Assembly (NCBI GenBank): GCA_040285745.1
Contig: JAUFOR010000004.1
Location: forward strand, 434,001 to 498,000
Source of the DNA: Barthelona sp. PCE
Lineage: Eukaryota
Length of the DNA: 64,000 bases
Direction of reading: 5' to 3'
Below, one piece after another: positions 1-64,000 of this stretch. The position numbers were made by a program, and so were the translations under genes. The notes under the pieces were generated by a model. It was not told the origin of the DNA. It ran no database searches and worked only from the letters and a program-made list of their open reading frames with translations. How positions within the stretch are numbered: the stretch's first letter is position 1; every line of letters starts with the position of its first letter.

Positions 1-1632
1 TCCATTTTTGTGAGATTATTGTTGGGTTCTTTGTTTTTTGTTGTTTGGGTATTATTGTTTACTGTAATACAAATAATGCCATTTAAATATATTTTCAATA
101 AGATAATTTTATTTTGGAAAAAAGGTTCAAAAAATCAACGTGCATATACAGATTTGGAATTTAGAATATTGTTAGAGACAGAAATGTATTTAGAATCAAT
201 TATTGATGGTGAGAGGCAAAAAAAGTCTGAAACAGAACCTTCTTCACAGAACATCTCGATAATTGGAGAAGAACGTAAGCGAAAATTTTCATTTGAATTT
301 GTTTCGTTTTTTAAAGTACTTAATTCTACTCCTAATGGTTCTATTGAAGAGAAGGAAAAGTTTGGCAGAGGATGTTCTGTTTGTCAACTCCTCAGACATC
401 CTATTATTATTAAAAGATTTCTTCGTGCATCGTTGCGTGGTGCTTTTGGTTTTAGTCACGACTATGACGTCATTCTAGCATCGTATCTTGCTAGGTTAGT
501 TGTTGACAACCAGTTGCACGTGTCAGAACAAGAGGTATTGAGCAGAACAAAGAAGGTAGTGCCAACAAATAACACTGATCGACGATTAAGTATTAATTCT
601 GATTCACACTCAAGATATAGCTCTTCAACGGTGGATTTCACATCAACAATACCATTTGTTGAGATTGAAGCGTTGAGAGTCAAAATAGTGAATCATATGC
701 ACAATTATGCACGATTTTTTAGTTTAATTTTCATTTTCATACCAATTAAAGGATTTGTTGTTCTTCATCTTGTGTGTTGTCGTCTTGGTCGGTTTCCAAT
801 TAAAAGAAAGATGACACTACATGAAAAGATTGACTGCAATCCGACGAGACATTTAGGAATCCTAAATCATCCCAAAACTTCTTATTATATAGGCGCCATT
901 GTCTTATTCATCATGGAGCTGGGTTGTGCATCGGTTTTTTCTTTCTCTCGTAAAGTAAGTCAGTTTCACTTATGGTGTTTCTTGTTTTTTGCAACATGGA
1001 TTGCTATAGCAGTTACAAATGGTGTACGGAAGTACAGGAGGTTTCATGATCCGTGGTGGGATTTTAAAAAATTGCACAATCATTTAACAGCTTCAAAAAC
1101 GTCAAAGAGTTTTGCAACTGAAAGTAATAGATCATTAAGATCATTAAGTAGGATATCAACAAAGGATCATCTGAGTGATCCCCCAACCAATTTTGATTAT
1201 ATCACCGAGGAATTGGGGATGGAAAGTGTCAGTGAACATTTGAGTGTGTATGGTGATGATTTTTCTCCAACAATAAGAGTTTCTGCAACCAATGAATTAC
1301 AACCACTAAATCTTTCCGGTGAATTTGATGCATTTGATGAGTTTGCAGAGATACAAGAGGTTCAAGAGTTGGACTTTTTTGATGCTATCAAGTCTTCTGG
1401 AATGCAGTTCGATGAAGAAAGCATTTTTATTCCTCCAGAAATCGCTGAATTGGCTGATAACGTCTGCTCTGTATTATTGTTGCATGAAGAAGTACATTTT
1501 GAGACTGCAGTAACACTAATCTCACAAAGTTTAGCAGAAGCAAGGGATTTTGGTCCTTCAACACCAATAATGGATATGATTGATCTTGAATCTATATCAA
1601 ATTCACTTAAATCAGAGTTTTATACCGAATAA
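1..1632 (+). CDS. Hypothetical multi-pass membrane protein, 5'-truncated by the window edge
   Basis: The frame is open from base 1 to TAA at 1632. It has several hydrophobic segments and an acidic C-terminal tail. No family recognised. Confidence 0.7.
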   Translation, partial: SIFVRLLLGSLFFVVWVLLFTVIQIMPFKYIFNKIILFWKKGSKNQRAYTDLEFRILLETEMYLESIIDGERQKKSETEPSSQNISIIGEERKRKFSFEFVSFFKVLNSTPNGSIEEKEKFGRGCSVCQLLRHPIIIKRFLRASLRGAFGFSHDYDVILASYLARLVVDNQLHVSEQEVLSRTKKVVPTNNTDRRLSINSDSHSRYSSSTVDFTSTIPFVEIEALRVKIVNHMHNYARFFSLIFIFIPIKGFVVLHLVCCRLGRFPIKRKMTLHEKIDCNPTRHLGILNHPKTSYYIGAIVLFIMELGCASVFSFSRKVSQFHLWCFLFFATWIAIAVTNGVRKYRRFHDPWWDFKKLHNHLTASKTSKSFATESNRSLRSLSRISTKDHLSDPPTNFDYITEELGMESVSEHLSVYGDDFSPTIRVSATNELQPLNLSGEFDAFDEFAEIQEVQELDFFDAIKSSGMQFDEESIFIPPEIAELADNVCSVLLLHEEVHFETAVTLISQSLAEARDFGPSTPIMDMIDLESISNSLKSEFYTE

Positions 1633-1777
1633 TAACAAATATAAAAATTAATTTTGAAATTAGTCGTTTTATTACTATATTTTCAATAAACTAACATTTT
1701 TGCTGTTTTTGTTTTTGTATGTGCGGGGGTTAAAAGGAAAAAAGGGTTAAAAATCCAGTATAGAAAAGTTAAAATCT

Positions 1778-2470
1778 TTAAACAATGGGGTCAAGAACAC
1801 CAACAAAATGTTCCTTAATTTGAGCAAAAACATCATCAATCTCACCGTTACCATCAATGATGTGAACGGCACCAGCATTTTCCTCAAAGAATTTGTAAAC
1901 GGGAATGGTATCATTAGAATATGTAACAAAACGCTTGCCAATGCTCTCAATGTTGTCATCAGCACGGCCAGAAGTACGTCCACGCTCAAGGAGACGCTCC
2001 ACTAAGATATCACGAGGACATTCAATACGGAGCATGAAGTGACCTAAATCACCAAGCATTCTGTGATAGGTTTGAGCTTGAACAATGGAACGTGGGAAAC
2101 CGTCGACAAGGAACTTATCAGTGTCGAATTCTTCCATGGCGCGCTTTAACAATTCAACAGTCACTTCAGCAGGTACAAGAGATCCTTCCTCAATGCACTT
2201 TGCAATCATAGGGGCAAGGGGACCTTCGCGTGCCTGTTCAGCGCGCAATAGGTCGCCAGCACTAAGGTGCTTGAGACCATATGTTTTAACTAAAAGATCG
2301 GACTGTGTGCCTTTTCCAGCACCAGGGGGACCTAAAGATCAGATACAATGCGTGGATCGTGAATGTCAGCTTCATCGAAAGCTAAAATAAAAAGAATTAG
2401 AGAAACTTCAAAAAAGACAGATATTCACGTGTTTCATACCAAGAACGAAGAAAACGTTGGGCTTAGTCAT
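1778..2470 (-). CDS. UMP-CMP kinase / short-LID adenylate kinase, 194 aa; exons 2470-2440 and 2331-1778
   Basis: Splicing restores MTKPNVFFVLG|PPGAGKGTQS (P-loop). Also HLSAGDLLR, FLVDGFPR and RGRTSGRADDN. Confidence 0.93.
2332..2439 (-). other. Spliceosomal intron, 108 nt, phase 1
   Basis: GTATGA...CTGAT-CTTT-AG; removal joins the P-loop in frame. Confidence 0.92.
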
Positions 2471-3028
2471 TTTTGTGTGTTGTGTTATTTGTTAAGGGTG
2501 AAAAAAGGAAAGATAAGGGATCAACTCTTAGTTTTTGGATACGCCACGGTGAGATCCCAGTATATCTTTTTAAATTGGGTCTAACTTTAAGTGGGCTGGA
2601 TATGTGTTTTGTATGTGTGATGTAACTAATATGTTGATCTATTTAATTTCCAAAATCGGATATATCTTCATCGATTTACAACTTTTTTTTCAAGCCCCAA
2701 GGTATAATATAGTGATATAATGCATTTACAGTGTAAAAAAGAATGCTATTTCAACATAAAAATAACACTTTCCAATTTTGAGGCTCGATAGTTTTTTTTT
2801 TCAAAAAATTGGTCGTTTCTAGGGGCTTTTATCCCATATACCCGGAGATTCCGGTGTATGCAGTGTAATTTAACGAAAGCCAATGTGTTACCTTTGTATT
2901 ATGAATAATGTTGTTTATAAGTATGTTGTGTAGTGATTATGGTATTTAACCTTGACCGCAAATAAATTTTGGACTGTAAAGGGGAAAGGTGAATGCTTTA
3001 TAATTCAACACCTTTACACTTGATTACA

Positions 3029-4129
3029 ATGCCATTCAAATCCAAGTTTAACTTGAAGAAGAAAAAGAAGGAAGAGGACGAAGAAAACTCTTCAGAAGAA
3101 GAAGAAGAGAAGCCAAAAAGTAAGTTTTCTCTTGGTAAAAAGAGTAGTGGCAGCAAATTTTCATCAAAACTGGGATCTAAGAAGAAGGATGAAGATGATA
3201 GCAAAGAGGAAGATGATGAGAATGACGAGAAGAAGGAAGCTAGACCTATCTCTGATTATAAACACACTAGCCGATTTACTACCATTGATGAGTCTCTTAA
3301 AGATAAGTTGTGCAAGTTGGATGCATCATTTAAGGCTAACTCAAAGAGTATAAAGAAAATTTCTGGAGAAAAGTTTAGTAGTTTGGCGGAAGTGGATACG
3401 TTACTCAAAGATGCTGAGAGCTTTGTGTATTCAGCGTTGAACGCAACTGATTCTGGTTCGAACTATATTGTTAATCAGTTTTACAAACTCAATATTCTTG
3501 AGAGCACTGGGCTTAAATGTAAGAAACTTTTGAGTAACGAAATTGTCGAGAGGACGTTACCTGGAGAATTTGTTGGACATATAATGGAATCTTTGAAGAC
3601 TGAATATAATTTATTGAACAATAAGTTAAATTCATTAAGAAGTTGTATTGAAAGTGAAGAAACAACTAACTTCGCAAAGGTTTTACCCGAAATTTTAAAG
3701 ATTAATCAAGAAAGTATTAGAGTAATGAGTTCCAAAATTGAATATTTAACTAATGCTTATGATCCTTTATATGAATCATTGGTAGATTACAATTCTAAGT
3801 TTAAGAATGAAGATTTAGCTAGAAAAGAAATATTATTTGGGCCTTTACCACCTAAGAAAGAAGAAGAAGAAAAAAGTAGTATTAAATCTCCTTTAGGACG
3901 TAAATTAGGTGGAAGTCTGGGTAAAGGTAAGCTCGGTGGAGGTAAAAAATTGAATTTAGGTGGTTTAAAGAAGAGCGATGGTGAAGGAAAACCCAAAAAG
4001 CTGAATTTGAGCAGTGGCAAATTGGGAAGTAGTCTAAAAAAGAAGGATGATTCCAAAGAAGAGGACACAGATGGAGAGAAAAATGAAGAAAAGCCAAAAA
4101 AGAAACTTAGCCTTAAACTGAAAAAATAA
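3029..4129 (+). CDS. Nup58/Nup49-like central-channel nucleoporin with Lys-rich low-complexity termini
   Basis: Core SRFTTIDESLKDKLCKLD...LPGEFVGHIMESLKTEYNLLNNKLNSL...LPEILKINQESIRVMSSKIEYL resembles the Nup58/Nup49 coiled-coil core. Likely start MPFKSKF at 3029; an alternative ATG lies at 2993. Confidence 0.6.
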   Translation: MPFKSKFNLKKKKKEEDEENSSEEEEEKPKSKFSLGKKSSGSKFSSKLGSKKKDEDDSKEEDDENDEKKEARPISDYKHTSRFTTIDESLKDKLCKLDASFKANSKSIKKISGEKFSSLAEVDTLLKDAESFVYSALNATDSGSNYIVNQFYKLNILESTGLKCKKLLSNEIVERTLPGEFVGHIMESLKTEYNLLNNKLNSLRSCIESEETTNFAKVLPEILKINQESIRVMSSKIEYLTNAYDPLYESLVDYNSKFKNEDLARKEILFGPLPPKKEEEEKSSIKSPLGRKLGGSLGKGKLGGGKKLNLGGLKKSDGEGKPKKLNLSSGKLGSSLKKKDDSKEEDTDGEKNEEKPKKKLSLKLKK

Positions 4130-4156
4130 ACAACTTATATAAGTTTACATCTTTAC

Positions 4157-5019
4157 TTATGAGAGCATCATACGTACGAACTCATCATAAGAGATCTTAC
4201 CATCACCGTTTGAATCGGCTTCGCTAATCATCTCATCAATCTCGTTAGGGGAAAGCTTCTCACCCAACTGACACATGACAAAACGTAACTCATCAGCGGA
4301 GATGACACCGTTGTTATCCTTATCGAAAACACGGAAAGCTTCACGAACAGCATCTTCCGAATCGTTCTCAGCCATTTTGTGGGACATCATAGCGAGGAAC
4401 TCGGGGAAGTCAATGGTACCGTTACCATCAGCATCAATCTCGTTAATCTAAACGTTAGGTTATAAGAGAAAAAAAATATTGTGGATAAACATACCATATC
4501 ACGGAGCTCGGCGTTAGAAGGGTTCTGGCCAAGAGCGCGCATTACGACTGACAATTCTGAGATGGAAATGCTGCCTAAAAGTTAGTTTTCAGAATTAGAA
4601 AATAGGATTCTCAAAAAAAATCCCGTTTTTGAAACAAACCATCGTTGTTCTAAATGTTAAATACTATTGTTTGAAAAAAAGAGCGAAACTCTTCAAAAAA
4701 AAAACATACCTTATCGAAAAGAGAAAAGGCTTCCTTGAACTCGGCGATCTGATCTGCGGTGAGGGCTTCAGTATAAAAGTTAGTTGAAAATATAACTGTA
4801 TGCGCAAAACAGTTGAAAAAGAGCACATTAAGCATTTTGTCCAAACATTTTTTGGCAGCAATGTATGCCTCATGGTGTGAACTCCATTGCAAACAAAGCA
4901 ATATGGCAAATAGCAAAAGAGTACAAAGAAAATTTTAAACATTACACCCTCTTTGTATTTAGCCAGTAAGAGGTGCTCACAGCTCCAAGTAGCGTCACAC
5001 AAACTAATTAACATACCAT
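4157..5019 (-). CDS. CaM: Calmodulin, 148 aa; exons 5019-5017, 4772-4710, 4649-4640, 4574-4495, 4447-4157
   Basis: Spliced product [73 protein letters not shown]...[10 protein letters not shown]. Four EF-hands; exon total 447 nt. Confidence 0.95.
4448..4494 (-). other. Calmodulin intron 4, 47 nt
   Basis: GTATGT...CTAAC-GTTT-AG. Confidence 0.95.
4575..4639 (-). other. Calmodulin intron 3, 65 nt
   Basis: GTTTGT...CTAAC-TTTT-AG. Confidence 0.92.
4650..4709 (-). other. Calmodulin intron 2, 60 nt
   Basis: GTATGT...TTAAC-ATTT-AG. Confidence 0.93.
4773..5016 (-). other. Calmodulin intron 1, 244 nt, apparent GT-AT
   Basis: ATG|GTATGT ... CTAAC-TTTT-AT|ACT GAA GCC. Confidence 0.75.
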
Positions 5020-5574
5020 TTTTATGTATGAAATAGGATAATAAAAAGCTTACATTCGAAATGTTGTTCATGCTTTGTAATATACATTTTAGACATCGTT
5101 TCAAAGTAATATTATCATAGTAACCGTTTTAATGGTGGTGAACAACCATGAATATCGATTGATGATGTGAAAAGTGTTTTCTCAATATTTTTGCAAATTT
5201 CTCTAATTTTATTAGCGCGACAAGGGTTTAGTTATAGACACTGCAGTATATTGATGGAAAAAGTAACGATAAAATTGGGTTTTTCGAATTTACTGTGCTT
5301 TGCTTTTGGTCTGTTGAAATTATGAGGCTTGAAGTGTTCATGTAGTATATACAGCCTCATGTATTGGGTAATAATACAGGTATGGTTAGGTTTCTTAGAA
5401 TTTTTTTTGCAGGTATTGAATTCTTCGGTTTTTACTCATACTATTTGTTTAACAGATCGTATTTTAGCATTAACCCCACCTACACAACTTAAATCACCAG
5501 AAAAGCAAAAAATGAGAAACTTTATCATAAACTATTTAAAACCACTTTCAAAGTTCGATTTTTTCGGCATAAGG

Positions 5575-7644
5575 ATGCCAAGGATTAAAAAATTTGAGGA
5601 GGGGCTATTTGTAAGGATTTCACAGTCAGGGGGTCACCTTTCCGTTGAAAATAATGCTATCAAAATTTGGGACGGGGATGTTACGTCCTATGACAACATA
5701 CCGGATGCTCTCTGTGAGAAATCACGTCTCTACGGTCATGTAGCCACAGAAAAGAGACTTTTATTAGATTGTGAAGGAAGAGTGTTTCCAAGAGGTGCAC
5801 GACGTGCAATATATGATTGTCATCTCATATATGAATCAGTTGAAACGGGTAATCCAGGGAAATATACCATTCGCATGATGAAAGAAGGAGAAGAAGTAGT
5901 AGAACAAGAGATTAATTTTGAACAGCTTAAGCCATTCATCAGAATCAGAATTGCTCTCTTGAACAAGGATCATCTTCTTATAACAGCCACACATGAGAGC
6001 GATAATTATTTTGGAGAAGCGACAAGTGCTTATATATTTAACTTTGATGGACGCCATCGCATGTTAGGAGAGTATGCCGCTTATTCCAATAATTTCAATA
6101 GTTTTGGCATGATTTTGTTCTCGAATTATACGATGAACAGATGTTATGAGCATTTTGTTTATAACTTTACACCCGACGATATTGATACAGATTATAATCC
6201 CAATATTAAGACAGTAACAGGGTTTGATGAGCAAATGGCATACTGTGCGAATTCAGATTGTTGCGCTATGTATAAGTTCCGTGAAGGATTTGAAAATTTT
6301 TTACTTTTTGATCAGGCTGGAAATTGTCGTGATATTGTTCAAGATTTTCCGCTTTTGAAGGATGCACCCGATGCCACATGTCCCAGTTACTTCTTTTTGT
6401 ATAGATTAAGTACTCAAGTATTGGAAATGGTTACCATTTCCAACCAACAATTCTCCCACATTTCGGTCAGGAATAATGTTTTAAGGATAACAAAAGGTAG
6501 CCTTGGGTGCGACACTCTCGTCGGAACACATGTCGGAATCGATCTCAACTGTATTGAGTATCAGAATTCTAATTACGAATGGATTGGTCGTAATGTTTTC
6601 ACTGGTCTGTTTGATCGAGTTCAATTCATGAGAGAGGATGTGATACTTCTCTCCATCGAGGACATTTCACCTGAAAGAGTTGGTAGTAACGGTTTTATTG
6701 AATGCATGAATTCAGGATATGTTAAACATTTTTTGTTGTTGAGGCATGATGTTGTGATGACACTAAATTACGCCTTAAATTGCAAAATCACCAAGGTGTA
6801 CCCTTCTGAAGGCGGTGACGCACTGGTTGTCTACTATAAGATGTATGAAAGTAGTACTGGTTACACAGATATGCAGAAAGTTGTGTTCAAAATTGATGGC
6901 ACAGTTTTACATGAGGAGTTACCGTCTTTATATCAGTCTGATCGTATCATACAAGGGAAACCGTTCTCAGTTTACCACGGTGCTGAGGGTGTTCGTGTTT
7001 CGCTTGGCACTACATTGTTATACGAGGAAGATAATACGGGAGCGGGTACAGTTCAGTCAGTTTCATCTGGCAGCAATGATACAATAGCGTTTGAGTTTAA
7101 AGGAATTGTTCACTTTTTAAGGATTTCTCAGGAAGGATTCGTTTTACAGCATTTACAGATGGACGGAACACGTGTTCGTCTTTGTCACTGGTTCATAGCA
7201 GAGGATACACAGCTCGCGCTGGTCGAGTGTGACAGTAGGATACTGTTGTATTCTGTTAACTGGGAGGTTGGCAGGCTTTCCCAGCCATGTGATATTACTC
7301 TTTTATGTAGTCATGGTTTTATGGGGAATCAGCAGATATTCATTAATGAAAGTGCAATTTTATTCGATTTGAATACACATACTATATCACTTGATTGCGA
7401 TGGAGATCCTTTTGTGAAAAATTCAGTTGATTCTCTACCATCTTGTTCAATAGACGGGATAGGATACCTTCCCCGTCGTGATGTCGGACAAAAGGTAACG
7501 TTTGATGATGATACTAAAACATATGATGTTGTTGAATATGATTATGAAAGCAACGTTGAAAACATAACCCATCACCATGTACCAACGTTTGTGGCTAATG
7601 CTGATGTATTCAGTTTTTCTATCCCTATTCAAGAAGTGAATTAG
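5575..7644 (+). CDS. Hypothetical beta-rich protein, 'MPR' family member 1 (~689 aa)
   Basis: Long ORF. Start MPRIKK at 5575 chosen by analogy with paralogue N-termini; the ORF is open further upstream. Confidence 0.75.
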   Translation: MPRIKKFEEGLFVRISQSGGHLSVENNAIKIWDGDVTSYDNIPDALCEKSRLYGHVATEKRLLLDCEGRVFPRGARRAIYDCHLIYESVETGNPGKYTIRMMKEGEEVVEQEINFEQLKPFIRIRIALLNKDHLLITATHESDNYFGEATSAYIFNFDGRHRMLGEYAAYSNNFNSFGMILFSNYTMNRCYEHFVYNFTPDDIDTDYNPNIKTVTGFDEQMAYCANSDCCAMYKFREGFENFLLFDQAGNCRDIVQDFPLLKDAPDATCPSYFFLYRLSTQVLEMVTISNQQFSHISVRNNVLRITKGSLGCDTLVGTHVGIDLNCIEYQNSNYEWIGRNVFTGLFDRVQFMREDVILLSIEDISPERVGSNGFIECMNSGYVKHFLLLRHDVVMTLNYALNCKITKVYPSEGGDALVVYYKMYESSTGYTDMQKVVFKIDGTVLHEELPSLYQSDRIIQGKPFSVYHGAEGVRVSLGTTLLYEEDNTGAGTVQSVSSGSNDTIAFEFKGIVHFLRISQEGFVLQHLQMDGTRVRLCHWFIAEDTQLALVECDSRILLYSVNWEVGRLSQPCDITLLCSHGFMGNQQIFINESAILFDLNTHTISLDCDGDPFVKNSVDSLPSCSIDGIGYLPRRDVGQKVTFDDDTKTYDVVEYDYESNVENITHHHVPTFVANADVFSFSIPIQEVN

Positions 7645-9572
7645 TATATTGTATGATTCATACGATAATATGCTGAAAGTTCAAACAACAAGCGATCACT
7701 CATAGCGGATATAGGAAAAAACTTACTGTTATTGCTGAACAATTCTATAACATTAATTTTTTTTTTTTCAATAATATAACTCGTAAAATCTCTATCAAAT
7801 TTGAGTAAATCATAAACTAGATTGTACTCATCCAAGCATAGATTCATTTGACACAATGTTCTCCTGGTGTTCACCTGATATTTATACTGAATAGAAGGAC
7901 AGCAATCCCAAGGTAGCTCTAAATCAATGCGTTCTGCAACATCGTTGGTGATTCGGTACAATCTGTTCTCCAGAAGAATTACATCAGTATCTATGAAGTG
8001 ACATCTAAAGTCTTTGCACTCTCCATCCTCAATAAAAAACCGTGTGAAACTCCTTGCATCAAAATCATACCTTACACCACATACCGAGCTGTCACATTGT
8101 AATAATGCTAATGGTGGATTGAAAAAATTTGGCACAACTCTTTCATGAGCTTCAACCTCTGTTTCCAGTGTATCAAATTGTTCTACGTTACCTAAATTAT
8201 CAAAGACAACAACGCCGATGAAGCTTGACCCAGACAACCACAACATATTATTTGCAAAAACAGCATTAAACCAAAAATTTAGATCATGTGGGGCATAAAA
8301 ATCAACAGAGTTAATATTTATCGATTCGTTATAGCCATATTTCAGGAAGCATGTCGCGCCCGATGCATGATAGATATAGTCATCTTTTTGTAATGTACAA
8401 TTCAGCTGAGAATACAGTCTTTCATCTTCATTATATATAGTTAACTTTTCATCTTCCCAGTACACCTGAGTATTCACAATTGCTCCCTTCTCGTGGTTGC
8501 ATCTCAGCCCAATTAACGTCTTACACCCCTCATCAACAGTTCCATACATGATAACAGCTGGGTCATTGCTGAAAATATCAAACATAATTATGTGGCGTTC
8601 GGTTGAAAATATTGGGTACAGAAATGCATTGTGCAGTGCAAAGGAGTATCGGGTATTGGGGACAATGCCGAATCCGCCGATATTGGACTCTATAGCTAGT
8701 GGATACAAGAATCGGTCAACCAATCCATACAGAACACCATCAACGTGCATCAGACTCATATATCGTGTTCCAGAAACATCTACAGAACGGAGAGGCACGT
8801 CACCGGACAAATCATATCCAACTATTGTGCCCAATTCCGGAAAATGAAAAATAAAAAAATCGTTATATAAAAAACATTGGGTTGAAAGCGCACCATCACT
8901 GATATTTATGGAGGGATACTCGATGATATCCAGTTCTTCTTCGAAGACAGACACAAGATACATCATATCTGCACACCAGAAAAAGAAAGAAGGTTGTTCT
9001 GAATTAACAACTTCAATGAACTTAAAGCTTTGTGATGTTGGTAATTGAAATTTGATTAGTTTTAGATCATCACAAACAATAGTTGGAATAGTGAAATAAT
9101 CGTCTGCACTTGTAAATATTGGTGTTCTCAAATATGTACTATACCCAATGTTATCAACAGACTCTATATTTTTGGTGTGAAGGTCAACAATACATGTGTG
9201 ATATGAGGAAAAGATAACAATAAAACGTTCACTTAGGACTTTGTAATGATTAATATTATCTATTCCAAAGTCATTAATTTTAACAGTAGTTATCGTTTCA
9301 AGCTCCTTTTCAATCAGCTTATAAAACGTTATACCACTGTTTTTATGATCGTAATCTTCATCTGTATACATTATTCGTTGGTGTTTATAAGTACACTGAC
9401 GTATGTGTGAAGAAATATCTGGTAAAAGTATTCGTTCTTGGTGGTTTGGAATGATCATAAACGCTGTTTCTGATGGTTTAGGTGTAAATCCCTTTGGTTT
9501 AAATATGCTACGCGAAGAATTGGTGAATAAATCCCCAATATTGCCATGAATATGCGATTGTATTCTTGGCAT
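7641..9572 (-). CDS. Hypothetical beta-rich protein, 'MPR' family member 2 (643 aa)
   Basis: Long ORF starting MPRIQ. Its stop overlaps the convergent neighbour's stop by 4 bp. Confidence 0.8.
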   Translation of the reverse strand: MPRIQSHIHGNIGDLFTNSSRSIFKPKGFTPKPSETAFMIIPNHQERILLPDISSHIRQCTYKHQRIMYTDEDYDHKNSGITFYKLIEKELETITTVKINDFGIDNINHYKVLSERFIVIFSSYHTCIVDLHTKNIESVDNIGYSTYLRTPIFTSADDYFTIPTIVCDDLKLIKFQLPTSQSFKFIEVVNSEQPSFFFWCADMMYLVSVFEEELDIIEYPSINISDGALSTQCFLYNDFFIFHFPELGTIVGYDLSGDVPLRSVDVSGTRYMSLMHVDGVLYGLVDRFLYPLAIESNIGGFGIVPNTRYSFALHNAFLYPIFSTERHIIMFDIFSNDPAVIMYGTVDEGCKTLIGLRCNHEKGAIVNTQVYWEDEKLTIYNEDERLYSQLNCTLQKDDYIYHASGATCFLKYGYNESININSVDFYAPHDLNFWFNAVFANNMLWLSGSSFIGVVVFDNLGNVEQFDTLETEVEAHERVVPNFFNPPLALLQCDSSVCGVRYDFDARSFTRFFIEDGECKDFRCHFIDTDVILLENRLYRITNDVAERIDLELPWDCCPSIQYKYQVNTRRTLCQMNLCLDEYNLVYDLLKFDRDFTSYIIEKKKINVIELFSNNSKFFPISAMSDRLLFELSAYYRMNHTIY

Positions 9573-10221
9573 ATGATTTAATAATACAAAACAAGAACGT
9601 TCCCCTAAAAAAGTGACTTACAAAAGTAAATATTCCTTAAATAAAAAAAGTCATAAATTGGAAATCTAGCTTTCGCAGCAGTCTGGATGTGTAAATGTCA
9701 GGAATATGATTGTGTGATACCGGAGTTTCCTTGCAATGTCATTAGAAGCCTTTGTGGCTGAGTTACAAAATTCGTTCAATGTGATCTTTCTCATTAAAAG
9801 TTTTTTACAGAGTGTTCCTGTCTGCATCAGCGCACATCCTTAACATGTAGACCCTAAAAAGGTACAAATTTTAATATTTTTCGGGTTGAGTTCTTCAGGA
9901 ACCAAAGTTTGGAAAACACATTTTTTTTATAAACACTGTATTTAACCACCGAGTTACCACCTCAAATATTTGGTTAGAAGGGTTGTGTAAATGAGTTATT
10001 TCAAATTAAGGCGCTAACATTGAGGCAATTGTATGTGAATATGAAAATCAAGGTAGAGAGATTAGATTTTGTTTTTTCTCAGCATTACAAGCTTTTAGGT
10101 GTTTTTGTATTCAGTAAATACACTGTATGGTGGTCTTCCTCGGACTTAAAAACATTACATTAGTTGAACTAAAGGTCTTTAAACATAAAAAGGTTTATTA
10201 CCTCTATTTACCAATTTAAAT

Positions 10222-11535
10222 ATGTCTATTGTTGATCTTCGTGGTTTAGAAGTTTATGATTCTCGTGGAAACCCCACAACAAGCGCATTCCTAACTGTTG
10301 CTCATGCTGATGGCACTACTGCTATCTACGAGGGTATCGCACCTTCAGGCGCTTCTACCGGTGTTTTCGAGGCTCTTGAGCTTCGTGACAAGACTGAAAG
10401 ATGCATGGGTAAGGGTGTTCAAAAGGCTGTTGAGAACATCAACACCGTCATTAAGGATGCTCTCATTGGTAAGTCCGTCGATCTCTACGCTCTTGATCAG
10501 ATTATGTTCGATCTTGATGGTACTCCCAACAAGTCTAACCTCGGTGCCAACGCCATCCTCCCCGTTTCTATGGCTATCTCCAAGGCTGACGCACACATTG
10601 CTGGTCTTCCTTTATGGAAGTACCTCCAAGGCCACCTCGGTACTGAGGCTGCTTTCCCCATTCCTTGCGTTAACGTCATCAACGGTGGTGAGCACGCTGG
10701 TAACACCCTTGGTCCTCAAGAAATTATGCTTGTTCCTGAGGCTGCTGAGACCATCGAGGAGGCCATCCAGATGTCCGCTGAGGTCTTCCACCATCTTAAG
10801 AACATTGTCAAGAAGGAGTACTCTAAGGTTGAGGGTTCCCTTGTCGGTGATGAGGGTGGTATTGCCCCCATGATCTCTGACACCCCCGAGGCTCTTGCTC
10901 TTCTTTGCAAGGCTATCGAGTCTGCTGGTTACACTGGTAAGATCAAGATTGCCATGGATGTTGCTTCTTCTGAGTTCTACGATGAGGAGAAGAAGGTCTA
11001 CGATCTCACCTTCAAGTGTGAGGAGCACACCCAGGTTCTCACCTCTGATGAGCTTGTCGAAGAGTACGTTCGTTGGGTTCAGAACTTCCCCATCATTTCC
11101 ATCGAGGATCCCTTCGATCAGAAGGATTGGGCCGCTTGGTCTAAGCTCGTCGCCCGTCTTGAGGAGACCGGTAACACCCACTGTCAGGTTGTTGGTGATG
11201 ATTTGACCGTCACCAACGTCGAGCGCATTCAGAAGGCCATTGACACCAAGGCCTGTAACGCTCTTCTTTGTAAGATCAACCAGATCGGTTCCATCTCCGA
11301 GTCTATCTCCGCTATCAAGCTCTGTATTGAAGACGGCTGGAAGATTATGGTTTCCCACCGTTCCGGTGAGACTGAGGATGCTTACATTGCCCACCTTGCT
11401 ACCGCTGTCGGTAACCAGATCAAGACTGGTTCTATGTCCCGTTCCGATCGTATGGCCAAGTACAACGAGCTTCTCAGAATCTCTGCTGGTGTTCACAGCC
11501 CTCTCGGCCTCGAGCTCAACTACGCCAAGTGGTAA
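10222..11535 (+). CDS. ENO: Enolase
   Basis: DSRGNPT, PSGASTG, GANAIL, GDEGG, IEDPFD, VGDDL, SHRSGETED and QIKTG motifs; strong codon bias. Confidence 0.99.
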   Translation: MSIVDLRGLEVYDSRGNPTTSAFLTVAHADGTTAIYEGIAPSGASTGVFEALELRDKTERCMGKGVQKAVENINTVIKDALIGKSVDLYALDQIMFDLDGTPNKSNLGANAILPVSMAISKADAHIAGLPLWKYLQGHLGTEAAFPIPCVNVINGGEHAGNTLGPQEIMLVPEAAETIEEAIQMSAEVFHHLKNIVKKEYSKVEGSLVGDEGGIAPMISDTPEALALLCKAIESAGYTGKIKIAMDVASSEFYDEEKKVYDLTFKCEEHTQVLTSDELVEEYVRWVQNFPIISIEDPFDQKDWAAWSKLVARLEETGNTHCQVVGDDLTVTNVERIQKAIDTKACNALLCKINQIGSISESISAIKLCIEDGWKIMVSHRSGETEDAYIAHLATAVGNQIKTGSMSRSDRMAKYNELLRISAGVHSPLGLELNYAKW

Positions 11536-11841
11536 ATTGTTTGTAATAAACTGATAAGAATGTAAAAATTCTTTTGTTGCATTTGTATTGATATTGCCTT
11601 TCATGTGGCTTTGTTTGGGTTTGAGGTGAGGTGTTGTGTGTTCGCATCCTTGGGCTGGGTTAAATAGGGCTAATCTTGTGGAAGTGTACCTTCTTGGTAA
11701 AAGTTGGAGTATGATTGAATATTTCAAATTTTAATGGATGTACAGCATATTTAGCTTCGAGTGGTCGAGATGCAACATGTTTATTTGTCTTTTGAGGAAA
11801 ACCTGCTTTCGCACTTTTTTCCTTATTCATTCACCAAACAT

Positions 11842-14238
11842 ATGTCTATTGTCGAGAAACTTGAGAAATTCCTCATGCTGCTGAGGTCATGCAAGACGAT
11901 TAGTGATTTGAATAACATCAACTCGGAAGCAACTTTCGAAACCTTGATTACAGCTGTAGGAGAGCAAGGAGAGATGGCTTCCATGGTTGCATATACACTT
12001 TGCTCTGATTTCTGGGGTGAGTACATAAGAATATCAGAGGACATCAGTGTTACGCATGATATTTTCCCCTTTATTCAAGATCTATCATTTTCTTTGCACG
12101 AATACTTAGACGACAGCCTTGAAGAGCACGTTTATTTCGTATCCACACAGTTTGAGCATATTTTATCTTGTGATTTAAATCAGGCATTTAGTAATTCATT
12201 TAGTGATAAAGTAACTCACGTTTTGGAGCATGCTTCCAGTTTTATTGAGCTTGAAAGCATTAAGCAGCGGTTTGGCGACCACATTCTCGTATCCCGCGTG
12301 CGTTCATTGGTTAAAAGACTTGGAATAATTGAATTGTTGAGACAAGATCCTTTCAATTATGCTGAGTTTAACACAGCAATCAACGATTCGTTCAAGCTCT
12401 TTAGCGGGGCGCAGATGAACAACATTGCTGTGCATCTTTACAATCGTGAAGCATTCGAGCAGGTGAACACTGTTGTATCCCTGCTGTTGTATGACAACGT
12501 GTTTAAGATGTATGTAGATTCGAACGTCCGCACCGCTACGCTTCTGAGGTTGAAGGCAAACGCACTTTTTGAGCTTAAACGTTTCATGGATGCCAGTGCT
12601 GTTATTAATGAAAGTTTGCAGTTACTTCCCCATGGAGCTGGTATTCATCTCATGCTAAAGATTGAGGCGTATACTGACGCCGCACTAACAGTATCAGGTG
12701 TTAAGCAGTTATATGATATGAACGAAGATGGGCTGGTTGATGATATTTTCAATATTTTACACAAATGCAAAAGATATGGCGCATTGAAAGCAGCCGCAGG
12801 CGCAGCACTGGATGCCGTTGACCGACCACAGACGAAGCAAAAACTGCGTTGTTGGCTCGCTTTGTGTCTTTTGGAGGCTCTGCTGCAAGGATTCAACAAA
12901 GTTAGCACGGACGATTTGGGAGCAATATATGACGGTGCATGTCAACATTTGGCACAGGTGGAAGGAGAGATAGACCATCCTGTCCTGAACTCTATTGCAA
13001 GTGTCTTGAATCATGAATATATTGACGAGTTTAATGAAGCTGCAGAGCAACTTGCTGGGTTTGGAGAGGTTTTCTGTGCCGACGAACGGCGCTCCGCATT
13101 CACATACAGGCGGTGTTACACTCTACTGGAACGAGGTGAGGTCCATCGTGCCAAAGAGATCTTGCAGAAATCGCCCCATGCATTGCTTGAATTCAAACTA
13201 GCATGTAGGGTAGGTGACACCAAGTGGTGCACTGCCGCATTTGAGCGTGCTATTTGTGGTGTCAAGGAATCCAGCGATAGTTTTTGGTCGCGATCGAAGG
13301 AAACTTACAACAAACCTGTTCTTTCCATTCTCAATTCATTGGGAGAGCCGGTGAGGCGTACAAGCTCAGTAACTGGCCCAGATTCCGTCGCAGATAGCCT
13401 CTTCTTTTGTGCTAACGAAGCACAGGCATCCAACATGATTGGTGTTTTTTCCGACTGTCTCATTGCCGCTCTAGCAATGGATCTCCCCAGGGATACCAAC
13501 AGCAGCGTTGTGGAGAACATATTGGATGTGTGTGGGGAATGGGATAAGCAAAGACTAATTCACATCATGCTGTACGTTCTCGAGAGATTGTGGTCTGGCG
13601 GCATTGAGCTGTCTCATGAGACGGCGTACAACTGCGCAGCACAATGTTGGAACACGAGTATATCAGTTGATGAATATAGCGATGAGCTGACACTGCTCAC
13701 AATTGCATTTTCGTGCATGTGTAATATGCCAATTCACCAGGCGTACATCAAGGCAGCAATGTCACACCCTGGATCATCATTCGTTGCACAAGCGTGTAAG
13801 TTGTCGGGTATTGGTGTTCTGACATCGACTGAACTCAATGAGACTGAACTGTCAGAAGCGCCATTGCATATGCGGGTCTTCTTCATCCTATCTAACCCGG
13901 AACTTGGTATCGCCATCAACGACTGGGTCGTCTGGGACGCAGATATCGCAGAGTTTTCATGTCATGTAATTGTTCATATGGTGAGGAATCAAAAGCTCAA
14001 GAACATCAAGTATTTGGAGACTATCATTAAGATTATCGCTGAGAACGTCTCAGATACAGGTAGTGTGAAGGGACTTGTCGCAGAACTTTGGAATAAGGGT
14101 GCGCATCTTTTTGAAATGTCGTATGGCCCGCTTAGTTTGGAGTATATGCGTTTGAGTCTGGAGTTGGCAACAGCCTTTGATGTCATGGGTGCTATGCGCA
14201 AGCACCTCCAGGATACATACTTTTCTCTGATTGCCTGA
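11842..14238 (+). CDS. ZIP4/SPO22/TEX11-like meiotic TPR scaffold
   Basis: Helical TPR protein. LRLKANAL...GIHLMLKI, AAQCWN and C-terminal ELWNKGAHLF...SLEYMRLSLEL...LQDTYFSL resemble TEX11/ZIP4 blocks. The start codon is uncertain. Confidence 0.65.
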   Translation: MSIVEKLEKFLMLLRSCKTISDLNNINSEATFETLITAVGEQGEMASMVAYTLCSDFWGEYIRISEDISVTHDIFPFIQDLSFSLHEYLDDSLEEHVYFVSTQFEHILSCDLNQAFSNSFSDKVTHVLEHASSFIELESIKQRFGDHILVSRVRSLVKRLGIIELLRQDPFNYAEFNTAINDSFKLFSGAQMNNIAVHLYNREAFEQVNTVVSLLLYDNVFKMYVDSNVRTATLLRLKANALFELKRFMDASAVINESLQLLPHGAGIHLMLKIEAYTDAALTVSGVKQLYDMNEDGLVDDIFNILHKCKRYGALKAAAGAALDAVDRPQTKQKLRCWLALCLLEALLQGFNKVSTDDLGAIYDGACQHLAQVEGEIDHPVLNSIASVLNHEYIDEFNEAAEQLAGFGEVFCADERRSAFTYRRCYTLLERGEVHRAKEILQKSPHALLEFKLACRVGDTKWCTAAFERAICGVKESSDSFWSRSKETYNKPVLSILNSLGEPVRRTSSVTGPDSVADSLFFCANEAQASNMIGVFSDCLIAALAMDLPRDTNSSVVENILDVCGEWDKQRLIHIMLYVLERLWSGGIELSHETAYNCAAQCWNTSISVDEYSDELTLLTIAFSCMCNMPIHQAYIKAAMSHPGSSFVAQACKLSGIGVLTSTELNETELSEAPLHMRVFFILSNPELGIAINDWVVWDADIAEFSCHVIVHMVRNQKLKNIKYLETIIKIIAENVSDTGSVKGLVAELWNKGAHLFEMSYGPLSLEYMRLSLELATAFDVMGAMRKHLQDTYFSLIA

Positions 14239-14266
14239 ATTGAGTAAAAATTAAATAATTTATTTT

Positions 14267-15262
14267 CTAAAAAGGATCCATTCTCAACATCCTCTCCCGC
14301 ACAATTGCAGCTAAAATAAACTTATCTTTTAACATTAAAAACAGTTTACGTGGATTAGGATCTTTAGGAATAGCAACTGGTCCAATGTAAAAAGTGTTTA
14401 ATCCTTCAATACTAATCCAAACATCAGCATAAGCAAACCTACACTCAGTATGAACTGTCCTCGGGGGCTTCACAAGAACACTGATTAACTCTCTAGGATC
14501 CATGTGTGCATGATGCAAATCAAGGTATTCCAAAACAACTTTAATTATACAATCTGTAGCAATATCTAATGTGTCTCCGGGGAAGTTAGACGGCCTCTGC
14601 TTCTTGTATGACCAACCAGTTAGCTTCTCTGGCATAATACGATGACTTGGCACCATTTCTTTTTTCTTTTTCCTTCTACGTTTGGGGTTGCTTAAGTTTT
14701 GTAGCATCGGTGGTCGCTCCATCACGATCTCAGTAGGAGAATCAATGCGTTTCTGTTTTTTCCGCAATGTTGGCTCATCATCAACTCTTCTTAGCCTTTT
14801 TCGCATATGTTTAATAGTATCTGAGACATGTTCCTGAATCTCACTCAGTTGGTTTAATTTCCTGTCTGTGTAGTAGTTCGGTGGGTATTGTTGAGTGACA
14901 AATTGTGGTGCATTTTTAACGTATCCGTGACCGAGCTTCTTTTTCTTCTTTTTTCCAACTGTCCTCTTCTTTTTCCGCCTTTTTTTCCCATTAACAGTAG
15001 TCTTTGGCTTGGTTAAATCGAGGAAATAAGGTGATCTGTGCTTTTTATACTCATCAGAAAGTGAAATCTTATTTTTTTCTAATTTTTTCGTCTGTTTCAT
15101 CTTTGAAGTTATTGTAGGCACAGAATAGTTCATCTTTGTCAACTTAGATGAAGACTTTAGAGTTTTCTTACGTTGTTTTTTACGTGCTTTTTCAATAGGT
15201 TGAGGAAAGTATATGCTCTTCGGAAATGCTCCATACGAACCTCCTAAACCCGTCCCATACAT
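14267..15262 (-). CDS. Hypothetical basic (Lys/Arg-rich) protein
   Basis: 331-aa ORF filling the gap between neighbours, with NLS-like basic runs and a small globular C-terminal region. Confidence 0.75.
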   Translation of the reverse strand: MYGTGLGGSYGAFPKSIYFPQPIEKARKKQRKKTLKSSSKLTKMNYSVPTITSKMKQTKKLEKNKISLSDEYKKHRSPYFLDLTKPKTTVNGKKRRKKKRTVGKKKKKKLGHGYVKNAPQFVTQQYPPNYYTDRKLNQLSEIQEHVSDTIKHMRKRLRRVDDEPTLRKKQKRIDSPTEIVMERPPMLQNLSNPKRRRKKKKEMVPSHRIMPEKLTGWSYKKQRPSNFPGDTLDIATDCIIKVVLEYLDLHHAHMDPRELISVLVKPPRTVHTECRFAYADVWISIEGLNTFYIGPVAIPKDPNPRKLFLMLKDKFILAAIVRERMLRMDPF

Positions 15263-15395
15263 GTGATTTAATCCCCCGCGCGTAAGCTTAAAGTGCTTAC
15301 CAAATAAAGAGGTTGATTTTAAAAAAACAACCTTTATTCTGGCTATTCAAATTTTTCGATCGTTGGAGAGGTGAACACCGACAACAACCGAAATA

Positions 15396-15947
15396 ATGTT
15401 TGCGATTTCTATACCAGGGCTTCCTTTGAATACTGAATACACTGATCTATCTGACACATCCTTTGAATTCCTTATTAACGATGTTGTGAATCCGAAATAT
15501 GGAACGGTCTTCCTCATCGATCACGAAGACGTGTCTCACGATGTAGTTTGTGCTGTATATCTTGAAACACCATTCACCGATGGTGAATATTCTTTAGTGG
15601 GTTACATAGGTGCGAGTAACCCCACACTCCTCATGCGCATTGATGGTGGTCCTGACAAGGATGAGATGTTTAATATTCGTGTTGGGTTAGAAATTTGTGA
15701 TAAAGAAAGTGTTCGAGAAGCAATTCAAGAACAACATGAGAATTTAATTGAAGAAAACACTGAATTGAACGATTTACTAGATGGAATAGGTTCTAAAATT
15801 GTGAGCAATCTTCAAGACTATCTCGAAAGTTATGCCGTAGATGTCGAAGATATTACCGTTATTCCTTTAGCTTCATTAGATGAATGGGTGGATAATTTCA
15901 ACAGAAAAATTCGATTAAATCCACGTTTTTGGGAAGATTTCGAATAA
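15396..15947 (+). CDS. Hikeshi/OPI10 family protein (Hsp70 nuclear import carrier)
   Basis: N-terminal MFAISIPG, LVGYIGASNPT and C-terminal IPLASLDEWVDNFNRKIRLNPRFW. Confidence 0.85.
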   Translation: MFAISIPGLPLNTEYTDLSDTSFEFLINDVVNPKYGTVFLIDHEDVSHDVVCAVYLETPFTDGEYSLVGYIGASNPTLLMRIDGGPDKDEMFNIRVGLEICDKESVREAIQEQHENLIEENTELNDLLDGIGSKIVSNLQDYLESYAVDVEDITVIPLASLDEWVDNFNRKIRLNPRFWEDFE

Positions 15948-15953
15948 AAGAAC

Positions 15954-17090
15954 TTAAAGATGAGCAAGAATAGAAATATCTTTTGCGATATTCTTGCTTT
16001 CGCTTTTAACTTTCTTCAGTCGATTGTTAAAACTGGTCATCATTTCACTCTCCCATGCTTGACTATGTGTCACACAATAAACCATCTCACAGCACTTAAC
16101 ATTGACACCATCACCTAGCTCTATTGGGAAATAACAAAGTTGAATTTTTTTTCTCAAGCTCTTGACTTTTGACAACCATTTCTTCAATGCTTTCTTCTCT
16201 GACATGAGTGTTTTGATGACTTGAGCATTTTTAACGTGTTGTTCTTGCAACAAAATCGCCTTCTCCAAAGCTTCAAACAGTTTATCTTTTCCGTCTCTCT
16301 CATTGATTTCAACTATCTCCACTACTTCACCATCTTCAACAACATTTTCAGCTGCTTTTTCCATTACTTCACTGGGTTCTTCCACAATTTCCTTCATTTC
16401 TACATCTACCTCGTTGGCAAGAGGTGTAGCATCTGCTTCAATCTTTGCGAATTCTGGGAACTCTTCCTGTGTGGTTGGAAGTGGCATAGGTGGTCCATCA
16501 TTTGTTTTTAATGGACTCCAAGGATTACTGAGCTCAGGCGATGGAGCTAGCTCTGTTTCAGTTGTTTTAAGAACGTTCACCATGATCTCCTCCTTCTTAA
16601 CATCCGGCTCCACTATTGGCTTCTCAACAACAGTCTCTTCCACTGACGGAGATTTTTTACCCTTCCCTTTCTTTGATCTGAATGCTGATGCAGGAACAAG
16701 TTTCTTCCGAATCAGGTCGCGCTTGACATGTTCACGTCCGCATTGGGTTGAACAGAAGAGAGAATCAGGTTGAGTTGCGTTTTTGCAGTTCTCTTTCTTA
16801 CATATGCTCGTAATGCCCTTGTCCTTACAAAAAGGACAAATAAATGTGTGTAATTCCTGTGCTTCTTGTGCTGTAATATTTAAACATTCGCAGTGGAACC
16901 ACTCTTCACATAAATCGCAACCTATCATTAGCGGTGTGATTTTTGAGGTTCTGCATATACAGTAGACATCAGGTGAGGTCTTCTGAACCTTCAGCGCAGG
17001 TTCTGTGGCGCTTACAGTTGAATCTTTGTGCTTTTTCTTATTCTAAGTGTTAGTTGTCAGGTTTACGTGTTAAAAAATATGTCATACCAT
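15954..17090 (-). CDS. SPP1: Spp1/CFP1-like PHD-finger COMPASS subunit, 363 aa; exons 17090-17088 and 17042-15954
   Basis: PHD finger YCICR...MIGCDLCEEWFHCEC...ICPFC, then C-x4-C...DSLFCSTQCGRE, and a C-terminal C..C..H..W motif. Confidence 0.82.
17043..17087 (-). other. Intron directly after the ATG, 45 nt
   Basis: ATG|GTATGA...CTAAC-ACTT-AG; in-frame stop upstream of the ATG. Confidence 0.88.
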
Positions 17091-17181
17091 GTGTGTTGGG
17101 ATATGTTTGGTTCATTCAGTCCATTATATATGTCCCCAGGTGGTTGATAAGGTCGTTAAAACGAATTACACTTTCTTCGGC

Positions 17182-17547
17182 ATGTTACCAAGCGATATAA
17201 GCGCATCAGAGACTCGATTTCGGCTGTTTGGGGAAGCAAAAGATGAATTTGCTGATACATCTGATCAGCAAAAGGATATAAATGATGAACACTTGAGTTA
17301 CATTGCTTTAGAAGCAAAAGAACTCAAGGACATAGTGAGATCCGTGGGGACAGAGGTGGACAGGCATATAGATTATGCAAAAAACCTCACAGATAAGAAT
17401 ACTTCAATCTTAAACCAAGTGAAGAATTCTTTTTCAAAATTGGAGACAATGTATTCCAAGAAGAACCCCAATCGGTATTGGTGCTTTTTATGGACGTATT
17501 TTGCGTTTTTATTCTTTTTGGTGTGGTTTCTTAAAAAATTCCGATGA
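17182..17547 (+). CDS. Qc-SNARE (Bet1-like)
   Basis: SNARE-like heptad (NDEHLSYIALEAKELKDIVRSVGTEVDRH) followed by a C-terminal TM helix. The start is uncertain. Confidence 0.75.
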   Translation: MLPSDISASETRFRLFGEAKDEFADTSDQQKDINDEHLSYIALEAKELKDIVRSVGTEVDRHIDYAKNLTDKNTSILNQVKNSFSKLETMYSKKNPNRYWCFLWTYFAFLFFLVWFLKKFR

Positions 17548-17887
17548 TCTCCTTTTTGTTTTTATTTATATGCATATGGCCGATCAGGATCCCTCTTTGT
17601 TGTTCCACCCAATTTGTTTCAACCTTGAAATATGATAGATTTATTTAGTAATTATTTTTTTATTATTTTCTACTTGGTTTAGCGTAAAATATGTTGTCAG
17701 AGATGCCAAAGTATGCATTCACACTCAACCATGATATATTTGTAATTTTGCATTTTAGCTTCTTCCATTCAGTAAACCAGAATTTTAGACATGAGAATGC
17801 GATCTGCATTATTAAAGCTACACCTTTTTAAATATATCTGAAGCAGTTTTTCCAAAATGCGCTGTTTTTTTAAATAGTCGTGTTATC

Positions 17888-19228
17888 ATGAATTTTGATC
17901 CTTTTGGTGAATATGGCACGTTTTCTATGGGGAACGAACAGGTATTACAGGCGCCTGTTCCTATAACACATACGTATTCTACATTTTCATCATCTACAGA
18001 AGACAGTGGTGTGTTAGTTAGTATTTCCGCTGCAGTTCATCACCAAAACGTTTTGCTTGGTGAAGAATCAGGATCTCCGAGCCACAAAATGTTCAACAGT
18101 GTTGCACATTCGCTTGGATTGCATTTATTGGAGGAAGCTGGATTTGAGCATCCTTTTGGTGATATTCAATTCCTCAGCCCCACTGCCAGGGTTAGGGCAG
18201 GTTACACAACTATAGTATTTGGAACACAAAACGTGACTAATTCCAATGAGAATGCAGTTTTTTGTTTGCGATTTGATTCTAACCTTCGTTGTATTGATTA
18301 TAAGATTATTAGGGTCACAGGTGCCGTGTTTGCAGCCCAATTTATCCGTACTAACTTTTCTTCGAGCGTTATGTTGGGTATTAACTGTCAGATTTATGTT
18401 ATGGATCTAAATGAGATGATTTTGACACCTCTATGCATCGAATACAGCGAGCCAATCAGATTAATCGAGCCTTCACCATTCGACAACAACCTTTTTGCTG
18501 TCGGTAGTTACGACAAAAGCGTCGTGGTTTTTAATTATGCAAAGTTGAAGGAAGATACTGAATCTGCTAATTCTACGTCAAAAATTCTCACAGTGACGCT
18601 ACAAGGGGCAGTGAGCGCTATTGCGTGGAACCCAGATGATACAATTTGTGCGACAACTGATGAGGGATTTGTGCACAAGTTTTCTCTAAAAAATTACTGT
18701 CAACACACCAGTTGTCATGTTAATGTGAGAGATCTGTACGCAATGTGCCGGTTGAACAGCGATTTCATTCTGTTGGGTCATACTAAAGGAGATGGTGTTA
18801 TCTCTAAATTTACCTTTCCAAATATTTTTGAGTCAATACTTCACTTAAAAGACAAATTTCTATTCGATATTCGAATGTTTAAGCATGATGGAGAAGATTA
18901 TTTGTTAGTTGTTGGTATGATGATTCATATATTCAAGGTTGATAATGGCATGAAGCTAAATCATTGTTTCACACTAGGCAATACTGAATTATTACCAATT
19001 GAAGTAGCTATCATTCCAAACACAGGCATTATTTTTGTTTTGCGTGAAGATGGGCAGTTAAATGTATTAGATTTTAATGTTCAAGTTGATGAGATGGAGA
19101 ATGAGGCTTTTAATGAACCTTCAACCAATGTCTTTGATTTTGATAGCAAAAGAAGCATGGAACCAGCACCTTACGGCGGTGGTATTGGTAATTTTGATAA
19201 TATTGCAAGTGAATATTTCTTTTCATGA
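17888..19228 (+). CDS. WD40-repeat protein
   Basis: LFAVGSYDKSVVVFN and AVSAIAWNPDDTICATTDEGFVHKF blades. Confidence 0.8.
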   Translation: MNFDPFGEYGTFSMGNEQVLQAPVPITHTYSTFSSSTEDSGVLVSISAAVHHQNVLLGEESGSPSHKMFNSVAHSLGLHLLEEAGFEHPFGDIQFLSPTARVRAGYTTIVFGTQNVTNSNENAVFCLRFDSNLRCIDYKIIRVTGAVFAAQFIRTNFSSSVMLGINCQIYVMDLNEMILTPLCIEYSEPIRLIEPSPFDNNLFAVGSYDKSVVVFNYAKLKEDTESANSTSKILTVTLQGAVSAIAWNPDDTICATTDEGFVHKFSLKNYCQHTSCHVNVRDLYAMCRLNSDFILLGHTKGDGVISKFTFPNIFESILHLKDKFLFDIRMFKHDGEDYLLVVGMMIHIFKVDNGMKLNHCFTLGNTELLPIEVAIIPNTGIIFVLREDGQLNVLDFNVQVDEMENEAFNEPSTNVFDFDSKRSMEPAPYGGGIGNFDNIASEYFFS

Positions 19229-19268
19229 GAAAAAATAAATTTGAGTTTACAAATTATTTAGTTTACAA

Positions 19269-19991
19269 TTACTCATCTTGTACAATAACATAAGGCTTAG
19301 ATAGCATCTCAATCTCAGCTTCAATTCTATCCAACTCCTTTTCGTGCTCCTCTTTTCTCATTATTTGGCTCTCAAGATCATCACTCACCAATCCAAGACT
19401 CTGGTAAGTGTGCCATACCTCATCCCAACGGCTCTTCAGGCCCATGATGAGCTCCTCCTTCTCTTCTTCTCCAAGAACATGTAATTGGGGTTCATCTTCA
19501 TATAATTGGGTTTCTTCCATCTGAGCAAGAACAGTGTATTCATCGGCAATTTCGTCTTTAACATGTGTCAAGTACTCGGGAACTTCGCCGTAGTGTGGTT
19601 TCTTGGTCCAATTCAAAGGACTTTGAGGTCTAGCACCCTTTTTCATTGTTTTTGCTGTAATAATGTTGGTTTTAATAAAATCTTTCTCAGTGGTGGGGGC
19701 AAGGATACCATGGTCACCCTTGGGAGGCAAAGGTTCCTTACGTTTGATCTTTTTCTTTGAACCAGTGGAGGGTCTCAAAGTAGCATTGCGGTTTTCAAAT
19801 TGTTTTGATTTCAGGAACTTGTGAGGGTTGGGTCTTTCGACTTTGAGGGGTCCCATTGAACCCATTGAACGCTTGTTAGAAAAATATTCTTTTCTAGTTG
19901 TCTTTTTGAATTTAGACGTGTATGGCTTTGGCTTATGAACAGCGGCCTCAATTTCCGGGACCAGATCGAAGATAGATTCGTCGGATTGCAT
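19269..19991 (-). CDS. ENKUR: Enkurin (flagellar microtubule-associated protein)
   Basis: ESIFDLVP, SMGPLKV, KDFIKTN, YGEVPEYL, GLKSRW...YQSL and RKEEHEKEL motifs. Confidence 0.9.
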   Translation of the reverse strand: MQSDESIFDLVPEIEAAVHKPKPYTSKFKKTTRKEYFSNKRSMGSMGPLKVERPNPHKFLKSKQFENRNATLRPSTGSKKKIKRKEPLPPKGDHGILAPTTEKDFIKTNIITAKTMKKGARPQSPLNWTKKPHYGEVPEYLTHVKDEIADEYTVLAQMEETQLYEDEPQLHVLGEEEKEELIMGLKSRWDEVWHTYQSLGLVSDDLESQIMRKEEHEKELDRIEAEIEMLSKPYVIVQDE

Positions 19992-20145
19992 GAATAAAAG
20001 TGAAATTTTGAAAAACGTTGCTTACAACCGTTTTCGATTTATTACGCAATGAAGTTACAGAAAAAGCAACAGTTTGTACCATCATCCAAGAATAGAAATC
20101 TTATTAATGCTGATATTAGTGTTTTAGTTATATTGACCTTACAAA

Positions 20146-20805
20146 ATGTCTTTCATTAAGTTTTCGATCGTTTTGGTACTTTTTCTTGCCGTATGCTCGG
20201 GTATGAGCACATGTGAACCTGGTGAAGAAGGTCCAGGAGGTGTTTATGGACCCGATCAATATTGTTTAGGTGGTAGAATCTGTGATAATGACCTTACCCT
20301 TTGCCCATCTGGCTCCCTGGCACCTGGAGGTTGTTATGATAAAGAAGACTTTGATTGTAACGATGGTTTTACATGTCCTAAAGGTAAATTAGGTTGTACT
20401 CGTTATGGTAAGCTTGGTACAATGGGAGGATGCTACGATCCTGAGGTTTCTGTCTGTTATGATGGTGAAATCTGTCCTAAAAACTTTGGCAACTGTGTTA
20501 AGGGCATTTTAGGTGATGGTGGCTGTTTCCATCCTGAATACGCTTATTGTTTTGAGGGAGCAGTCTGCCGTAACGGGCATCCTGCATGTGACATTGGTAA
20601 GAGTGGGCCAGGAGGATGTTTTGACGACAAGAAAAGTAATTGTTATGATGGTATGATTTGTCCAATTGAGAAGAAGATTTGCATCGTAGGAAAACGTGGT
20701 ATGGGCGGATGTTATAATTCTGAAACACATAAATGTGATCAGGGTTTAATCGAAGAAGTTAAAGTTCAGGATACACCATACGATGAAATCATTAATGAGC
20801 TTTAA
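20146..20805 (+). CDS. Secreted Cys/Gly-rich repeat protein (CBM52-like repeats)
   Basis: Signal peptide plus about six GGC[YF]x6CxxGxxC repeats. Confidence 0.85.
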   Translation: MSFIKFSIVLVLFLAVCSGMSTCEPGEEGPGGVYGPDQYCLGGRICDNDLTLCPSGSLAPGGCYDKEDFDCNDGFTCPKGKLGCTRYGKLGTMGGCYDPEVSVCYDGEICPKNFGNCVKGILGDGGCFHPEYAYCFEGAVCRNGHPACDIGKSGPGGCFDDKKSNCYDGMICPIEKKICIVGKRGMGGCYNSETHKCDQGLIEEVKVQDTPYDEIINEL

Positions 20806-20851
20806 GCACATAGCAAATTAAGTAGCGTAAAGTTCGGTCTTTACTAGTAAA

Positions 20852-23800
20852 TTAAACATGTCTTTGAAGATAAGAAGGTGGTGCAAACTGTTTATCACCT
20901 TGATCATTGAGAACGACAAGCCATCCCTTTTTCAGACCAATAACCTCAAGGATATCACCCTTCTTAAACGTGGCATAGCTCTCATTCTTTCCAGTGTATG
21001 GATACATTGCACAAAATAATGTGGAAGAAGGAGCACGTGGTACGACTTCTTTTCTTTCTTCAACCTCTTCTTTTTTCTTTTCCTCCACCTTTGGTTGGGG
21101 TTCAATCTCAATCTTAGGTTCTAGTTTAGGTACCATTTCTGCTTTTGGTGTTTCTGGAACGTAAGTACTGTTTTCTTCAACAATAATTGCACTTTGTTCC
21201 ATCTTGGGTTGATACATTAACTCTTTTCTTTTTTGAATCCTTGCCTGCACTTCTTCACATTCAGCTTCGTACTTCTCTCGTAGAACTTCATTTGCTGCAC
21301 GTCTCTCAGCACGTTTAATATTTCTTTCTCTAATTTCGTCAGCTTCTTTCACAATTTGTTTTTTCTGCTTATCAAACGCTTTCTTCTCCTTTTTGACACT
21401 CTTCTTCACGTTATTGAGGGAGGAAATACACGGCTGAAGAATATTAAGCAACTCTTCTCGATGTTCCGCACTTGAAAGAACTAACATGCCCTTGTTCTTC
21501 CCACTTCCATATTGAATATTGATGTATTTACCATTATTATGTAGATTCACAGCTGAGTTACCATCCAGATCAACAGCTTGATAGTGCTCACCAACCTCAC
21601 TTTTGCTGAACCAACCACTTGGTGTCCTGTCGAACAAGTCAATGTGTACGATGGTCTGTTGATACAAACCATCTTCACTTTCTTGATCCTGTAATACAAC
21701 AACAACACGAACAGGTCTTTTGTGTTTTTCCTCTGATGAGGCAGGTTGGGGTGTTTTCATGTCGAACTCTGCAGAGGTGGAATCTCTGATATTAACAAAA
21801 GTAGGATCCTTCCATTCTGTATCCACACTCTCAGGGATATCTTCGTCATCAGTGACATCATCGTACTCGGGTTCCACAGGTTCTTCAATTTCTTCGAGCA
21901 CTTCGTTTTCTTCTTCTTCAACTATGACTTCCTCTTTTTCAATATCATCAACTGATGTGACTTCAGTTTTTACCTCTTCCTCAACGATATCTTCAACACA
22001 TTCAGGCTCAACAATTTCAACGGAATCACTCACGTCCACATCATTTTCTACTTCTGCATCAGATTGAAGGGTTTTATCAGGTTCGGCAGCACCAACAACA
22101 ACAGGTTCAGGTTGAATTACTGGATCAACAACTACGGGTTCCAAATGCACTGCAGGTTCTGTGACAACAACAGTTTGTTCAACTTCAACGCGCTTCGCAG
22201 GTGGTTCAACAGGAATCCTGGTTGGTGTAGGCAATGCCTGGAACTCTGGGAACTCGCTTGACATACCTGGTGTCACACCAGTCCCTTCCTGATAAACAAT
22301 TGGTGATACGCTCGTTTCACTAGTTAAATCATCATCAAAAACAATCTCTTCTTTCATCATTTTTGACATAGGGCTCTCTATGGGAGTCTGGTTAAGCAGC
22401 GCTTCAAATGTATCATCTTTAGCAGGCTGTGGTGAACTAATATCAACGTTAAACACGATATTAGGACGCATTTCAGGTTCTTCCTGCTCCTCAAAATCAA
22501 TGTCTTGTAAATTCAACACATTTGACTTTAGAGAGGCATACATGGTTTGTTTTTCAGCAAGGAATCTCTTTAACAGATCAATCTCTTGTTCTATGGTTCT
22601 CAGCAAATGATCAGAATCCCCATCAGGTTTATCGTTCATTACAGGCACTGTCATTTTGGAAATAGGTGCGTTTTGTGGTGATAGAGCAGCTACTTTTGTT
22701 GGCTGCGGTGGAGAAACATGGTTAGAGATGGAAACAGGGATGGAAACCGGGGTCATAGGCATTCTCATAGGTGAAAGTGTCACGGGTGATACAGCTTGTG
22801 ATGCCGCTAATGGATGAACCTTGCGAGGAACGTCAGTAAACGCATTATTGACAATTGCAGGGGATGGAACGTAGTGAATAGCGGTTCCACGACTTGGAAG
22901 ATGTGAGAAAGAGGCATTCATTTGTCGAATACTCTGCAATAACTCCTTCTCTGAGGCAATACTACTGTTAAGTGACGATCCTCCATCGTCTTCCACCTCC
23001 GTGGAAAGCCTTTTGGCCAAAGAACTCGTTGGAGATGAAGGATAGGATATATCGAGTGTTGAAGTAGGAATGGGAACATTTCCTCTTCTTGCTACTGGCG
23101 TCTTGGTGTCAAGCATTTCACTATCATCATCGCTTAAATCACTTAAATCAGTTATACTACTGTCTTCGTCTTCATCTTGATCAATTTGTCTTGATGTATC
23201 AATATTCACTGATTGTGGTGTGATACCCCTTATCTCCCTCAGCTTCTTATCAACCAATTCAAGGTTATCAGCAGTAAGATGAGCCAATCTTTCTGTTGGT
23301 TTTGCACTAACAAGGTTAGCTTGCTCAGTGTTCAATAAATTTTCGCTCAATTTAACTTCAATTCCAAGCTCTTTGCATTTATGGTATATTGTATGGCAGC
23401 TTTCGAAGCGAAGATAATTGTGAGATAGATTAATGCTTCTAACTGTTCGTAGAAGTGGTAACATCGGTAGCACATTAAAATTGAATATCTCATTGAAGCT
23501 TAAATCGATGTTTTCAACGTTTGGAAACTCATTAATGCTATACATATTGTTAAAACGAAGATTTAAAGTGGTATACTCACAATTATATTTGTGAAATGCT
23601 TTAAGAACATTAGAAGACAAGTTATTGCCCGACAGCACGAGGTGTGCAATGTTTAAATGCTTAATATATTTAACAATCGAATCATCCAGGCAGTTGGCGC
23701 CAAGATCAAGAAGGTCAATATTGAGCTGCATGTCCTGGAAAAACGCAAGGTCCGCCGATTTCAGCTGCTTATCGCTGAAATCAATGGATATAACCTCAGA

Positions 23801-23890
23801 AAAATTTGAAGAGCTGTCTGCAAATGCTCTCAATGCTCCAATTTCCTTAAATCTTCTGATGTATGAATCAGGGTGTTCGGAAAACTGCAT
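20852..23890 (-). CDS. LRR / acidic linker / coiled-coil / SH3 protein
   Basis: N-terminal LxxLxLxxN repeats and a C-terminal SH3 (AMYPY...TFKKGDILEV...GWL...APPSYL). Confidence 0.85.
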   Translation of the reverse strand: MQFSEHPDSYIRRFKEIGALRAFADSSSNFSEVISIDFSDKQLKSADLAFFQDMQLNIDLLDLGANCLDDSIVKYIKHLNIAHLVLSGNNLSSNVLKAFHKYNCEYTTLNLRFNNMYSINEFPNVENIDLSFNEIFNFNVLPMLPLLRTVRSINLSHNYLRFESCHTIYHKCKELGIEVKLSENLLNTEQANLVSAKPTERLAHLTADNLELVDKKLREIRGITPQSVNIDTSRQIDQDEDEDSSITDLSDLSDDDSEMLDTKTPVARRGNVPIPTSTLDISYPSSPTSSLAKRLSTEVEDDGGSSLNSSIASEKELLQSIRQMNASFSHLPSRGTAIHYVPSPAIVNNAFTDVPRKVHPLAASQAVSPVTLSPMRMPMTPVSIPVSISNHVSPPQPTKVAALSPQNAPISKMTVPVMNDKPDGDSDHLLRTIEQEIDLLKRFLAEKQTMYASLKSNVLNLQDIDFEEQEEPEMRPNIVFNVDISSPQPAKDDTFEALLNQTPIESPMSKMMKEEIVFDDDLTSETSVSPIVYQEGTGVTPGMSSEFPEFQALPTPTRIPVEPPAKRVEVEQTVVVTEPAVHLEPVVVDPVIQPEPVVVGAAEPDKTLQSDAEVENDVDVSDSVEIVEPECVEDIVEEEVKTEVTSVDDIEKEEVIVEEEENEVLEEIEEPVEPEYDDVTDDEDIPESVDTEWKDPTFVNIRDSTSAEFDMKTPQPASSEEKHKRPVRVVVVLQDQESEDGLYQQTIVHIDLFDRTPSGWFSKSEVGEHYQAVDLDGNSAVNLHNNGKYINIQYGSGKNKGMLVLSSAEHREELLNILQPCISSLNNVKKSVKKEKKAFDKQKKQIVKEADEIRERNIKRAERRAANEVLREKYEAECEEVQARIQKRKELMYQPKMEQSAIIVEENSTYVPETPKAEMVPKLEPKIEIEPQPKVEEKKKEEVEERKEVVPRAPSSTLFCAMYPYTGKNESYATFKKGDILEVIGLKKGWLVVLNDQGDKQFAPPSYLQRHV

Positions 23891-24037
23891 CGAAATGCAA
23901 GTAAATGAAAAGGTGGGAATTCGAATAACAAGGTTTTGTATTACTCCAATTGAGCATATTCATTGATTCCTGTGGGCGGATGAGTGCATCCACAAAGGTA
24001 CAATGTGTTAAAACATACCAAATGATCTTTATTTAAA

Positions 24038-25777
24038 TTAAAACAGGAATGGGTTAGAATTCACGTATTCTTCAGAAAAAACCTTTGTTGGAGCTTTCTT
24101 CAGAGGCTCATTAGCTGCAACACGTTCATACTGTTTCGTTTTTCCGATGTTATCATCTTTTAGCAGGTCTAATATCCCGAGTTCTTTCAAATCTTCCTCA
24201 CTAACCATTGTTAAATAATCGTCATCGTCCATTCTCAGCTCATACGCGTGTCTATAAACAGTACTCATGATATCATTCTGTGAAATACCTCCGAAACGTG
24301 GAATAATCTCTCGTTCAGGCAATTCAACCTTGTCCAACGGCGGAAGAGGTTCTCCCCAGTCCTTGAATCTAAAAATCCACTGTCTTATAGTCTGTGTAAA
24401 ACTGATGGCAACAGCGTCCATCATTTCAGCACTGTATTCTGCCTCTCGTTGATAAGCCAATTCTCTTGAGATATCACTGATGATGCGTGTTTCAATTGTT
24501 CTCACTCCATCAGCAAATAATAATGGTGCATCACTGTATAATTTGTTAACATGTCGCACTATACATGAGAACATATGCCTGTGAAATTCAAAGTTATTTG
24601 TTTTTGGATCTACTAACAAAACATTAACAAATTCCTTTGCAAAATCATATATTCTACGTCGAAATTCTGAGAAAATATTGATACCTTCAATAACATTGGG
24701 AATATGTGTAAGACATGGGGTGATTAGCTTCACTATCGGGATAGCTATGTCATCAATGAGATCTTCAATCGAGTGTGGACGTACACGTCGGTTATTGTAA
24801 GTGGAGACGAAAAACTTTTCAATTTTTTCAATATTCTCTTCAGATACATCATTGGGGTCAAAAATAGACCTTAGTGACATTTCTTGCGACTCAATCTCTC
24901 CCAGAAGTAACTTAAACGCTGATTTAATATCAAGTCTACCCATCTTTAAAAGCATATAGTTACGTGTTAGTGGATGCACCTTATCTAGTATTCCCCAATT
25001 AGGACTTTCCATCATCCAGTACATTTCATCAACTGTTAATGCTATTTGCATGTGTACCATAAACGACTGCCACATATGAGCTTCTAAAGCATCTTCTTTT
25101 TCATTCTCTCTTGTCTCAGACTCCAGAGAATCGTTGTGCATGTCGTTTCTGATTGCAATCGAAAAATCTCTCATTGGAAGATGTCGTACATCACCACGCG
25201 AAACAACACCAGTAATATTCTCGCCAATGGTAAATGTTTCAGACATTTGCTCCAATGGTACAAAGCTCTGCTGGTAGCTTTCCACAGCGTCATGTCTTCT
25301 GTGATACGAACCTGGGTAGGTCTCCTCCGGGTAATCAAGTGGATTAGCGAAAGGATTAACTGCGTTTGGTTCTGGTACATCGTTCCTCGTATTACGTCTT
25401 CTTCTGCCAGCTATACCTCCTTGTGCTATTTCAGCAAGTTGTTCACTGAAATTTGAAAAAATATCGCTCAATGGATTTTGAGCTGGTTGTGCAGGTTCAG
25501 CCTGCTCCTCGTTCTCTTCTACTTCAGGTTCTACTTCAGGCTCAACGCGGGCGGGTCGCACAGCCAGATTAATAGTGCACTCTTCAGTTATGTTCATTGA
25601 TTCCAACGTTGCATCATTATCTCTGAGCTGCCTGCCACTGAAGAGAAGAAGTTGGTTCTCTTGATCAATCAGTGTTTCTTCAGCAATCATATTACGCAAT
25701 GTTTGCACAGTAGTTTGATGCTCAACACTTAAATGGAATGATCCCCCGTTTAAGCGGTTGATTTTTAACTCAAACAT
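24038..25777 (-). CDS. BAG6-like ubiquitin-like-domain protein
   Basis: N-terminal UBL (QLLLFSGRQLRD...INL); C-terminal FSEEYVNSNP resembles BAG6 LSDAYLSGMP. Start MFELKIN chosen. Confidence 0.65.
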   Translation of the reverse strand: MFELKINRLNGGSFHLSVEHQTTVQTLRNMIAEETLIDQENQLLLFSGRQLRDNDATLESMNITEECTINLAVRPARVEPEVEPEVEENEEQAEPAQPAQNPLSDIFSNFSEQLAEIAQGGIAGRRRRNTRNDVPEPNAVNPFANPLDYPEETYPGSYHRRHDAVESYQQSFVPLEQMSETFTIGENITGVVSRGDVRHLPMRDFSIAIRNDMHNDSLESETRENEKEDALEAHMWQSFMVHMQIALTVDEMYWMMESPNWGILDKVHPLTRNYMLLKMGRLDIKSAFKLLLGEIESQEMSLRSIFDPNDVSEENIEKIEKFFVSTYNNRRVRPHSIEDLIDDIAIPIVKLITPCLTHIPNVIEGINIFSEFRRRIYDFAKEFVNVLLVDPKTNNFEFHRHMFSCIVRHVNKLYSDAPLLFADGVRTIETRIISDISRELAYQREAEYSAEMMDAVAISFTQTIRQWIFRFKDWGEPLPPLDKVELPEREIIPRFGGISQNDIMSTVYRHAYELRMDDDDYLTMVSEEDLKELGILDLLKDDNIGKTKQYERVAANEPLKKAPTKVFSEEYVNSNPFLF

Positions 25778-25845
25778 TATTATCTGGTGCTGTGAAAAGG
25801 GATGAATGTGTGTTATCGTGTTTTTCTTCCTCTTTGCATTGAACC

Positions 25846-27051
25846 ATGAGTCTAAACCGTGATACACTTCAGTCGTTTGTTGATTTGTTCAACCAAGATG
25901 TAGCTCAAGCAGTTGCATATTTTTTTAAATTAGTTTCTGGGGATATAGACTCGATCATCAGTGGGGAAACTGATTTTGACGCAATAGCGAAGGGAATAAC
26001 TCGCAAAATTAATGATTCTCCATTCTATGATACTTTTGATTGTTTGTTCGATGCTATTTCAAGTTTGTCCGATGATGTAACCGATGCTGTGAACAGCATG
26101 TTTTCTGCTCTAGATACCCTGCCTTTGGAAACAGACGATGCTTCATCAGATGAAGTAGCAGTAACAAAAGCAGTTTTTCATTTTGCTAGACTCTTCTGTT
26201 TTCTTTCTGATAAGATGCAAAATGACACAAACAAGTCTGAAGATCTTAAAGGACGCCTCATTCAGATGATTAAGGGAATGAAGGATGCCAATATTCTTGT
26301 TATTTTGTTCACAAATCTCTTTCGTGTATCTGATTTTACTTTATCTCTCAATTCTTTCACCATATACGTACCCAAGCTCACCAGTCATGTGTACAATAAC
26401 GGCGATGAAATATTCAACAGTATTAAAACGGAAGCGTATCAAACACTGATGGTTAATGCCATGAGATCAGGTAAGTTTTCTGTTGCGTTCTGTTTTTTAA
26501 ATCTTGCATTGTCATGTCTACCGAACTTGAGCCCCGATGAGATTAACCCTGCTTTTGCGCGTAACGCTGTGTTTGTTAGTATTATGGTGTATCGTAGACC
26601 ACATGATGTTCTAGTGGATAGTCTATCACCTGAACATCATGCATTATTTAGCGCAGTGTTAAGTGGTGATATCAATGCTTTTGAATCGTTGAGAGATGTT
26701 TTTGTTAGTGATGCTGCTTTGGAAGAGGTGGAATGGTTATTTGAGTTGGATCACCATGTTTGTGTACTGGCAATGCGTAATGTGTTGGGAAGTATTGCAA
26801 CAACAAGGACAACAGCGTCAATCCTATCTAGTGTTTACAACAAAGTGTATAATCAACAAATTTGCGGTGTTGAAACGGTGTCATTGATAGATATGCTGAT
26901 TAATCAAGGGTTGATTGCAGGGTATATGGGCGCTTTGCCCTCTGGTGAAGTTCATGTAATCCTAAGTAAGGAAAAACCCTTTACCTCTAAACCGAAATTA
27001 TCATTAGATGCGTGTATAGCTCAGTTAAAGAAGACTAGAGTTATCAGATGA
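25846..27051 (+). CDS. PCID2/Thp1/Csn12-like PCI-domain protein (TREX-2 type)
   Basis: SAVLSGDI, LAMRNVL and LIDMLINQGLIAGYM...VILSKEKPF match the PCID2-type C-terminus. Confidence 0.7.
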   Translation: MSLNRDTLQSFVDLFNQDVAQAVAYFFKLVSGDIDSIISGETDFDAIAKGITRKINDSPFYDTFDCLFDAISSLSDDVTDAVNSMFSALDTLPLETDDASSDEVAVTKAVFHFARLFCFLSDKMQNDTNKSEDLKGRLIQMIKGMKDANILVILFTNLFRVSDFTLSLNSFTIYVPKLTSHVYNNGDEIFNSIKTEAYQTLMVNAMRSGKFSVAFCFLNLALSCLPNLSPDEINPAFARNAVFVSIMVYRRPHDVLVDSLSPEHHALFSAVLSGDINAFESLRDVFVSDAALEEVEWLFELDHHVCVLAMRNVLGSIATTRTTASILSSVYNKVYNQQICGVETVSLIDMLINQGLIAGYMGALPSGEVHVILSKEKPFTSKPKLSLDACIAQLKKTRVIR

Positions 27052-30013
27052 TACCCAGTTCTTTAATAATTTGCAACTGAAGCACGCTCAAATGATTAGT
27101 AATTTTTGGCTCATTCTCTTGAATAGATTCAATTAAGTCAACCATTGATTGACGTAGTTTCTCCACTATTTCGCTCTCACTAGGACTGAACGCCTGAAGA
27201 TGAGCAAAACTTGCTTCGTACAAACTTTGAATTACTTTAACAATTGCAAAAAACTTTCTGCAATGTTTTTCTGCAATTATTTCACTCTTTTGAAAATCTA
27301 TAAGTTCAGTAAACATATCTACAGCACTCCAGAAATCTGCAGCACCTCCATGGATTGTTAGTGTTCTAAATGCTGCAAGATAGCTGTCGTAATAAACACT
27401 AAGGAAGCTGGCGCTATCAGGGAACGTTTTTAAATAACGTGTGATTGTGACAATGAGGTTATACTGGACAGTGCAATCACCTAACTGATTTGCTCTGTTT
27501 AACTCTGGTCCAACTGCAAAGAAAAACTCTTCATTACACACCTCAAAATACTCTTCCAGATTAAGCTCTGATATGGCACTGCACATCACACCAATGCACC
27601 ACGCGTTGTTCGATGTGCATGCTGGTTGATCCAACTCTTTTATGCTGACTATTCTTGAAACAAAACATTCGACTGTTAGCTCAGCGTAGTTTGTAATCAT
27701 GTGATCCATGACTTGAACAGTGTTAAACATGGACCCAATCACGATTGCAAGTCCTGCTTGTACACCTGGATCTCTGATGGTTGTAAGTGCTTCAAGTAAC
27801 TCAACAAATTGATCTTTTTCAATCAAATTTTCAATTAAATTTTCAGGATCATCCATTCTGGACACGTAGCTGCACAATGGTTGGAAAAAGTAAGGGATTG
27901 CAGATGTTTGTATATCAGGTATCTGTTCTAGATCATCTTCATCTACTTCACCCTCCTGCAACGCAATATTCAATTTGTATGCATGGTACGCAGCAGTCAA
28001 ACATTCGATTGTCTTATCAATGAATGTTTCAGGTGGAGAGACGCCCAGAGAAAAAAGACCACTAACACCAAGCATAACAAATTGTAAAAATGGATTTCCA
28101 TCGACTTCAAGTTCATCAAATAGATGCCATATAAAGGCCACGATGATTGCCAAAGGTTGCGAAAGATAATAAAGCAACTGTTGTGATAGCTCTGGATCAT
28201 CACTGCGTCTGAAAGTATCATTTATGTAACTTGAAATGTCGTATATCATCCAGCATAAGTAAGAGGTCGCACAACGCTGCATCTTCCCCACTGTGTTTGC
28301 CAGCATCTCAAATAAATATGGTAATATGTAAATGATATCATCGCTACACACTTGAAGTAACTCAAGTACAGCGTTCATTGCTGAACGTTGAACATGTTTT
28401 TTGGGATCATCGATTAAATTAATCATACTGACTGCGATCTTCATATACTCTGGCAATAACTCCTCATATTCCAAGACATCAAAACCAAAAACCTCATCAG
28501 TTGCACTATCTCTCTCCATAATGTCCGTGAAGCATTGTGACAACGTAATTAGTCCCGAAATACGCAGTCTGTAATTATCAGACTCGAGCATCTGTACCTC
28601 AACAGCAACCATCTGATCAAAAAGATCATTATCAATCAATTCATTAACAATTTCGGCCGAAGAACAGCATACAGATAGAATCATAGAAGCCGCTTCTAAT
28701 TCTCTCCAGTCATCGCTTTCAAGCCCAGTTTCAAAAAATACACTCAGCAAAGCTGTCATGTTTTTAGATACATGTGAACATGCTTCATGCAAGAGATTAA
28801 GTGCTGCTGTGCGTACTGGGAAAGCAGTTGTCTCTCGCACCTCAGGGAGCATATCTGTTACGTCCTGCTCCTCAGCTTGCTTCTCAGCTTGTGGTTTCAT
28901 ATGTGCAGTTCCCTGTAAAAATACTGCAACTTCGTAATCACCATCTTCAATATGTTGATCGCTCTCAGTAGAAAGGGATTTGTCAAATACTTCCACATTA
29001 CTGTCGGAAAACATGACAGAATACATCAGTGCAATTAACAAATCTTCATCATTTGCAAAAACATTGTGAGAAAAAAAACGAAGTTGTACTTCAGGTGATG
29101 AGTGTGTAAAAAACTCCATTGCTGCAACCACTGTGTTCTCTGCAATATCCTCGTCAGGATCAATGTTATAGGTGATAATCATAGACATGAACTGAACTAA
29201 TTCGTCGAATATTTCATCTATAACGCTTGGGTTGAAAACCATAATATGCTTGTACAAAACACATATAGCGGTAAGCGCTAATGTATTGGAAACAATATTA
29301 TCAAAATTATTTCGTAATAACGAAGTGAGGAACTCACAGACGCGAGCTGAAGCAAAAGATAAAGTTGTAGCTTGTTTCTTCCTTCTGTCTCTGTCTATTG
29401 CATCATATACCTTTGTCAAATCGTCTAGCACTCGAGATAAGGGTCCAATTTTGTCGACACTCACATAGCTCACTATTGACTGAACTATTTCATGAATGCG
29501 TGACCACTGACAAAGCAAATCATCAACAGTGCTGAGTGCACGGAGCACAGATGTGACTCCGTGTATGTACTGCATGGATCCTGTCTCAAGGGCCTCAAAC
29601 ATATAATCACCAATTGCAGAGAAATCATCTAGTGTTTGTTCAATAGCACAAATCAATTCTTTTAGTGCTATGCTGGCAGAATTACGATCAATTTGTTGTG
29701 TTGAGAAGATCTGCTCCTTGATAACTTCAAAGACAAGGTTTTGCTCTCCACCAGACATATCATTGAATGAAGAAAAACTTTGTTGAAGTAAAATACCTGC
29801 CATTGTACATATATCTTCATTATCTTCTGTTCGATCAAGCCCAAAAAAGTATGCAAGACAACTACAAAAGTAGTGGTTATCTTTTAAGTCCTCTAACTCA
29901 GAATAAACTTCTGTTTGAACATCTTGTTCCTGAATGAGACTCTTCTCAAGAAACTCTTTAACAAACTGAAGCTGCTCAGCGTCAGGTTCAAAAATCTCTT
30001 CGTTATCTGACAT
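27044..30013 (-). CDS. Transportin / importin-beta family karyopherin
   Basis: HEAT repeats with an acidic loop; WRELEAA, DPKKHVQRSA and SNNAWCIG resemble TNPO1/Kap104 blocks. Confidence 0.8.
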   Translation of the reverse strand: MSDNEEIFEPDAEQLQFVKEFLEKSLIQEQDVQTEVYSELEDLKDNHYFCSCLAYFFGLDRTEDNEDICTMAGILLQQSFSSFNDMSGGEQNLVFEVIKEQIFSTQQIDRNSASIALKELICAIEQTLDDFSAIGDYMFEALETGSMQYIHGVTSVLRALSTVDDLLCQWSRIHEIVQSIVSYVSVDKIGPLSRVLDDLTKVYDAIDRDRRKKQATTLSFASARVCEFLTSLLRNNFDNIVSNTLALTAICVLYKHIMVFNPSVIDEIFDELVQFMSMIITYNIDPDEDIAENTVVAAMEFFTHSSPEVQLRFFSHNVFANDEDLLIALMYSVMFSDSNVEVFDKSLSTESDQHIEDGDYEVAVFLQGTAHMKPQAEKQAEEQDVTDMLPEVRETTAFPVRTAALNLLHEACSHVSKNMTALLSVFFETGLESDDWRELEAASMILSVCCSSAEIVNELIDNDLFDQMVAVEVQMLESDNYRLRISGLITLSQCFTDIMERDSATDEVFGFDVLEYEELLPEYMKIAVSMINLIDDPKKHVQRSAMNAVLELLQVCSDDIIYILPYLFEMLANTVGKMQRCATSYLCWMIYDISSYINDTFRRSDDPELSQQLLYYLSQPLAIIVAFIWHLFDELEVDGNPFLQFVMLGVSGLFSLGVSPPETFIDKTIECLTAAYHAYKLNIALQEGEVDEDDLEQIPDIQTSAIPYFFQPLCSYVSRMDDPENLIENLIEKDQFVELLEALTTIRDPGVQAGLAIVIGSMFNTVQVMDHMITNYAELTVECFVSRIVSIKELDQPACTSNNAWCIGVMCSAISELNLEEYFEVCNEEFFFAVGPELNRANQLGDCTVQYNLIVTITRYLKTFPDSASFLSVYYDSYLAAFRTLTIHGGAADFWSAVDMFTELIDFQKSEIIAEKHCRKFFAIVKVIQSLYEASFAHLQAFSPSESEIVEKLRQSMVDLIESIQENEPKITNHLSVLQLQIIKELGII

Positions 30014-30159
30014 GAAAAGGAAAGTAAATCTTTATCCGAGTTGTTTCTGCAGCACTTGTTTCAGATAATTACCTGTTATGTGCTTTTTGCGCTCTAATTA
30101 CTGTGTAAATAATGTAGAATGTCATTCAAAACTTCACCTGCCTAAAAATAATTACTCTT

Positions 30160-33100
30160 TTACATCATAGGAATTTGATTCTCGTGACCTGAGAAGGGAT
30201 CTGTCTCTTCTGTATACATGGGAACATCTGTAGGCTCAGGAGATCCTAATCTATGACTGTATCCTTGACTGCTTTTAGGCGTTTTAGCCCTTGTGTTGCT
30301 CAACTCTGGTAACTCTGTTTCCGCCCGTTTCATCATAATGTTATGTGAGTGAGATTTAGCGCTTCCCAATAACAATTTACCAGATGGTTTACCTCCCTTA
30401 GGACGTTTCTTTGCTGACTGTAATAATCCCAACTGTGATGACCGACTACCAGATAGAGGTCTCATTGAATTGGTAGAGGGGGCACGGTTTGAAAGTCTGG
30501 ATTGTCTAGACATGGATGATTTTGTTCCACGTACATCGTTTAACTTTGCTTTCAATGTTCTCACCTCATTCTTGGATCTACCGAGCTCTTGTTCCAGACG
30601 ATGGTTGTTGAAACGTAACTCATTAATGTCTTCCATCAGCTTCTTGTTATGACCCAAGAATTGCTTACGTTGAGCACCCAAAAAGTTTCGATGCACTTCT
30701 GTGCTGCGCTCTAGACCCTTCACACGCTGTTCCAGATGTTCTCTCTGTCTTTGCAATTCGGAAACCTCAGAGCTAGTCTGTCTACGTTGAATGATCTCGT
30801 TATCATCTGTAGTTGTACAATATGTGCGATACATAGCCTGCAAACAGTCTCTCCAGTACTTTGGTGAAACGTTTTCGACCAGGTTACCCAGATCCTTAAT
30901 AAAATACTGCACGATGCGAGTCTTCTGCTGCAGATGATTCTGAAGATCAGTAATTTGTTGTTTAAGGTTTCTGACATTGATATCGCGCTCATGAAGAGTA
31001 AACTTCAGGTTAACTTGCTGTTGATGATTCTTCTCAAGGAATCCATCAAGTGTTTGAATTTGTTTCTTATATTTTTGGATCCTTAAATCACGCGGTTCAA
31101 TTTGATTCTTCAAATCGCTAATTTTGATACATAGAACATACTTAAACTTCTCTAACTCAGCGTTCTTTGTTTTTAATACAAAAATTTGACGTTCTTTCTC
31201 AGAAATAGTTTCATTTCGTTCTTCTAACTCTAATTTTAACAATTGAATCTTCTTTTCGTGATCCAATATATTCTTTTCCAACACTTGAATCTGTTCACCA
31301 GCTTTCTTTAGATCAACACTCTTTGCTACTATTTGTTCTTGATAAGTTTTAAATTTGCGTTTTAAATTTAAGTTCTCCAAAGTCAATTGATTTAATGACT
31401 GTTTCTTCTTTGACAATTCTTGTAAAAATTTCTTTTCAATACGATTGCTGAATGTCTCAAAATCATCATTCACTTGTACAATTTCTTCTTCATAACCTTC
31501 ACATAAGATTTTGTTTTGGTTTTCCAAGCTAACAATATCATTCGTCTTACTCTCTAACTCAAGCATGTATTGTTTCTCAAGATTCTTTACCTCACTACCA
31601 TGAGATAGTTTCACATTATTCAGCTCTTCCTCATAATTCTCAACCAACTCAGCCTTTTCAGTCTCAAGTGCTGTTATGATTTTCTTAATTTGCTGAATAC
31701 GTTTTCTGTTCTCGCTCTCAAGATTAGTGATGGTTGACATATGTTCAATTTCCTTGTGCTTGATTTGTTCAGTAAAGTTCATCTCAATCTCTTCAAGTTT
31801 ACCGTTCTTTGTCTGCAAAACAGTGTCTTTCTCGTTAAGAACAGTCTCAAACATATCTTTTTCTTGTTGAAGTTTGTCTTTGAAGTTCTTCTCAATTTCT
31901 TTAACCTCAAAGGAAAACTTCACTTCTTGTGTCTCAAGCTTACGTTGCAGAGTATCCATCTCACTTGCAACATCATCGAGCTCCTTGGACTGTACCAAGA
32001 GAAGTGACCAACCACTTGCTTGTGGTTGACCAGCTAAATAATTGAGGGGGTCAATGTTATCGGGAAGATCTCCAACATAAGACATATAAATGGTATTATT
32101 ACACTGTGTAAACAAGAGTCTGTTTGAGAAAACGCACTGCATTTTCTTGATAGGTTTGAGATGAAGACTAAATGAGCTGCGATCGACCCAGTCGTCAGAT
32201 TTAAACTGCAGTGCACCATCGTAATCATATACGTTGATCAGACCATTATCACCAGCAACAAGCACATGCTCATCTAGCATCGCCAAAGTGGTTGGTGATA
32301 CGTTACGATCAATTGCATGTGTATGTGTATGTGATCTGGTATCGGTGACGACCATGTCTCTGTATGAATTGTACAAATAAGAAAGGGATTTGGGAGCCAG
32401 CAATTGGGCAATAACGACTGAGTCCTCAATGATTACAGCCGTATTGATCATGACTAGGGGATCACTGCCTCGACCATCACCCACAACGTGGTTGTGCAAT
32501 TGAATCATGTAATCACTTACTGAGATAACTGATCGTCCTGAAGCAAATGCTGATATGGGGTTTGATGGGTGACCAAGTTCTGCAATAGCAACTTCGTCAC
32601 GAATATCATAAACAAGACAGGAACCATGAGAATCACGAATGTTGATGAATGATCCACATATTGAGAAGCATATGTCAATAATTGTTGTTTCCTGTTCGAA
32701 TACAGTTATAGGGGCGTCGTTAAATGCTGTATAGTCGTATAAATATAACTTATTCGACTGCGCAATGGCTAAGACTGCACCGTTCTTCGAAAATTGAATA
32801 GCTGAAGCGTTTTTAACCGTATATGAAAACGTTTCCTCGATGTTATTCCGTTGAACGATAAACACGCATACCTTGAGCTTAAATACTACCAACAATTGAT
32901 AACTGTTAGGATGGATGGCCACAGCTACTGGCTTCTCGAAAAACACCTTGTTGATGATCATTTTCTTTGTGAAATAGTTGAACACACGCAGCTCTTTGCC
33001 ACACACCATACACATAAAAGGCCTTGTATGACATACATCAAAATCAATGATGTTTTCATCAGTAAAAGATGGAATAATAAGCTCTGTCTTTCTCAACTCA

Positions 33101-34188
33101 TCCTCGTTGCGGCTCGCAAGAGGTTTAAACATGTGCATATCACCAATCTCTGATAACAAAATGAAAGAATCATCACCAGGTGAAGATGTGATTGATACAA
33201 ATTTCTTATCGAATTCATGAGTGACTGATGGTGTACCCAGATCCATTTCGACCTCTGGATGAGGAATTGTAGAAAAACACCATCCTTTATCTCCTAAGAA
33301 AGCCATTTTTCCTCCTAAACCATGTGATCTTCCTATCTTGTGAATTATCTCAGTAAATTTAGTCTCATTGCGATGGAACAGGACTGCTTTCTTCTGAATA
33401 AGCATTCCAAATACATAATTATTACTACCACCACCACTCTTTGAAGCAAAAAGACAATGTGGAATAGTTGGTAATGGCATAGAACCAACTATTTCAAGTT
33501 GTTTTGCAAAATAAAGCTCCTCTTCAGCGCTGATAATTACTTCTTCATCAGGTAAAACTAAAAGATCATCAACTTCCCTAAAATGTACATTGCTTAATGA
33601 TAACGGTCGTAACCCGTCAACTAGTAACTTATACACTAATAAATCGGGCTTGTACATGTACACAATGGAAGCGTCATCTGGTGAAAACGCAACCCTTGAT
33701 ACATTCTGCGCACATTGGGTAGCAGCTACAACACGCTTACTCTTCCATGTGATGAGACTCAAATGAGTACGTGAACCAGGGAAGAGGAGCGCAATCACCT
33801 GAGAGTCTCCACTAAAGGAAATTGATGATACCTTGGAATGATCAGAAGATAGATTATCAATGACGCGTACAACTATGCGCTTTGAAAGATTGATTATCAG
33901 AACCCGTAAACCTGTTGTGGTTACCTGTGCCGCCGCTAGAAACCTTCTGCATGGTGAAATCGCGATCGTACTGATTTCAAGAACGTTTTCTGAATTGTTG
34001 ATGTCGCAAAGCATCGTTTGATCTTGGTTGACAAGACTCTGGAGAATAATCTGTCTTCCAGCAACATACAGGATGTGTGAGTCGTCCATCATGTGAATAC
34101 AATCATCATTTGCTATGCGGTCAAGTCCCCAACAGTGTATCGGCTTTAAAACGTTCGAAATATGCTCACCCTCTTCTTTGGACTCCAT
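30160..34188 (-). CDS. CFAP57: CFAP57/WDR65-like flagellar WD40 + coiled-coil protein
   Basis: N-terminal WD40s, then ERNETISEKERQIFVLKTKNAELEKFKYVLCIKISDLKNQIEPR and ELQRQREHLE. Start MESKEE chosen. Confidence 0.9.
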   Translation of the reverse strand: MESKEEGEHISNVLKPIHCWGLDRIANDDCIHMMDDSHILYVAGRQIILQSLVNQDQTMLCDINNSENVLEISTIAISPCRRFLAAAQVTTTGLRVLIINLSKRIVVRVIDNLSSDHSKVSSISFSGDSQVIALLFPGSRTHLSLITWKSKRVVAATQCAQNVSRVAFSPDDASIVYMYKPDLLVYKLLVDGLRPLSLSNVHFREVDDLLVLPDEEVIISAEEELYFAKQLEIVGSMPLPTIPHCLFASKSGGGSNNYVFGMLIQKKAVLFHRNETKFTEIIHKIGRSHGLGGKMAFLGDKGWCFSTIPHPEVEMDLGTPSVTHEFDKKFVSITSSPGDDSFILLSEIGDMHMFKPLASRNEDELRKTELIIPSFTDENIIDFDVCHTRPFMCMVCGKELRVFNYFTKKMIINKVFFEKPVAVAIHPNSYQLLVVFKLKVCVFIVQRNNIEETFSYTVKNASAIQFSKNGAVLAIAQSNKLYLYDYTAFNDAPITVFEQETTIIDICFSICGSFINIRDSHGSCLVYDIRDEVAIAELGHPSNPISAFASGRSVISVSDYMIQLHNHVVGDGRGSDPLVMINTAVIIEDSVVIAQLLAPKSLSYLYNSYRDMVVTDTRSHTHTHAIDRNVSPTTLAMLDEHVLVAGDNGLINVYDYDGALQFKSDDWVDRSSFSLHLKPIKKMQCVFSNRLLFTQCNNTIYMSYVGDLPDNIDPLNYLAGQPQASGWSLLLVQSKELDDVASEMDTLQRKLETQEVKFSFEVKEIEKNFKDKLQQEKDMFETVLNEKDTVLQTKNGKLEEIEMNFTEQIKHKEIEHMSTITNLESENRKRIQQIKKIITALETEKAELVENYEEELNNVKLSHGSEVKNLEKQYMLELESKTNDIVSLENQNKILCEGYEEEIVQVNDDFETFSNRIEKKFLQELSKKKQSLNQLTLENLNLKRKFKTYQEQIVAKSVDLKKAGEQIQVLEKNILDHEKKIQLLKLELEERNETISEKERQIFVLKTKNAELEKFKYVLCIKISDLKNQIEPRDLRIQKYKKQIQTLDGFLEKNHQQQVNLKFTLHERDINVRNLKQQITDLQNHLQQKTRIVQYFIKDLGNLVENVSPKYWRDCLQAMYRTYCTTTDDNEIIQRRQTSSEVSELQRQREHLEQRVKGLERSTEVHRNFLGAQRKQFLGHNKKLMEDINELRFNNHRLEQELGRSKNEVRTLKAKLNDVRGTKSSMSRQSRLSNRAPSTNSMRPLSGSRSSQLGLLQSAKKRPKGGKPSGKLLLGSAKSHSHNIMMKRAETELPELSNTRAKTPKSSQGYSHRLGSPEPTDVPMYTEETDPFSGHENQIPMM

Positions 34189-34352
34189 GTTACGTTCCAA
34201 AAAACAGCGAAATTCGCGAAAGGAGAAAGATAAATTTAAACATTTGCAGGTAAACGTTTTTCTGCTTTTTACAGACTGCAATTCTCATAAAAAGCCAGTG
34301 CGGTTCCAGTTTAAATATACATTTTCTATTTATTCAAAGTAGGAAAAAAATT

Positions 34353-34870
34353 CTATTCTGTGTAAAAGAGTTTATTTTTTATAATATTGATCCAGCACCA
34401 TGGAATAAGTGTTCGATCACCAGCCATAGAACTATTGTGGATAGCATCAAAGGGGGGCAGATCGACGTGTTCAGCGGTGACAGGGAGTCCACAATGAGCG
34501 AGAAAAACGGTATCCAGAAGAGAGTTTAAAAAGAATGACTTGCCTGCATTGTTTGCAGCAGTCAACAGAACAGAGGTAATGCATCCGTGGAAGTCCTGAG
34601 GAACACAGGTGACGCGATCGTAGTACCGAGGATTGACCATACCTTCTATATGAATTACTCTTTCGCTATTGAAAGATGGATACACCCAAGAGTCCACTGA
34701 TAATGAAAGATCAATGGTGGCGACGAGGTCAAAGGCTTCTTCGAAATGAGAAATATATTGTTGCGTTTCCCTCTGCAACTGGTTCAAAATTTCACTTTCA
34801 AGCGTTAGAATATCACTGTACACATCGCCTATCACGCTGTCAACGTGTCTTGCAATTGGGGTCTTCCAGA
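34353..34870 (-). pseudogene. Internal fragment of MSH5-like MutS homologue
   Basis: WKTPIARHVDSVIGDVYSDILTLESEIL...ATIDLSLS...CVPQD...LLTAANNAGKSFFL...FLAHCGLPVTAE...DAI. No ATG ahead of the homologous part, and no STF or Walker B after it. Confidence 0.7.
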
Positions 34871-35016
34871 CGTACTTCCAATAATTTTTCCTTCCAAAAG
34901 TTGTTTTGTGTTTTATTTTACTTTATTACAGCTTTCAGCAACGTGAAGGTAACGATTCAGACGAGCAAATTTGCTTTTGATCTGGACTTTGCTTTTATCT
35001 TTCTATCCTCTTTTTT

Positions 35017-36840
35017 ATGAGCAAAAGTTCCATTAATGCACGTAAAACAACGAATATAGCACAACAAATACCAAATAATGTTCCAAAATGTTCATTTAGA
35101 GAAACTGAATTTTGGATTTCCCAATGTGACGACAGAACTTGGAAAATAACCTCATTATCGGGGAATACCGGACTATCTACACATGCCCAACTCGACCCTG
35201 AGATCTCTTCGCTGATCAGCGATACTTTGCCTGGCAAAGCCTTTATGGCGTGCAGCAGCATGTACGGTGCACTTGGAGTTGTCAGTAGCAACAGCGGGGA
35301 TGGTGTGTGCGAGACACATTATCGTACATTCAAGCACGATGATGATGGGATTCAGATACTGAATCAAGTCGTTGTTCCAGAGGTACACACTCATATCAGT
35401 GTTTTTGACAGAGCTATGGGCGCCATCAAGACCAATCAGAACGTTTTAACAACGTATATGATCCTTAATGATGGTTTACTCGTAAACAAAACCGAGCACA
35501 ACCTCCCCTTTCCAATTACAAGTTTTATCATGTGTCCACACAACTGGGTGATTGTAACCAAACAGTTGCATTTAAACGATTCTGCTGTGGGGTTGTTCAA
35601 CTTGGAATCAGAAGAGCAGGCTTTGCTGCCTTATATAGTTACTTCGCTTGATGTAACCATAACTGTTAACAACAGCTTCACCTTTGAAGCAGCTAATGCT
35701 GTGGATCGTAGTGAAAATGTGTTCATTTCTCTTTCATTTCCAAGCTCAGAACTCTACACATTAAGCATGTCGAATATTGAGATTGACAACACAATTCAAA
35801 AATCCATGAATAAGACTGCCAAACCTGGTGGTATAACTACTCCTGCGAATACTGAAGATTGTGAAATACTTCCTGTGATTGATATATCTGCTCCAACTGC
35901 TCATATATTCCAATCAGCTCCACCTATATTCCAATCAGCTCCAACTGCTCCCGTGTATGTTGCTCCCAAACCGCAAGCAATGGCTAAACAGCCCGAGAGA
36001 GAAGTTCCAATGGGTAAGAGAGAAATTGAGGTTGATAAAGTTCTTCACCGCGACTTTAAAATTTCTTTGTTGGTCGAATCTGGAATGTTGAATATTAAGT
36101 ATAGTAACCAGAAACTTAAGACTAATCTATCTTACAAAAGTGATTTCCAGTACTTAGTGAGTGGAAGAAGCGATGGTGCTGTGATATGTGAGTATTCTGG
36201 TGCATCTGGCACTCTGTTTTTTTTCAAAAGCACAACAGGTACTATGTTATTTACTCATTGTTTTGAGTATAATGTCGCTGATGATTTACCTTCTGATGAC
36301 TTTGATGATGTGATGATTGTTGGGCATGGTAAGTATTGTGTGCTATGCTTCTCTTTCAATAACAGTTGTGTAATTTTTGTGATAAATACTGTTAATGAAC
36401 AAATTTATTATGAACATTATGAATATGTATTAGGAATTCATATCTACAATGAGTTTCTTGTAATTCATTGCGCAGATTGTATTGTTCATTCAGTGATCAC
36501 TGATGATGGATTGAGTGAAAGGAAGGAATTTGAGCTTGATGAATGTTTTGATGAATTACGACCTTTTCATGACTGGATTGTGTTTAGGGAATACTTTAGT
36601 GATTGGGCATTTGCATATAATATATCACAGAAGAAAAAGTTCCAAATTAGTCTTGAAGGTTATAGACAAATACTTGATTTGGACTTTAATCCAAAAGATC
36701 AACGTATACAGCAAATTATTGATCTAAACTTATGTAATAGTGAAGAATTAGATCCTGCAGATGTTTGTATAGCGATATTCTTAGCATTCTTAATCATTTT
36801 CCTTATTGCCTTGTTTTCTTATTATATATCCAAATCCTAA
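35017..36840 (+). CDS. Hypothetical tail-anchored membrane protein
   Basis: 607-aa ORF: two beta-rich halves, a Pro/Ala linker and a C-terminal TM helix. Confidence 0.8.
   Translation: MSKSSINARKTTNIAQQIPNNVPKCSFRETEFWISQCDDRTWKITSLSGNTGLSTHAQLDPEISSLISDTLPGKAFMACSSMYGALGVVSSNSGDGVCETHYRTFKHDDDGIQILNQVVVPEVHTHISVFDRAMGAIKTNQNVLTTYMILNDGLLVNKTEHNLPFPITSFIMCPHNWVIVTKQLHLNDSAVGLFNLESEEQALLPYIVTSLDVTITVNNSFTFEAANAVDRSENVFISLSFPSSELYTLSMSNIEIDNTIQKSMNKTAKPGGITTPANTEDCEILPVIDISAPTAHIFQSAPPIFQSAPTAPVYVAPKPQAMAKQPEREVPMGKREIEVDKVLHRDFKISLLVESGMLNIKYSNQKLKTNLSYKSDFQYLVSGRSDGAVICEYSGASGTLFFFKSTTGTMLFTHCFEYNVADDLPSDDFDDVMIVGHGKYCVLCFSFNNSCVIFVINTVNEQIYYEHYEYVLGIHIYNEFLVIHCADCIVHSVITDDGLSERKEFELDECFDELRPFHDWIVFREYFSDWAFAYNISQKKKFQISLEGYRQILDLDFNPKDQRIQQIIDLNLCNSEELDPADVCIAIFLAFLIIFLIALFSYYISKS
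35905..35946 (+). repeat. 21-bp tandem duplication in coding sequence
   Basis: ATATTCCAATCAGCTCCACCT ATATTCCAATCAGCTCCAACT (IFQSAPP IFQSAPT). Confidence 0.95.
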
Positions 36841-37132
36841 AAAGGAACATCATAAGAAACATCAAGAGTAGGTCGCTGTTGGATGAGGAAAATCATTAAC
36901 TTTGTAACGCTCAGAATTGTACCAATACCGCAAGTAACCAAAATCTTCAACAAGAATTTACGAAGACCCACAAGCAGTTTAGAAACATTATTTGAAATCT
37001 TGGACCTGGCATACAGGTAAAAAAGCACGTCAGAAACAAAGATAATAAGCAATCTAACAAATAAAATTTTGAAAAAGCTTCCATCAACCAACACCACATT
37101 AGATTGGAACGAAATTGAAAAATACAGCGCGT

Positions 37133-40100
37133 CTAAATATTGTTCAAAAAATTTTCTTTCTTTCTTCTTTTTTTATGGTCTAATACTGATACCAAAGGGG
37201 CAGAAAGTGGTCTTTGTGCTACAAATTCACGTGTAATAAGACGAAAACTGCTAAAACTGGAATAAAACTGATCATTTGACACTCCGAAAACACCATTCGA
37301 ATCTCTGTAAAGAAATAATGGAAATTTGGTTTGAATATAACTAATAATATCGGAGCGTGTGTAAAATATTGGTATATTAAGACTGGCATAACAAACAGTG
37401 ACTTCATCGTTGTAATAGACTGACACAAACTCTTTAACCTCATTTTCTGAAGCACCACAGGAGCGCAGTAGTGTCTTGAGTTTTAAAGTTTTAAGTTTTG
37501 TAGAATTTAAAGACAAAAACATTGCTAAATGATTGTATAATAGTAGTAAATCAATCACTCTTGCTTTGCGAATAACTGTGGTAAAAAGAGAAAGTATAAG
37601 AGTTTGTCTGAGCGTAACATTGCAATTATCTATGGAATAAAACATGGAATCGTAGTGGTTAAATACCTGCAGTAACAATTGGATCGTGGAGTTGTGAAAA
37701 TTGCGAATATCATAATACAAGATAGTAGGGATATTGTGACGCAATTGCTTGTATACATTTTCTGTTAATAGAAAAACTACTCGTGGTGATAAAGAAGCGT
37801 CCATTGATTCAACGATTGCTGTGATATGTTGAATATCAATATACGTATCATGAAACTCAAGCTTAACGAACAGGCAATCATGTTTAGAAATTATTGACTG
37901 CTGTTCTGATGCTGTAAGCTGCATAAATTCACATAAATTAATTAAATTATAATCATCATTGATCATCAGTGACATGTATATAAAATTATCAGCAAGAGCA
38001 AAAGATACTGGTAATATCAAATTACATGAGGTTATAAATATATCTAACGGTTCATATGCAAACAAAGCCTTAACATTGAATATTTCAATGCTACAATGAT
38101 TAAAAATTGAAGCAAAAATGGTTGTACAAGGCTCACTAACATAATTTGGAGATGTAAAAGGGGACAATACTATACACCAAAGGACTAACTTGCACAACTT
38201 GTTAGAGTATGTGATATCAAGAGCAGTATCAATGGTAATGATTAGTTCAGCAACTGCCCTCGTCTCTGATTTAACTAGCTCAAAATTATTCAGATGTTTG
38301 GTACACTGTGAAAGATCATCATTTTTAGCAACCGCAATTTTGGTTTTCAAACACTCATTCAACAGTTCATGAGATAAATCAACGGCAGAAATCTTATTTT
38401 TCAACATCAAAGGAGAATCTACATCAAACGAATCATTACTCAACAACATACTAATATCTGTGATACATTTAGAGTCAATGAATACATTGTGTAGTACAAA
38501 TAAATAATACATCGCTGTCAATCTAAAGTGAACAGGTATTCTTAACAACTCAACTGATAATAGATCAAACAAAGCTGTTTTTGGATCCTCTTGCTGCATT
38601 AAATTACGGTACAACGTCAGGAAATGATGTACAGGATATACAAAAACGAAGTAATTATCAACAAATACAGAGAAAGCATCATTAAAATTGAACAAATGAT
38701 GGACAAACCGTAGAGAAAAAATTTCAGGGTGAGTTTTCACAGAACAATCAATGTTAAAAAAATCAACAAGAGCAAGTTCCTCATATATATCGTTTTTATG
38801 ATCATTTAGATTTGTATCAATAATGTTCATAAACCGTACAAAATCTAACGGTATTTTTTCCTTATTTTTGCCAAAAACACGGTCAATCTGCCTGGAAACA
38901 TCTTTCTTAGTATTTAAGAAACTTTCTCCAATTAGTAACAAATCATTGTAAATTATTGAAATTGAGGAGCGATAATTTGCACAACTATTAAAAACGGAAA
39001 TACGAATATTAGGTTCAATAGGAATGAATGCTCCTTGGAAGTGCACATGCTCTGTCTCTCTTGTGCGTTTTGCCTTCAACACAGCTTCTATTAGCGGTTC
39101 AAAAAATTCAAAATCTTCTAATGATGTCATATGAACAAAGAAAAACTTATTTTGAGCAAAATTAAAAATCTCTTTCCACTGCCATGGATGAATAATCATC
39201 TTAAATATATCAACAATAATAACTGGCGCAAAAATTGATTGAACAGATGTTTTTTCCATTTTCACTGGAGTTACCACATTACTTATCATGACAAACTCAC
39301 TAGCCATTGCATAATACAGCCTCATAATGCGAGCTAATAGTAATTGTTGTGAGAAAGGAATTGGATCATTGGAAAACGAAATGGGAAATAATATTGTCAA
39401 TGTAACTTCAATTACTTTAGCAATAATTGATGGGTCCATACCACTGCTGATCAAAAACTCAGTAATTATAGATTTAACAAGCGGTACGGTTACTGAGCTG
39501 ATCGCTAATTGATAGAAAGTTAAAAGCAAAGAACAGACTTGTACGTGTTTCATAATCTCATCAGATAATGTGACGACAGGAAATACCTTAATAAGCTGAT
39601 TAATAATTGTTTGCTGTTCGTCTATACTTGTTTTAAGGCTTCTTACATTATCTTTCAGGTACACGATCCGTTGCTCCAGTTCAACTTGCTTCCTAAAGAA
39701 GTCCTGAGCCTGTTTATGATCAACTAATTCGGAAACAGAAATACCAGTGCCCAAATGCTTTGCCAAAATCAATTTGTGTTTGTGTAACTGCTTTTTTAAA
39801 TCCACAAGCCTGGACTTTTGAATGGATATATCAACATTTAATGACTGTAATAAATTCTTTAAAGTAGTAAATCTATCTTGCGCAGATTTAATAATTTCAC
39901 AAAAGGAAGAAAACAAACCAAAGTAGTTTGACACATTGAGACATGTTGAGATATTCATACTATGCAAGACATCAACACTGGGAAAAGTTACACAGTCAAT
40001 TTCATTAAATTTGAAAGTACTATTACTTGAAATGATTTTTTTCGAACAAGAAATGAATATATCGATATATATTGAAAGATCTGAACTTAAATACTTGATT

Positions 40101-43100
40101 GATTTCAACATATCATCATTCAAAATACAATTCCGTCGATCTATTGAGATCAGCTCTTTTGACGGCAAGGGGAAATAACGAGATTTATCCCAATTATTCG
40201 TCATCCTGGAAACAATCATACCTTGAACATGTTCAGATATTATATTAGCTTGCACTTCAGTAGCAAAAAGTAAATAAAAAGTGTAAAGCGGATGAGCATG
40301 ATGTATCGATGATATTATCATTTGCCTAATCTTAGAATTGAACATACACACGTTGATAGTGCTACAATCGATAATAATAGCAGTTGGAACCTTTGGAGAA
40401 GTATCATAAGAAATACTTGCATTGAATTTTTGACTAACTAAACTTCCTTTCTCCAACGATAGTCGCAAAAGGTAAACAAATAATTCAGTTGAAAGTGAAG
40501 TTGTCTTTGACAAAGTGTTAAGTACAAATCCTACACATGATGAAGTATCCTGAATGTTTATCATAATCTTTAGAATGTCTTCATTACAGTGATACCAAGC
40601 ACGGGAGTGTATGTCATGTACATTATTGTTAAACAAAGTAAACAGTTGTTCAGTTGATAAATACTTGTTGTTAAATATGATAAGAGGATCATTCAACTCT
40701 TGTTTCGATAATGGCATAATGTCCAGTAATTTTGTGATCATCAAATGACATTGATCATTTGAATCACAGAATTTTAATCGAAGATGGGTGCTAAATGCTC
40801 GCAACGCCCGATAATCAAGTTTTGTACCACCACTAATCATAGCCTCAATCAATTTAAAGGTACTTAGACATTCGTACAGCATAGATACATCATAACATTC
40901 GAGAGCATGATTGTAAAAAAGGTGTAAAGCAGATGCGAAACAATAATATATTTGCTTTCTAAACAAATACATAACATCATGCAGGTCAGGAGAACGTTCT
41001 AACAGGATTGATGTCATTATAGTCATGCTTTCTGCAAAATTTTTCAAGATATTATGCTCCTCCAAGTTAAAAAACCTGTTGCTGTAAATTGTATATAACT
41101 CTGAAGGGTTACTATTCCAACATATCAATAAATGTTTCCTAACACACAAGAATTTCTCTTCACTTCCTGAAACATCAAGTAAAACATTAGTACAATCCTC
41201 TAACAATCCACCAAAGTGAGCTTTTGGATAAGATATTTGTTTTGAATCCCAGATATTATCAACATCGAACAGAGTTGAAACAACAATATTTTTTGTGAAA
41301 GAAAAAGATCCATCAAGCACAATTGTTGAGGGAATATTCAAAATCTGTGAACCTATCAAATGGCTTAATACAATATACTGAAATGTAAGCATGTTTGAGT
41401 TAAGTAAAAAAATTTGTTCAAATGTGGTGGAACTTAACTTTCGGATCATTTGCTCCTGAGATATGGTCTCAAAAGATTGCAATTCTCCCGATTTCACTGA
41501 AATATAAGAGCCAAGTGCAGCAGTATTGAAAGGAGTACTTTCGATTTGATCAATCGAAAAATCAACTTGCTCAAAAACAATGAAGGGTGATAAATATGCA
41601 TAATTAACAGCATTTTTAGCAAATTTGAAATCTATTTCAAGATCGTTCCTTGTAGAACCTTCCAATCGAGAGTGAAGTAATCCTAAATATACCGTAACAG
41701 CAAAATGAAAAGCTACAAATCTATGATTCTTAAATTCAGAGTGTTTCCAAATTGTTCTAGAATAAAGATCCATTGCATCACAATAAAACTCCTTTAAATA
41801 CTCAACAGCTCGTTCAACAAGCTGATCTGATCCAAACTTACTTACTTCATCCTTAAATCGATGGATATAGTCGTCTAATACCTGTTCCTCCGAGATACAA
41901 AAGACGGGGGGCAGAGGTATTGCTTTAATATCACTAGTTTCATAAAATAATGGATTAATACTTTGAAGGGATAACATTTCATATCTATCAAATGAAGTAA
42001 ACACAGTAAACTTAAATCCAGTCTTTGCAATTATACATTCTGATAGTGGTGTGTTGTTAATTGCTGTATAATAATCATTAAAAAATTCTGAACTACAACA
42101 ATCTAACATTGTCATTTTAAACTCTATTCCAAGTCTTGGTAAAAATTCATTTAAAATACCCTCTACAACTGTGTAACGGATATCATGAGAAATAAGAGTT
42201 TGTATTGATATATGAACAGGAAAGCAGCATGTGATCGCGAATAAAAGACCATATAGACCACACTCATCATCACATCTACTACGATCCATGTGGCTTCTGA
42301 TGATTTCTAGAGGAGGAAACAATGGTAAGAATGGTACAAGGTCCTCAATTGAGTAATGATCAATGTTAGGGAAGAAGCTCTCATGCATTAGAGTAAAACT
42401 ATCTTTTGAAGACAAGTTTTTATACTGTTCAACGTGTTTAAACCCCTCAAAAGGCCACTCTAAGCAACTGAAGAACAAATTGAATAAAAATGATGCAAAT
42501 AGTTTCTCACTAAACTCATGTTCAGTAAACATAAAGCTAATAGACATAGCAATGGAGTTTGTTAATGATGAAGTATTATAAAGACCAAATAATCTTGAAA
42601 ATTCAGAAACATACTGATGAAGAAGTGTGCCATAAACTTGATGATCTTTTATCAAGAGCGCACAAAAAATCATACTAGGAGAAAGGCAAGATGATTCATT
42701 TTTGCAATAGGTGAAAGGAATAATGCTGTCACCAAAAAATGATACATCATAATATCGTTGAGAAGTAACAATAATAACTGCTCCTTTGGTGAAATAATTC
42801 TTAGATTCCATGCTGTTGATCCTTTCAACGGCTATTGGGATCAAAGGTGACTGAAGGAATATAACTAATAAGCTTTTTGAGCTGAACGTACGTTCTAATA
42901 ATGTAGTGAGGTTTGCTACTGACGTTTCTTCATTGTAATGAAAATACGACATATCTCGGAGCGAATAACAAGATAATACACTGAACATTCTTCTGGTTTC
43001 ATGATAATTGTTAGAGATAACAACAAAAAATCTGGAATCATCACATAACACAACCAAATCTCGCATTAATAAATGATAATTAGGTTCTGGAAGCAGTAAC

Positions 43101-46100
43101 TTATTTTTTGAAATGGCATATGGATGTATCAGTTCCATACCTGCTCTAAAAAATGTAGATAATCCAAATGAAATGTAAATAATGCAATTATCAATGGTGT
43201 ACGGCAGCATTTCAGGTGTGCTATGCGATAGACAAACATCATCAGATGTCAAATGAACCAGAACGAAAGACTCTAAAATCATTAAAAAATCTGAATGTCG
43301 ACGCACATTAAGGATTTCATCGATTCTCGCGTACAAGTTATACACTGTCACAATAATATTTTTAGCCCATTCACCTTCAATAGCAGAATAATTATTTCCA
43401 ATAGTTGTCAAAAAATTAACGCTTTCTTTTAACTTTTGTGCTTTAACAATGTACTGTTCAATATTTCCATTTCTAATTGATTCCTCAAGATCCAACAACT
43501 CCACTGTAATTAAACGTACAATGACCAAAAATCCACAAAACCTAGGTAAATGGATGAATGCTTTCATATCCAAATCAGAAAGATTGGTACTCATTTCGAT
43601 AACGTTAGTTGTCAATGCCAAAGAAATACAATCATGAATATCAGAAATAAATTGAGGTGCAACAAACCCTGCATCACTTATAAAACCACTGTCAATCACA
43701 GGTTTATAAGGGGAACAAAATTCAAGATACTCGTCTTGAGTATTCCACACGCCAACAATACTATCTTTCTCCCATCGAATTGAGTGTATGTGTGGAAGGT
43801 GCATAGTAACCATGTGATGACTGAGAGAACCGCTAGCCTTGATGGTGTAAAGAAGATCACAAGCTTGATGGAATTGTTCAGTATTAAAAATTACAGGCCA
43901 TGAGCTGCTAGAAAAATGCTTGTTCGCCAAAGTATCACAGAGCTTATTTAATTTGCTACACCATGTTTTAATCGTCATTTTCGGTAAAACTGGTGTGCAT
44001 TGAATCTTACCATCTCTATATTTACCAAAAAATTCTTGGGCTCTAATTTTACCAATTAGAACACATTCATCAACGTTAATTGAACTGAATTGAGATCCAT
44101 TCTTGGGTAAAGTATTAACCTTTTCTTTAAACAAAAAAGAATTTTTCTTAATAATTGAAAACCATATTTCCAAAGCATTCTGTACTTCATGAACAGTATC
44201 ATGAAATATGTAAGAAAACTGAAATAATGCACATAAATGTTCAGTAACATTAATAAAAAACCCAATATCGCTTAAAACATCATCTAAACCATTCAAGAAT
44301 ATTGTGAACTCATTCATCATACTGAGAGTTGTTTCAGTATAAATATGTGACATTGACAGATGCTCAAATATCTCATATGAATCGTTTCTGCTGTTTAATA
44401 ATTGAGTTTGTAACATCTTAATACAATCTAAACATAAAAATTGAAACCCATTTGTCATGAAAACATCAATATGACTGTCAGCAACAATATTAATAATTTT
44501 CTTCACCTGTATTTGAAGGGAATTTTCAAATTCTAACATTCTAACAGCTTTGTAAAATGATGATTCCTTTTCAGGACTGCAAATAAAGCTGATGAAATTC
44601 CGACCATGGACAACTTCACCTACCATTAGCTCAAACATCGAACTCTGACGAGTACTAAGACATGAATCTTGTAATGTAGTTATATATGGTAAAACTGCAA
44701 TTAAAGCTTCTCTTAACAGAACAAGCAGATTATTTATGTTATTGAAAATAGCACAGCTATCAAAATCAAAAGATGGGACACTTTTCAGGGACAGTTCAGT
44801 GTAAGGAGACTCAAATAACGATAGTATTTGCATGAATACGCGGTTGATATCAGAAAACAAAACATAATGTTCTCTTAACTGAAAGTTCTCCAATTCATTA
44901 ACAGCTGGATGCGATAGTGAAAATGAATAAAACTCCCTACAAAGGTGAGAAAAATGCTGGATGTCACTGCATGTTTCCATGGCTAGTTCATACTTCTTTT
45001 TAATATCACCCAAACAACCCAAAACGACACGCCCAACGTGAGAATCACTAAACTTTGACATTAATGCGCTGTAAACAACAAACGGATGAATACTTTTGTA
45101 AGATTTAAACAATGGGGAAAGTTTAGCCAAAAACTCAATATCATCAACAATTTTATCAAGATTCCTCTTCTGTACCTTTAAAAAACTTGAATATTGCCTT
45201 TCATAGTACTGACTAAATCTATTATAAAGTTTAAAAACATCAGAATATCGTTGTTCTAATACATCATACATTGTTTTAAATGCACTAAATAATGCTGAGA
45301 TGCTGTACAAAGTACCGTATTTCTTAATAAATACTGAATGCATATCATCTTCACCGTTACAAGCATTTAACAATTGAAAAACTGTTGATTGTGTCACATT
45401 AATCGTCTCACTACCAAAAATAATCGCTTTTTGGATTGGATCTTGGCACATTTTGACTATAACTGCCATATAATCATCATATAGTTTGTATTTTTCTAAA
45501 AAGGGGATTACATTCGTCTTAAAAAAGGTAAAAGATGTTTCTTCAGATACTAATTCAAGAAATTCAATTGAAAGTATTGAATCAAAATACGATAAAAATT
45601 CAGAAAAAACAATACTAAAACGATATATAGAGTTCCTTACGGTCTCGGGCGCCTTTAATATGATTGCGCTGCTGCATAAATCAACCAAACTTTCTTCTGT
45701 ATCAGTAATCTCTATAAGTACATTGTTCAAAAATCCTTCAAGGTAATACTGACGAATTTTGGTTGTCATTTCATAGTATGATTCGTAAAGCACATCACAA
45801 TTCACCAACAATCTCGTTACAATACTTTCAAAATCGTCATTTTTCGGTATTTCACCAGCTTTAGGAAGCTGGTTCAAAAAAACTTGCATTTTGGTCAGAT
45901 GTTCCTTGTTGCTTGAGATACAGCCATTGAAGAATGCTGATACTTTTAAGTTGAACTTCTGTAAAGTCACAACGAATTTAAAAGATGGTGATATACACAA
46001 TAAACTTACAAAATTCTTTATGTGATTGATTAAAGTCTGATGTAAAATTGTATAATATAAAGTTAATTCCTGAAAAATATCGACACTAACAAAAGAAATT

Positions 46101-48316
46101 GTAATTAATCGAGAACAACTGACTAATTCCTTTAAAAACCGTTGTAAATCAATAGATACTATAATTTCAACACGACGTTGAAATAATGCAATGATCACAC
46201 CAACAATTTTTTCACAATCAAATGAATCGCACAACATAGAACGATCTACACTTATATTTATGTCTTCTATGAGTGAATCATACATTGCATTTAATTGAGA
46301 AAGATAATCATCTAATTCGACTCTGAACCATTCTGTAAATTGTTGTACTGATGCAAATTGAATGTCTTTTAATCTAGGAAACGAACCTGGTATTATTGCA
46401 AAAACGCTATCGAGCATATTTGTACAAAAAACAGTCAAATCGTGAATCAAATTATCACAATTCCTCAGTGAATTGTACAGAGATCTATCACTGGAAAGAT
46501 TAACCTTTCCCAATATTTTAAGAACTCGAGCAAAAAGTACTTTAAAAACATATGACATACCGTTGACCTTGGTTGACTTGTTAATAGCAAGAACTCTTGA
46601 ATGCATCAGAGTCTTGTATGATTGAAAACGTCGAACACGAATTAGTGAAGCATAAACTTCCCTATATTCAAAGTTTGTAACTTCTCCACCACAAATTGTT
46701 GGATAAAGAAGTAAAAGGGCAAAATCATTGATTGTGAACGGAGCAATGGCCTTACTGAATGATTTTGATACCCAACTCATACTTAAGATAGGTTTCTTGA
46801 ATTTCTGAAGGTGATTTGATCTGAATACTTGTAGTCTAGTTTTTGCCTGCTTGACATGGGAATCTATCAAGTGCATCAACTCGTCCACTAACCCTGTGCG
46901 GAATAATGATAAACGATCAGCATGAAAAACTATACAAGAGAAAAAATTCTTTAAAAGATCCAACAAATACACAGAATGAAGTAAATTAGAAATTTCCCCT
47001 CGCAATTGGCTCCCTTCTCTAACAATCAAACAAGGACTAAACAGTTGTTCTTTATCAAAATCTTTTCTAATCATTTCAATGTATTGTTCAACAATAAAGA
47101 GTAAAACTTTCCTGAAACCAACAACTTTATCGATGCGGTAGATGATAAGATAAGTAAGAAAAAAGAAAGAGTGTTTATATCGAATGAATAGATTCTTAAT
47201 CTTTAAAATCTTTTGAAAATCACTTATAAATCCTGCAGCTACAACCTTTTCTTGTCTGTGAATGTGTAACAAAGTTGAGGATACATATACTTGAACTGAT
47301 TTTATGTTGATAGTAGAACAATCAAAATCTATAGAAGAAATTCTATTAAATAGTTCTAAAACTGTTGCAAAATTTTTAAAATAAAAACTAAAAATAGTAA
47401 TTCGATGATTTTGTTGAAATTGAAATAAAGAACTAAAATATTTATCCAATGGTAAAACAGCAGTAAGTAATTGCATATGTTTGATGAAATAATTAACCAA
47501 ATGAGAATCATGGCTAATATATTGCTTAATTGAATTAAATATAATCTGCAAACGACCTTTTTTCTCAACTGTACCAATTTGTTGACAAAACATCTTGCGC
47601 ACACTTAAACCTTCAAGTGGAGACGGTACTTGACAATATCTTATGCTACAGTATACAATATATTCCATAAACCCATTTAAAATTGAATGATAAGAATCAA
47701 ATAATTTCTGATGCTTCATTTCAGTTACAATTCCATAAATTTGACTAAATGAAATTGAATCAGTTAGTTGATGAAATTCCATTTTTCCACAGTACACTGC
47801 AACCAGCCCATTAACTAGTGTTTGGAATATATTTTGACACTTGTCTAACCAGGAAATATTCACATTATCGATAGAGAAATTGTTAAAAATGTTCTGATAG
47901 TGAAGTAATACACAAGACCAAACCAGCACCATACCTGAAAATGCAGTAAATGATGTAAACCGAACATCAAAATCGGCACACGCCAGCTTTATACGTAAAA
48001 AATGAGCTACCTGGCACAACATATTGAGATTGTGTAATGCTGCTTCGTAGTAACACTCTTCACATCTATCATCATCAAAAAACATCATCATACTTCCCAA
48101 AAGATCAAATAAACCTGGCAAATTGCTTCTGCTTATCTCAAGTGACGAGAAAAAATTTGTAACATTGCTTTTATCCAAAAGATTATTGCCCAGAGATCTC
48201 TCGTGGTCAAAAGAGGTACTGTGTATTGTTGTCACCAGATAAAATTGCTTTTTAAAAACGCTAAATTGAGTTACTAAAAACTCTCCATTATCTTGCAATT
48301 TTGAATGATTTTCCAT
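37133..48316 (-). CDS. Giant (~3700 aa) highly divergent dynein-heavy-chain-like protein lacking Walker A motifs
   Basis: 11.2-kb uninterrupted ORF. Linker-like, AAA1-like, AAA3-like and coiled-coil segments occur in dynein order. The ORF is secure; the family call is tentative. Confidence 0.6.
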   Translation of the reverse strand: MENHSKLQDNGEFLVTQFSVFKKQFYLVTTIHSTSFDHERSLGNNLLDKSNVTNFFSSLEISRSNLPGLFDLLGSMMMFFDDDRCEECYYEAALHNLNMLCQVAHFLRIKLACADFDVRFTSFTAFSGMVLVWSCVLLHYQNIFNNFSIDNVNISWLDKCQNIFQTLVNGLVAVYCGKMEFHQLTDSISFSQIYGIVTEMKHQKLFDSYHSILNGFMEYIVYCSIRYCQVPSPLEGLSVRKMFCQQIGTVEKKGRLQIIFNSIKQYISHDSHLVNYFIKHMQLLTAVLPLDKYFSSLFQFQQNHRITIFSFYFKNFATVLELFNRISSIDFDCSTINIKSVQVYVSSTLLHIHRQEKVVAAGFISDFQKILKIKNLFIRYKHSFFFLTYLIIYRIDKVVGFRKVLLFIVEQYIEMIRKDFDKEQLFSPCLIVREGSQLRGEISNLLHSVYLLDLLKNFFSCIVFHADRLSLFRTGLVDELMHLIDSHVKQAKTRLQVFRSNHLQKFKKPILSMSWVSKSFSKAIAPFTINDFALLLLYPTICGGEVTNFEYREVYASLIRVRRFQSYKTLMHSRVLAINKSTKVNGMSYVFKVLFARVLKILGKVNLSSDRSLYNSLRNCDNLIHDLTVFCTNMLDSVFAIIPGSFPRLKDIQFASVQQFTEWFRVELDDYLSQLNAMYDSLIEDINISVDRSMLCDSFDCEKIVGVIIALFQRRVEIIVSIDLQRFLKELVSCSRLITISFVSVDIFQELTLYYTILHQTLINHIKNFVSLLCISPSFKFVVTLQKFNLKVSAFFNGCISSNKEHLTKMQVFLNQLPKAGEIPKNDDFESIVTRLLVNCDVLYESYYEMTTKIRQYYLEGFLNNVLIEITDTEESLVDLCSSAIILKAPETVRNSIYRFSIVFSEFLSYFDSILSIEFLELVSEETSFTFFKTNVIPFLEKYKLYDDYMAVIVKMCQDPIQKAIIFGSETINVTQSTVFQLLNACNGEDDMHSVFIKKYGTLYSISALFSAFKTMYDVLEQRYSDVFKLYNRFSQYYERQYSSFLKVQKRNLDKIVDDIEFLAKLSPLFKSYKSIHPFVVYSALMSKFSDSHVGRVVLGCLGDIKKKYELAMETCSDIQHFSHLCREFYSFSLSHPAVNELENFQLREHYVLFSDINRVFMQILSLFESPYTELSLKSVPSFDFDSCAIFNNINNLLVLLREALIAVLPYITTLQDSCLSTRQSSMFELMVGEVVHGRNFISFICSPEKESSFYKAVRMLEFENSLQIQVKKIINIVADSHIDVFMTNGFQFLCLDCIKMLQTQLLNSRNDSYEIFEHLSMSHIYTETTLSMMNEFTIFLNGLDDVLSDIGFFINVTEHLCALFQFSYIFHDTVHEVQNALEIWFSIIKKNSFLFKEKVNTLPKNGSQFSSINVDECVLIGKIRAQEFFGKYRDGKIQCTPVLPKMTIKTWCSKLNKLCDTLANKHFSSSSWPVIFNTEQFHQACDLLYTIKASGSLSHHMVTMHLPHIHSIRWEKDSIVGVWNTQDEYLEFCSPYKPVIDSGFISDAGFVAPQFISDIHDCISLALTTNVIEMSTNLSDLDMKAFIHLPRFCGFLVIVRLITVELLDLEESIRNGNIEQYIVKAQKLKESVNFLTTIGNNYSAIEGEWAKNIIVTVYNLYARIDEILNVRRHSDFLMILESFVLVHLTSDDVCLSHSTPEMLPYTIDNCIIYISFGLSTFFRAGMELIHPYAISKNKLLLPEPNYHLLMRDLVVLCDDSRFFVVISNNYHETRRMFSVLSCYSLRDMSYFHYNEETSVANLTTLLERTFSSKSLLVIFLQSPLIPIAVERINSMESKNYFTKGAVIIVTSQRYYDVSFFGDSIIPFTYCKNESSCLSPSMIFCALLIKDHQVYGTLLHQYVSEFSRLFGLYNTSSLTNSIAMSISFMFTEHEFSEKLFASFLFNLFFSCLEWPFEGFKHVEQYKNLSSKDSFTLMHESFFPNIDHYSIEDLVPFLPLFPPLEIIRSHMDRSRCDDECGLYGLLFAITCCFPVHISIQTLISHDIRYTVVEGILNEFLPRLGIEFKMTMLDCCSSEFFNDYYTAINNTPLSECIIAKTGFKFTVFTSFDRYEMLSLQSINPLFYETSDIKAIPLPPVFCISEEQVLDDYIHRFKDEVSKFGSDQLVERAVEYLKEFYCDAMDLYSRTIWKHSEFKNHRFVAFHFAVTVYLGLLHSRLEGSTRNDLEIDFKFAKNAVNYAYLSPFIVFEQVDFSIDQIESTPFNTAALGSYISVKSGELQSFETISQEQMIRKLSSTTFEQIFLLNSNMLTFQYIVLSHLIGSQILNIPSTIVLDGSFSFTKNIVVSTLFDVDNIWDSKQISYPKAHFGGLLEDCTNVLLDVSGSEEKFLCVRKHLLICWNSNPSELYTIYSNRFFNLEEHNILKNFAESMTIMTSILLERSPDLHDVMYLFRKQIYYCFASALHLFYNHALECYDVSMLYECLSTFKLIEAMISGGTKLDYRALRAFSTHLRLKFCDSNDQCHLMITKLLDIMPLSKQELNDPLIIFNNKYLSTEQLFTLFNNNVHDIHSRAWYHCNEDILKIMINIQDTSSCVGFVLNTLSKTTSLSTELFVYLLRLSLEKGSLVSQKFNASISYDTSPKVPTAIIIDCSTINVCMFNSKIRQMIISSIHHAHPLYTFYLLFATEVQANIISEHVQGMIVSRMTNNWDKSRYFPLPSKELISIDRRNCILNDDMLKSIKYLSSDLSIYIDIFISCSKKIISSNSTFKFNEIDCVTFPSVDVLHSMNISTCLNVSNYFGLFSSFCEIIKSAQDRFTTLKNLLQSLNVDISIQKSRLVDLKKQLHKHKLILAKHLGTGISVSELVDHKQAQDFFRKQVELEQRIVYLKDNVRSLKTSIDEQQTIINQLIKVFPVVTLSDEIMKHVQVCSLLLTFYQLAISSVTVPLVKSIITEFLISSGMDPSIIAKVIEVTLTILFPISFSNDPIPFSQQLLLARIMRLYYAMASEFVMISNVVTPVKMEKTSVQSIFAPVIIVDIFKMIIHPWQWKEIFNFAQNKFFFVHMTSLEDFEFFEPLIEAVLKAKRTRETEHVHFQGAFIPIEPNIRISVFNSCANYRSSISIIYNDLLLIGESFLNTKKDVSRQIDRVFGKNKEKIPLDFVRFMNIIDTNLNDHKNDIYEELALVDFFNIDCSVKTHPEIFSLRFVHHLFNFNDAFSVFVDNYFVFVYPVHHFLTLYRNLMQQEDPKTALFDLLSVELLRIPVHFRLTAMYYLFVLHNVFIDSKCITDISMLLSNDSFDVDSPLMLKNKISAVDLSHELLNECLKTKIAVAKNDDLSQCTKHLNNFELVKSETRAVAELIITIDTALDITYSNKLCKLVLWCIVLSPFTSPNYVSEPCTTIFASIFNHCSIEIFNVKALFAYEPLDIFITSCNLILPVSFALADNFIYMSLMINDDYNLINLCEFMQLTASEQQSIISKHDCLFVKLEFHDTYIDIQHITAIVESMDASLSPRVVFLLTENVYKQLRHNIPTILYYDIRNFHNSTIQLLLQVFNHYDSMFYSIDNCNVTLRQTLILSLFTTVIRKARVIDLLLLYNHLAMFLSLNSTKLKTLKLKTLLRSCGASENEVKEFVSVYYNDEVTVCYASLNIPIFYTRSDIISYIQTKFPLFLYRDSNGVFGVSNDQFYSSFSSFRLITREFVAQRPLSAPLVSVLDHKKRRKKENFLNNI

Positions 48317-48528
48317 GTAAAATGCTTGACTTTTAATCAATTAATTGAACAGAGTCATATATCCTGCTATATATTATATCACCTGAAATGGAATAAAATT
48401 GTGTTACCAGAATTTCTACCCTTTTTTCTGCTTGAGGTGTTTTGATCACCGCAATGAGAGTTTTTTACAATTTTGACAGTTTTTATTCCCATTTTTAACC
48501 ACAGTTTTTTTTTTTTCTACAACATACT

Positions 48529-50502
48529 ATGCCTAGATGTTTAATTCAAGACACATTTAAGTTTTGCAACAAGACTGTGCTTCTGAATCGACACTCCTCA
48601 ATGGCATCAATACGGGAAATTTCAGCAAATTTTCCATGCTTTCTTGAACCATGTTATTTTGCATATCGAGAGATAATACCGGCCCCCTCTGTTTACAACA
48701 TTTCCCGTATAATGGATGGAACACTTGTAAGTTACATATTCAACAATCAATCTACAAAATTGAAAGTATTTGTTTTTGAAGCTGATGATTTGGGTATTCG
48801 TGTTGTTGATGAAATATATCTTCAGATGCCGGATGGTTTTAACAGAAAAATGCACACCTTTGCCCTAATATCATTGAATGAAATGATAGTTTCTCCTATT
48901 GATCGACATAGCTTTTTTTATAATTTCAGTTCAAAAACAACAACATTTATTGAAGAATATACTTACGTTAAACCATACTATTTAAATAACGTATGCGCAT
49001 ATTTGACTGGAGAGAGATTCATGATTTGCGGTTTACACGGAAAGACAGAAAGTGTTCCCGACAATGTGATAGGACAGAGATTAATTCCCGTCACAAACGT
49101 GGGCCTTGGTGCGTTTTACGGTCCAGGGGTCTTTGTTTTGATCAGCAAAGATCTTGAATATATTGATCTGTCTCATTTGATCGATTCAAACTTTGAAATG
49201 CTTGATATAAATGACAAGAGGATACAGTTGCTATTATTAGAAGTATCTCAGAGCTGTCTTGTTTTCATAATTGTAAGCAGCAAAAAGCAGGAGTATGTTT
49301 GCTTTCATGATGGGTTACTGTGTAGACGATGGACAGTTAGCTCTACTTTTTTTTCAATAGTTTTTGTATTACCAGATGGTTTTTCGGAAAATGCATGGAA
49401 TAGTTTGATGAATGAAAATTTTAAATACGTAGAAAATACATGTTTTGTTCAGCGAAAGAAGAACTTTTGGTATAAATCTGAATTGGCAGCAAAAAAAGAT
49501 ATTATATTCTCATTTAGATATACAGTCAAAATAATTGGTGATTGTCTTAGAATGAAAACAGAGACCGGTTGCATTGTTATAAATTTGTTCAGGAACACAA
49601 TTGATGTATTATCAGGTTCGAATTCAGAAACAAATGAATGTTATGTACACCATGATTGGTTCAACAGAAGATATGCGCGTTTCCGGCTAAAAGTTCGGCA
49701 GCCCGACAAAGAAGATATGATTAACGCGATATACAAGGCTGATTTAAATGAATTCATAAATATTAATGGGTGGAATGTTGTGAAATGTGAGTTAAAATGT
49801 AATCTCGCCACAGAAATGCCAATGTACGTTGGTTGTTTACGAGGAAGAGATGTCGTTTTATACAGTAACGGTTCATTATTTTTGGATGAAGAGAAGGTAA
49901 GTGGAGATGTTCTTGTTGGCTCAATCGTTTACCAAACAGATAATAATCACTTCGTCATACTCAAAGGAAGGTATAATGATGTTGTGTACGTTTTGTTTTG
50001 GAATCACATGACGGGTAATTTTGTTTTTAAAGAATTTTCTTTTAAATGGGGAGAATTTGCTGCATGTTATACGTCAAACAGATATGCCTTTTTGGATGAA
50101 GACAAAGTATTCGTTGTACATCTTATGCACGATGATTCATGTTTGATATCAACAATTGTTATTGAATCTATTAATGAGGAGGTTGAGAAAAAAGGAAGAT
50201 TTGCATTTTTATGTGATGGTTGCGTATTATTGGCCAATAATTACGCATATATGGTAAGCAGTGATGAAATACATAAGCTGGATCTGCTCTTACCTGCTGC
50301 AAGATTCTATGTTTCTCACGGAAACATTCTTAAATCAATTTTTTCAATATCATCAAAGGGTATTAAATACAGGGATGCCACATTTGATGTAGACTCTGAG
50401 ACTAACTCAGTTAGCTTTGTTCAGAGTGATGAAATTTTTCTACCTATTCGAGATATGTTGGAGAATTTTGAATCTTTCTGCTGGAAATTTGAGTTCGAGT
50501 GA
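48529..50502 (+). CDS. Hypothetical beta-rich protein, 'MPR' family member 3 (657 aa)
   Basis: Long ORF starting MPRCL, similar in size, composition and C-terminus to the genes at 5575 and 9572. Confidence 0.8.
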   Translation: MPRCLIQDTFKFCNKTVLLNRHSSMASIREISANFPCFLEPCYFAYREIIPAPSVYNISRIMDGTLVSYIFNNQSTKLKVFVFEADDLGIRVVDEIYLQMPDGFNRKMHTFALISLNEMIVSPIDRHSFFYNFSSKTTTFIEEYTYVKPYYLNNVCAYLTGERFMICGLHGKTESVPDNVIGQRLIPVTNVGLGAFYGPGVFVLISKDLEYIDLSHLIDSNFEMLDINDKRIQLLLLEVSQSCLVFIIVSSKKQEYVCFHDGLLCRRWTVSSTFFSIVFVLPDGFSENAWNSLMNENFKYVENTCFVQRKKNFWYKSELAAKKDIIFSFRYTVKIIGDCLRMKTETGCIVINLFRNTIDVLSGSNSETNECYVHHDWFNRRYARFRLKVRQPDKEDMINAIYKADLNEFININGWNVVKCELKCNLATEMPMYVGCLRGRDVVLYSNGSLFLDEEKVSGDVLVGSIVYQTDNNHFVILKGRYNDVVYVLFWNHMTGNFVFKEFSFKWGEFAACYTSNRYAFLDEDKVFVVHLMHDDSCLISTIVIESINEEVEKKGRFAFLCDGCVLLANNYAYMVSSDEIHKLDLLLPAARFYVSHGNILKSIFSISSKGIKYRDATFDVDSETNSVSFVQSDEIFLPIRDMLENFESFCWKFEFE

Positions 50503-51605
50503 TTACAAAACAGTTGATAGAATAAGCTCAATTGTTTTGAATTAAAAAACATTCAATTTTTTGATTTTTTTAAGACCTTGTTGTTTCCGAAACTAGGATG
50601 CGCCCAATCTATTCGTAAGGTTATTGAACCTGTTAAAGTCATGTATTCCCCGTGATCTTTTGCCCCCCTACTTCAAATATTGGATGTAGATTGATAATTT
50701 TTAATTGTATTTTCAGAAGATATATTAGGCATTATGCAGACGAATGTGAGATATTTATCGATTGAGGTCGTTAGATCATATAACAATATGTATAAAGGTA
50801 GGACAATACAATTTAACCAGTGTTAAAGATTACAACCACATATGGTTATTGATGAATACTTTGCTATTCTTAAGAAATGCTACAGAGAAAGAATGATCCT
50901 TCGTTCGTGTCTTCTTCCACACCACGAGGAATTGTTACAGCAGCTTGGCGATTTTGTTTGCCTATGGTTTTCTTTTTTAGGCAACATAATTATCGTTTGA
51001 CTGTAATAAACATAGAATTTTTTTGTTAACCCAATTTTTTGTGCATTGATGATATGGTCAGTGTTAAATCTTGCCGGATCAACAGTTTACACTTTTGAAA
51101 TTTCATTAATATCTTTGTAAGAAGAAATTCGTTTTTCTCTTTGTATGTTAACAATTTTATACAGTTCTATTCGTGATACCGTCTTAATATCAATGAAACG
51201 GTACTTTTTGAGTGTGTTGAATATGATATTACGATGTTCATAGGTTGATTGTTTCAAATTCTAATTTTGCTTTGACAGCGTTAAGGATGTCTTTATGTGG
51301 TTAAATGTTGTTGAATATTGTGAACTATCTTGGTGAAAGGTTGTAAATTTACTTAAGATATAGGCACTTGTTCGGAAGCTGCGAGCTCTGTTGAGTGCTG
51401 GTTTTGTGCTGAGAATTGTTCTTAAAGCCTTTTTTTTTTTAAAAGAAAAGGGGAAAGAAATGAACGCAAATTAATCGAGAAATGAATCGCGTGCGTACTT
51501 TTAAGTTAAATTTACTCCTGCAAAATAGCATGTCAGCGACAAGAATGCCTTTGAATATAAAGTTGGGTTGAAGAGCTTGCATTTGTTTTTCTAACTCATC
51601 TCATT

Positions 51606-51632
51606 TTATTTAGCTTATTTAGCTTATTTATC
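51606..51632 (+). repeat. 9-bp tandem repeat just upstream of the TrxR ATG
   Basis: TTATTTAGC TTATTTAGC TTATTTATC. Confidence 0.85.
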
Positions 51633-51642
51633 GCTTAATTTC

Positions 51643-52581
51643 ATGTCCAACGTAGAGCAGGTTGTAATTATTGGGTCAGGCCCCGCTGGAAATACGGCTG
51701 GTTTGTACGCTGCAAGAGCGCAGCTGAATCCTCTGGTAATTTCCTCGTATGAATCACAGCTGGCAGTATCCCACGAGGTGGAGAACTTCCCCGGCTTTGA
51801 GTTTACCACTGGCCCCGATTTGAACGAGAAGTTCGAGGCCCATTCGAAAAAATTCGGCTGCAGATACCAGTATGGCATCGTCAGTGAGGTTGATTTCACG
51901 TGCTCACCCAAGAAGATCACAGTCGGATCAAAGGTCATCGAGGCACACACCGTCATCATTGCCACCGGTTCATCCGCCAAGTGGCTCAATTTACCCAGCG
52001 AGCAGGCCTTCATGGGTCTTGGTGTCTCCGCCTGTGTAACATGCGACATTGGTTTCTGCCCCCCTGAAGGCGAGATCGTCCTTGTCGGTGGAGGTAACAC
52101 TGCCATGGAGGAGGCAATCCAAGCCTCCAACCACGTCAAACACGTGCACATGGTTCACCGCCGTGACGAGTTCCGTGGCGAGCGCATTCTGCGTGATCGC
52201 GTCGAGAAGAACGAGAAGATCACCGTCCATTGGGACTCTGTCCTAGACGAGGTCCTCGGCAACGAGTCCGGTGTTACAGGCGCCCGCATTAAGAACGTCA
52301 AGACGGGCGAAACCACCGAGTTCGAGGTTCCCATGGTCTTTATTGCAATTGGTCATAAGCCCAACTCAGCCTTCCTCGCCGATTCCGTCGAGCTCGAGCA
52401 CGGATACGTCTCTGTCAAGGGCGGTATGTCCGCTTACGCTACACAGACCTCCGTTGAAGGCGTGTTTGCTGCCGGAGACATTGCTGACCACACCTACCGC
52501 CAGGCAATCACCAGTGCTGGTACTGGGTGCATGGCTGCTCTGGACGTTGAGCGCTACCTCACCGAACACGACCTTATATAA
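51643..52581 (+). CDS. trxB: Low-molecular-weight (TrxB-type) thioredoxin reductase
   Basis: IIGSGPAG, EVENFPG, GVSACVTCD (CxxC), GGGNTA, HRRDEFR, GVFAAGD and YRQAITSAGTGCMAALD. Confidence 0.98.
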   Translation: MSNVEQVVIIGSGPAGNTAGLYAARAQLNPLVISSYESQLAVSHEVENFPGFEFTTGPDLNEKFEAHSKKFGCRYQYGIVSEVDFTCSPKKITVGSKVIEAHTVIIATGSSAKWLNLPSEQAFMGLGVSACVTCDIGFCPPEGEIVLVGGGNTAMEEAIQASNHVKHVHMVHRRDEFRGERILRDRVEKNEKITVHWDSVLDEVLGNESGVTGARIKNVKTGETTEFEVPMVFIAIGHKPNSAFLADSVELEHGYVSVKGGMSAYATQTSVEGVFAAGDIADHTYRQAITSAGTGCMAALDVERYLTEHDLI

Positions 52582-52635
52582 GTGTGTTTCCATAGCATAG
52601 TGTAAACCTTTAAAAATCATTTTTTACTGTTCTGT

Positions 52636-53487
52636 CTAACCAAGCACGAATCGCTTCAGCTTGTTAAAGATGCCCTTCTTCTTAACGCGTGGGGTGAAGA
52701 CATCATACTCTGGGTTGTTGGAAGAGTTTGTCCTTCCCTGCTTCTTTCTCAAACCGCTGACAGGATCAGGTGACATACGCTTGGCCTTGTGTGGGGTACT
52801 GATCTGTGTTTGCATTAGTCTGTAACTGTTGTCATAGGCGCTGTTCTCGGCCTTCATGACACCGACTGATGTGCGTGTGTTTGGCAGTGTTGTGCCGTCA
52901 TGATCGAGTGCGTTCGCTACCTCGATGCTGTTGGAGTATGTGATCATGATCTTCTGGTTCTCTGAATCGCTGTACCATTTGATGACCTTACCGATATTGT
53001 TAAAAAAGGAAAATGTTCTTTGGTGAAGTTCTGGAGGAACACCAAATACAACTACAGAGAGGTTTTCATCGCGATCCTCGTCCATTATCAAACTCCTTTC
53101 CTTCTTCATTGTGCTTGAAATAAAGGATGAATGATTTTTAGCAACTCTTCGGTCCAATGGTGCTTCTGAGACCGATACTGATGCAAGGGCCTTCTTGGGG
53201 AGTGTGAATTCACTCTTGGCAGAAGGAGTAAAATTAGAAGGAGCAAACTTTTGATCCAACTGGTTTTTCTTTGCCCAATATGATGAAACTTCCTGATCAG
53301 GACGCTTAATCGAATGTGAAAAACTCGGTAAGATGACAGGATCTAACTCATCATAAGAAGAACCCGTTGTGGGAGTTTTTTTTGTACTCTTTGTTTGTGC
53401 AACTCTTTGCAACGCAGGAGTAATAGGAGTTGAGGGAGTTTCCCGCCCTCTCATCCTATTGTTTTTTACGAAAGGGGAATTAAACAT
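52636..53487 (-). CDS. NUP53: Nup53/Nup35 nucleoporin
   Basis: Nup53-type RRM (VVVFGVPP...ITYSNSIEVANALDHDG...VGV) and a C-terminal amphipathic helix GIFNKLKRFVLG. Confidence 0.82.
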   Translation of the reverse strand: MFNSPFVKNNRMRGRETPSTPITPALQRVAQTKSTKKTPTTGSSYDELDPVILPSFSHSIKRPDQEVSSYWAKKNQLDQKFAPSNFTPSAKSEFTLPKKALASVSVSEAPLDRRVAKNHSSFISSTMKKERSLIMDEDRDENLSVVVFGVPPELHQRTFSFFNNIGKVIKWYSDSENQKIMITYSNSIEVANALDHDGTTLPNTRTSVGVMKAENSAYDNSYRLMQTQISTPHKAKRMSPDPVSGLRKKQGRTNSSNNPEYDVFTPRVKKKGIFNKLKRFVLG

Positions 53488-53504
53488 GATAATGGCTTGT
53501 TTAT

Positions 53505-54336
53505 TTAATATGACTCCAACGCTTCTTTAACGTTGCTGAGATGGTTTGCTTCGGCAGAAAAGTCCTTCATAACTCTGTCTAAGTGAGAATCTAATTCATT
53601 ACAATGAGAATAAGAATTCAATGCAGGTTTTGTAGGATGATCAAGACAACTGTGCACGAATCGACGATCTGTTCTGATATAATCACTAAGGACACATACG
53701 GCCTGATCCAAAGATGCAGATGTATTGATTGTAATACCAACAGCCGGATCAACACAATCATCGTCACAGAATAATTGTAAAAGTGCAACTTGGTTAAGAG
53801 AAGAGTTGCTCAACTCAACTGGAATCTCAACGAAAAGGGTTTCGGGATCAAATGAAGCTTCATTCTTCCTCAACTGCGCACCCTTCTCCATAATTAACTG
53901 AGGGCTAATGTAGAATGCCCTTAATGGATTTAATCTCTGTAATGCCCTCTTTGAATCGAAGAGCAGGCACACTGCTACATCAGAACTCTTGTGCAATTCA
54001 AGAAGATTCTTAATATCGATGGAATAAAGCGGTCCACCTCTGTAATAACCCACTGGTAAGCTGTCAAAGTGATTGATAGCACAGTACTCACGGTATTTCT
54101 TTGCGTATTCAATGGAATTGTCCTTAGTCCCAACACAGTCTGTAACCTCCAAGATACCATCAATTTCAAGTCCAAATAACTGTCCAAAACCGTCAAAATT
54201 GGAATTCAATATGTGCGTCATCATCTTTAGAAAAGCCTAAACGTTAAGAACATCATTAACAAAATTTTTATCATACCTTGCCATCAACTACAACGCTCTT
54301 CAAAGGTACAGGGATTTCAAATGGGTTGTCTGTCAT
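53505..54336 (-). CDS. EIF3H: eIF3 subunit h-like MPN protein, 263 aa; exons 54336-54277 and 54236-53505
   Basis: VVVDGK|AFLKMMTH...GQLFGL...LEVTDC...VGYY...LRAF...EIPVELSNSSL. Confidence 0.8.
54237..54276 (-). other. Spliceosomal intron, 40 nt
   Basis: GTATGA...TTAAC-GTTT-AG. Confidence 0.93.
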
Positions 54337-54432
54337 TGTCTAAGTCGAAAAGAAGAAGAAAAATGAAAGTGGGTTTCGATAGGGAAAAAGTTCTCGAAAG
54401 TATATTCTTTTCCCTTTACATACAACAAAGAC

Positions 54433-56862
54433 ATGCCTCTTAAGAAAGCTCCACTGAAACTTGGTGCTTCAAAAGAAGAAAAGCAACCAGAAACCGTTCA
54501 AGTTTCCATAACTCATTCATTTGAATACACTGCTCGTAGATCAGCAAGGACTGCGACCAGTGTTGCACCTTTGGGCCGTACAGAACCTGAATTACCACTG
54601 CAACATTTGTATAACGCAGCTAGGTATTTTCATGAGGAGATCGTCTCCGCACCTTCAAACGCTTCGTTTGACATGCATATGGGTGAACACCGCCTCAGCG
54701 TAGCTGGTATTAACTTCCATCAGACAACGCAGATGATCAACGAATTGAACATTAAGCCTTCCACTTCTGCAACAAAGAGAATTGAAAACCTTGACATGCA
54801 CCTAAAGACATACCATAAGAGTTCGCGTATGCACGCTCTTGATATTGCACGCGAGCAGTCGATCAAGTCCTTCGACAATTTCTATTATGATAACGTTGTC
54901 AACTCTTGGGAATCAACCAAGGATACCATCAGAAAGAGCGCATCGCTTGCATCCACTTACGTGTTCAACGAGTGGGAAGCCGAAAGCAACTTCTACTGGG
55001 ATGTTATCCACGACCAGTTGTTGGGCAATGAAAGTAATGATCTCAGCGGCCGTCTACTGGAAATTGCTGCGTCTAACACTGATGACGCCGCACTCCTCAG
55101 CCTTTGGGATGCCGTCCATACTCTCATATCTGAATCAAGTCACTTGAGTGAAAGAGAACGCCATAGTATATATGAAGGTTTGCATATTGCCCAAGGAGAT
55201 GATGACTCCACCCTGAAGGCATCATTCCTCATAGATGCTGGTATTGGATTCCTTCAGCATCAATACTATCAACGCATTCAAAACTATCTCCGTGAAAACT
55301 CAGAAAGCGCTGTTGGCTTGGGCAAAATGCAGCCTGCTGTTTACATTAGGGAGTACACACGCTTCACGTGTATGAATCAGGGCTTTGATTTCAAACGTTT
55401 CAATGATTCTGTACCTCTATGGCCTCAGATCTACTTCTTAGTACGATGTGGTTTTGCTGATATTGCTGCAGAAATGCTGGAGAACTCGGATTCTGAGTCC
55501 GACACTTTCATTCGCCTGGCTCTCCTTTGTTTTGCGCAGAATGAACCCATTAGTGACACATCAGTTAAAAACAGACTCCGTCAGATGTTCGTCAACCTCC
55601 ACCAGGCGTGTAACATCGAAGGTAGCTCATATGATTTCTTCGAGATGCTGGTTGTAGGCATTATCTCTCGTCAAAAGGTGGATATGCCAGATATCTTTGA
55701 AACAATTGATGACTGGTTATTTGCTCAGCTTTGCACCGTCGTTCGTTACAATGACGACGGTGTTCCGCTTGGCAGCATTTGGAAAGAGCTTAACCCTGCC
55801 ATCAGCGATGGCCATATCTTCTCACCATACAGTTGTGCCTTGATGTACATTTTGACTCTTCAATTTGAGCGTGCCGTTGATTTCTTAGCTCACACAAGCA
55901 ATATGGAGACGCTTCGTGATGCAGCACACATTGGATACTGTTGTCACCAGGCAGGATACCTACGAGTTACTGATGCTCTCAGCTCCAGCATCTTTGATTC
56001 GCAGACGCACGTGCTCAACCTCGGTAAAATCTTCCAGGCATTTGTTGCGCGCTTCGTCAAGGCTGACCAGGCTGTTTTAGTTTCCTACCTCGTATTATTA
56101 CCTGGAGTAGTAGCCATTGAAGCATTGAAGAGCTTTTTGATTGCAAACTCAGCTGAACTCAACACCCTTATTGGGTACGTTGATCTGGCAACTGGTGAAA
56201 CACATCAAGGACTTTTGTTCCGCATCCTCCCTGCCGAGTATCACGATAAACTTTATGAAGTCTGTAGTGAGATTGGTGAGCACTCTGTGCGTCTTGGAAG
56301 AACAACCACCGCTATCAACGCAATGCTTCTGGGTAAGGATTATGATAGAGTAGCCATCCTACTAAATAGCACACTGCTCCGTATGCTAGTACCAGTTGCA
56401 ATCATTCAAGGTGATGCAGTGATGAAGCCATCCTCAGAAAGACAGGAAATGATTGTATGGGCAAGTGACTTCATTGATTTTTGCAAAGATATAGCTGTTG
56501 GTATCAATATTCAAACTGAATTAGAGCTGACTCTTAACGTTGCACTGACATTCGATGCCTGGATTTATCGTCCTCGTAATGCTGCTGAGGTGTTGAGTCG
56601 TGTCATTAAAGCCAATATTCTTCCTTTGGAGACCAACTCTGATTATTATAAGAACAAGTTCCTTTCTCTTCCTCAAGCAATTCGCTCAGTAATTGGAGAT
56701 TTACTAATGATTGTTTTACAAGCCCTCATTGCGCATAAAAGAGGATCGCCTGAATATAAGGTGTACTCATTCAATTTAATGAGTTTTGCAGCACAAATCT
56801 CGAACCATATTCCCAAAAATATCAATATGCAACTAACTCGTCTGAGCGCAAAATTCCACTAA
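54433..56862 (+). CDS. NIC96: Nic96/Nup93 nucleoporin
   Basis: PLWPQIYFLVRCG, TIDDWLFAQL, LQFERAVDFL and DAAHIG motifs. Confidence 0.9.
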   Translation: MPLKKAPLKLGASKEEKQPETVQVSITHSFEYTARRSARTATSVAPLGRTEPELPLQHLYNAARYFHEEIVSAPSNASFDMHMGEHRLSVAGINFHQTTQMINELNIKPSTSATKRIENLDMHLKTYHKSSRMHALDIAREQSIKSFDNFYYDNVVNSWESTKDTIRKSASLASTYVFNEWEAESNFYWDVIHDQLLGNESNDLSGRLLEIAASNTDDAALLSLWDAVHTLISESSHLSERERHSIYEGLHIAQGDDDSTLKASFLIDAGIGFLQHQYYQRIQNYLRENSESAVGLGKMQPAVYIREYTRFTCMNQGFDFKRFNDSVPLWPQIYFLVRCGFADIAAEMLENSDSESDTFIRLALLCFAQNEPISDTSVKNRLRQMFVNLHQACNIEGSSYDFFEMLVVGIISRQKVDMPDIFETIDDWLFAQLCTVVRYNDDGVPLGSIWKELNPAISDGHIFSPYSCALMYILTLQFERAVDFLAHTSNMETLRDAAHIGYCCHQAGYLRVTDALSSSIFDSQTHVLNLGKIFQAFVARFVKADQAVLVSYLVLLPGVVAIEALKSFLIANSAELNTLIGYVDLATGETHQGLLFRILPAEYHDKLYEVCSEIGEHSVRLGRTTTAINAMLLGKDYDRVAILLNSTLLRMLVPVAIIQGDAVMKPSSERQEMIVWASDFIDFCKDIAVGINIQTELELTLNVALTFDAWIYRPRNAAEVLSRVIKANILPLETNSDYYKNKFLSLPQAIRSVIGDLLMIVLQALIAHKRGSPEYKVYSFNLMSFAAQISNHIPKNINMQLTRLSAKFH

Positions 56863-56868
56863 GTAAAC

Positions 56869-59800
56869 TCAGTCTTCACTGTCTTTCCGTTTCTTTAAGA
56901 AATGAAAAACTCCCAAAGTAATTACTGTGCACAATAAAAGTGTAGTAATAATGTAAACACCATATCCTCCTCCCACTGGCTTATTGACATCAGGAAAAAG
57001 CGTACCGGTGATGTTGTATCCCTGTGATATGATACGCAGAGCTACCTCAATGTTTGGACATACTGCAATATCACTTGCATCAACCTTTACCGAAAACTCA
57101 CGCTTACTGAACAAACATACGTATTGTTTCAACATATCCTTACAGTTTTGTGACAACCAATTGCAACGGCGTGAATGTACCATGAATGAAAGAACAATAG
57201 CGTATAGGTCCACAATATCTTTTTCCTTATACATGATATCACTGTTTGGTAAATAATCGAAACAAAAATGTCCCTTAACAACTTCCTTCACATCCTTTTC
57301 AACCAACCACATCTTAAAGGGAGAGTTGGAACGTACAACAACAAAGATATCAACACTTTGCAAAATGTGATTAGATACGTCGATCATTTGATACTGATTC
57401 ATAAACCCAGCAAAGGACTCATAACTGTCATTAATCATAGTGAACAGTGTCCTACGGTTGTCCATGTTGAACCTGTACACAAGCTCTTCATTTGAACCTT
57501 GACCAACAAATATCGAAAGATAATCAACGTGCTCATCGACTTTGATCCTGAACGGCTTCCCTTCTGTTTCCAATCGTATGAATGAATAACCAGCGTGGTC
57601 AAAGTACCTGCCCTTTGCATTTTCTGCCGGATCATCGTACAGAATAAATCTTTCATCGACTGATCCGACATAGATCTTATACTCTTTGGATGATTTAATA
57701 GCCATATGAAACACGTAGTACTGACCTTGCATGACTGCAACAGAACAAAAATCAGTACCGCTGTGCTCTACGTAATTAACATGCCTTGCTTCATAAGTTG
57801 CCGTGAGAGAAGTGAATGATTCAACATAATTTAACTTGTCCTCCACGAAAATCATAGCTGTCTGTTGCATTAGTAAGAACAAACGGCCATTGGCAATGTG
57901 CATAGTGAACTCTTGTTCATCATATAACAATATGGGTGCTGAAATTGTGTTAACATCAACGGTAACATTATAAACTAAATTATAATATATGGATCCATTG
58001 AGCATCACAACAACCATAAACTCTTTTTCCGATTGGTCACGTGCGATAAGGCTGCTACATGAATCATACGAGATTGTGCAGGTCAAACTCGAGTCGGTAT
58101 AGCATTTGTATTCGCTATCAGGAATTGTAAAATTATCAGCGTAGTCATCGATCAATGTCGTCTCCAGTTGAAGTCCGTACGTAACTATTGTGATGTCGAA
58201 CGAGCAACCATACTCGTTACAAACATCATCCAAATCGATATAGAACAATTGCGTAGTTGTGGGAGATAACCTCTCTTTTCCAACTTGACTTGTACTCATT
58301 TTCACGGGGAATGCGTGCGAAGAAACCCCAACTGCAAGCTTCTGTTTTATCATCGGTATTATTACAGAACGAAAAGAAAATGTCTTCAAATACCCAACAT
58401 TAAGCAACAACGGCTCCTTATCTCGCACCAATACTTCAGTCTTTATCAATACATAAAATCTCTGGGTACTTGTGATGTGTCCTTCACCATCGTTATCAAT
58501 GTACGACGAAAAATGATTGAATCTCTTGCATCGATTAATATCAGCATGACCAATTACTGAATCAGATAAGAAAATGAATGGGTGGTACTCATCGTCTTCA
58601 TCATCGATCTTGTCATCTGACCTCTCCATATTGTTAAAATCCAAAAAAATCATGTACAAATCATAACGCTCATCAACTGTATACTCCAACTTAATTGTAT
58701 TGGTTGTTGACTTCTTGCTATTAGACACTGTCAAAACACTGAGATCCGATGGAAGAATGGCTGTTTTTAACAACTTAACAGCACGTACACCTACCAGAAT
58801 ATCCATTGAATAAAAATGAAAAATGTTAACCTGTTTTGCTGCAAGATTGAAAATTGAAATACTTGATGTGATTGGGCACTTGTTGTTGGATCCTTCGCAT
58901 TGGCCAAACGTTACAAACACTGGCTGTGATTCTTCATCTTCATTAATACACCATAAAGTTACAACATTATTATGATCGAATGAGAAGGCGTTTAGTTTTT
59001 TGATTTGATCTTCTTTTGAATACTCAACCATAGCGTGCGGGCGACCGTCTGATACATCATAATTGAAAGCATGCTCTCCAAAGTCAGGAGAAAGTGTCAA
59101 ATATCGGAAGGCAAAATTACGTGCATCATGAACTAAACTATCCAAAAGAAATGCTTTTTGCTCTCCAATTTCAAACGAAGATGAAATCAACGACGTAGGA
59201 AAGTACTCTTTTAAAGATACCTTAACCGAAACAATCGATTCATCCCAACCAAAAAGAAGAATGTACACATCGCTTCCAGGAGGAAGATCTTTTGCTGAAA
59301 AGTGTGCCTGTGCCAGTGTACACTTGGCCTCCAGGGATAAACACCCAGCCACACCTCTATTCTCTTGTATATTGATCGGTGGGAGACATCTATAAGTATC
59401 AGTTGTTTTAATTCGCATTTTGCTTTTATACAGTTGAATAAGACCCTGGACTGTCTTTTTCTCTGGTGATATGATGAAATTACCAGAATGCTTTGCCTTA
59501 TCAGTGTTCAAAGTCGCATTAACCTTGAGCGAAACCTGAAATAACACAACACTACCATCAGTGGACGGTATAACAGGCATGATAGTATGGACCAGTATGA
59601 AGTTATCACCAACTGCAATATTATTAACGCCACTATTTGTATCTATACGTTGAGTAAAGACTGGTTTAAAACGAGCAAGAATATCACAGTCACCATACGT
59701 AGATACGAATGCAAAACGTGCTTCATTAAACAAAGAAAAGAATGTACTGATCTTTAAGGGATTTTCTATTTGAAAATTTAATAAATCCACCTCGAGTATC

Positions 59801-62800
59801 TCCATTCTCTTTAATCCTGTTTTCTTCTCAAAAATGTTCAGCGAATGTAGGTGTTCTTCTTGGTTTACCAAAAAGCCATTGGTAGACACACGCACCTTAC
59901 ATTCGGAAGAAATTTTGTTGTTTGAGACAAACAAATTTTGCAAAAGTGCAACATTTTCATCATTCTCGAAATACAGATTCTCCATAATACCCAAGGCCAA
60001 TTTGTGCTTTGCATTTGCCGACACTATTCTACCTACATTATTAACACGCACAACATCAAGTTTTTCAAACCAAATCGTAGTATCCAGTTCTACATACTCT
60101 GTTGTATTATCTGGACATTCAAACAAAAGGAATAGAGACACTGCAGTGTTTGTTATGAACAATTTGTGAGTTTCCCTTTCGTTAGCTGGAAATACTGTTA
60201 TTCTCTCCCACATTTCCATTTCTGTGCTCTCTTCTGTATTTTGATTCACGGAAGAAGCGAATAAAAGACCCTTTAATACTACTGTTGTTGAAGAAGCAAG
60301 TTCTATGCAAAGCAAACCAGGTCCGTGCAGGGCGCTCATGTCTAAACTCAGGCTGAATTCGTTTATCATGATATATGGTATATGATACTTTGATTCAGTC
60401 TCAACAGATAATCTTGCGCGGTTTGCTCGTCTCACCTCAAATCCAAACTCAAATTCAGAAGCGACGTGGTCATCATGGTCATGATCAAAACTGACAAATA
60501 AAAACAGGCTCAATTGGGTATCTTGCGCATTTGAATCAAGATAAAATCCGCACATAACGGGTTCACGGCGCACGTATACGTCCTTCTCAAAGTATGGAAC
60601 AAGAACCCTCTTCGAAATTTGATTCATCTTCTCCAGAGTGACAAACTTCCTTCCATCAACAGTAATAACCTTGAATATGTGAACAAACGCGTTGCCCATC
60701 ATATTAGGGAAATGGAAGAACGGAGTTCCATGATTCAGCGTCATGACGTTCTCATGATTATTGGAAACTGTGAGCTCTACGCTAAATGATTGCTGTTTGT
60801 TATATTTAACAGGCAGAGTGCCCCCGCCGTTGTACTCTGTAAATACGACGTTTCCTGACCTACACGTAACAGTAACCTCGATCTGAAACTGATGATCAAC
60901 CTGGTGTCTGGTAGGCATGTGAACGATAACTAACTCGCTTAGAAAAGCTCCATCTTGCATTTTCTGCAGAACTGGCCCAATCTCAAAGATGCATAGTGTA
61001 TTTGGCTCATCGCAAACAAAGAGAGATAGATTCGGTATTCCGTTAGTGTGTTTCAACTGACTTGGAGTTGAAATAGAAAAAGCAATGTTTGATTTGATCT
61101 CCATTGATGTTACGGCGTGATTAAATTCAAACTCAAAATGTAGTATTTTGTTAGAAACATAACTAATTTGCACAACATTATCGATATCATCAGATTGCAG
61201 TACTTTCACTATCTTCTCCATATACATCAGCCTTGAGGAACAGCCTGTTACAGGTTGTCCTATCTCAAAACCACCGAAAAACTTCAGAATAAATGGAACC
61301 TGCATTGTTGTTTGACTCGATGTAACTAACAACAACAGATGAGGTGAGCTAACATTTTCTAATGAATTTTCTGCTCTTCTAGCAAAAGATATTAGTGGTA
61401 GAGAGTCTTCAATGTTTGAAAAATATTGAACGGTAGTTAGTACATCATTAATATTAAAAGCAGTGTCAAATGTCTGAATGACTACCGAAGTATACTTATC
61501 AGGATTTGCAATTCCAGAGATTCCCAGGCCGCTCTTCTCTTCAATTACAAAAGACGAACTGCTTAAAGCTGCATTAAAGCTGCATTTTTCAAAAAATTCA
61601 TCACTAACAGAAAATCTAACAAGATAAATCCAGTTCTGCACATTTTGAACAGGAAATATATCATATGTTGCTGTTGAGTGTGTGAAGGACCACTTAGCAT
61701 CGCTCATATCAAGTGAACCACCTCGTGTGTGAAAAAGTTTCATTTCTGAGACTTGATCAACGATACCACAGTTCTTTAATTCCAATACAACCACAAGTGA
61801 CCAGTGCTCCGATGTATCTGAAATGCATAAAGGAACAGTGGCAAAAGATGATCCATTGAATCGGGGGAAATCTTTGAGTTGGAAAACTGTTAACTTTGAT
61901 GGAACACTAAGCTTGGCTAGATCGGTCAATGGGAAAAGAGAACTATCCTGAAATCTTACAGTTACATTTGAAGGATTACTTGGCAGAAAAGCAAGATAAA
62001 AAAAGTTACTTTCTTCGTCTTGAAGCACGAAAGCAAATCGATGGGTTATGGGCTCGCTAGTATTGCAAGCGACTCTCATCAAATTGAGCCTGTTGACCCG
62101 CACATTTGGTACATAAACACGTGATGTTGCGAGAGATACCAGCAGTGGTTGACCATCATTTTTGCATTCATACTCCACAGAGATAACGTAAGTCTCAATC
62201 TGTAAGAATGTGCTGTAGTGCACACGCAGGTAGTAAGGCAACATATCAACACTGAAGCGTGATGTGCTACTAACATCCAAAAACTCCACAATAGAAATTG
62301 TTATACTGACTGTCCCATAGCTCCATTTTGCATCTAAACTTATAGCATAGTGCTCTTTTGGTTCGAAACTTGAGCTTGCAACGTCAAATAAAAGGGTGGA
62401 GTTGTCAAACCTGCTCCATTGTAGGTTGGTGTCTGTGGAAATAAATAAAGGTTTTGAATCTCTCGATCCCCATAATCTTATCTCTGGGTGGATCGGCGGA
62501 ACATCATACCTGATCTTGAAACGTAGTGGATGTGGTCTGATCTGACTCAACTCACCCATTTCCGGAGTATTAAACGTCACAGTTTTAACACGAGGCTGAA
62601 GATCAACATGACTGACAGGATTGTTCTTTGTTGGAAGTGACGTTGCCACTGATAGGTTGACCGTGATATCGTTGAACTCAATCTGTGGTAGAAGAATCAT
62701 CATGTAAAACGATACTTGTGATGAGTACATACCCAGTACTTGACCTAATGTGATTGGGTATTTCACTGTGTACTGAAGGTTTGAGAACGAATCCTCTTGT

Positions 62801-64000
62801 GGAGGCTGGTTGTAGTTGATTGGGTAATGCAATGTTAAATAATAAGGGAGCTTTGCTCTCAATTGGAAAGATGTGTAACTCTTAAAGTCAATTTCTCTTG
62901 CCAGATCAGGAAGAATACTCTTTGTCACTGGACCTGAGAACCCTTCGGTTGAACCATACAGTAGCAATTTCTGAGATGGTGTTCCCTCTCGCAAAAGAGG
63001 TGCAAACAATATCATTGCATCTATGAACTCCTCTTTCACAACATTAGTATCGTTCAAAATGATAAACGCCATGCTCGTTGTCGATAGTGGAATCCTGGGT
63101 ACCGTACGAGTTTCTGAAATGTCAATGTACCTTGGCTTAATCACGTTAACTGTTGCAATAATCCTAGTATCCCAATTCTCGATTGTGTTCACACTCACAT
63201 GTCCATCACCACTAATAATTTGAAGATATGATTTCTTGAGCCGCAGTAAAAACATTTTTTTGCAATTATCCTTACTGCTAAATAAACGACGAGGTATTAC
63301 AACGGTTGTCATATTAACAAAGTTTTGTAATGTACCCACAGTTGTTTCCGTTTCAAAGTTTACCTCCTGTAATATAAAGTAAACACTCTTTAACCAACTC
63401 GTTTCAGGTGAAGAAAAATGTATATCAACTGCTTCAGCATCATCATTGATTCCACATAAATCTATTTCGACACGAGATGCACAATCCAACGAAACTTTGA
63501 CAAGTTCAAAGTATTCAGTCTGATCATCATGAACAACTATGCTATCCTTCGGTCGCTCAAGCAATGAATATTCCAATTGCAGTGTTAGATTCTCAGTTAT
63601 CAACTCATCTGTTAAAGGTGCCAGTTTGACAATTAGCATACCGTAGTTTTTGAGCTGTGATCCTGACATTGAACGATATACATAAGTTTCGTCATTTGCT
63701 GGGGTTACCTGAAGAAAACTGTGTATTTCAACACTATCTGGACTAAGCAAAATAGAAGGATCAAAAGTATCATAATTAGTAAACAGTAGTGATACGGTAC
63801 ACACTGATTTAATCGTAGAAACACCATCTGTTTTCAATTTCAAACTCCATTGAATGAAATGTTCTTTAGAATCAACGATAGAATCTATCCGACGAATAAA
63901 CATACCATCATCATCACAAAAACCTTCTTTACCGCATGATAAATTAATTACTTCAGATCCTTTTCTATTTTTAAGTGATATGACAATAGCATAATCAAAA
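56869..64000 (-). CDS. Very large single-pass (type I-like) membrane protein, 5'-truncated by the window edge (>2370 aa)
   Basis: The frame stays open to the window end. Beta-rich region, Cys cluster, C-terminal TM (VYIITTLLLCTVITLGVFHFL) and a KKRK stop-transfer. Confidence 0.85.
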   Translation of the reverse strand, partial: FDYAIVISLKNRKGSEVINLSCGKEGFCDDDGMFIRRIDSIVDSKEHFIQWSLKLKTDGVSTIKSVCTVSLLFTNYDTFDPSILLSPDSVEIHSFLQVTPANDETYVYRSMSGSQLKNYGMLIVKLAPLTDELITENLTLQLEYSLLERPKDSIVVHDDQTEYFELVKVSLDCASRVEIDLCGINDDAEAVDIHFSSPETSWLKSVYFILQEVNFETETTVGTLQNFVNMTTVVIPRRLFSSKDNCKKMFLLRLKKSYLQIISGDGHVSVNTIENWDTRIIATVNVIKPRYIDISETRTVPRIPLSTTSMAFIILNDTNVVKEEFIDAMILFAPLLREGTPSQKLLLYGSTEGFSGPVTKSILPDLAREIDFKSYTSFQLRAKLPYYLTLHYPINYNQPPQEDSFSNLQYTVKYPITLGQVLGMYSSQVSFYMMILLPQIEFNDITVNLSVATSLPTKNNPVSHVDLQPRVKTVTFNTPEMGELSQIRPHPLRFKIRYDVPPIHPEIRLWGSRDSKPLFISTDTNLQWSRFDNSTLLFDVASSSFEPKEHYAISLDAKWSYGTVSITISIVEFLDVSSTSRFSVDMLPYYLRVHYSTFLQIETYVISVEYECKNDGQPLLVSLATSRVYVPNVRVNRLNLMRVACNTSEPITHRFAFVLQDEESNFFYLAFLPSNPSNVTVRFQDSSLFPLTDLAKLSVPSKLTVFQLKDFPRFNGSSFATVPLCISDTSEHWSLVVVLELKNCGIVDQVSEMKLFHTRGGSLDMSDAKWSFTHSTATYDIFPVQNVQNWIYLVRFSVSDEFFEKCSFNAALSSSSFVIEEKSGLGISGIANPDKYTSVVIQTFDTAFNINDVLTTVQYFSNIEDSLPLISFARRAENSLENVSSPHLLLLVTSSQTTMQVPFILKFFGGFEIGQPVTGCSSRLMYMEKIVKVLQSDDIDNVVQISYVSNKILHFEFEFNHAVTSMEIKSNIAFSISTPSQLKHTNGIPNLSLFVCDEPNTLCIFEIGPVLQKMQDGAFLSELVIVHMPTRHQVDHQFQIEVTVTCRSGNVVFTEYNGGGTLPVKYNKQQSFSVELTVSNNHENVMTLNHGTPFFHFPNMMGNAFVHIFKVITVDGRKFVTLEKMNQISKRVLVPYFEKDVYVRREPVMCGFYLDSNAQDTQLSLFLFVSFDHDHDDHVASEFEFGFEVRRANRARLSVETESKYHIPYIMINEFSLSLDMSALHGPGLLCIELASSTTVVLKGLLFASSVNQNTEESTEMEMWERITVFPANERETHKLFITNTAVSLFLLFECPDNTTEYVELDTTIWFEKLDVVRVNNVGRIVSANAKHKLALGIMENLYFENDENVALLQNLFVSNNKISSECKVRVSTNGFLVNQEEHLHSLNIFEKKTGLKRMEILEVDLLNFQIENPLKISTFFSLFNEARFAFVSTYGDCDILARFKPVFTQRIDTNSGVNNIAVGDNFILVHTIMPVIPSTDGSVVLFQVSLKVNATLNTDKAKHSGNFIISPEKKTVQGLIQLYKSKMRIKTTDTYRCLPPINIQENRGVAGCLSLEAKCTLAQAHFSAKDLPPGSDVYILLFGWDESIVSVKVSLKEYFPTSLISSSFEIGEQKAFLLDSLVHDARNFAFRYLTLSPDFGEHAFNYDVSDGRPHAMVEYSKEDQIKKLNAFSFDHNNVVTLWCINEDEESQPVFVTFGQCEGSNNKCPITSSISIFNLAAKQVNIFHFYSMDILVGVRAVKLLKTAILPSDLSVLTVSNSKKSTTNTIKLEYTVDERYDLYMIFLDFNNMERSDDKIDDEDDEYHPFIFLSDSVIGHADINRCKRFNHFSSYIDNDGEGHITSTQRFYVLIKTEVLVRDKEPLLLNVGYLKTFSFRSVIIPMIKQKLAVGVSSHAFPVKMSTSQVGKERLSPTTTQLFYIDLDDVCNEYGCSFDITIVTYGLQLETTLIDDYADNFTIPDSEYKCYTDSSLTCTISYDSCSSLIARDQSEKEFMVVVMLNGSIYYNLVYNVTVDVNTISAPILLYDEQEFTMHIANGRLFLLMQQTAMIFVEDKLNYVESFTSLTATYEARHVNYVEHSGTDFCSVAVMQGQYYVFHMAIKSSKEYKIYVGSVDERFILYDDPAENAKGRYFDHAGYSFIRLETEGKPFRIKVDEHVDYLSIFVGQGSNEELVYRFNMDNRRTLFTMINDSYESFAGFMNQYQMIDVSNHILQSVDIFVVVRSNSPFKMWLVEKDVKEVVKGHFCFDYLPNSDIMYKEKDIVDLYAIVLSFMVHSRRCNWLSQNCKDMLKQYVCLFSKREFSVKVDASDIAVCPNIEVALRIISQGYNITGTLFPDVNKPVGGGYGVYIITTLLLCTVITLGVFHFLKKRKDSED

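Follow-up and report, generated by a model that had tools for sequence, protein, structure and literature searches.

The nucleoporins Nup58/p45 of metazoa and plants and Nup49 of fungi are the closest described systems for the protein discussed here. Their ordered helical part spans about 180-190 residues and contains coiled-coil segments, as is predicted for this protein too, and their FG-repeat domains lie in long tails which are poor in charge. In metazoan Nup58 the core is flanked by disordered regions on both sides, unlike Nup62 or Nup54. The fold of the Nup58/Nup49 family is formed only inside the heterotrimer, and in other organisms Nic96/Nup93 is the anchor of the channel trimer. The repeats of Nsp1 have their own pattern, FxFG with charged spacers.

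In mammalian Nup58 the ordered region comprises residues 239-415 (177 residues), as given in PMC9727814, and the ordered regions of channel nucleoporins are described in PMC4513098 as about 150-200 residues long, split into segments of 40-80 residues. The FG domains of Nup49 and Nup57 are characterized in PMC5222603 as single-block, low-charge and collapsed. According to PMC2951903, HMM screens of divergent eukaryotes detect Nup58 only patchily. No case of a Nup58 or Nup49 without FG was found in the open-access literature that we searched.

A candidate for such a protein is encoded in Barthelona sp. PCE, in a window of 64 kb; by window we mean the whole stretch of 64,000 nucleotides that was analysed. 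With our judgement evenly balanced between yes and no, we propose that this protein is a divergent channel nucleoporin which has lost its FG domains.

The gene

The gene has a simple organization:

3029..4129, + strand: P0001, single-exon CDS of 366 aa plus stop, from the ORF listing, codon usage and a donor check
2993..3028, + strand: possible N-terminal extension of 12 codons, MLYNSTPLHLIT, from an upstream in-frame ATG

The complete ORF (2993..4129, + strand) has 378 aa; the ATG at 3029 is the second one in frame and gives a protein of 366 aa. Its codon-usage log-odds is 0.311 in frame, versus -0.567 and -1.353 in the other two frames, and it is comparable to the in-frame values of six neighbouring ORFs (0.16-0.32). 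There is no GTATG donor within the ORF. All these features describe 3029-4129 (+ strand) as a real-looking single-exon gene. A hidden upstream exon with FG repeats can be discarded: the 548 bases 5' of the ORF have stops in all three frames, with FG counts of 0, 1 and 1.

The tails and the helical core

The protein is divided into three regions, a helical core and a disordered tail at each end of it:

3029..3244, + strand: N-terminal disordered tail, residues 1-72; 28% K, 21% E and 17% S, 60% charged, net charge -1, 4 F and 0 FG
3044..3055, + strand: motif copy 1, K-F-N-L, residues 6-9 (this and the other copies from a motif scan of the tails)
3122..3136, + strand: motif copy 2, K-F-S-L-G, residues 32-36, differing from FxFG at one position
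3272..3838, + strand: predicted helical core, residues 82-270 (~190 residues), from single-sequence AlphaFold2 and a heptad scan, low confidence
3272-3373, + strand: heptad segment 1, residues ~82-115 (simple heptad scan)
3560-3673, + strand: heptad segment 2, residues ~178-215 (simple heptad scan)
3677-3814, + strand: heptad segment 3, residues ~217-262 (simple heptad scan)
3836..3841, + strand: the sole FG dipeptide, where the core ends (residues 270-271, within ILFGPLPP; dipeptide count)
3854..4126, + strand: C-terminal disordered tail, residues 276-366 (91 residues); net charge +13, 47% charged, 14 L, 15 G and 0 F
3947..3961, + strand: motif copy 3, K-L-N-L-G, residues 307-311
3998..4009, + strand: motif copy 4, K-L-N-L, residues 324-327
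4103..4114, + strand: motif copy 5, K-L-S-L, residues 359-362, close to the C-terminus

No secondary structure is predicted for residues 1-73 by single-sequence AlphaFold2. At the other end of the protein, residues 291-366 contain 30% K, 18% G and 17% L. Besides the Lys-rich motifs, long acidic runs are also present in the tails. The whole protein has exactly one FG dipeptide, placed at the end of the core, and eight LG; the tails have no FG. A preliminary description of this DNA had reported the same ORF and architecture, a set of Lys-rich motifs and a single FG. All the strings that it quoted are found in the translation, and the FG is indeed unique.

A peculiarity of the tails is their motif. 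In the 163 residues of the two tails K-[KS]-K-[F/L]-[N/S]-L occurs five times. In 5000 shuffles of the two tails K[FL]xL appears 0.66 times on average, versus five observed, and a fraction of 0.0002 of the shuffles reaches five. The same fraction reaches the eight LG observed (mean 2.42), while for [FL]xL[GKS] there are six observed, a mean of 1.3 and a fraction of 0.0006 which reaches six. Since the shuffled tails give far fewer motifs, composition does not explain them. The output of Tandem Repeats Finder for the gene is limited to runs of GAA/AGA codons (3055-3112) and a 9-mer present twice at 3213-3231, and a recent origin of the tails from DNA tandem repeats was rejected.

The core is predicted to form helices at residues 88-111, 119-156, 178-208 and 215-269. 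These come from single-sequence AlphaFold2 models of low confidence, whose mean pLDDT is 46.6 when the whole protein is modelled and 50.2 when the core is taken by itself. Heptads are weak in residues 115-177. The coiled-coil core of the preliminary description agrees with the predicted helices and with the three heptad segments, all of them at the level of a prediction. A helical region of 150-200 residues with several coiled-coil segments is predicted, a generic feature which is not specific to Nup58/Nup49. The order of disordered tail, helical region of about 190 residues and disordered tail means that the architecture fits Nup58, and in metazoan Nup58 the disordered regions are likewise found on both sides of the core. 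FG-repeat domains flanking the ordered core are absent, with one FG in 366 residues. With 72 and 91 aa the tails are short, and 47-60% of their residues are charged, whereas those of Nup58/Nup49 are long and charge-poor.

Search for related proteins

The relationship with Nup58/Nup49 comes from a protein language model and has the value of a lead. When the core (residues 71-290) was searched in the ESM Atlas, the first cluster had a score of 0.85 and 167 shared features, with PF15967 (Nup58) on 15% of its members; the second one had 0.84 and 174 shared features, with PF15967 on 76% of its members. The other family sets among the best 30 matches of the core were Nucleoporin_FG, Nsp1_C and Nup49_C. 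For the whole protein the first match was 'putative Nucleoporin p58/p45', with a score of 0.86 and 170 shared features; in its cluster 71% of the members carry PF15967. In both searches all the named family sets among the best 30 were Nup58, Nup49, Nsp1 or Nucleoporin_FG, so that the Nup58/Nup49 families are the nearest neighbours of the protein in feature space.

The calibration given with the ESM Atlas tool indicates how these values should be taken. In the range 0.85-0.95, at least 170 features are shared by 9 of 10 true members and by 1-2 of 10 chance or distant matches. One third of shuffled proteins reach a first match of at least 0.8, and one third get families which are concordant in 10 of 10 cases. 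As our scores are below 0.9, the result is a lead and not a proof. The ESM Atlas and the preliminary description are not independent either, since the same surface features might drive both.

Sequence profiles give no match. With Pfam-A, hmmscan of the whole protein and of two core constructs gave no row at E<=10 for PF15967, PF21121, PF05064 or PF13874. The sole Pfam rows were a match of 42 residues to crAss001_48, under its cut-off, and SKA1 with E 0.092. With phmmer, among 1.84 billion representatives the protein matches only itself; it is also alone among the 8000 candidates scored in a word-indexed search. A scan of metagenome DNA gave 589 pattern matches, none of them confirmed by tblastn. 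Among PDB sequences, no chain of Nup58, Nup49, Nup62 or Nup54 was found at E<=10 with the whole protein, the core or its two halves. This failure of HMM detection is to be expected, given the patchy results for Nup58 in HMM screens and the extreme divergence of the lineage.

The best PDB sequence match was the coiled coil of archaeal Nop5 (1nt2_B, E 0.013), a helical stretch of 103 residues with low identity. Owing to this weak match and to the K/E-rich tails we considered a box C/D snoRNP protein of the Nop5/Nop56/Nop58 type. It was rejected, as neither PF01798 nor PF08156 gives a row at E<=10 and the match to 1nt2_B has low identity.

Fold comparisons were made with the low-confidence models. 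Foldseek against the PDB gave no match at E<=0.001 and 263 at E<=10. The matches of VIA-align were all helical bundles, designed or generic, and the highest Z, 12.8, lay under the value of about 13 that the tool requires for helical proteins. The structure comparison of the ESM Atlas gave unrelated proteins, with TM 0.17-0.36 for the core and the whole protein. Since the models have low confidence, Foldseek and VIA-align are uninformative rather than negative. A prediction of the complex of residues 71-290 with Nic96 1-220 gave an ipSAE of 0.00 in two runs, with the controls not folded, and speaks neither for nor against the identity. This prediction also has low power because, in the reconstitution described in PMC9727814, Nup93 1-150 binds trimers which contain Nup62 and Nup58 is dispensable for binding. 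The Nup58/Nup49-like core of the preliminary description has a lead in its favour from the ESM Atlas (0.85-0.86), whereas Pfam, HMMER and PDB sequences gave no match and the fold searches no support.

Some of these results agree also with a different position in the pore: the protein could be a channel-type coiled-coil nucleoporin other than Nup58/Nup49, either of the Nsp1/Nup62 or Nup54/Nup57 type or a partner in the cytoplasmic Nup82/Nup88 complex. This is conceivable because all these proteins have in common one trimeric coiled-coil design; in PMC9727814 the channel trimer and the Nup82/Nup88 complex are described as similar, '4'-shaped coiled coils. The ESM Atlas lists contain clusters of Nsp1_C (0.76) and of generic Nucleoporin_FG (0.80-0.84). 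The N-terminal tail, with its K-rich motifs and acidic spacers, is nearer to the charged FxFG region of Nsp1 than to the charge-poor FG domains of Nup49/Nup58: in Nsp1/Nup62 and in our protein hydrophobic-x-hydrophobic-G motifs are found between spacers rich in Lys, Glu and Asp. FSLG and LNLG differ from FxFG mainly in the second aromatic position, with Leu for Phe. Nevertheless we consider such an assignment unlikely. In both ESM Atlas searches the PF15967 clusters come first, above the Nsp1_C clusters in the case of the core, and the Nup54 family is absent among the best 30. The protein has far fewer repeats than Nsp1/Nup62, only five, and its core is flanked by two tails, which is the layout of metazoan Nup58 and not that of Nup62 or Nup54.

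Nic96, Nup35 and the rest of the window

Two other nucleoporins are encoded in the window, and each of them has at one end a motif similar to those of the tails:

54433..56862, + strand: Nic96/Nup93 gene, 809 aa, PF04097 with E 8e-52 in residues 221-797
54454-54465, + strand: L-K-L-G, residues 8-11 of Nic96, basic context (motif scan)
52636..53487, - strand: Nup35/Nup53-type RRM protein, 283 aa, PF05172 with E 1.9e-8
52639-52650, - strand: F-V-L-G, last four residues of the Nup35-type protein, basic context (motif scan)

In Nic96 a region of 220 residues precedes the PF04097 domain. The N-terminal string quoted for this protein in the preliminary description is present, starting at 54433, and contains the similar motif L-K-L-G. 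As the window encodes Nic96 and Nup35, inner-ring proteins which secure the channel trimer, such a trimer should occur in this organism. If P0001 is left out, two of the three matches to [hydrophobic]xLG in a basic context fall in Nic96 and Nup35, which contribute 1,092 of 18,042 aa; this is a post hoc count.

The window contains 23 large ORFs, and 12 of them have no Pfam family at E<=0.001, which indicates that orphan proteins are common in it. There are further K-rich proteins, for example at 14270-15262 (15% K). Rfam and tRNA scans of the 64-kb window gave no match.

The enolase of this organism shows how divergent the lineage is. It has at most 55% identity to any database match, and its matches are spread over many groups of eukaryotes. 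We built a tree with 23 rows, the query and 22 named matches picked from the 119 non-self rows listed. The query has a branch of 0.99 and is placed beside the diplomonad Hexamita with support 92/92; both are long branches, and the grouping may be due to their attraction. An apicomplexan origin was set aside as judged by eye alone, since this enolase is without the plant-like insertion of that group. Nic96 matches only itself in a word-indexed search. The organism is a very fast-evolving protist with a compact genome, an extreme lineage.

In such a genome the protein could also have no relation to the pore. It would then be a lineage-specific coiled-coil protein, whose polybasic K-K-[F/L]-x-L tails bind acidic surfaces: membranes, nucleic acids or nucleolar components. 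Binding to membranes would be similar to that of basic-hydrophobic segments such as the effector domain of MARCKS or the C-terminal amphipathic end of Nup53/Nup35. These segments and the tails have in common Lys runs with Phe or Leu and Ser, and the Nup35-type protein of the window itself has a K-rich end with FVLG which resembles the tails. The tails differ from such segments by their long acidic runs. The alternative of binding to nucleic acids or the nucleolus recalls the K/E-rich tails of ribosome-biogenesis factors.

A role outside the pore is possible, a minority view which should be taken seriously. It agrees with the failure of Pfam, the word-indexed search, HMMER and the metagenome scan to detect any homologue or family, with the abundance of orphans (12 of 23) and of other K-rich proteins in the window, and with the C-terminal tail, whose net charge is +13 and in which Leu residues are spaced i, i+2. 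ESM Atlas scores of 0.85-0.86 are also in the range often reached by shuffled proteins. Against it, every named set in the best 30 of the ESM Atlas is a channel or FG nucleoporin, even when the core is searched without its tails. No alternative family scores, apart from the crAss001_48 row under its cut-off and SKA1. Moreover, both bona fide nucleoporins of the window have a K-flanked [hydrophobic]xLG at one end.

A proposed model: a possible channel nucleoporin with reduced FG domains

The sequence shows the ORF, the layout of the protein, a motif which is not random and the lack of FG repeats, while its identity as a nucleoporin, its partners and the role of its tails are inferred. If the protein is a divergent channel nucleoporin, it would most likely be the Nup58/Nup49-type subunit, or at least one of the subunits, of the coiled-coil trimer. 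Its helical core of about 190 residues would pair with partners of the Nup62/Nsp1 and Nup54/Nup57 types, and the N-terminal region of Nic96, whose gene is 50 kb away, would link the trimer to the inner ring. The FG-repeat domains which normally flank such a core would be reduced to two short tails of high charge. Their remnants would be the five K-K-[F/L]-x-L(-G) motifs, among which FSLG and LNLG resemble an FxFG that has Leu in place of its second Phe. The tails would probably act as non-cohesive charged spacers, or as sites of weak docking or of basic-hydrophobic contact, and the barrier itself would be formed by other FG nucleoporins.

The preliminary description went further and suggested that the permeability barrier of this lineage is built from charged, Leu-based motifs. 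This claim is not supported: the tails have 72 and 91 residues, 47-60% of them charged, they are Lys-rich and have five motifs, and a phase with LG and no Phe excludes native transport receptors in the work of PMC9918544. Being too short, too charged and too Lys-rich, they should not form a cohesive barrier. In the account of Ng et al. 2023 (PMC9918544) phase separation is lost when GLFG is changed to GLLG, unless an extra Leu makes up for the hydrophobicity, and Lys is FG-phobic. The engineered Phe-free domain, GLLG//L, is of the Nup98 type and resembles our protein in having Leu-Gly for Phe-Gly. It has 52 uncharged repeats, with an extra Leu in each so that it can phase-separate, while our tails are short and highly charged. 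Its phase retains a selective barrier versus mCherry, with importin beta, transportin and Xpo1 essentially excluded, as described in the same work.

In its broadest form, the idea is that the lineage has swapped FG for Lys-flanked Leu-Gly motifs as the chemistry of both the barrier and receptor docking. The non-random motif, the FxFG-like copies FSLG and LNLG and the similar motifs at the N-terminus of Nic96 and the C-terminus of Nup35 would agree with it, and so would the selectivity which the GLLG//L phase keeps against mCherry (PMC9918544). There is also a natural precedent for a motif of non-FG type: in Tetrahymena the micronuclear paralogues of Nup98 have NIFN in place of the canonical GLFG, as described in PMC8421043. 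They differ from our protein in that they are a different nucleoporin with long arrays, in which Phe is kept and localisation is experimental, whereas ours is known from its sequence. A further point in favour would be that no frame of the 64-kb window has an FG-dense stretch (>=4 FG in 80 aa), but the other proteins of the window are not of a kind which carries FG in other organisms, so that this scarcity is uninformative. With only five motifs in 163 tail residues, 47-60% charged, and the loss of phase separation on going from GLFG to GLLG without extra Leu (PMC9918544), we regard such a swap as improbable in the extreme. That this protein alone has lost its FG domains, or that they have degenerated in it, is a simpler reading than a Leu barrier of the whole lineage.

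A more limited form is that a Lys-flanked hydrophobic-x-Leu-Gly replaces FG as the contact of the pore arms with co-evolved transport receptors, a transport chemistry which is charged and free of Phe. This motif is found several times in P0001 and once each at the N-terminus of Nic96 and at the C-terminus of Nup35. We consider it highly improbable.

Significance

If the protein is not a nucleoporin, it is an ordinary orphan coiled-coil protein with low-complexity tails. Divergent proteins of the Nup58 type evade HMM-based annotation, and in this case it was the language-model search alone which pointed to the family. If the identity is true, this would be a natural channel nucleoporin which has kept its anchoring coiled coil and dispensed with its FG domains. 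Such a protein would show to what extent the central channel can be stripped in a reduced, fast-evolving eukaryote, and would offer a natural test of whether charged Leu-based motifs may serve transport receptors.

The gene and its surroundings

P0001, the candidate nucleoporin, has 366 amino acids when its coding sequence is started at the second in-frame ATG, as in the preliminary description. The features of the window which concern us are:

2993–4129, + strand: open frame of P0001, 378 codons; coding sequence from 3029
1778–2480, − strand: adenylate/UMP-CMP kinase gene, split by short intron(s)
4157–4916, − strand: calmodulin-like gene, 3' neighbour of P0001 on the opposite strand, ending at 4157
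10222–11535, + strand: enolase
19269–19991, − strand: enkurin-domain protein (PF13864, E 2.2e-19)
37133–48316, − strand: very large ORF, 3727 aa, no Pfam family at E ≤ 0.001
52636–53487, − strand: Nup35/Nup53-type RRM protein
53505–54224, − strand: 239-aa ORF without Pfam match, between the Nup35 and Nic96 genes
54433–56862, + strand: Nic96/Nup93
56869–63903, − strand: very large ORF, at least 2344 aa, no Pfam family at E ≤ 0.001

P0001 looks like a real gene with a single exon. Its codon-usage log-odds are 0.311 in frame but fall to −0.567 and −1.353 in the other two frames; the in-frame values of six ORFs nearby are 0.16–0.32. In the 548 bases on its 5' side every frame is interrupted by stops and FG-rich stretches are lacking, and the GTATG donor of the neighbouring introns is absent within the ORF. 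That donor is found in introns of the kinase gene and of the calmodulin-like gene, together with a CTAAC/CTGAT branch site which, read by eye, lies exactly four bases before the AG. Such tight spacing is typical of intron-poor lineages, for example Giardia, Trichomonas and some yeasts.

The window is gene-dense and has few introns; its 24 ORFs use all three standard stops (14 TAA, 6 TGA and 4 TAG). Judged from its sequences, the host is an isolated and very fast-evolving eukaryote. For twelve of the 23 large ORFs Pfam gives no family at E ≤ 0.001, and a word search found no word-sharing relative of Nic96. The identity of enolase to any protein in a database of 5.8 billion clusters is at most 55%. 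In a tree of this enolase and 22 named matches its branch is 0.99 and stands beside the diplomonad Hexamita (support 92/92), which may be a case of long-branch attraction. The GC content around this gene is about 45%, vs 31–40% elsewhere in the window. Enkurin-domain proteins are usually tied to flagella, and the one encoded here suggests that a flagellum or cilium is built at some stage. The two inner-ring genes, of Nup35/Nup53 type and Nic96/Nup93, are less than 4 kb apart (52636–56862).

Core and tails of P0001

A helical coiled-coil core between disordered tails had been proposed, which agrees with our predictions. Single-sequence models, whose mean pLDDT is low (46.6 with the full-length protein, 50.2 with the isolated core), place helices in the core at residues 88–111, 119–156, 178–208 and 215–269. 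Three coiled-coil-like segments appear in a heptad scan, at about 82–115, 178–215 and 217–262; heptads are weak in 115–177.

All the tail strings quoted in the preliminary description are found in the translation, and there is indeed a single FG dipeptide, at the end of the core (residues 270–271), together with eight LG. The N tail (1–72) contains 28% K, 21% E and 17% S; it is 60% charged, with a net charge of −1. The C tail (276–366) has a net charge of +13; charged residues make up 47% of it, and it contains 14 Leu and 15 Gly but lacks Phe. The repeated element is K-[KS]-K-[F/L]-[N/S]-L, a more precise definition than 'LG'. There are five copies, with their hydrophobic residue at positions 7, 33, 308, 325 and 360; Gly follows in two of them (FSLG and LNLG). 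When the tails are shuffled 5000 times, the five K[FL]xL (shuffle mean 0.66) and the eight LG (mean 2.42) are each reached in a fraction of 0.0002. A recent origin from DNA tandem repeats is ruled out, since repeats in the tail-coding part are limited to GAA/AGA codon runs and a 9-mer found twice.

Relationship to Nup58/Nup49

The proposal of a Nup58/Nup49-like core found no echo in conventional searches. With Pfam at E ≤ 10 the only rows for P0001 are a 42-residue sub-threshold crAss001_48 and SKA1 (E 0.092). HMMER against 1.84 billion representatives returned the query alone, as did a word-indexed search with 8000 scored candidates; in a metagenome DNA scan for relatives none of 589 pattern matches was confirmed. 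PDB chains were searched with the full-length protein, with its core and with each of two halves, and no nucleoporin was among the matches listed; fold searches with the low-confidence models gave no specific match. The top PDB row, archaeal Nop5 (E 0.013), involves a helical stretch and was dismissed on inspection. P0001 could be an orphan coiled-coil protein unrelated to nucleoporins, a possibility to which we give appreciable but lesser weight. Because the host is so isolated and fast-evolving, sequence methods can be expected to fail on a short coiled-coil protein, and such a failure is not decisive.

The ESM Atlas, a search by protein-language-model features, does favour the proposal. For residues 71–290, with the tails removed, the nearest clusters carry PF15967 (Nucleoporin_FG2): one (score 0.85) has it on 15% of its members, another (score 0.84, 174 shared features) on 76%. 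Clusters of Nucleoporin_FG, Nsp1_C and Nup49_C follow. For the whole protein the first match is 'putative Nucleoporin p58/p45' (0.86, 170 shared features, PF15967 on 71% of members), and among the best 30 matches the named sets are all Nup58, Nup49 or FG nucleoporins. By the tool's calibration a score below 0.9 counts as a lead: 0.8 is reached by one third of shuffled proteins, and one third also get ten concordant families. At least 170 shared features are found in nine of ten true members, vs one or two of ten chance or distant matches. We consider this moderate support, not independent of the preliminary description as both respond to sequence features; the evidence for the identity is one lead.

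The genomic context gives slight further support. Among the proteins of the window are Nic96 (E 8e-52, its Pfam domain preceded by 220 residues) and the Nup35-type RRM protein; according to excerpts of two reports, inner-ring proteins of these kinds hold the channel trimer in other organisms (PMC9100368; PMC9727814). The core, about 190 residues, is similar in length to the ordered region of mammalian Nup58, given there as 239–415 (PMC9727814). Two defining features of Nup58/Nup49, a profile match and FG repeats, were not found in P0001, so we do not assign it to the family; in the open-access literature searched we found no FG-less Nup58/Nup49. It probably works like a member, and the chance that it is a channel subunit of this type appears about even. 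A different channel-type coiled-coil nucleoporin is improbable.

What the tails may do

FG domains had been described as charge-poor. This holds for the collapsed, low-charge domains of Nup49 and Nup57, but the yeast 'tree' FG-Nups are highly charged, extended and non-cohesive near their anchor, as excerpts of PMC5222603 state. The tails of P0001 resemble this second class, with hydrophobic-x-Leu-Gly in the place of FxFG. The suggested Leu-based permeability barrier finds no support. The tails are short (72 and 91 residues) with five motifs in total; in the excerpts of Ng et al. 2023 (PMC9918544), changing GLFG to GLLG abolishes phase separation unless further Leu is added, a Phe-free GLLG//L phase keeps out importin beta, transportin and Xpo1 almost entirely, and Lys is FG-phobic. 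It is therefore unlikely that they build a cohesive, receptor-permeable barrier.

The motif recurs in the window. In the 24 large ORFs, 18,408 aa in all, [FLIVM]xLG occurs 30 times. A basic context, with three or more K/R nearby, surrounds the following:

P0001: two copies
54454–54465: LKLG, residues 8–11, at the Nic96 N-terminus
52639–52650: FVLG, the C-terminal four residues of the Nup35 protein
1342-aa WD40 protein: one copy

The likeness noted for the Nic96 N-terminus is borne out. With P0001 set aside, two of three such matches are in the two nucleoporins, to which 6% of the residues belong, a post hoc comparison of small numbers. The Nup35 end may simply be the membrane-binding C-terminus known for Nup53. 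The pattern at the Nic96 and Nup35 ends, equally post hoc and of small numbers, would fit a shared docking motif and keeps the bolder reading of the motif alive. Natural non-FG repeats are known: NIFN in the micronuclear Nup98 of Tetrahymena, according to an excerpt of PMC8421043.

The simplest reading is that P0001 lost its FG domains and that other nucleoporins make the barrier. Yeast tolerates the deletion of many FG domains. FG repeats would not be expected in any of the other proteins in the window. If the Nup58/Nup49 identity is right, this organism would have a channel nucleoporin with short charged tails in place of FG domains, the tails bearing a Leu-based motif.

Follow-up and report, generated by a model that had tools for sequence, protein, structure and literature searches.

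Three metamonads have been described in which the branch site and the 3' splice site are fused into a single motif, which reads ACTAAC-ACAY-AG in Trichomonas vaginalis (PMC13548475), [AC]CT[GA]AC-[AC]CAC-AG in Giardia, and ACTAACAAACTAG in Spironucleus salmonicida (PMC3916229). Introns that begin with GT and end with AT have also been reported. In Giardia duodenalis, 23 of 70 transcriptomes showed a "Type A" GT-AT intron of 30 nt in the DinF gene, which is described as "rarely" spliced (1.3%) (PMC10711314). Human and mouse share a conserved U2-type GT-AT intron in DGCR2; of the U12 type, seven GT-AT introns have been listed, and the AT-AN and GT-AT combinations are splicing-competent (PMC1557818). 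When Prp18 is absent, yeast spliceosomes use CAU and UAU more than any other non-G site, a use that is helped by upstream poly(U) and exonic adenosines; Prp18 and Slu7 are dispensable where the distance between branch site and 3' splice site is short (PMC10711555). Cryo-EM work describes recognition of the terminal G through pairing with the first intron base. Our literature search found no published analysis of Barthelona introns, and the main text of the genome report (PMC11316075) speaks of introns in its methods only.

Barthelona sp. PCE, a barthelonid metamonad, is a free-living and very small protist with a genome of 10.2 Mb (PMC11316075). In this study, we examine a 64,000-nt stretch of that genome (the window), whose source was recognized when a query with exon 5 of the gene discussed below returned a 100% identical NCBI protein, PCE1_001963. 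A sequence-only reading of the window had drawn attention to intron 1 of the calmodulin gene and placed its end at AT, at the position where AG would be expected. Our main reading agrees: positions 5016-4773 (-) may be a genuine spliceosomal intron with a real T as its last base, spliced at the AT site, a possibility that we place just short of even.

The predicted minus-strand gene with exons between 5019 and 4157 is, on the strength of its protein matches, the calmodulin of Barthelona. The database protein P0001 is PCE1_001963 (168 aa), and the calmodulins ranked next in the protein search share at most 73% identity with it. Pfam EF-hand_1 matches four stretches of the calmodulin (E 1e-39) and EF-hand_7 matches two pairs. 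Removing four introns, with 5017 joined to 4772, gives a 447-nt coding sequence for 148 aa with four EF-hands, a length that fits the 148-149 or so residues typical of calmodulin, which the annotated 168-aa form does not. Aligned with eight calmodulins from diverse eukaryotes, the spliced model is 62-68% identical to them. Nine residues precede the conserved IAEFKEAF, and after the AT join the initiator Met from ATG 5019 falls in the start column of all eight. The expectation that this join would restore the canonical calmodulin start was thus borne out, the 148-aa product being colinear with 8/8 calmodulins. From residue 2 to residue 148 the spliced model is identical to residues 22-168 of P0001, so that the two differ at the 5' end only and introns 2-4, together with the microexon, are confirmed. 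A protein search for close calmodulin relatives with an orthologous intron returned Barthelona's own protein at 100% and the rest at 73% identity or less. A metagenome scan for calmodulin relatives gave 76 loci, all likewise at or below 73% and none barthelonid-like. The features of the locus are collected in Table 1.

Table 1. Features of the calmodulin locus, alternative boundaries of its first intron, and three further introns of the window (a slash marks a splice junction).
Feature	Position	Strand	Remarks
Proposed start codon, one-codon first exon	5019-5017	-	directly abuts GTATGT; context AAAATG
5' splice site GTATGT, preceded by G	5016-5011	-	same as donors of calmodulin introns 2 and 4
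Proposed intron 1, GT...AT, 244 nt	5016-4773	-	GC 0.35
Rival donor GTTTGT, preceded by A	5004-4999	-	with ATG 5014-5012 gives a 10-nt first exon
In-frame ATG within proposed intron 1, start of NCBI model	4835-4833	-	168 aa
Branch-site motif CTAAC, 233 nt into proposed intron 1	4783-4779	-	pentamer shared with introns 3 and 4 and with the one at 17053
Spacer TTTT, four bases	4778-4775	-	identical to spacer of calmodulin intron 3
Terminal dinucleotide AT	4774-4773	-	AG in its place in the six other introns
First AG past branch site	4767-4766	-	11 nt after CTAAC; out of frame with GTATGT donor, in frame with GTTTGT donor
Exon 2, 21 codons, with the conserved start of helix A	4772-4710	-	opens ACT GAA GCC; GC 0.49; coding score 0.56/codon
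Intron 2, GTATGT...TTAAC-ATTT-AG	4709-4650	-	60 nt; supported by P0001
Microexon, 10 nt	4649-4640	-	required to reproduce P0001; between 60- and 65-nt introns
Intron 3, GTTTGT...CTAAC-TTTT-AG	4639-4575	-	65 nt; supported by P0001
Exon 4	4574-4495	-	supported by P0001
Intron 4, GTATGT...CTAAC-GTTT-AG	4494-4448	-	supported by P0001
Exon 5 including stop codon	4447-4157	-	100% match in NCBI protein
Rival path: second ATG, donor GTTTGT, AG	ATG 5014-5012; donor 5004; AG 4767-4766	-	148 aa
Rival path (weaker variant): first ATG, donor GTTAAT, AG	ATG 5019; donor 5012; AG 4767-4766	-	147 aa
Rival path: donor GTATGT, distal AG	donor 5016; AG 4750-4749	-	140 aa; one residue ahead of IAEFKEAF
Intron ATG/GTATGA...CTAAC-ACTT-AG	17087-17043	-	P0121
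Intron GTATGA...TTAAC-GTTT-AG	54276-54237	-	P0122
Intron GTATGA...CTGAT-CTTT-AG	2439-2332	-	adenylate-kinase ORF needs start codon

The standard for judging intron 1 comes from the other introns of the window. An intron scan anchored on YTRAY-N4-AG produced 137 donor/acceptor pairs; an ORF filter kept 62, and six are credible. All six of these introns end in YTRAY-NNTT-AG, in line with the YTRAY-N4-AG of the sequence-only reading, with a spacing of four bases in 6/6, a rule that is drawn from a small sample over 64 kb. Each has a G before the donor, then GT[AT]TG[TA], and each ends in TTAG. Database proteins support five of the six: P0001 supports three, P0121 (363 aa) equals Met plus a 362-codon ORF and hence carries an annotated one-codon first exon, and P0122 (263 aa) crosses the junction at 54276. 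The sixth intron supplies a start codon to the adenylate-kinase ORF, whose Pfam domain begins from residue 2. Two scans without a fixed spacing gave no further convincing intron, one of them in its 79 rows and the other among the matches listed of its 937.

Two rules describe the six comparators equally well. The sequence-only reading had held that the 3' splice site is chosen by its distance from the branch point; the fixed spacing stands, but in 6/6 comparators no AG follows the branch site earlier than the one at this spacing, so they fit a distance ruler and a first-AG rule alike. As a trait of metamonads, the ruler has already been published and is not a new inference. The further idea of that reading, that the weak site may be regulatory, is speculative.

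Several features of the surrounding window may be recorded here. ORFs, taken from stop to stop, overlap or follow one another at intervals of 0-30 nt (14238-14267, 15346-15375, 15947-15954, 7641-7644), and the genome is extremely compact. Giant unbroken ORFs lie at 37133-48340 (-), with 3735 codons, and at 56869-63999 (-), with at least 2376 codons, the latter running off the window. The ORFs at 52636-53526 (-) and 53505-54236 (-) are in different frames and overlap by 22 nt; they look like two genes rather than a frameshift because P0122 stops with the upstream one. The region from the calmodulin ATG 5019 to the neighbouring plus-strand ORF spans several hundred nucleotides. The PHD-finger gene at 17043-17090 (-) has an ATG/GTATGA one-codon first exon followed by a 45-nt intron, and is annotated so in P0121.

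Measured against these introns, calmodulin intron 1 carries a GTATGT-like 5' splice site (G/GTATGT at 5016) and a CTRAC pentamer four bases ahead of its terminal dinucleotide (CTAAC-TTTT, 4783-4775), but has AT, not AG, at its end in the assembly. The earlier description of CTAAC-TTTT followed directly by AT at the AG position is seen as such at 4783-4773 (-). With GT and AT termini and otherwise optimal signals, the predicted intron would belong to the rare GT-AT class. Minor, U12-type introns have the consensus [AG]TATCCTT at the 5' splice site and a TCCTTAAC-like branch site. We rejected this type for intron 1, whose donor reads GTATGTTA and whose sequence ahead of the branch motif reads TTCAACTAAC. 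Moving the junction by one base was also rejected, as the termini would become TA...TA. An Rfam search for a hidden element in intron 1 gave two matches, far under threshold and both outside the intron; a fold test of the intron revealed nothing unusual (z-score 0.21); and a comparison of 25 start contexts yielded no informative promoter or start motif for choosing among ATG 5019, 5014 and 4835.

We asked how often such a combination arises in the window at large. Eight copies of YTRAY-NNTT-AG are present, where 30 Markov simulations predict 6.5; six of the eight are those of the introns and two lie elsewhere. The strict form YTAAC-NNTT-AG occurs five times, always within introns. Its counterpart with another final base, YTAAC-NNTT-A[not G], occurs four times on both strands, and one of the four, the calmodulin site, has a G/GT[AT]TG[AT] donor 25-300 nt upstream. 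The looser YTRAY-NNTT-A[not G] has 32 sites in the window that form 16 donor/site pairs, two of them in calmodulin; the other 14 lie in long unbroken ORFs, opposite an ORF, or beside short frames, and no splice at any of these 14 would link a start codon with a long ORF. Because its donor is fused to the start codon, because it lies in frame at the canonical calmodulin start, and because the pairing of motif and donor is rare, we take the calmodulin site as a real, or until very recently real, 3' splice-site element, one base off the consensus. It is unlikely that ATG/GTATGT should coincide with an in-frame CTAAC-TTTT-A by chance. At 54816 (-), 63908 (-) and 20648 (+), ATG plus GTATG[TA] recurs within long ORFs or opposite them, no branch motif follows at the distance of an intron, and chance is the probable origin of these strings.

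A mechanism for such a site can be outlined from what its bases would permit. Intron 1 would directly follow the calmodulin start codon, with the local consensus G/GTATGT as its donor, and its 3' end would be a metamonad-type fused element of CTAAC, four bases and two more, with T in place of G as the last base. The junction ATG/ACT would be picked by its fixed distance of 7 nt from the branch adenosine, a tether that may be so short that only that phosphate can dock for exon ligation. The A at -2 would still pair with the branch adenosine; the G-G contact of the last and first intron bases would be lost, and the second step would be made less efficient by this, not abolished. A terminal U should indeed cost efficiency, since the terminal G normally pairs with the first intron base. 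The outcome would be a calmodulin of canonical length, 148 aa, and the 168-aa model that starts in the intron would be what gene prediction confined to GT-AG yields. The cause might be that factors for second-step fidelity (Prp18, Slu7, U2AF35) were lost or changed. That GT-AT splicing of Barthelona calmodulin is constitutive, with the 3' splice site set by the 7-nt tether and the terminal G dispensable, is a tentative proposal whose chances we rate as distinctly below even.

The deciding base is the last of the intron, a T that appears as A on the plus strand at 4773 in the assembly, which was built from Nanopore R9.5 reads and corrected with Illumina reads at 308x (PMC11316075). The same junction could be used if the T had arisen in assembly or polishing, or belonged to a minor allele, in which case the real intron would be an ordinary GTATGT...CTAAC-TTTT-AG. 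Such an error would explain why the site stands exactly one base from a perfect local consensus; the terminal G is near-invariant among spliceosomal introns, and Nanopore R9.5 assembly, even with Illumina correction, leaves some room for it. Against it stand the depth of that correction, the position of the base outside any long homopolymer, and the lack of broken long ORFs in the window, where ORFs reach 3735 codons; a substitution that fell on the one critical base would also be rare a priori. We consider an artefactual T quite unlikely. With the T genuine or artefactual, a real intron whose junction lies at the ruler position is, over all, moderately probable.

The public annotation takes another course at the 5' end. 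P0001 starts within the proposed intron 1, from the ATG at 4835, and so gains 21 hydrophobic residues (Met + 20). This N-terminal extension is absent from 8/8 other calmodulins, all of which begin at the column of P0001 residue 21. Its 63 nt (4773-4835) have a GC content of 0.29 and a T content of 0.48, beside 0.23-0.26 and 0.45-0.52 in introns 2-4 and 0.44-0.53 and 0.25-0.30 in the exons. Coding potential was scored as codon log-odds trained on the long ORFs of the window. Per codon, the calmodulin exons score 0.34-0.62 and the extension 0.08, which places the extension below 91% of true in-frame pieces and above 97% of off-frame coding pieces; this intermediate score leans toward non-coding but does not decide the matter. 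Judging from composition and alignment, the first 21 residues of PCE1_001963 are very probably translated intron, and its N-terminus is very probably wrong.

If the annotation were nevertheless correct, there would be no active intron 1. Calmodulin would start at ATG 4835 with a 20-residue hydrophobic N-terminal extension, and the splice signals would be either chance or a relic disabled by a G-to-T change. No stop interrupts the frame between 4934 and 4772, ATG 4835 lies in an A-rich context, and the extension does not score clearly negative for coding. This model is also the one adopted for PCE1_001963 by NCBI, from a pipeline of HISAT2, GeneMark-ET, AUGUSTUS and PASA that took RNA-seq mapping as input (PMC11316075). 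An internal start site is needed, however, as unspliced RNA read from ATG 5019 would encode three codons and then a stop. The extension, found in 0/8 other calmodulins, is intron-like in composition, and the model would require the improbable coincidence of signals described above. These gene callers accept canonical GT-AG introns only and could not have proposed the AT alternative. We therefore regard the absence of an active intron as unlikely.

A canonical GT-AG intron with other boundaries (ALTERNATIVES keeping GT-AG) would skip the AT at N4 and take the next usable AG. Three AGs, at 4797-4796, 4767-4766 and 4755-4754, would put a transcript spliced from the GTATGT donor out of frame. The claim of the sequence-only reading that the nearest AGs are out of frame holds for the GTATGT donor and fails for the GTTTGT donor at 5004, with which AG 4767-4766 is in frame; a GT-AG path to an equally long protein had thus been overlooked. 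Its further statement that the next in-frame AG (4750-4749) lacks a branch point and drops 8 aa proved accurate, there being no YTRAY four bases upstream. All three paths listed in Table 1 are in frame and open. The one from the second ATG keeps the canonical 9 residues ahead of IAEFKEAF and uses a donor with the sequence of that of intron 3, and an AG 11 nt beyond the branch motif, shared with its weaker variant, is usable in most eukaryotes. Yet a spacing other than four, an A or T before the donor, and a base other than T at acceptor -3 each occur in 0/6 confirmed introns. The second AUG would have to initiate 5 nt past the first, which opens a three-codon frame at ATG 5019, and the GTTTGT donor would face competition from the stronger GTATGT 12 nt upstream, which, joined to the same AG, would shift the frame to a stop after 33 codons. 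The path to AG 4750-4749 has no branch motif and cuts 8 residues at conserved positions. An annotation guided by RNA-seq should, moreover, catch any canonical junction of a gene as highly expressed as this; it did not, which suggests that strong read support for such a junction was lacking. Together, these points leave a canonical intron decidedly improbable. What probability remains beyond the four readings considered goes to other explanations.

The GT-AT reading is favoured because GGTATGT is that of introns 2 and 4 and CTAAC-TTTT-A that of intron 3, so that a single mismatch separates it from confirmed introns. It is favoured, too, because the pipeline modelled a one-codon exon in P0121 and no canonical intron here, as would fit a junction that it could not model; because the quality of the assembly looks high, given its Illumina depth and unbroken ORFs; and because there are precedents in the motif-bearing GT-AT intron of Giardia and in the non-G sites of yeast without Prp18. 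Counted against it are the terminal-G pairing described in cryo-EM work, the splicing of the Giardia GT-AT intron in 1.3% of reads, the canonical path with an equally long protein, the open frame from the annotated internal ATG, the coding score of the extension, and a set of only six comparators that is blind to ruler versus first AG.

If transcripts confirm the AT, calmodulin, a conserved and presumably essential gene, would present a natural 3' splice site that is productive without a G. The splicing machinery would then find the end of the intron by counting from the branch site, and the locus would allow a clean test of distance-based choice of the 3' splice site in reduced spliceosomes. 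In barthelonids and related organisms, introns of this kind will escape annotation pipelines restricted to GT-AG. Should reads show a G, what is left is an assembly error and a misannotated start.

Compared with the systems described at the outset, Barthelona shares with Trichomonas and Giardia a GTATGT-type donor and a CTRAC pentamer followed by four bases and AG (PMC13548475, PMC3916229), and its introns, like those described for the metamonad systems, are few, short and mostly toward the 5' end of the gene. It differs from them in its spacer, which is NNTT and not ACAC, in a looser pentamer (TTAAC, CTGAT), and in one AT end. The DinF intron of Giardia resembles calmodulin intron 1 as a GT-AT intron in a metamonad, of a class described as having a conserved branch-site motif; in contrast to DinF, the calmodulin AT would have to be a productive junction. 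The animal GT-AT introns, as reported, share the same termini with otherwise optimal signals; the Barthelona intron differs in its GTATGT donor, which is not of the U12 type, in its metamonad host and in its 7-nt distance from branch to junction. The Barthelona site, UUUUAU followed by A, is like the non-G sites of yeast, although their use in yeast is described as low-level error in a mutant and the site here would be a normal one in a wild-type cell. GT-AT introns are thus an already known rare class, of which a productive site in calmodulin would be a new instance.
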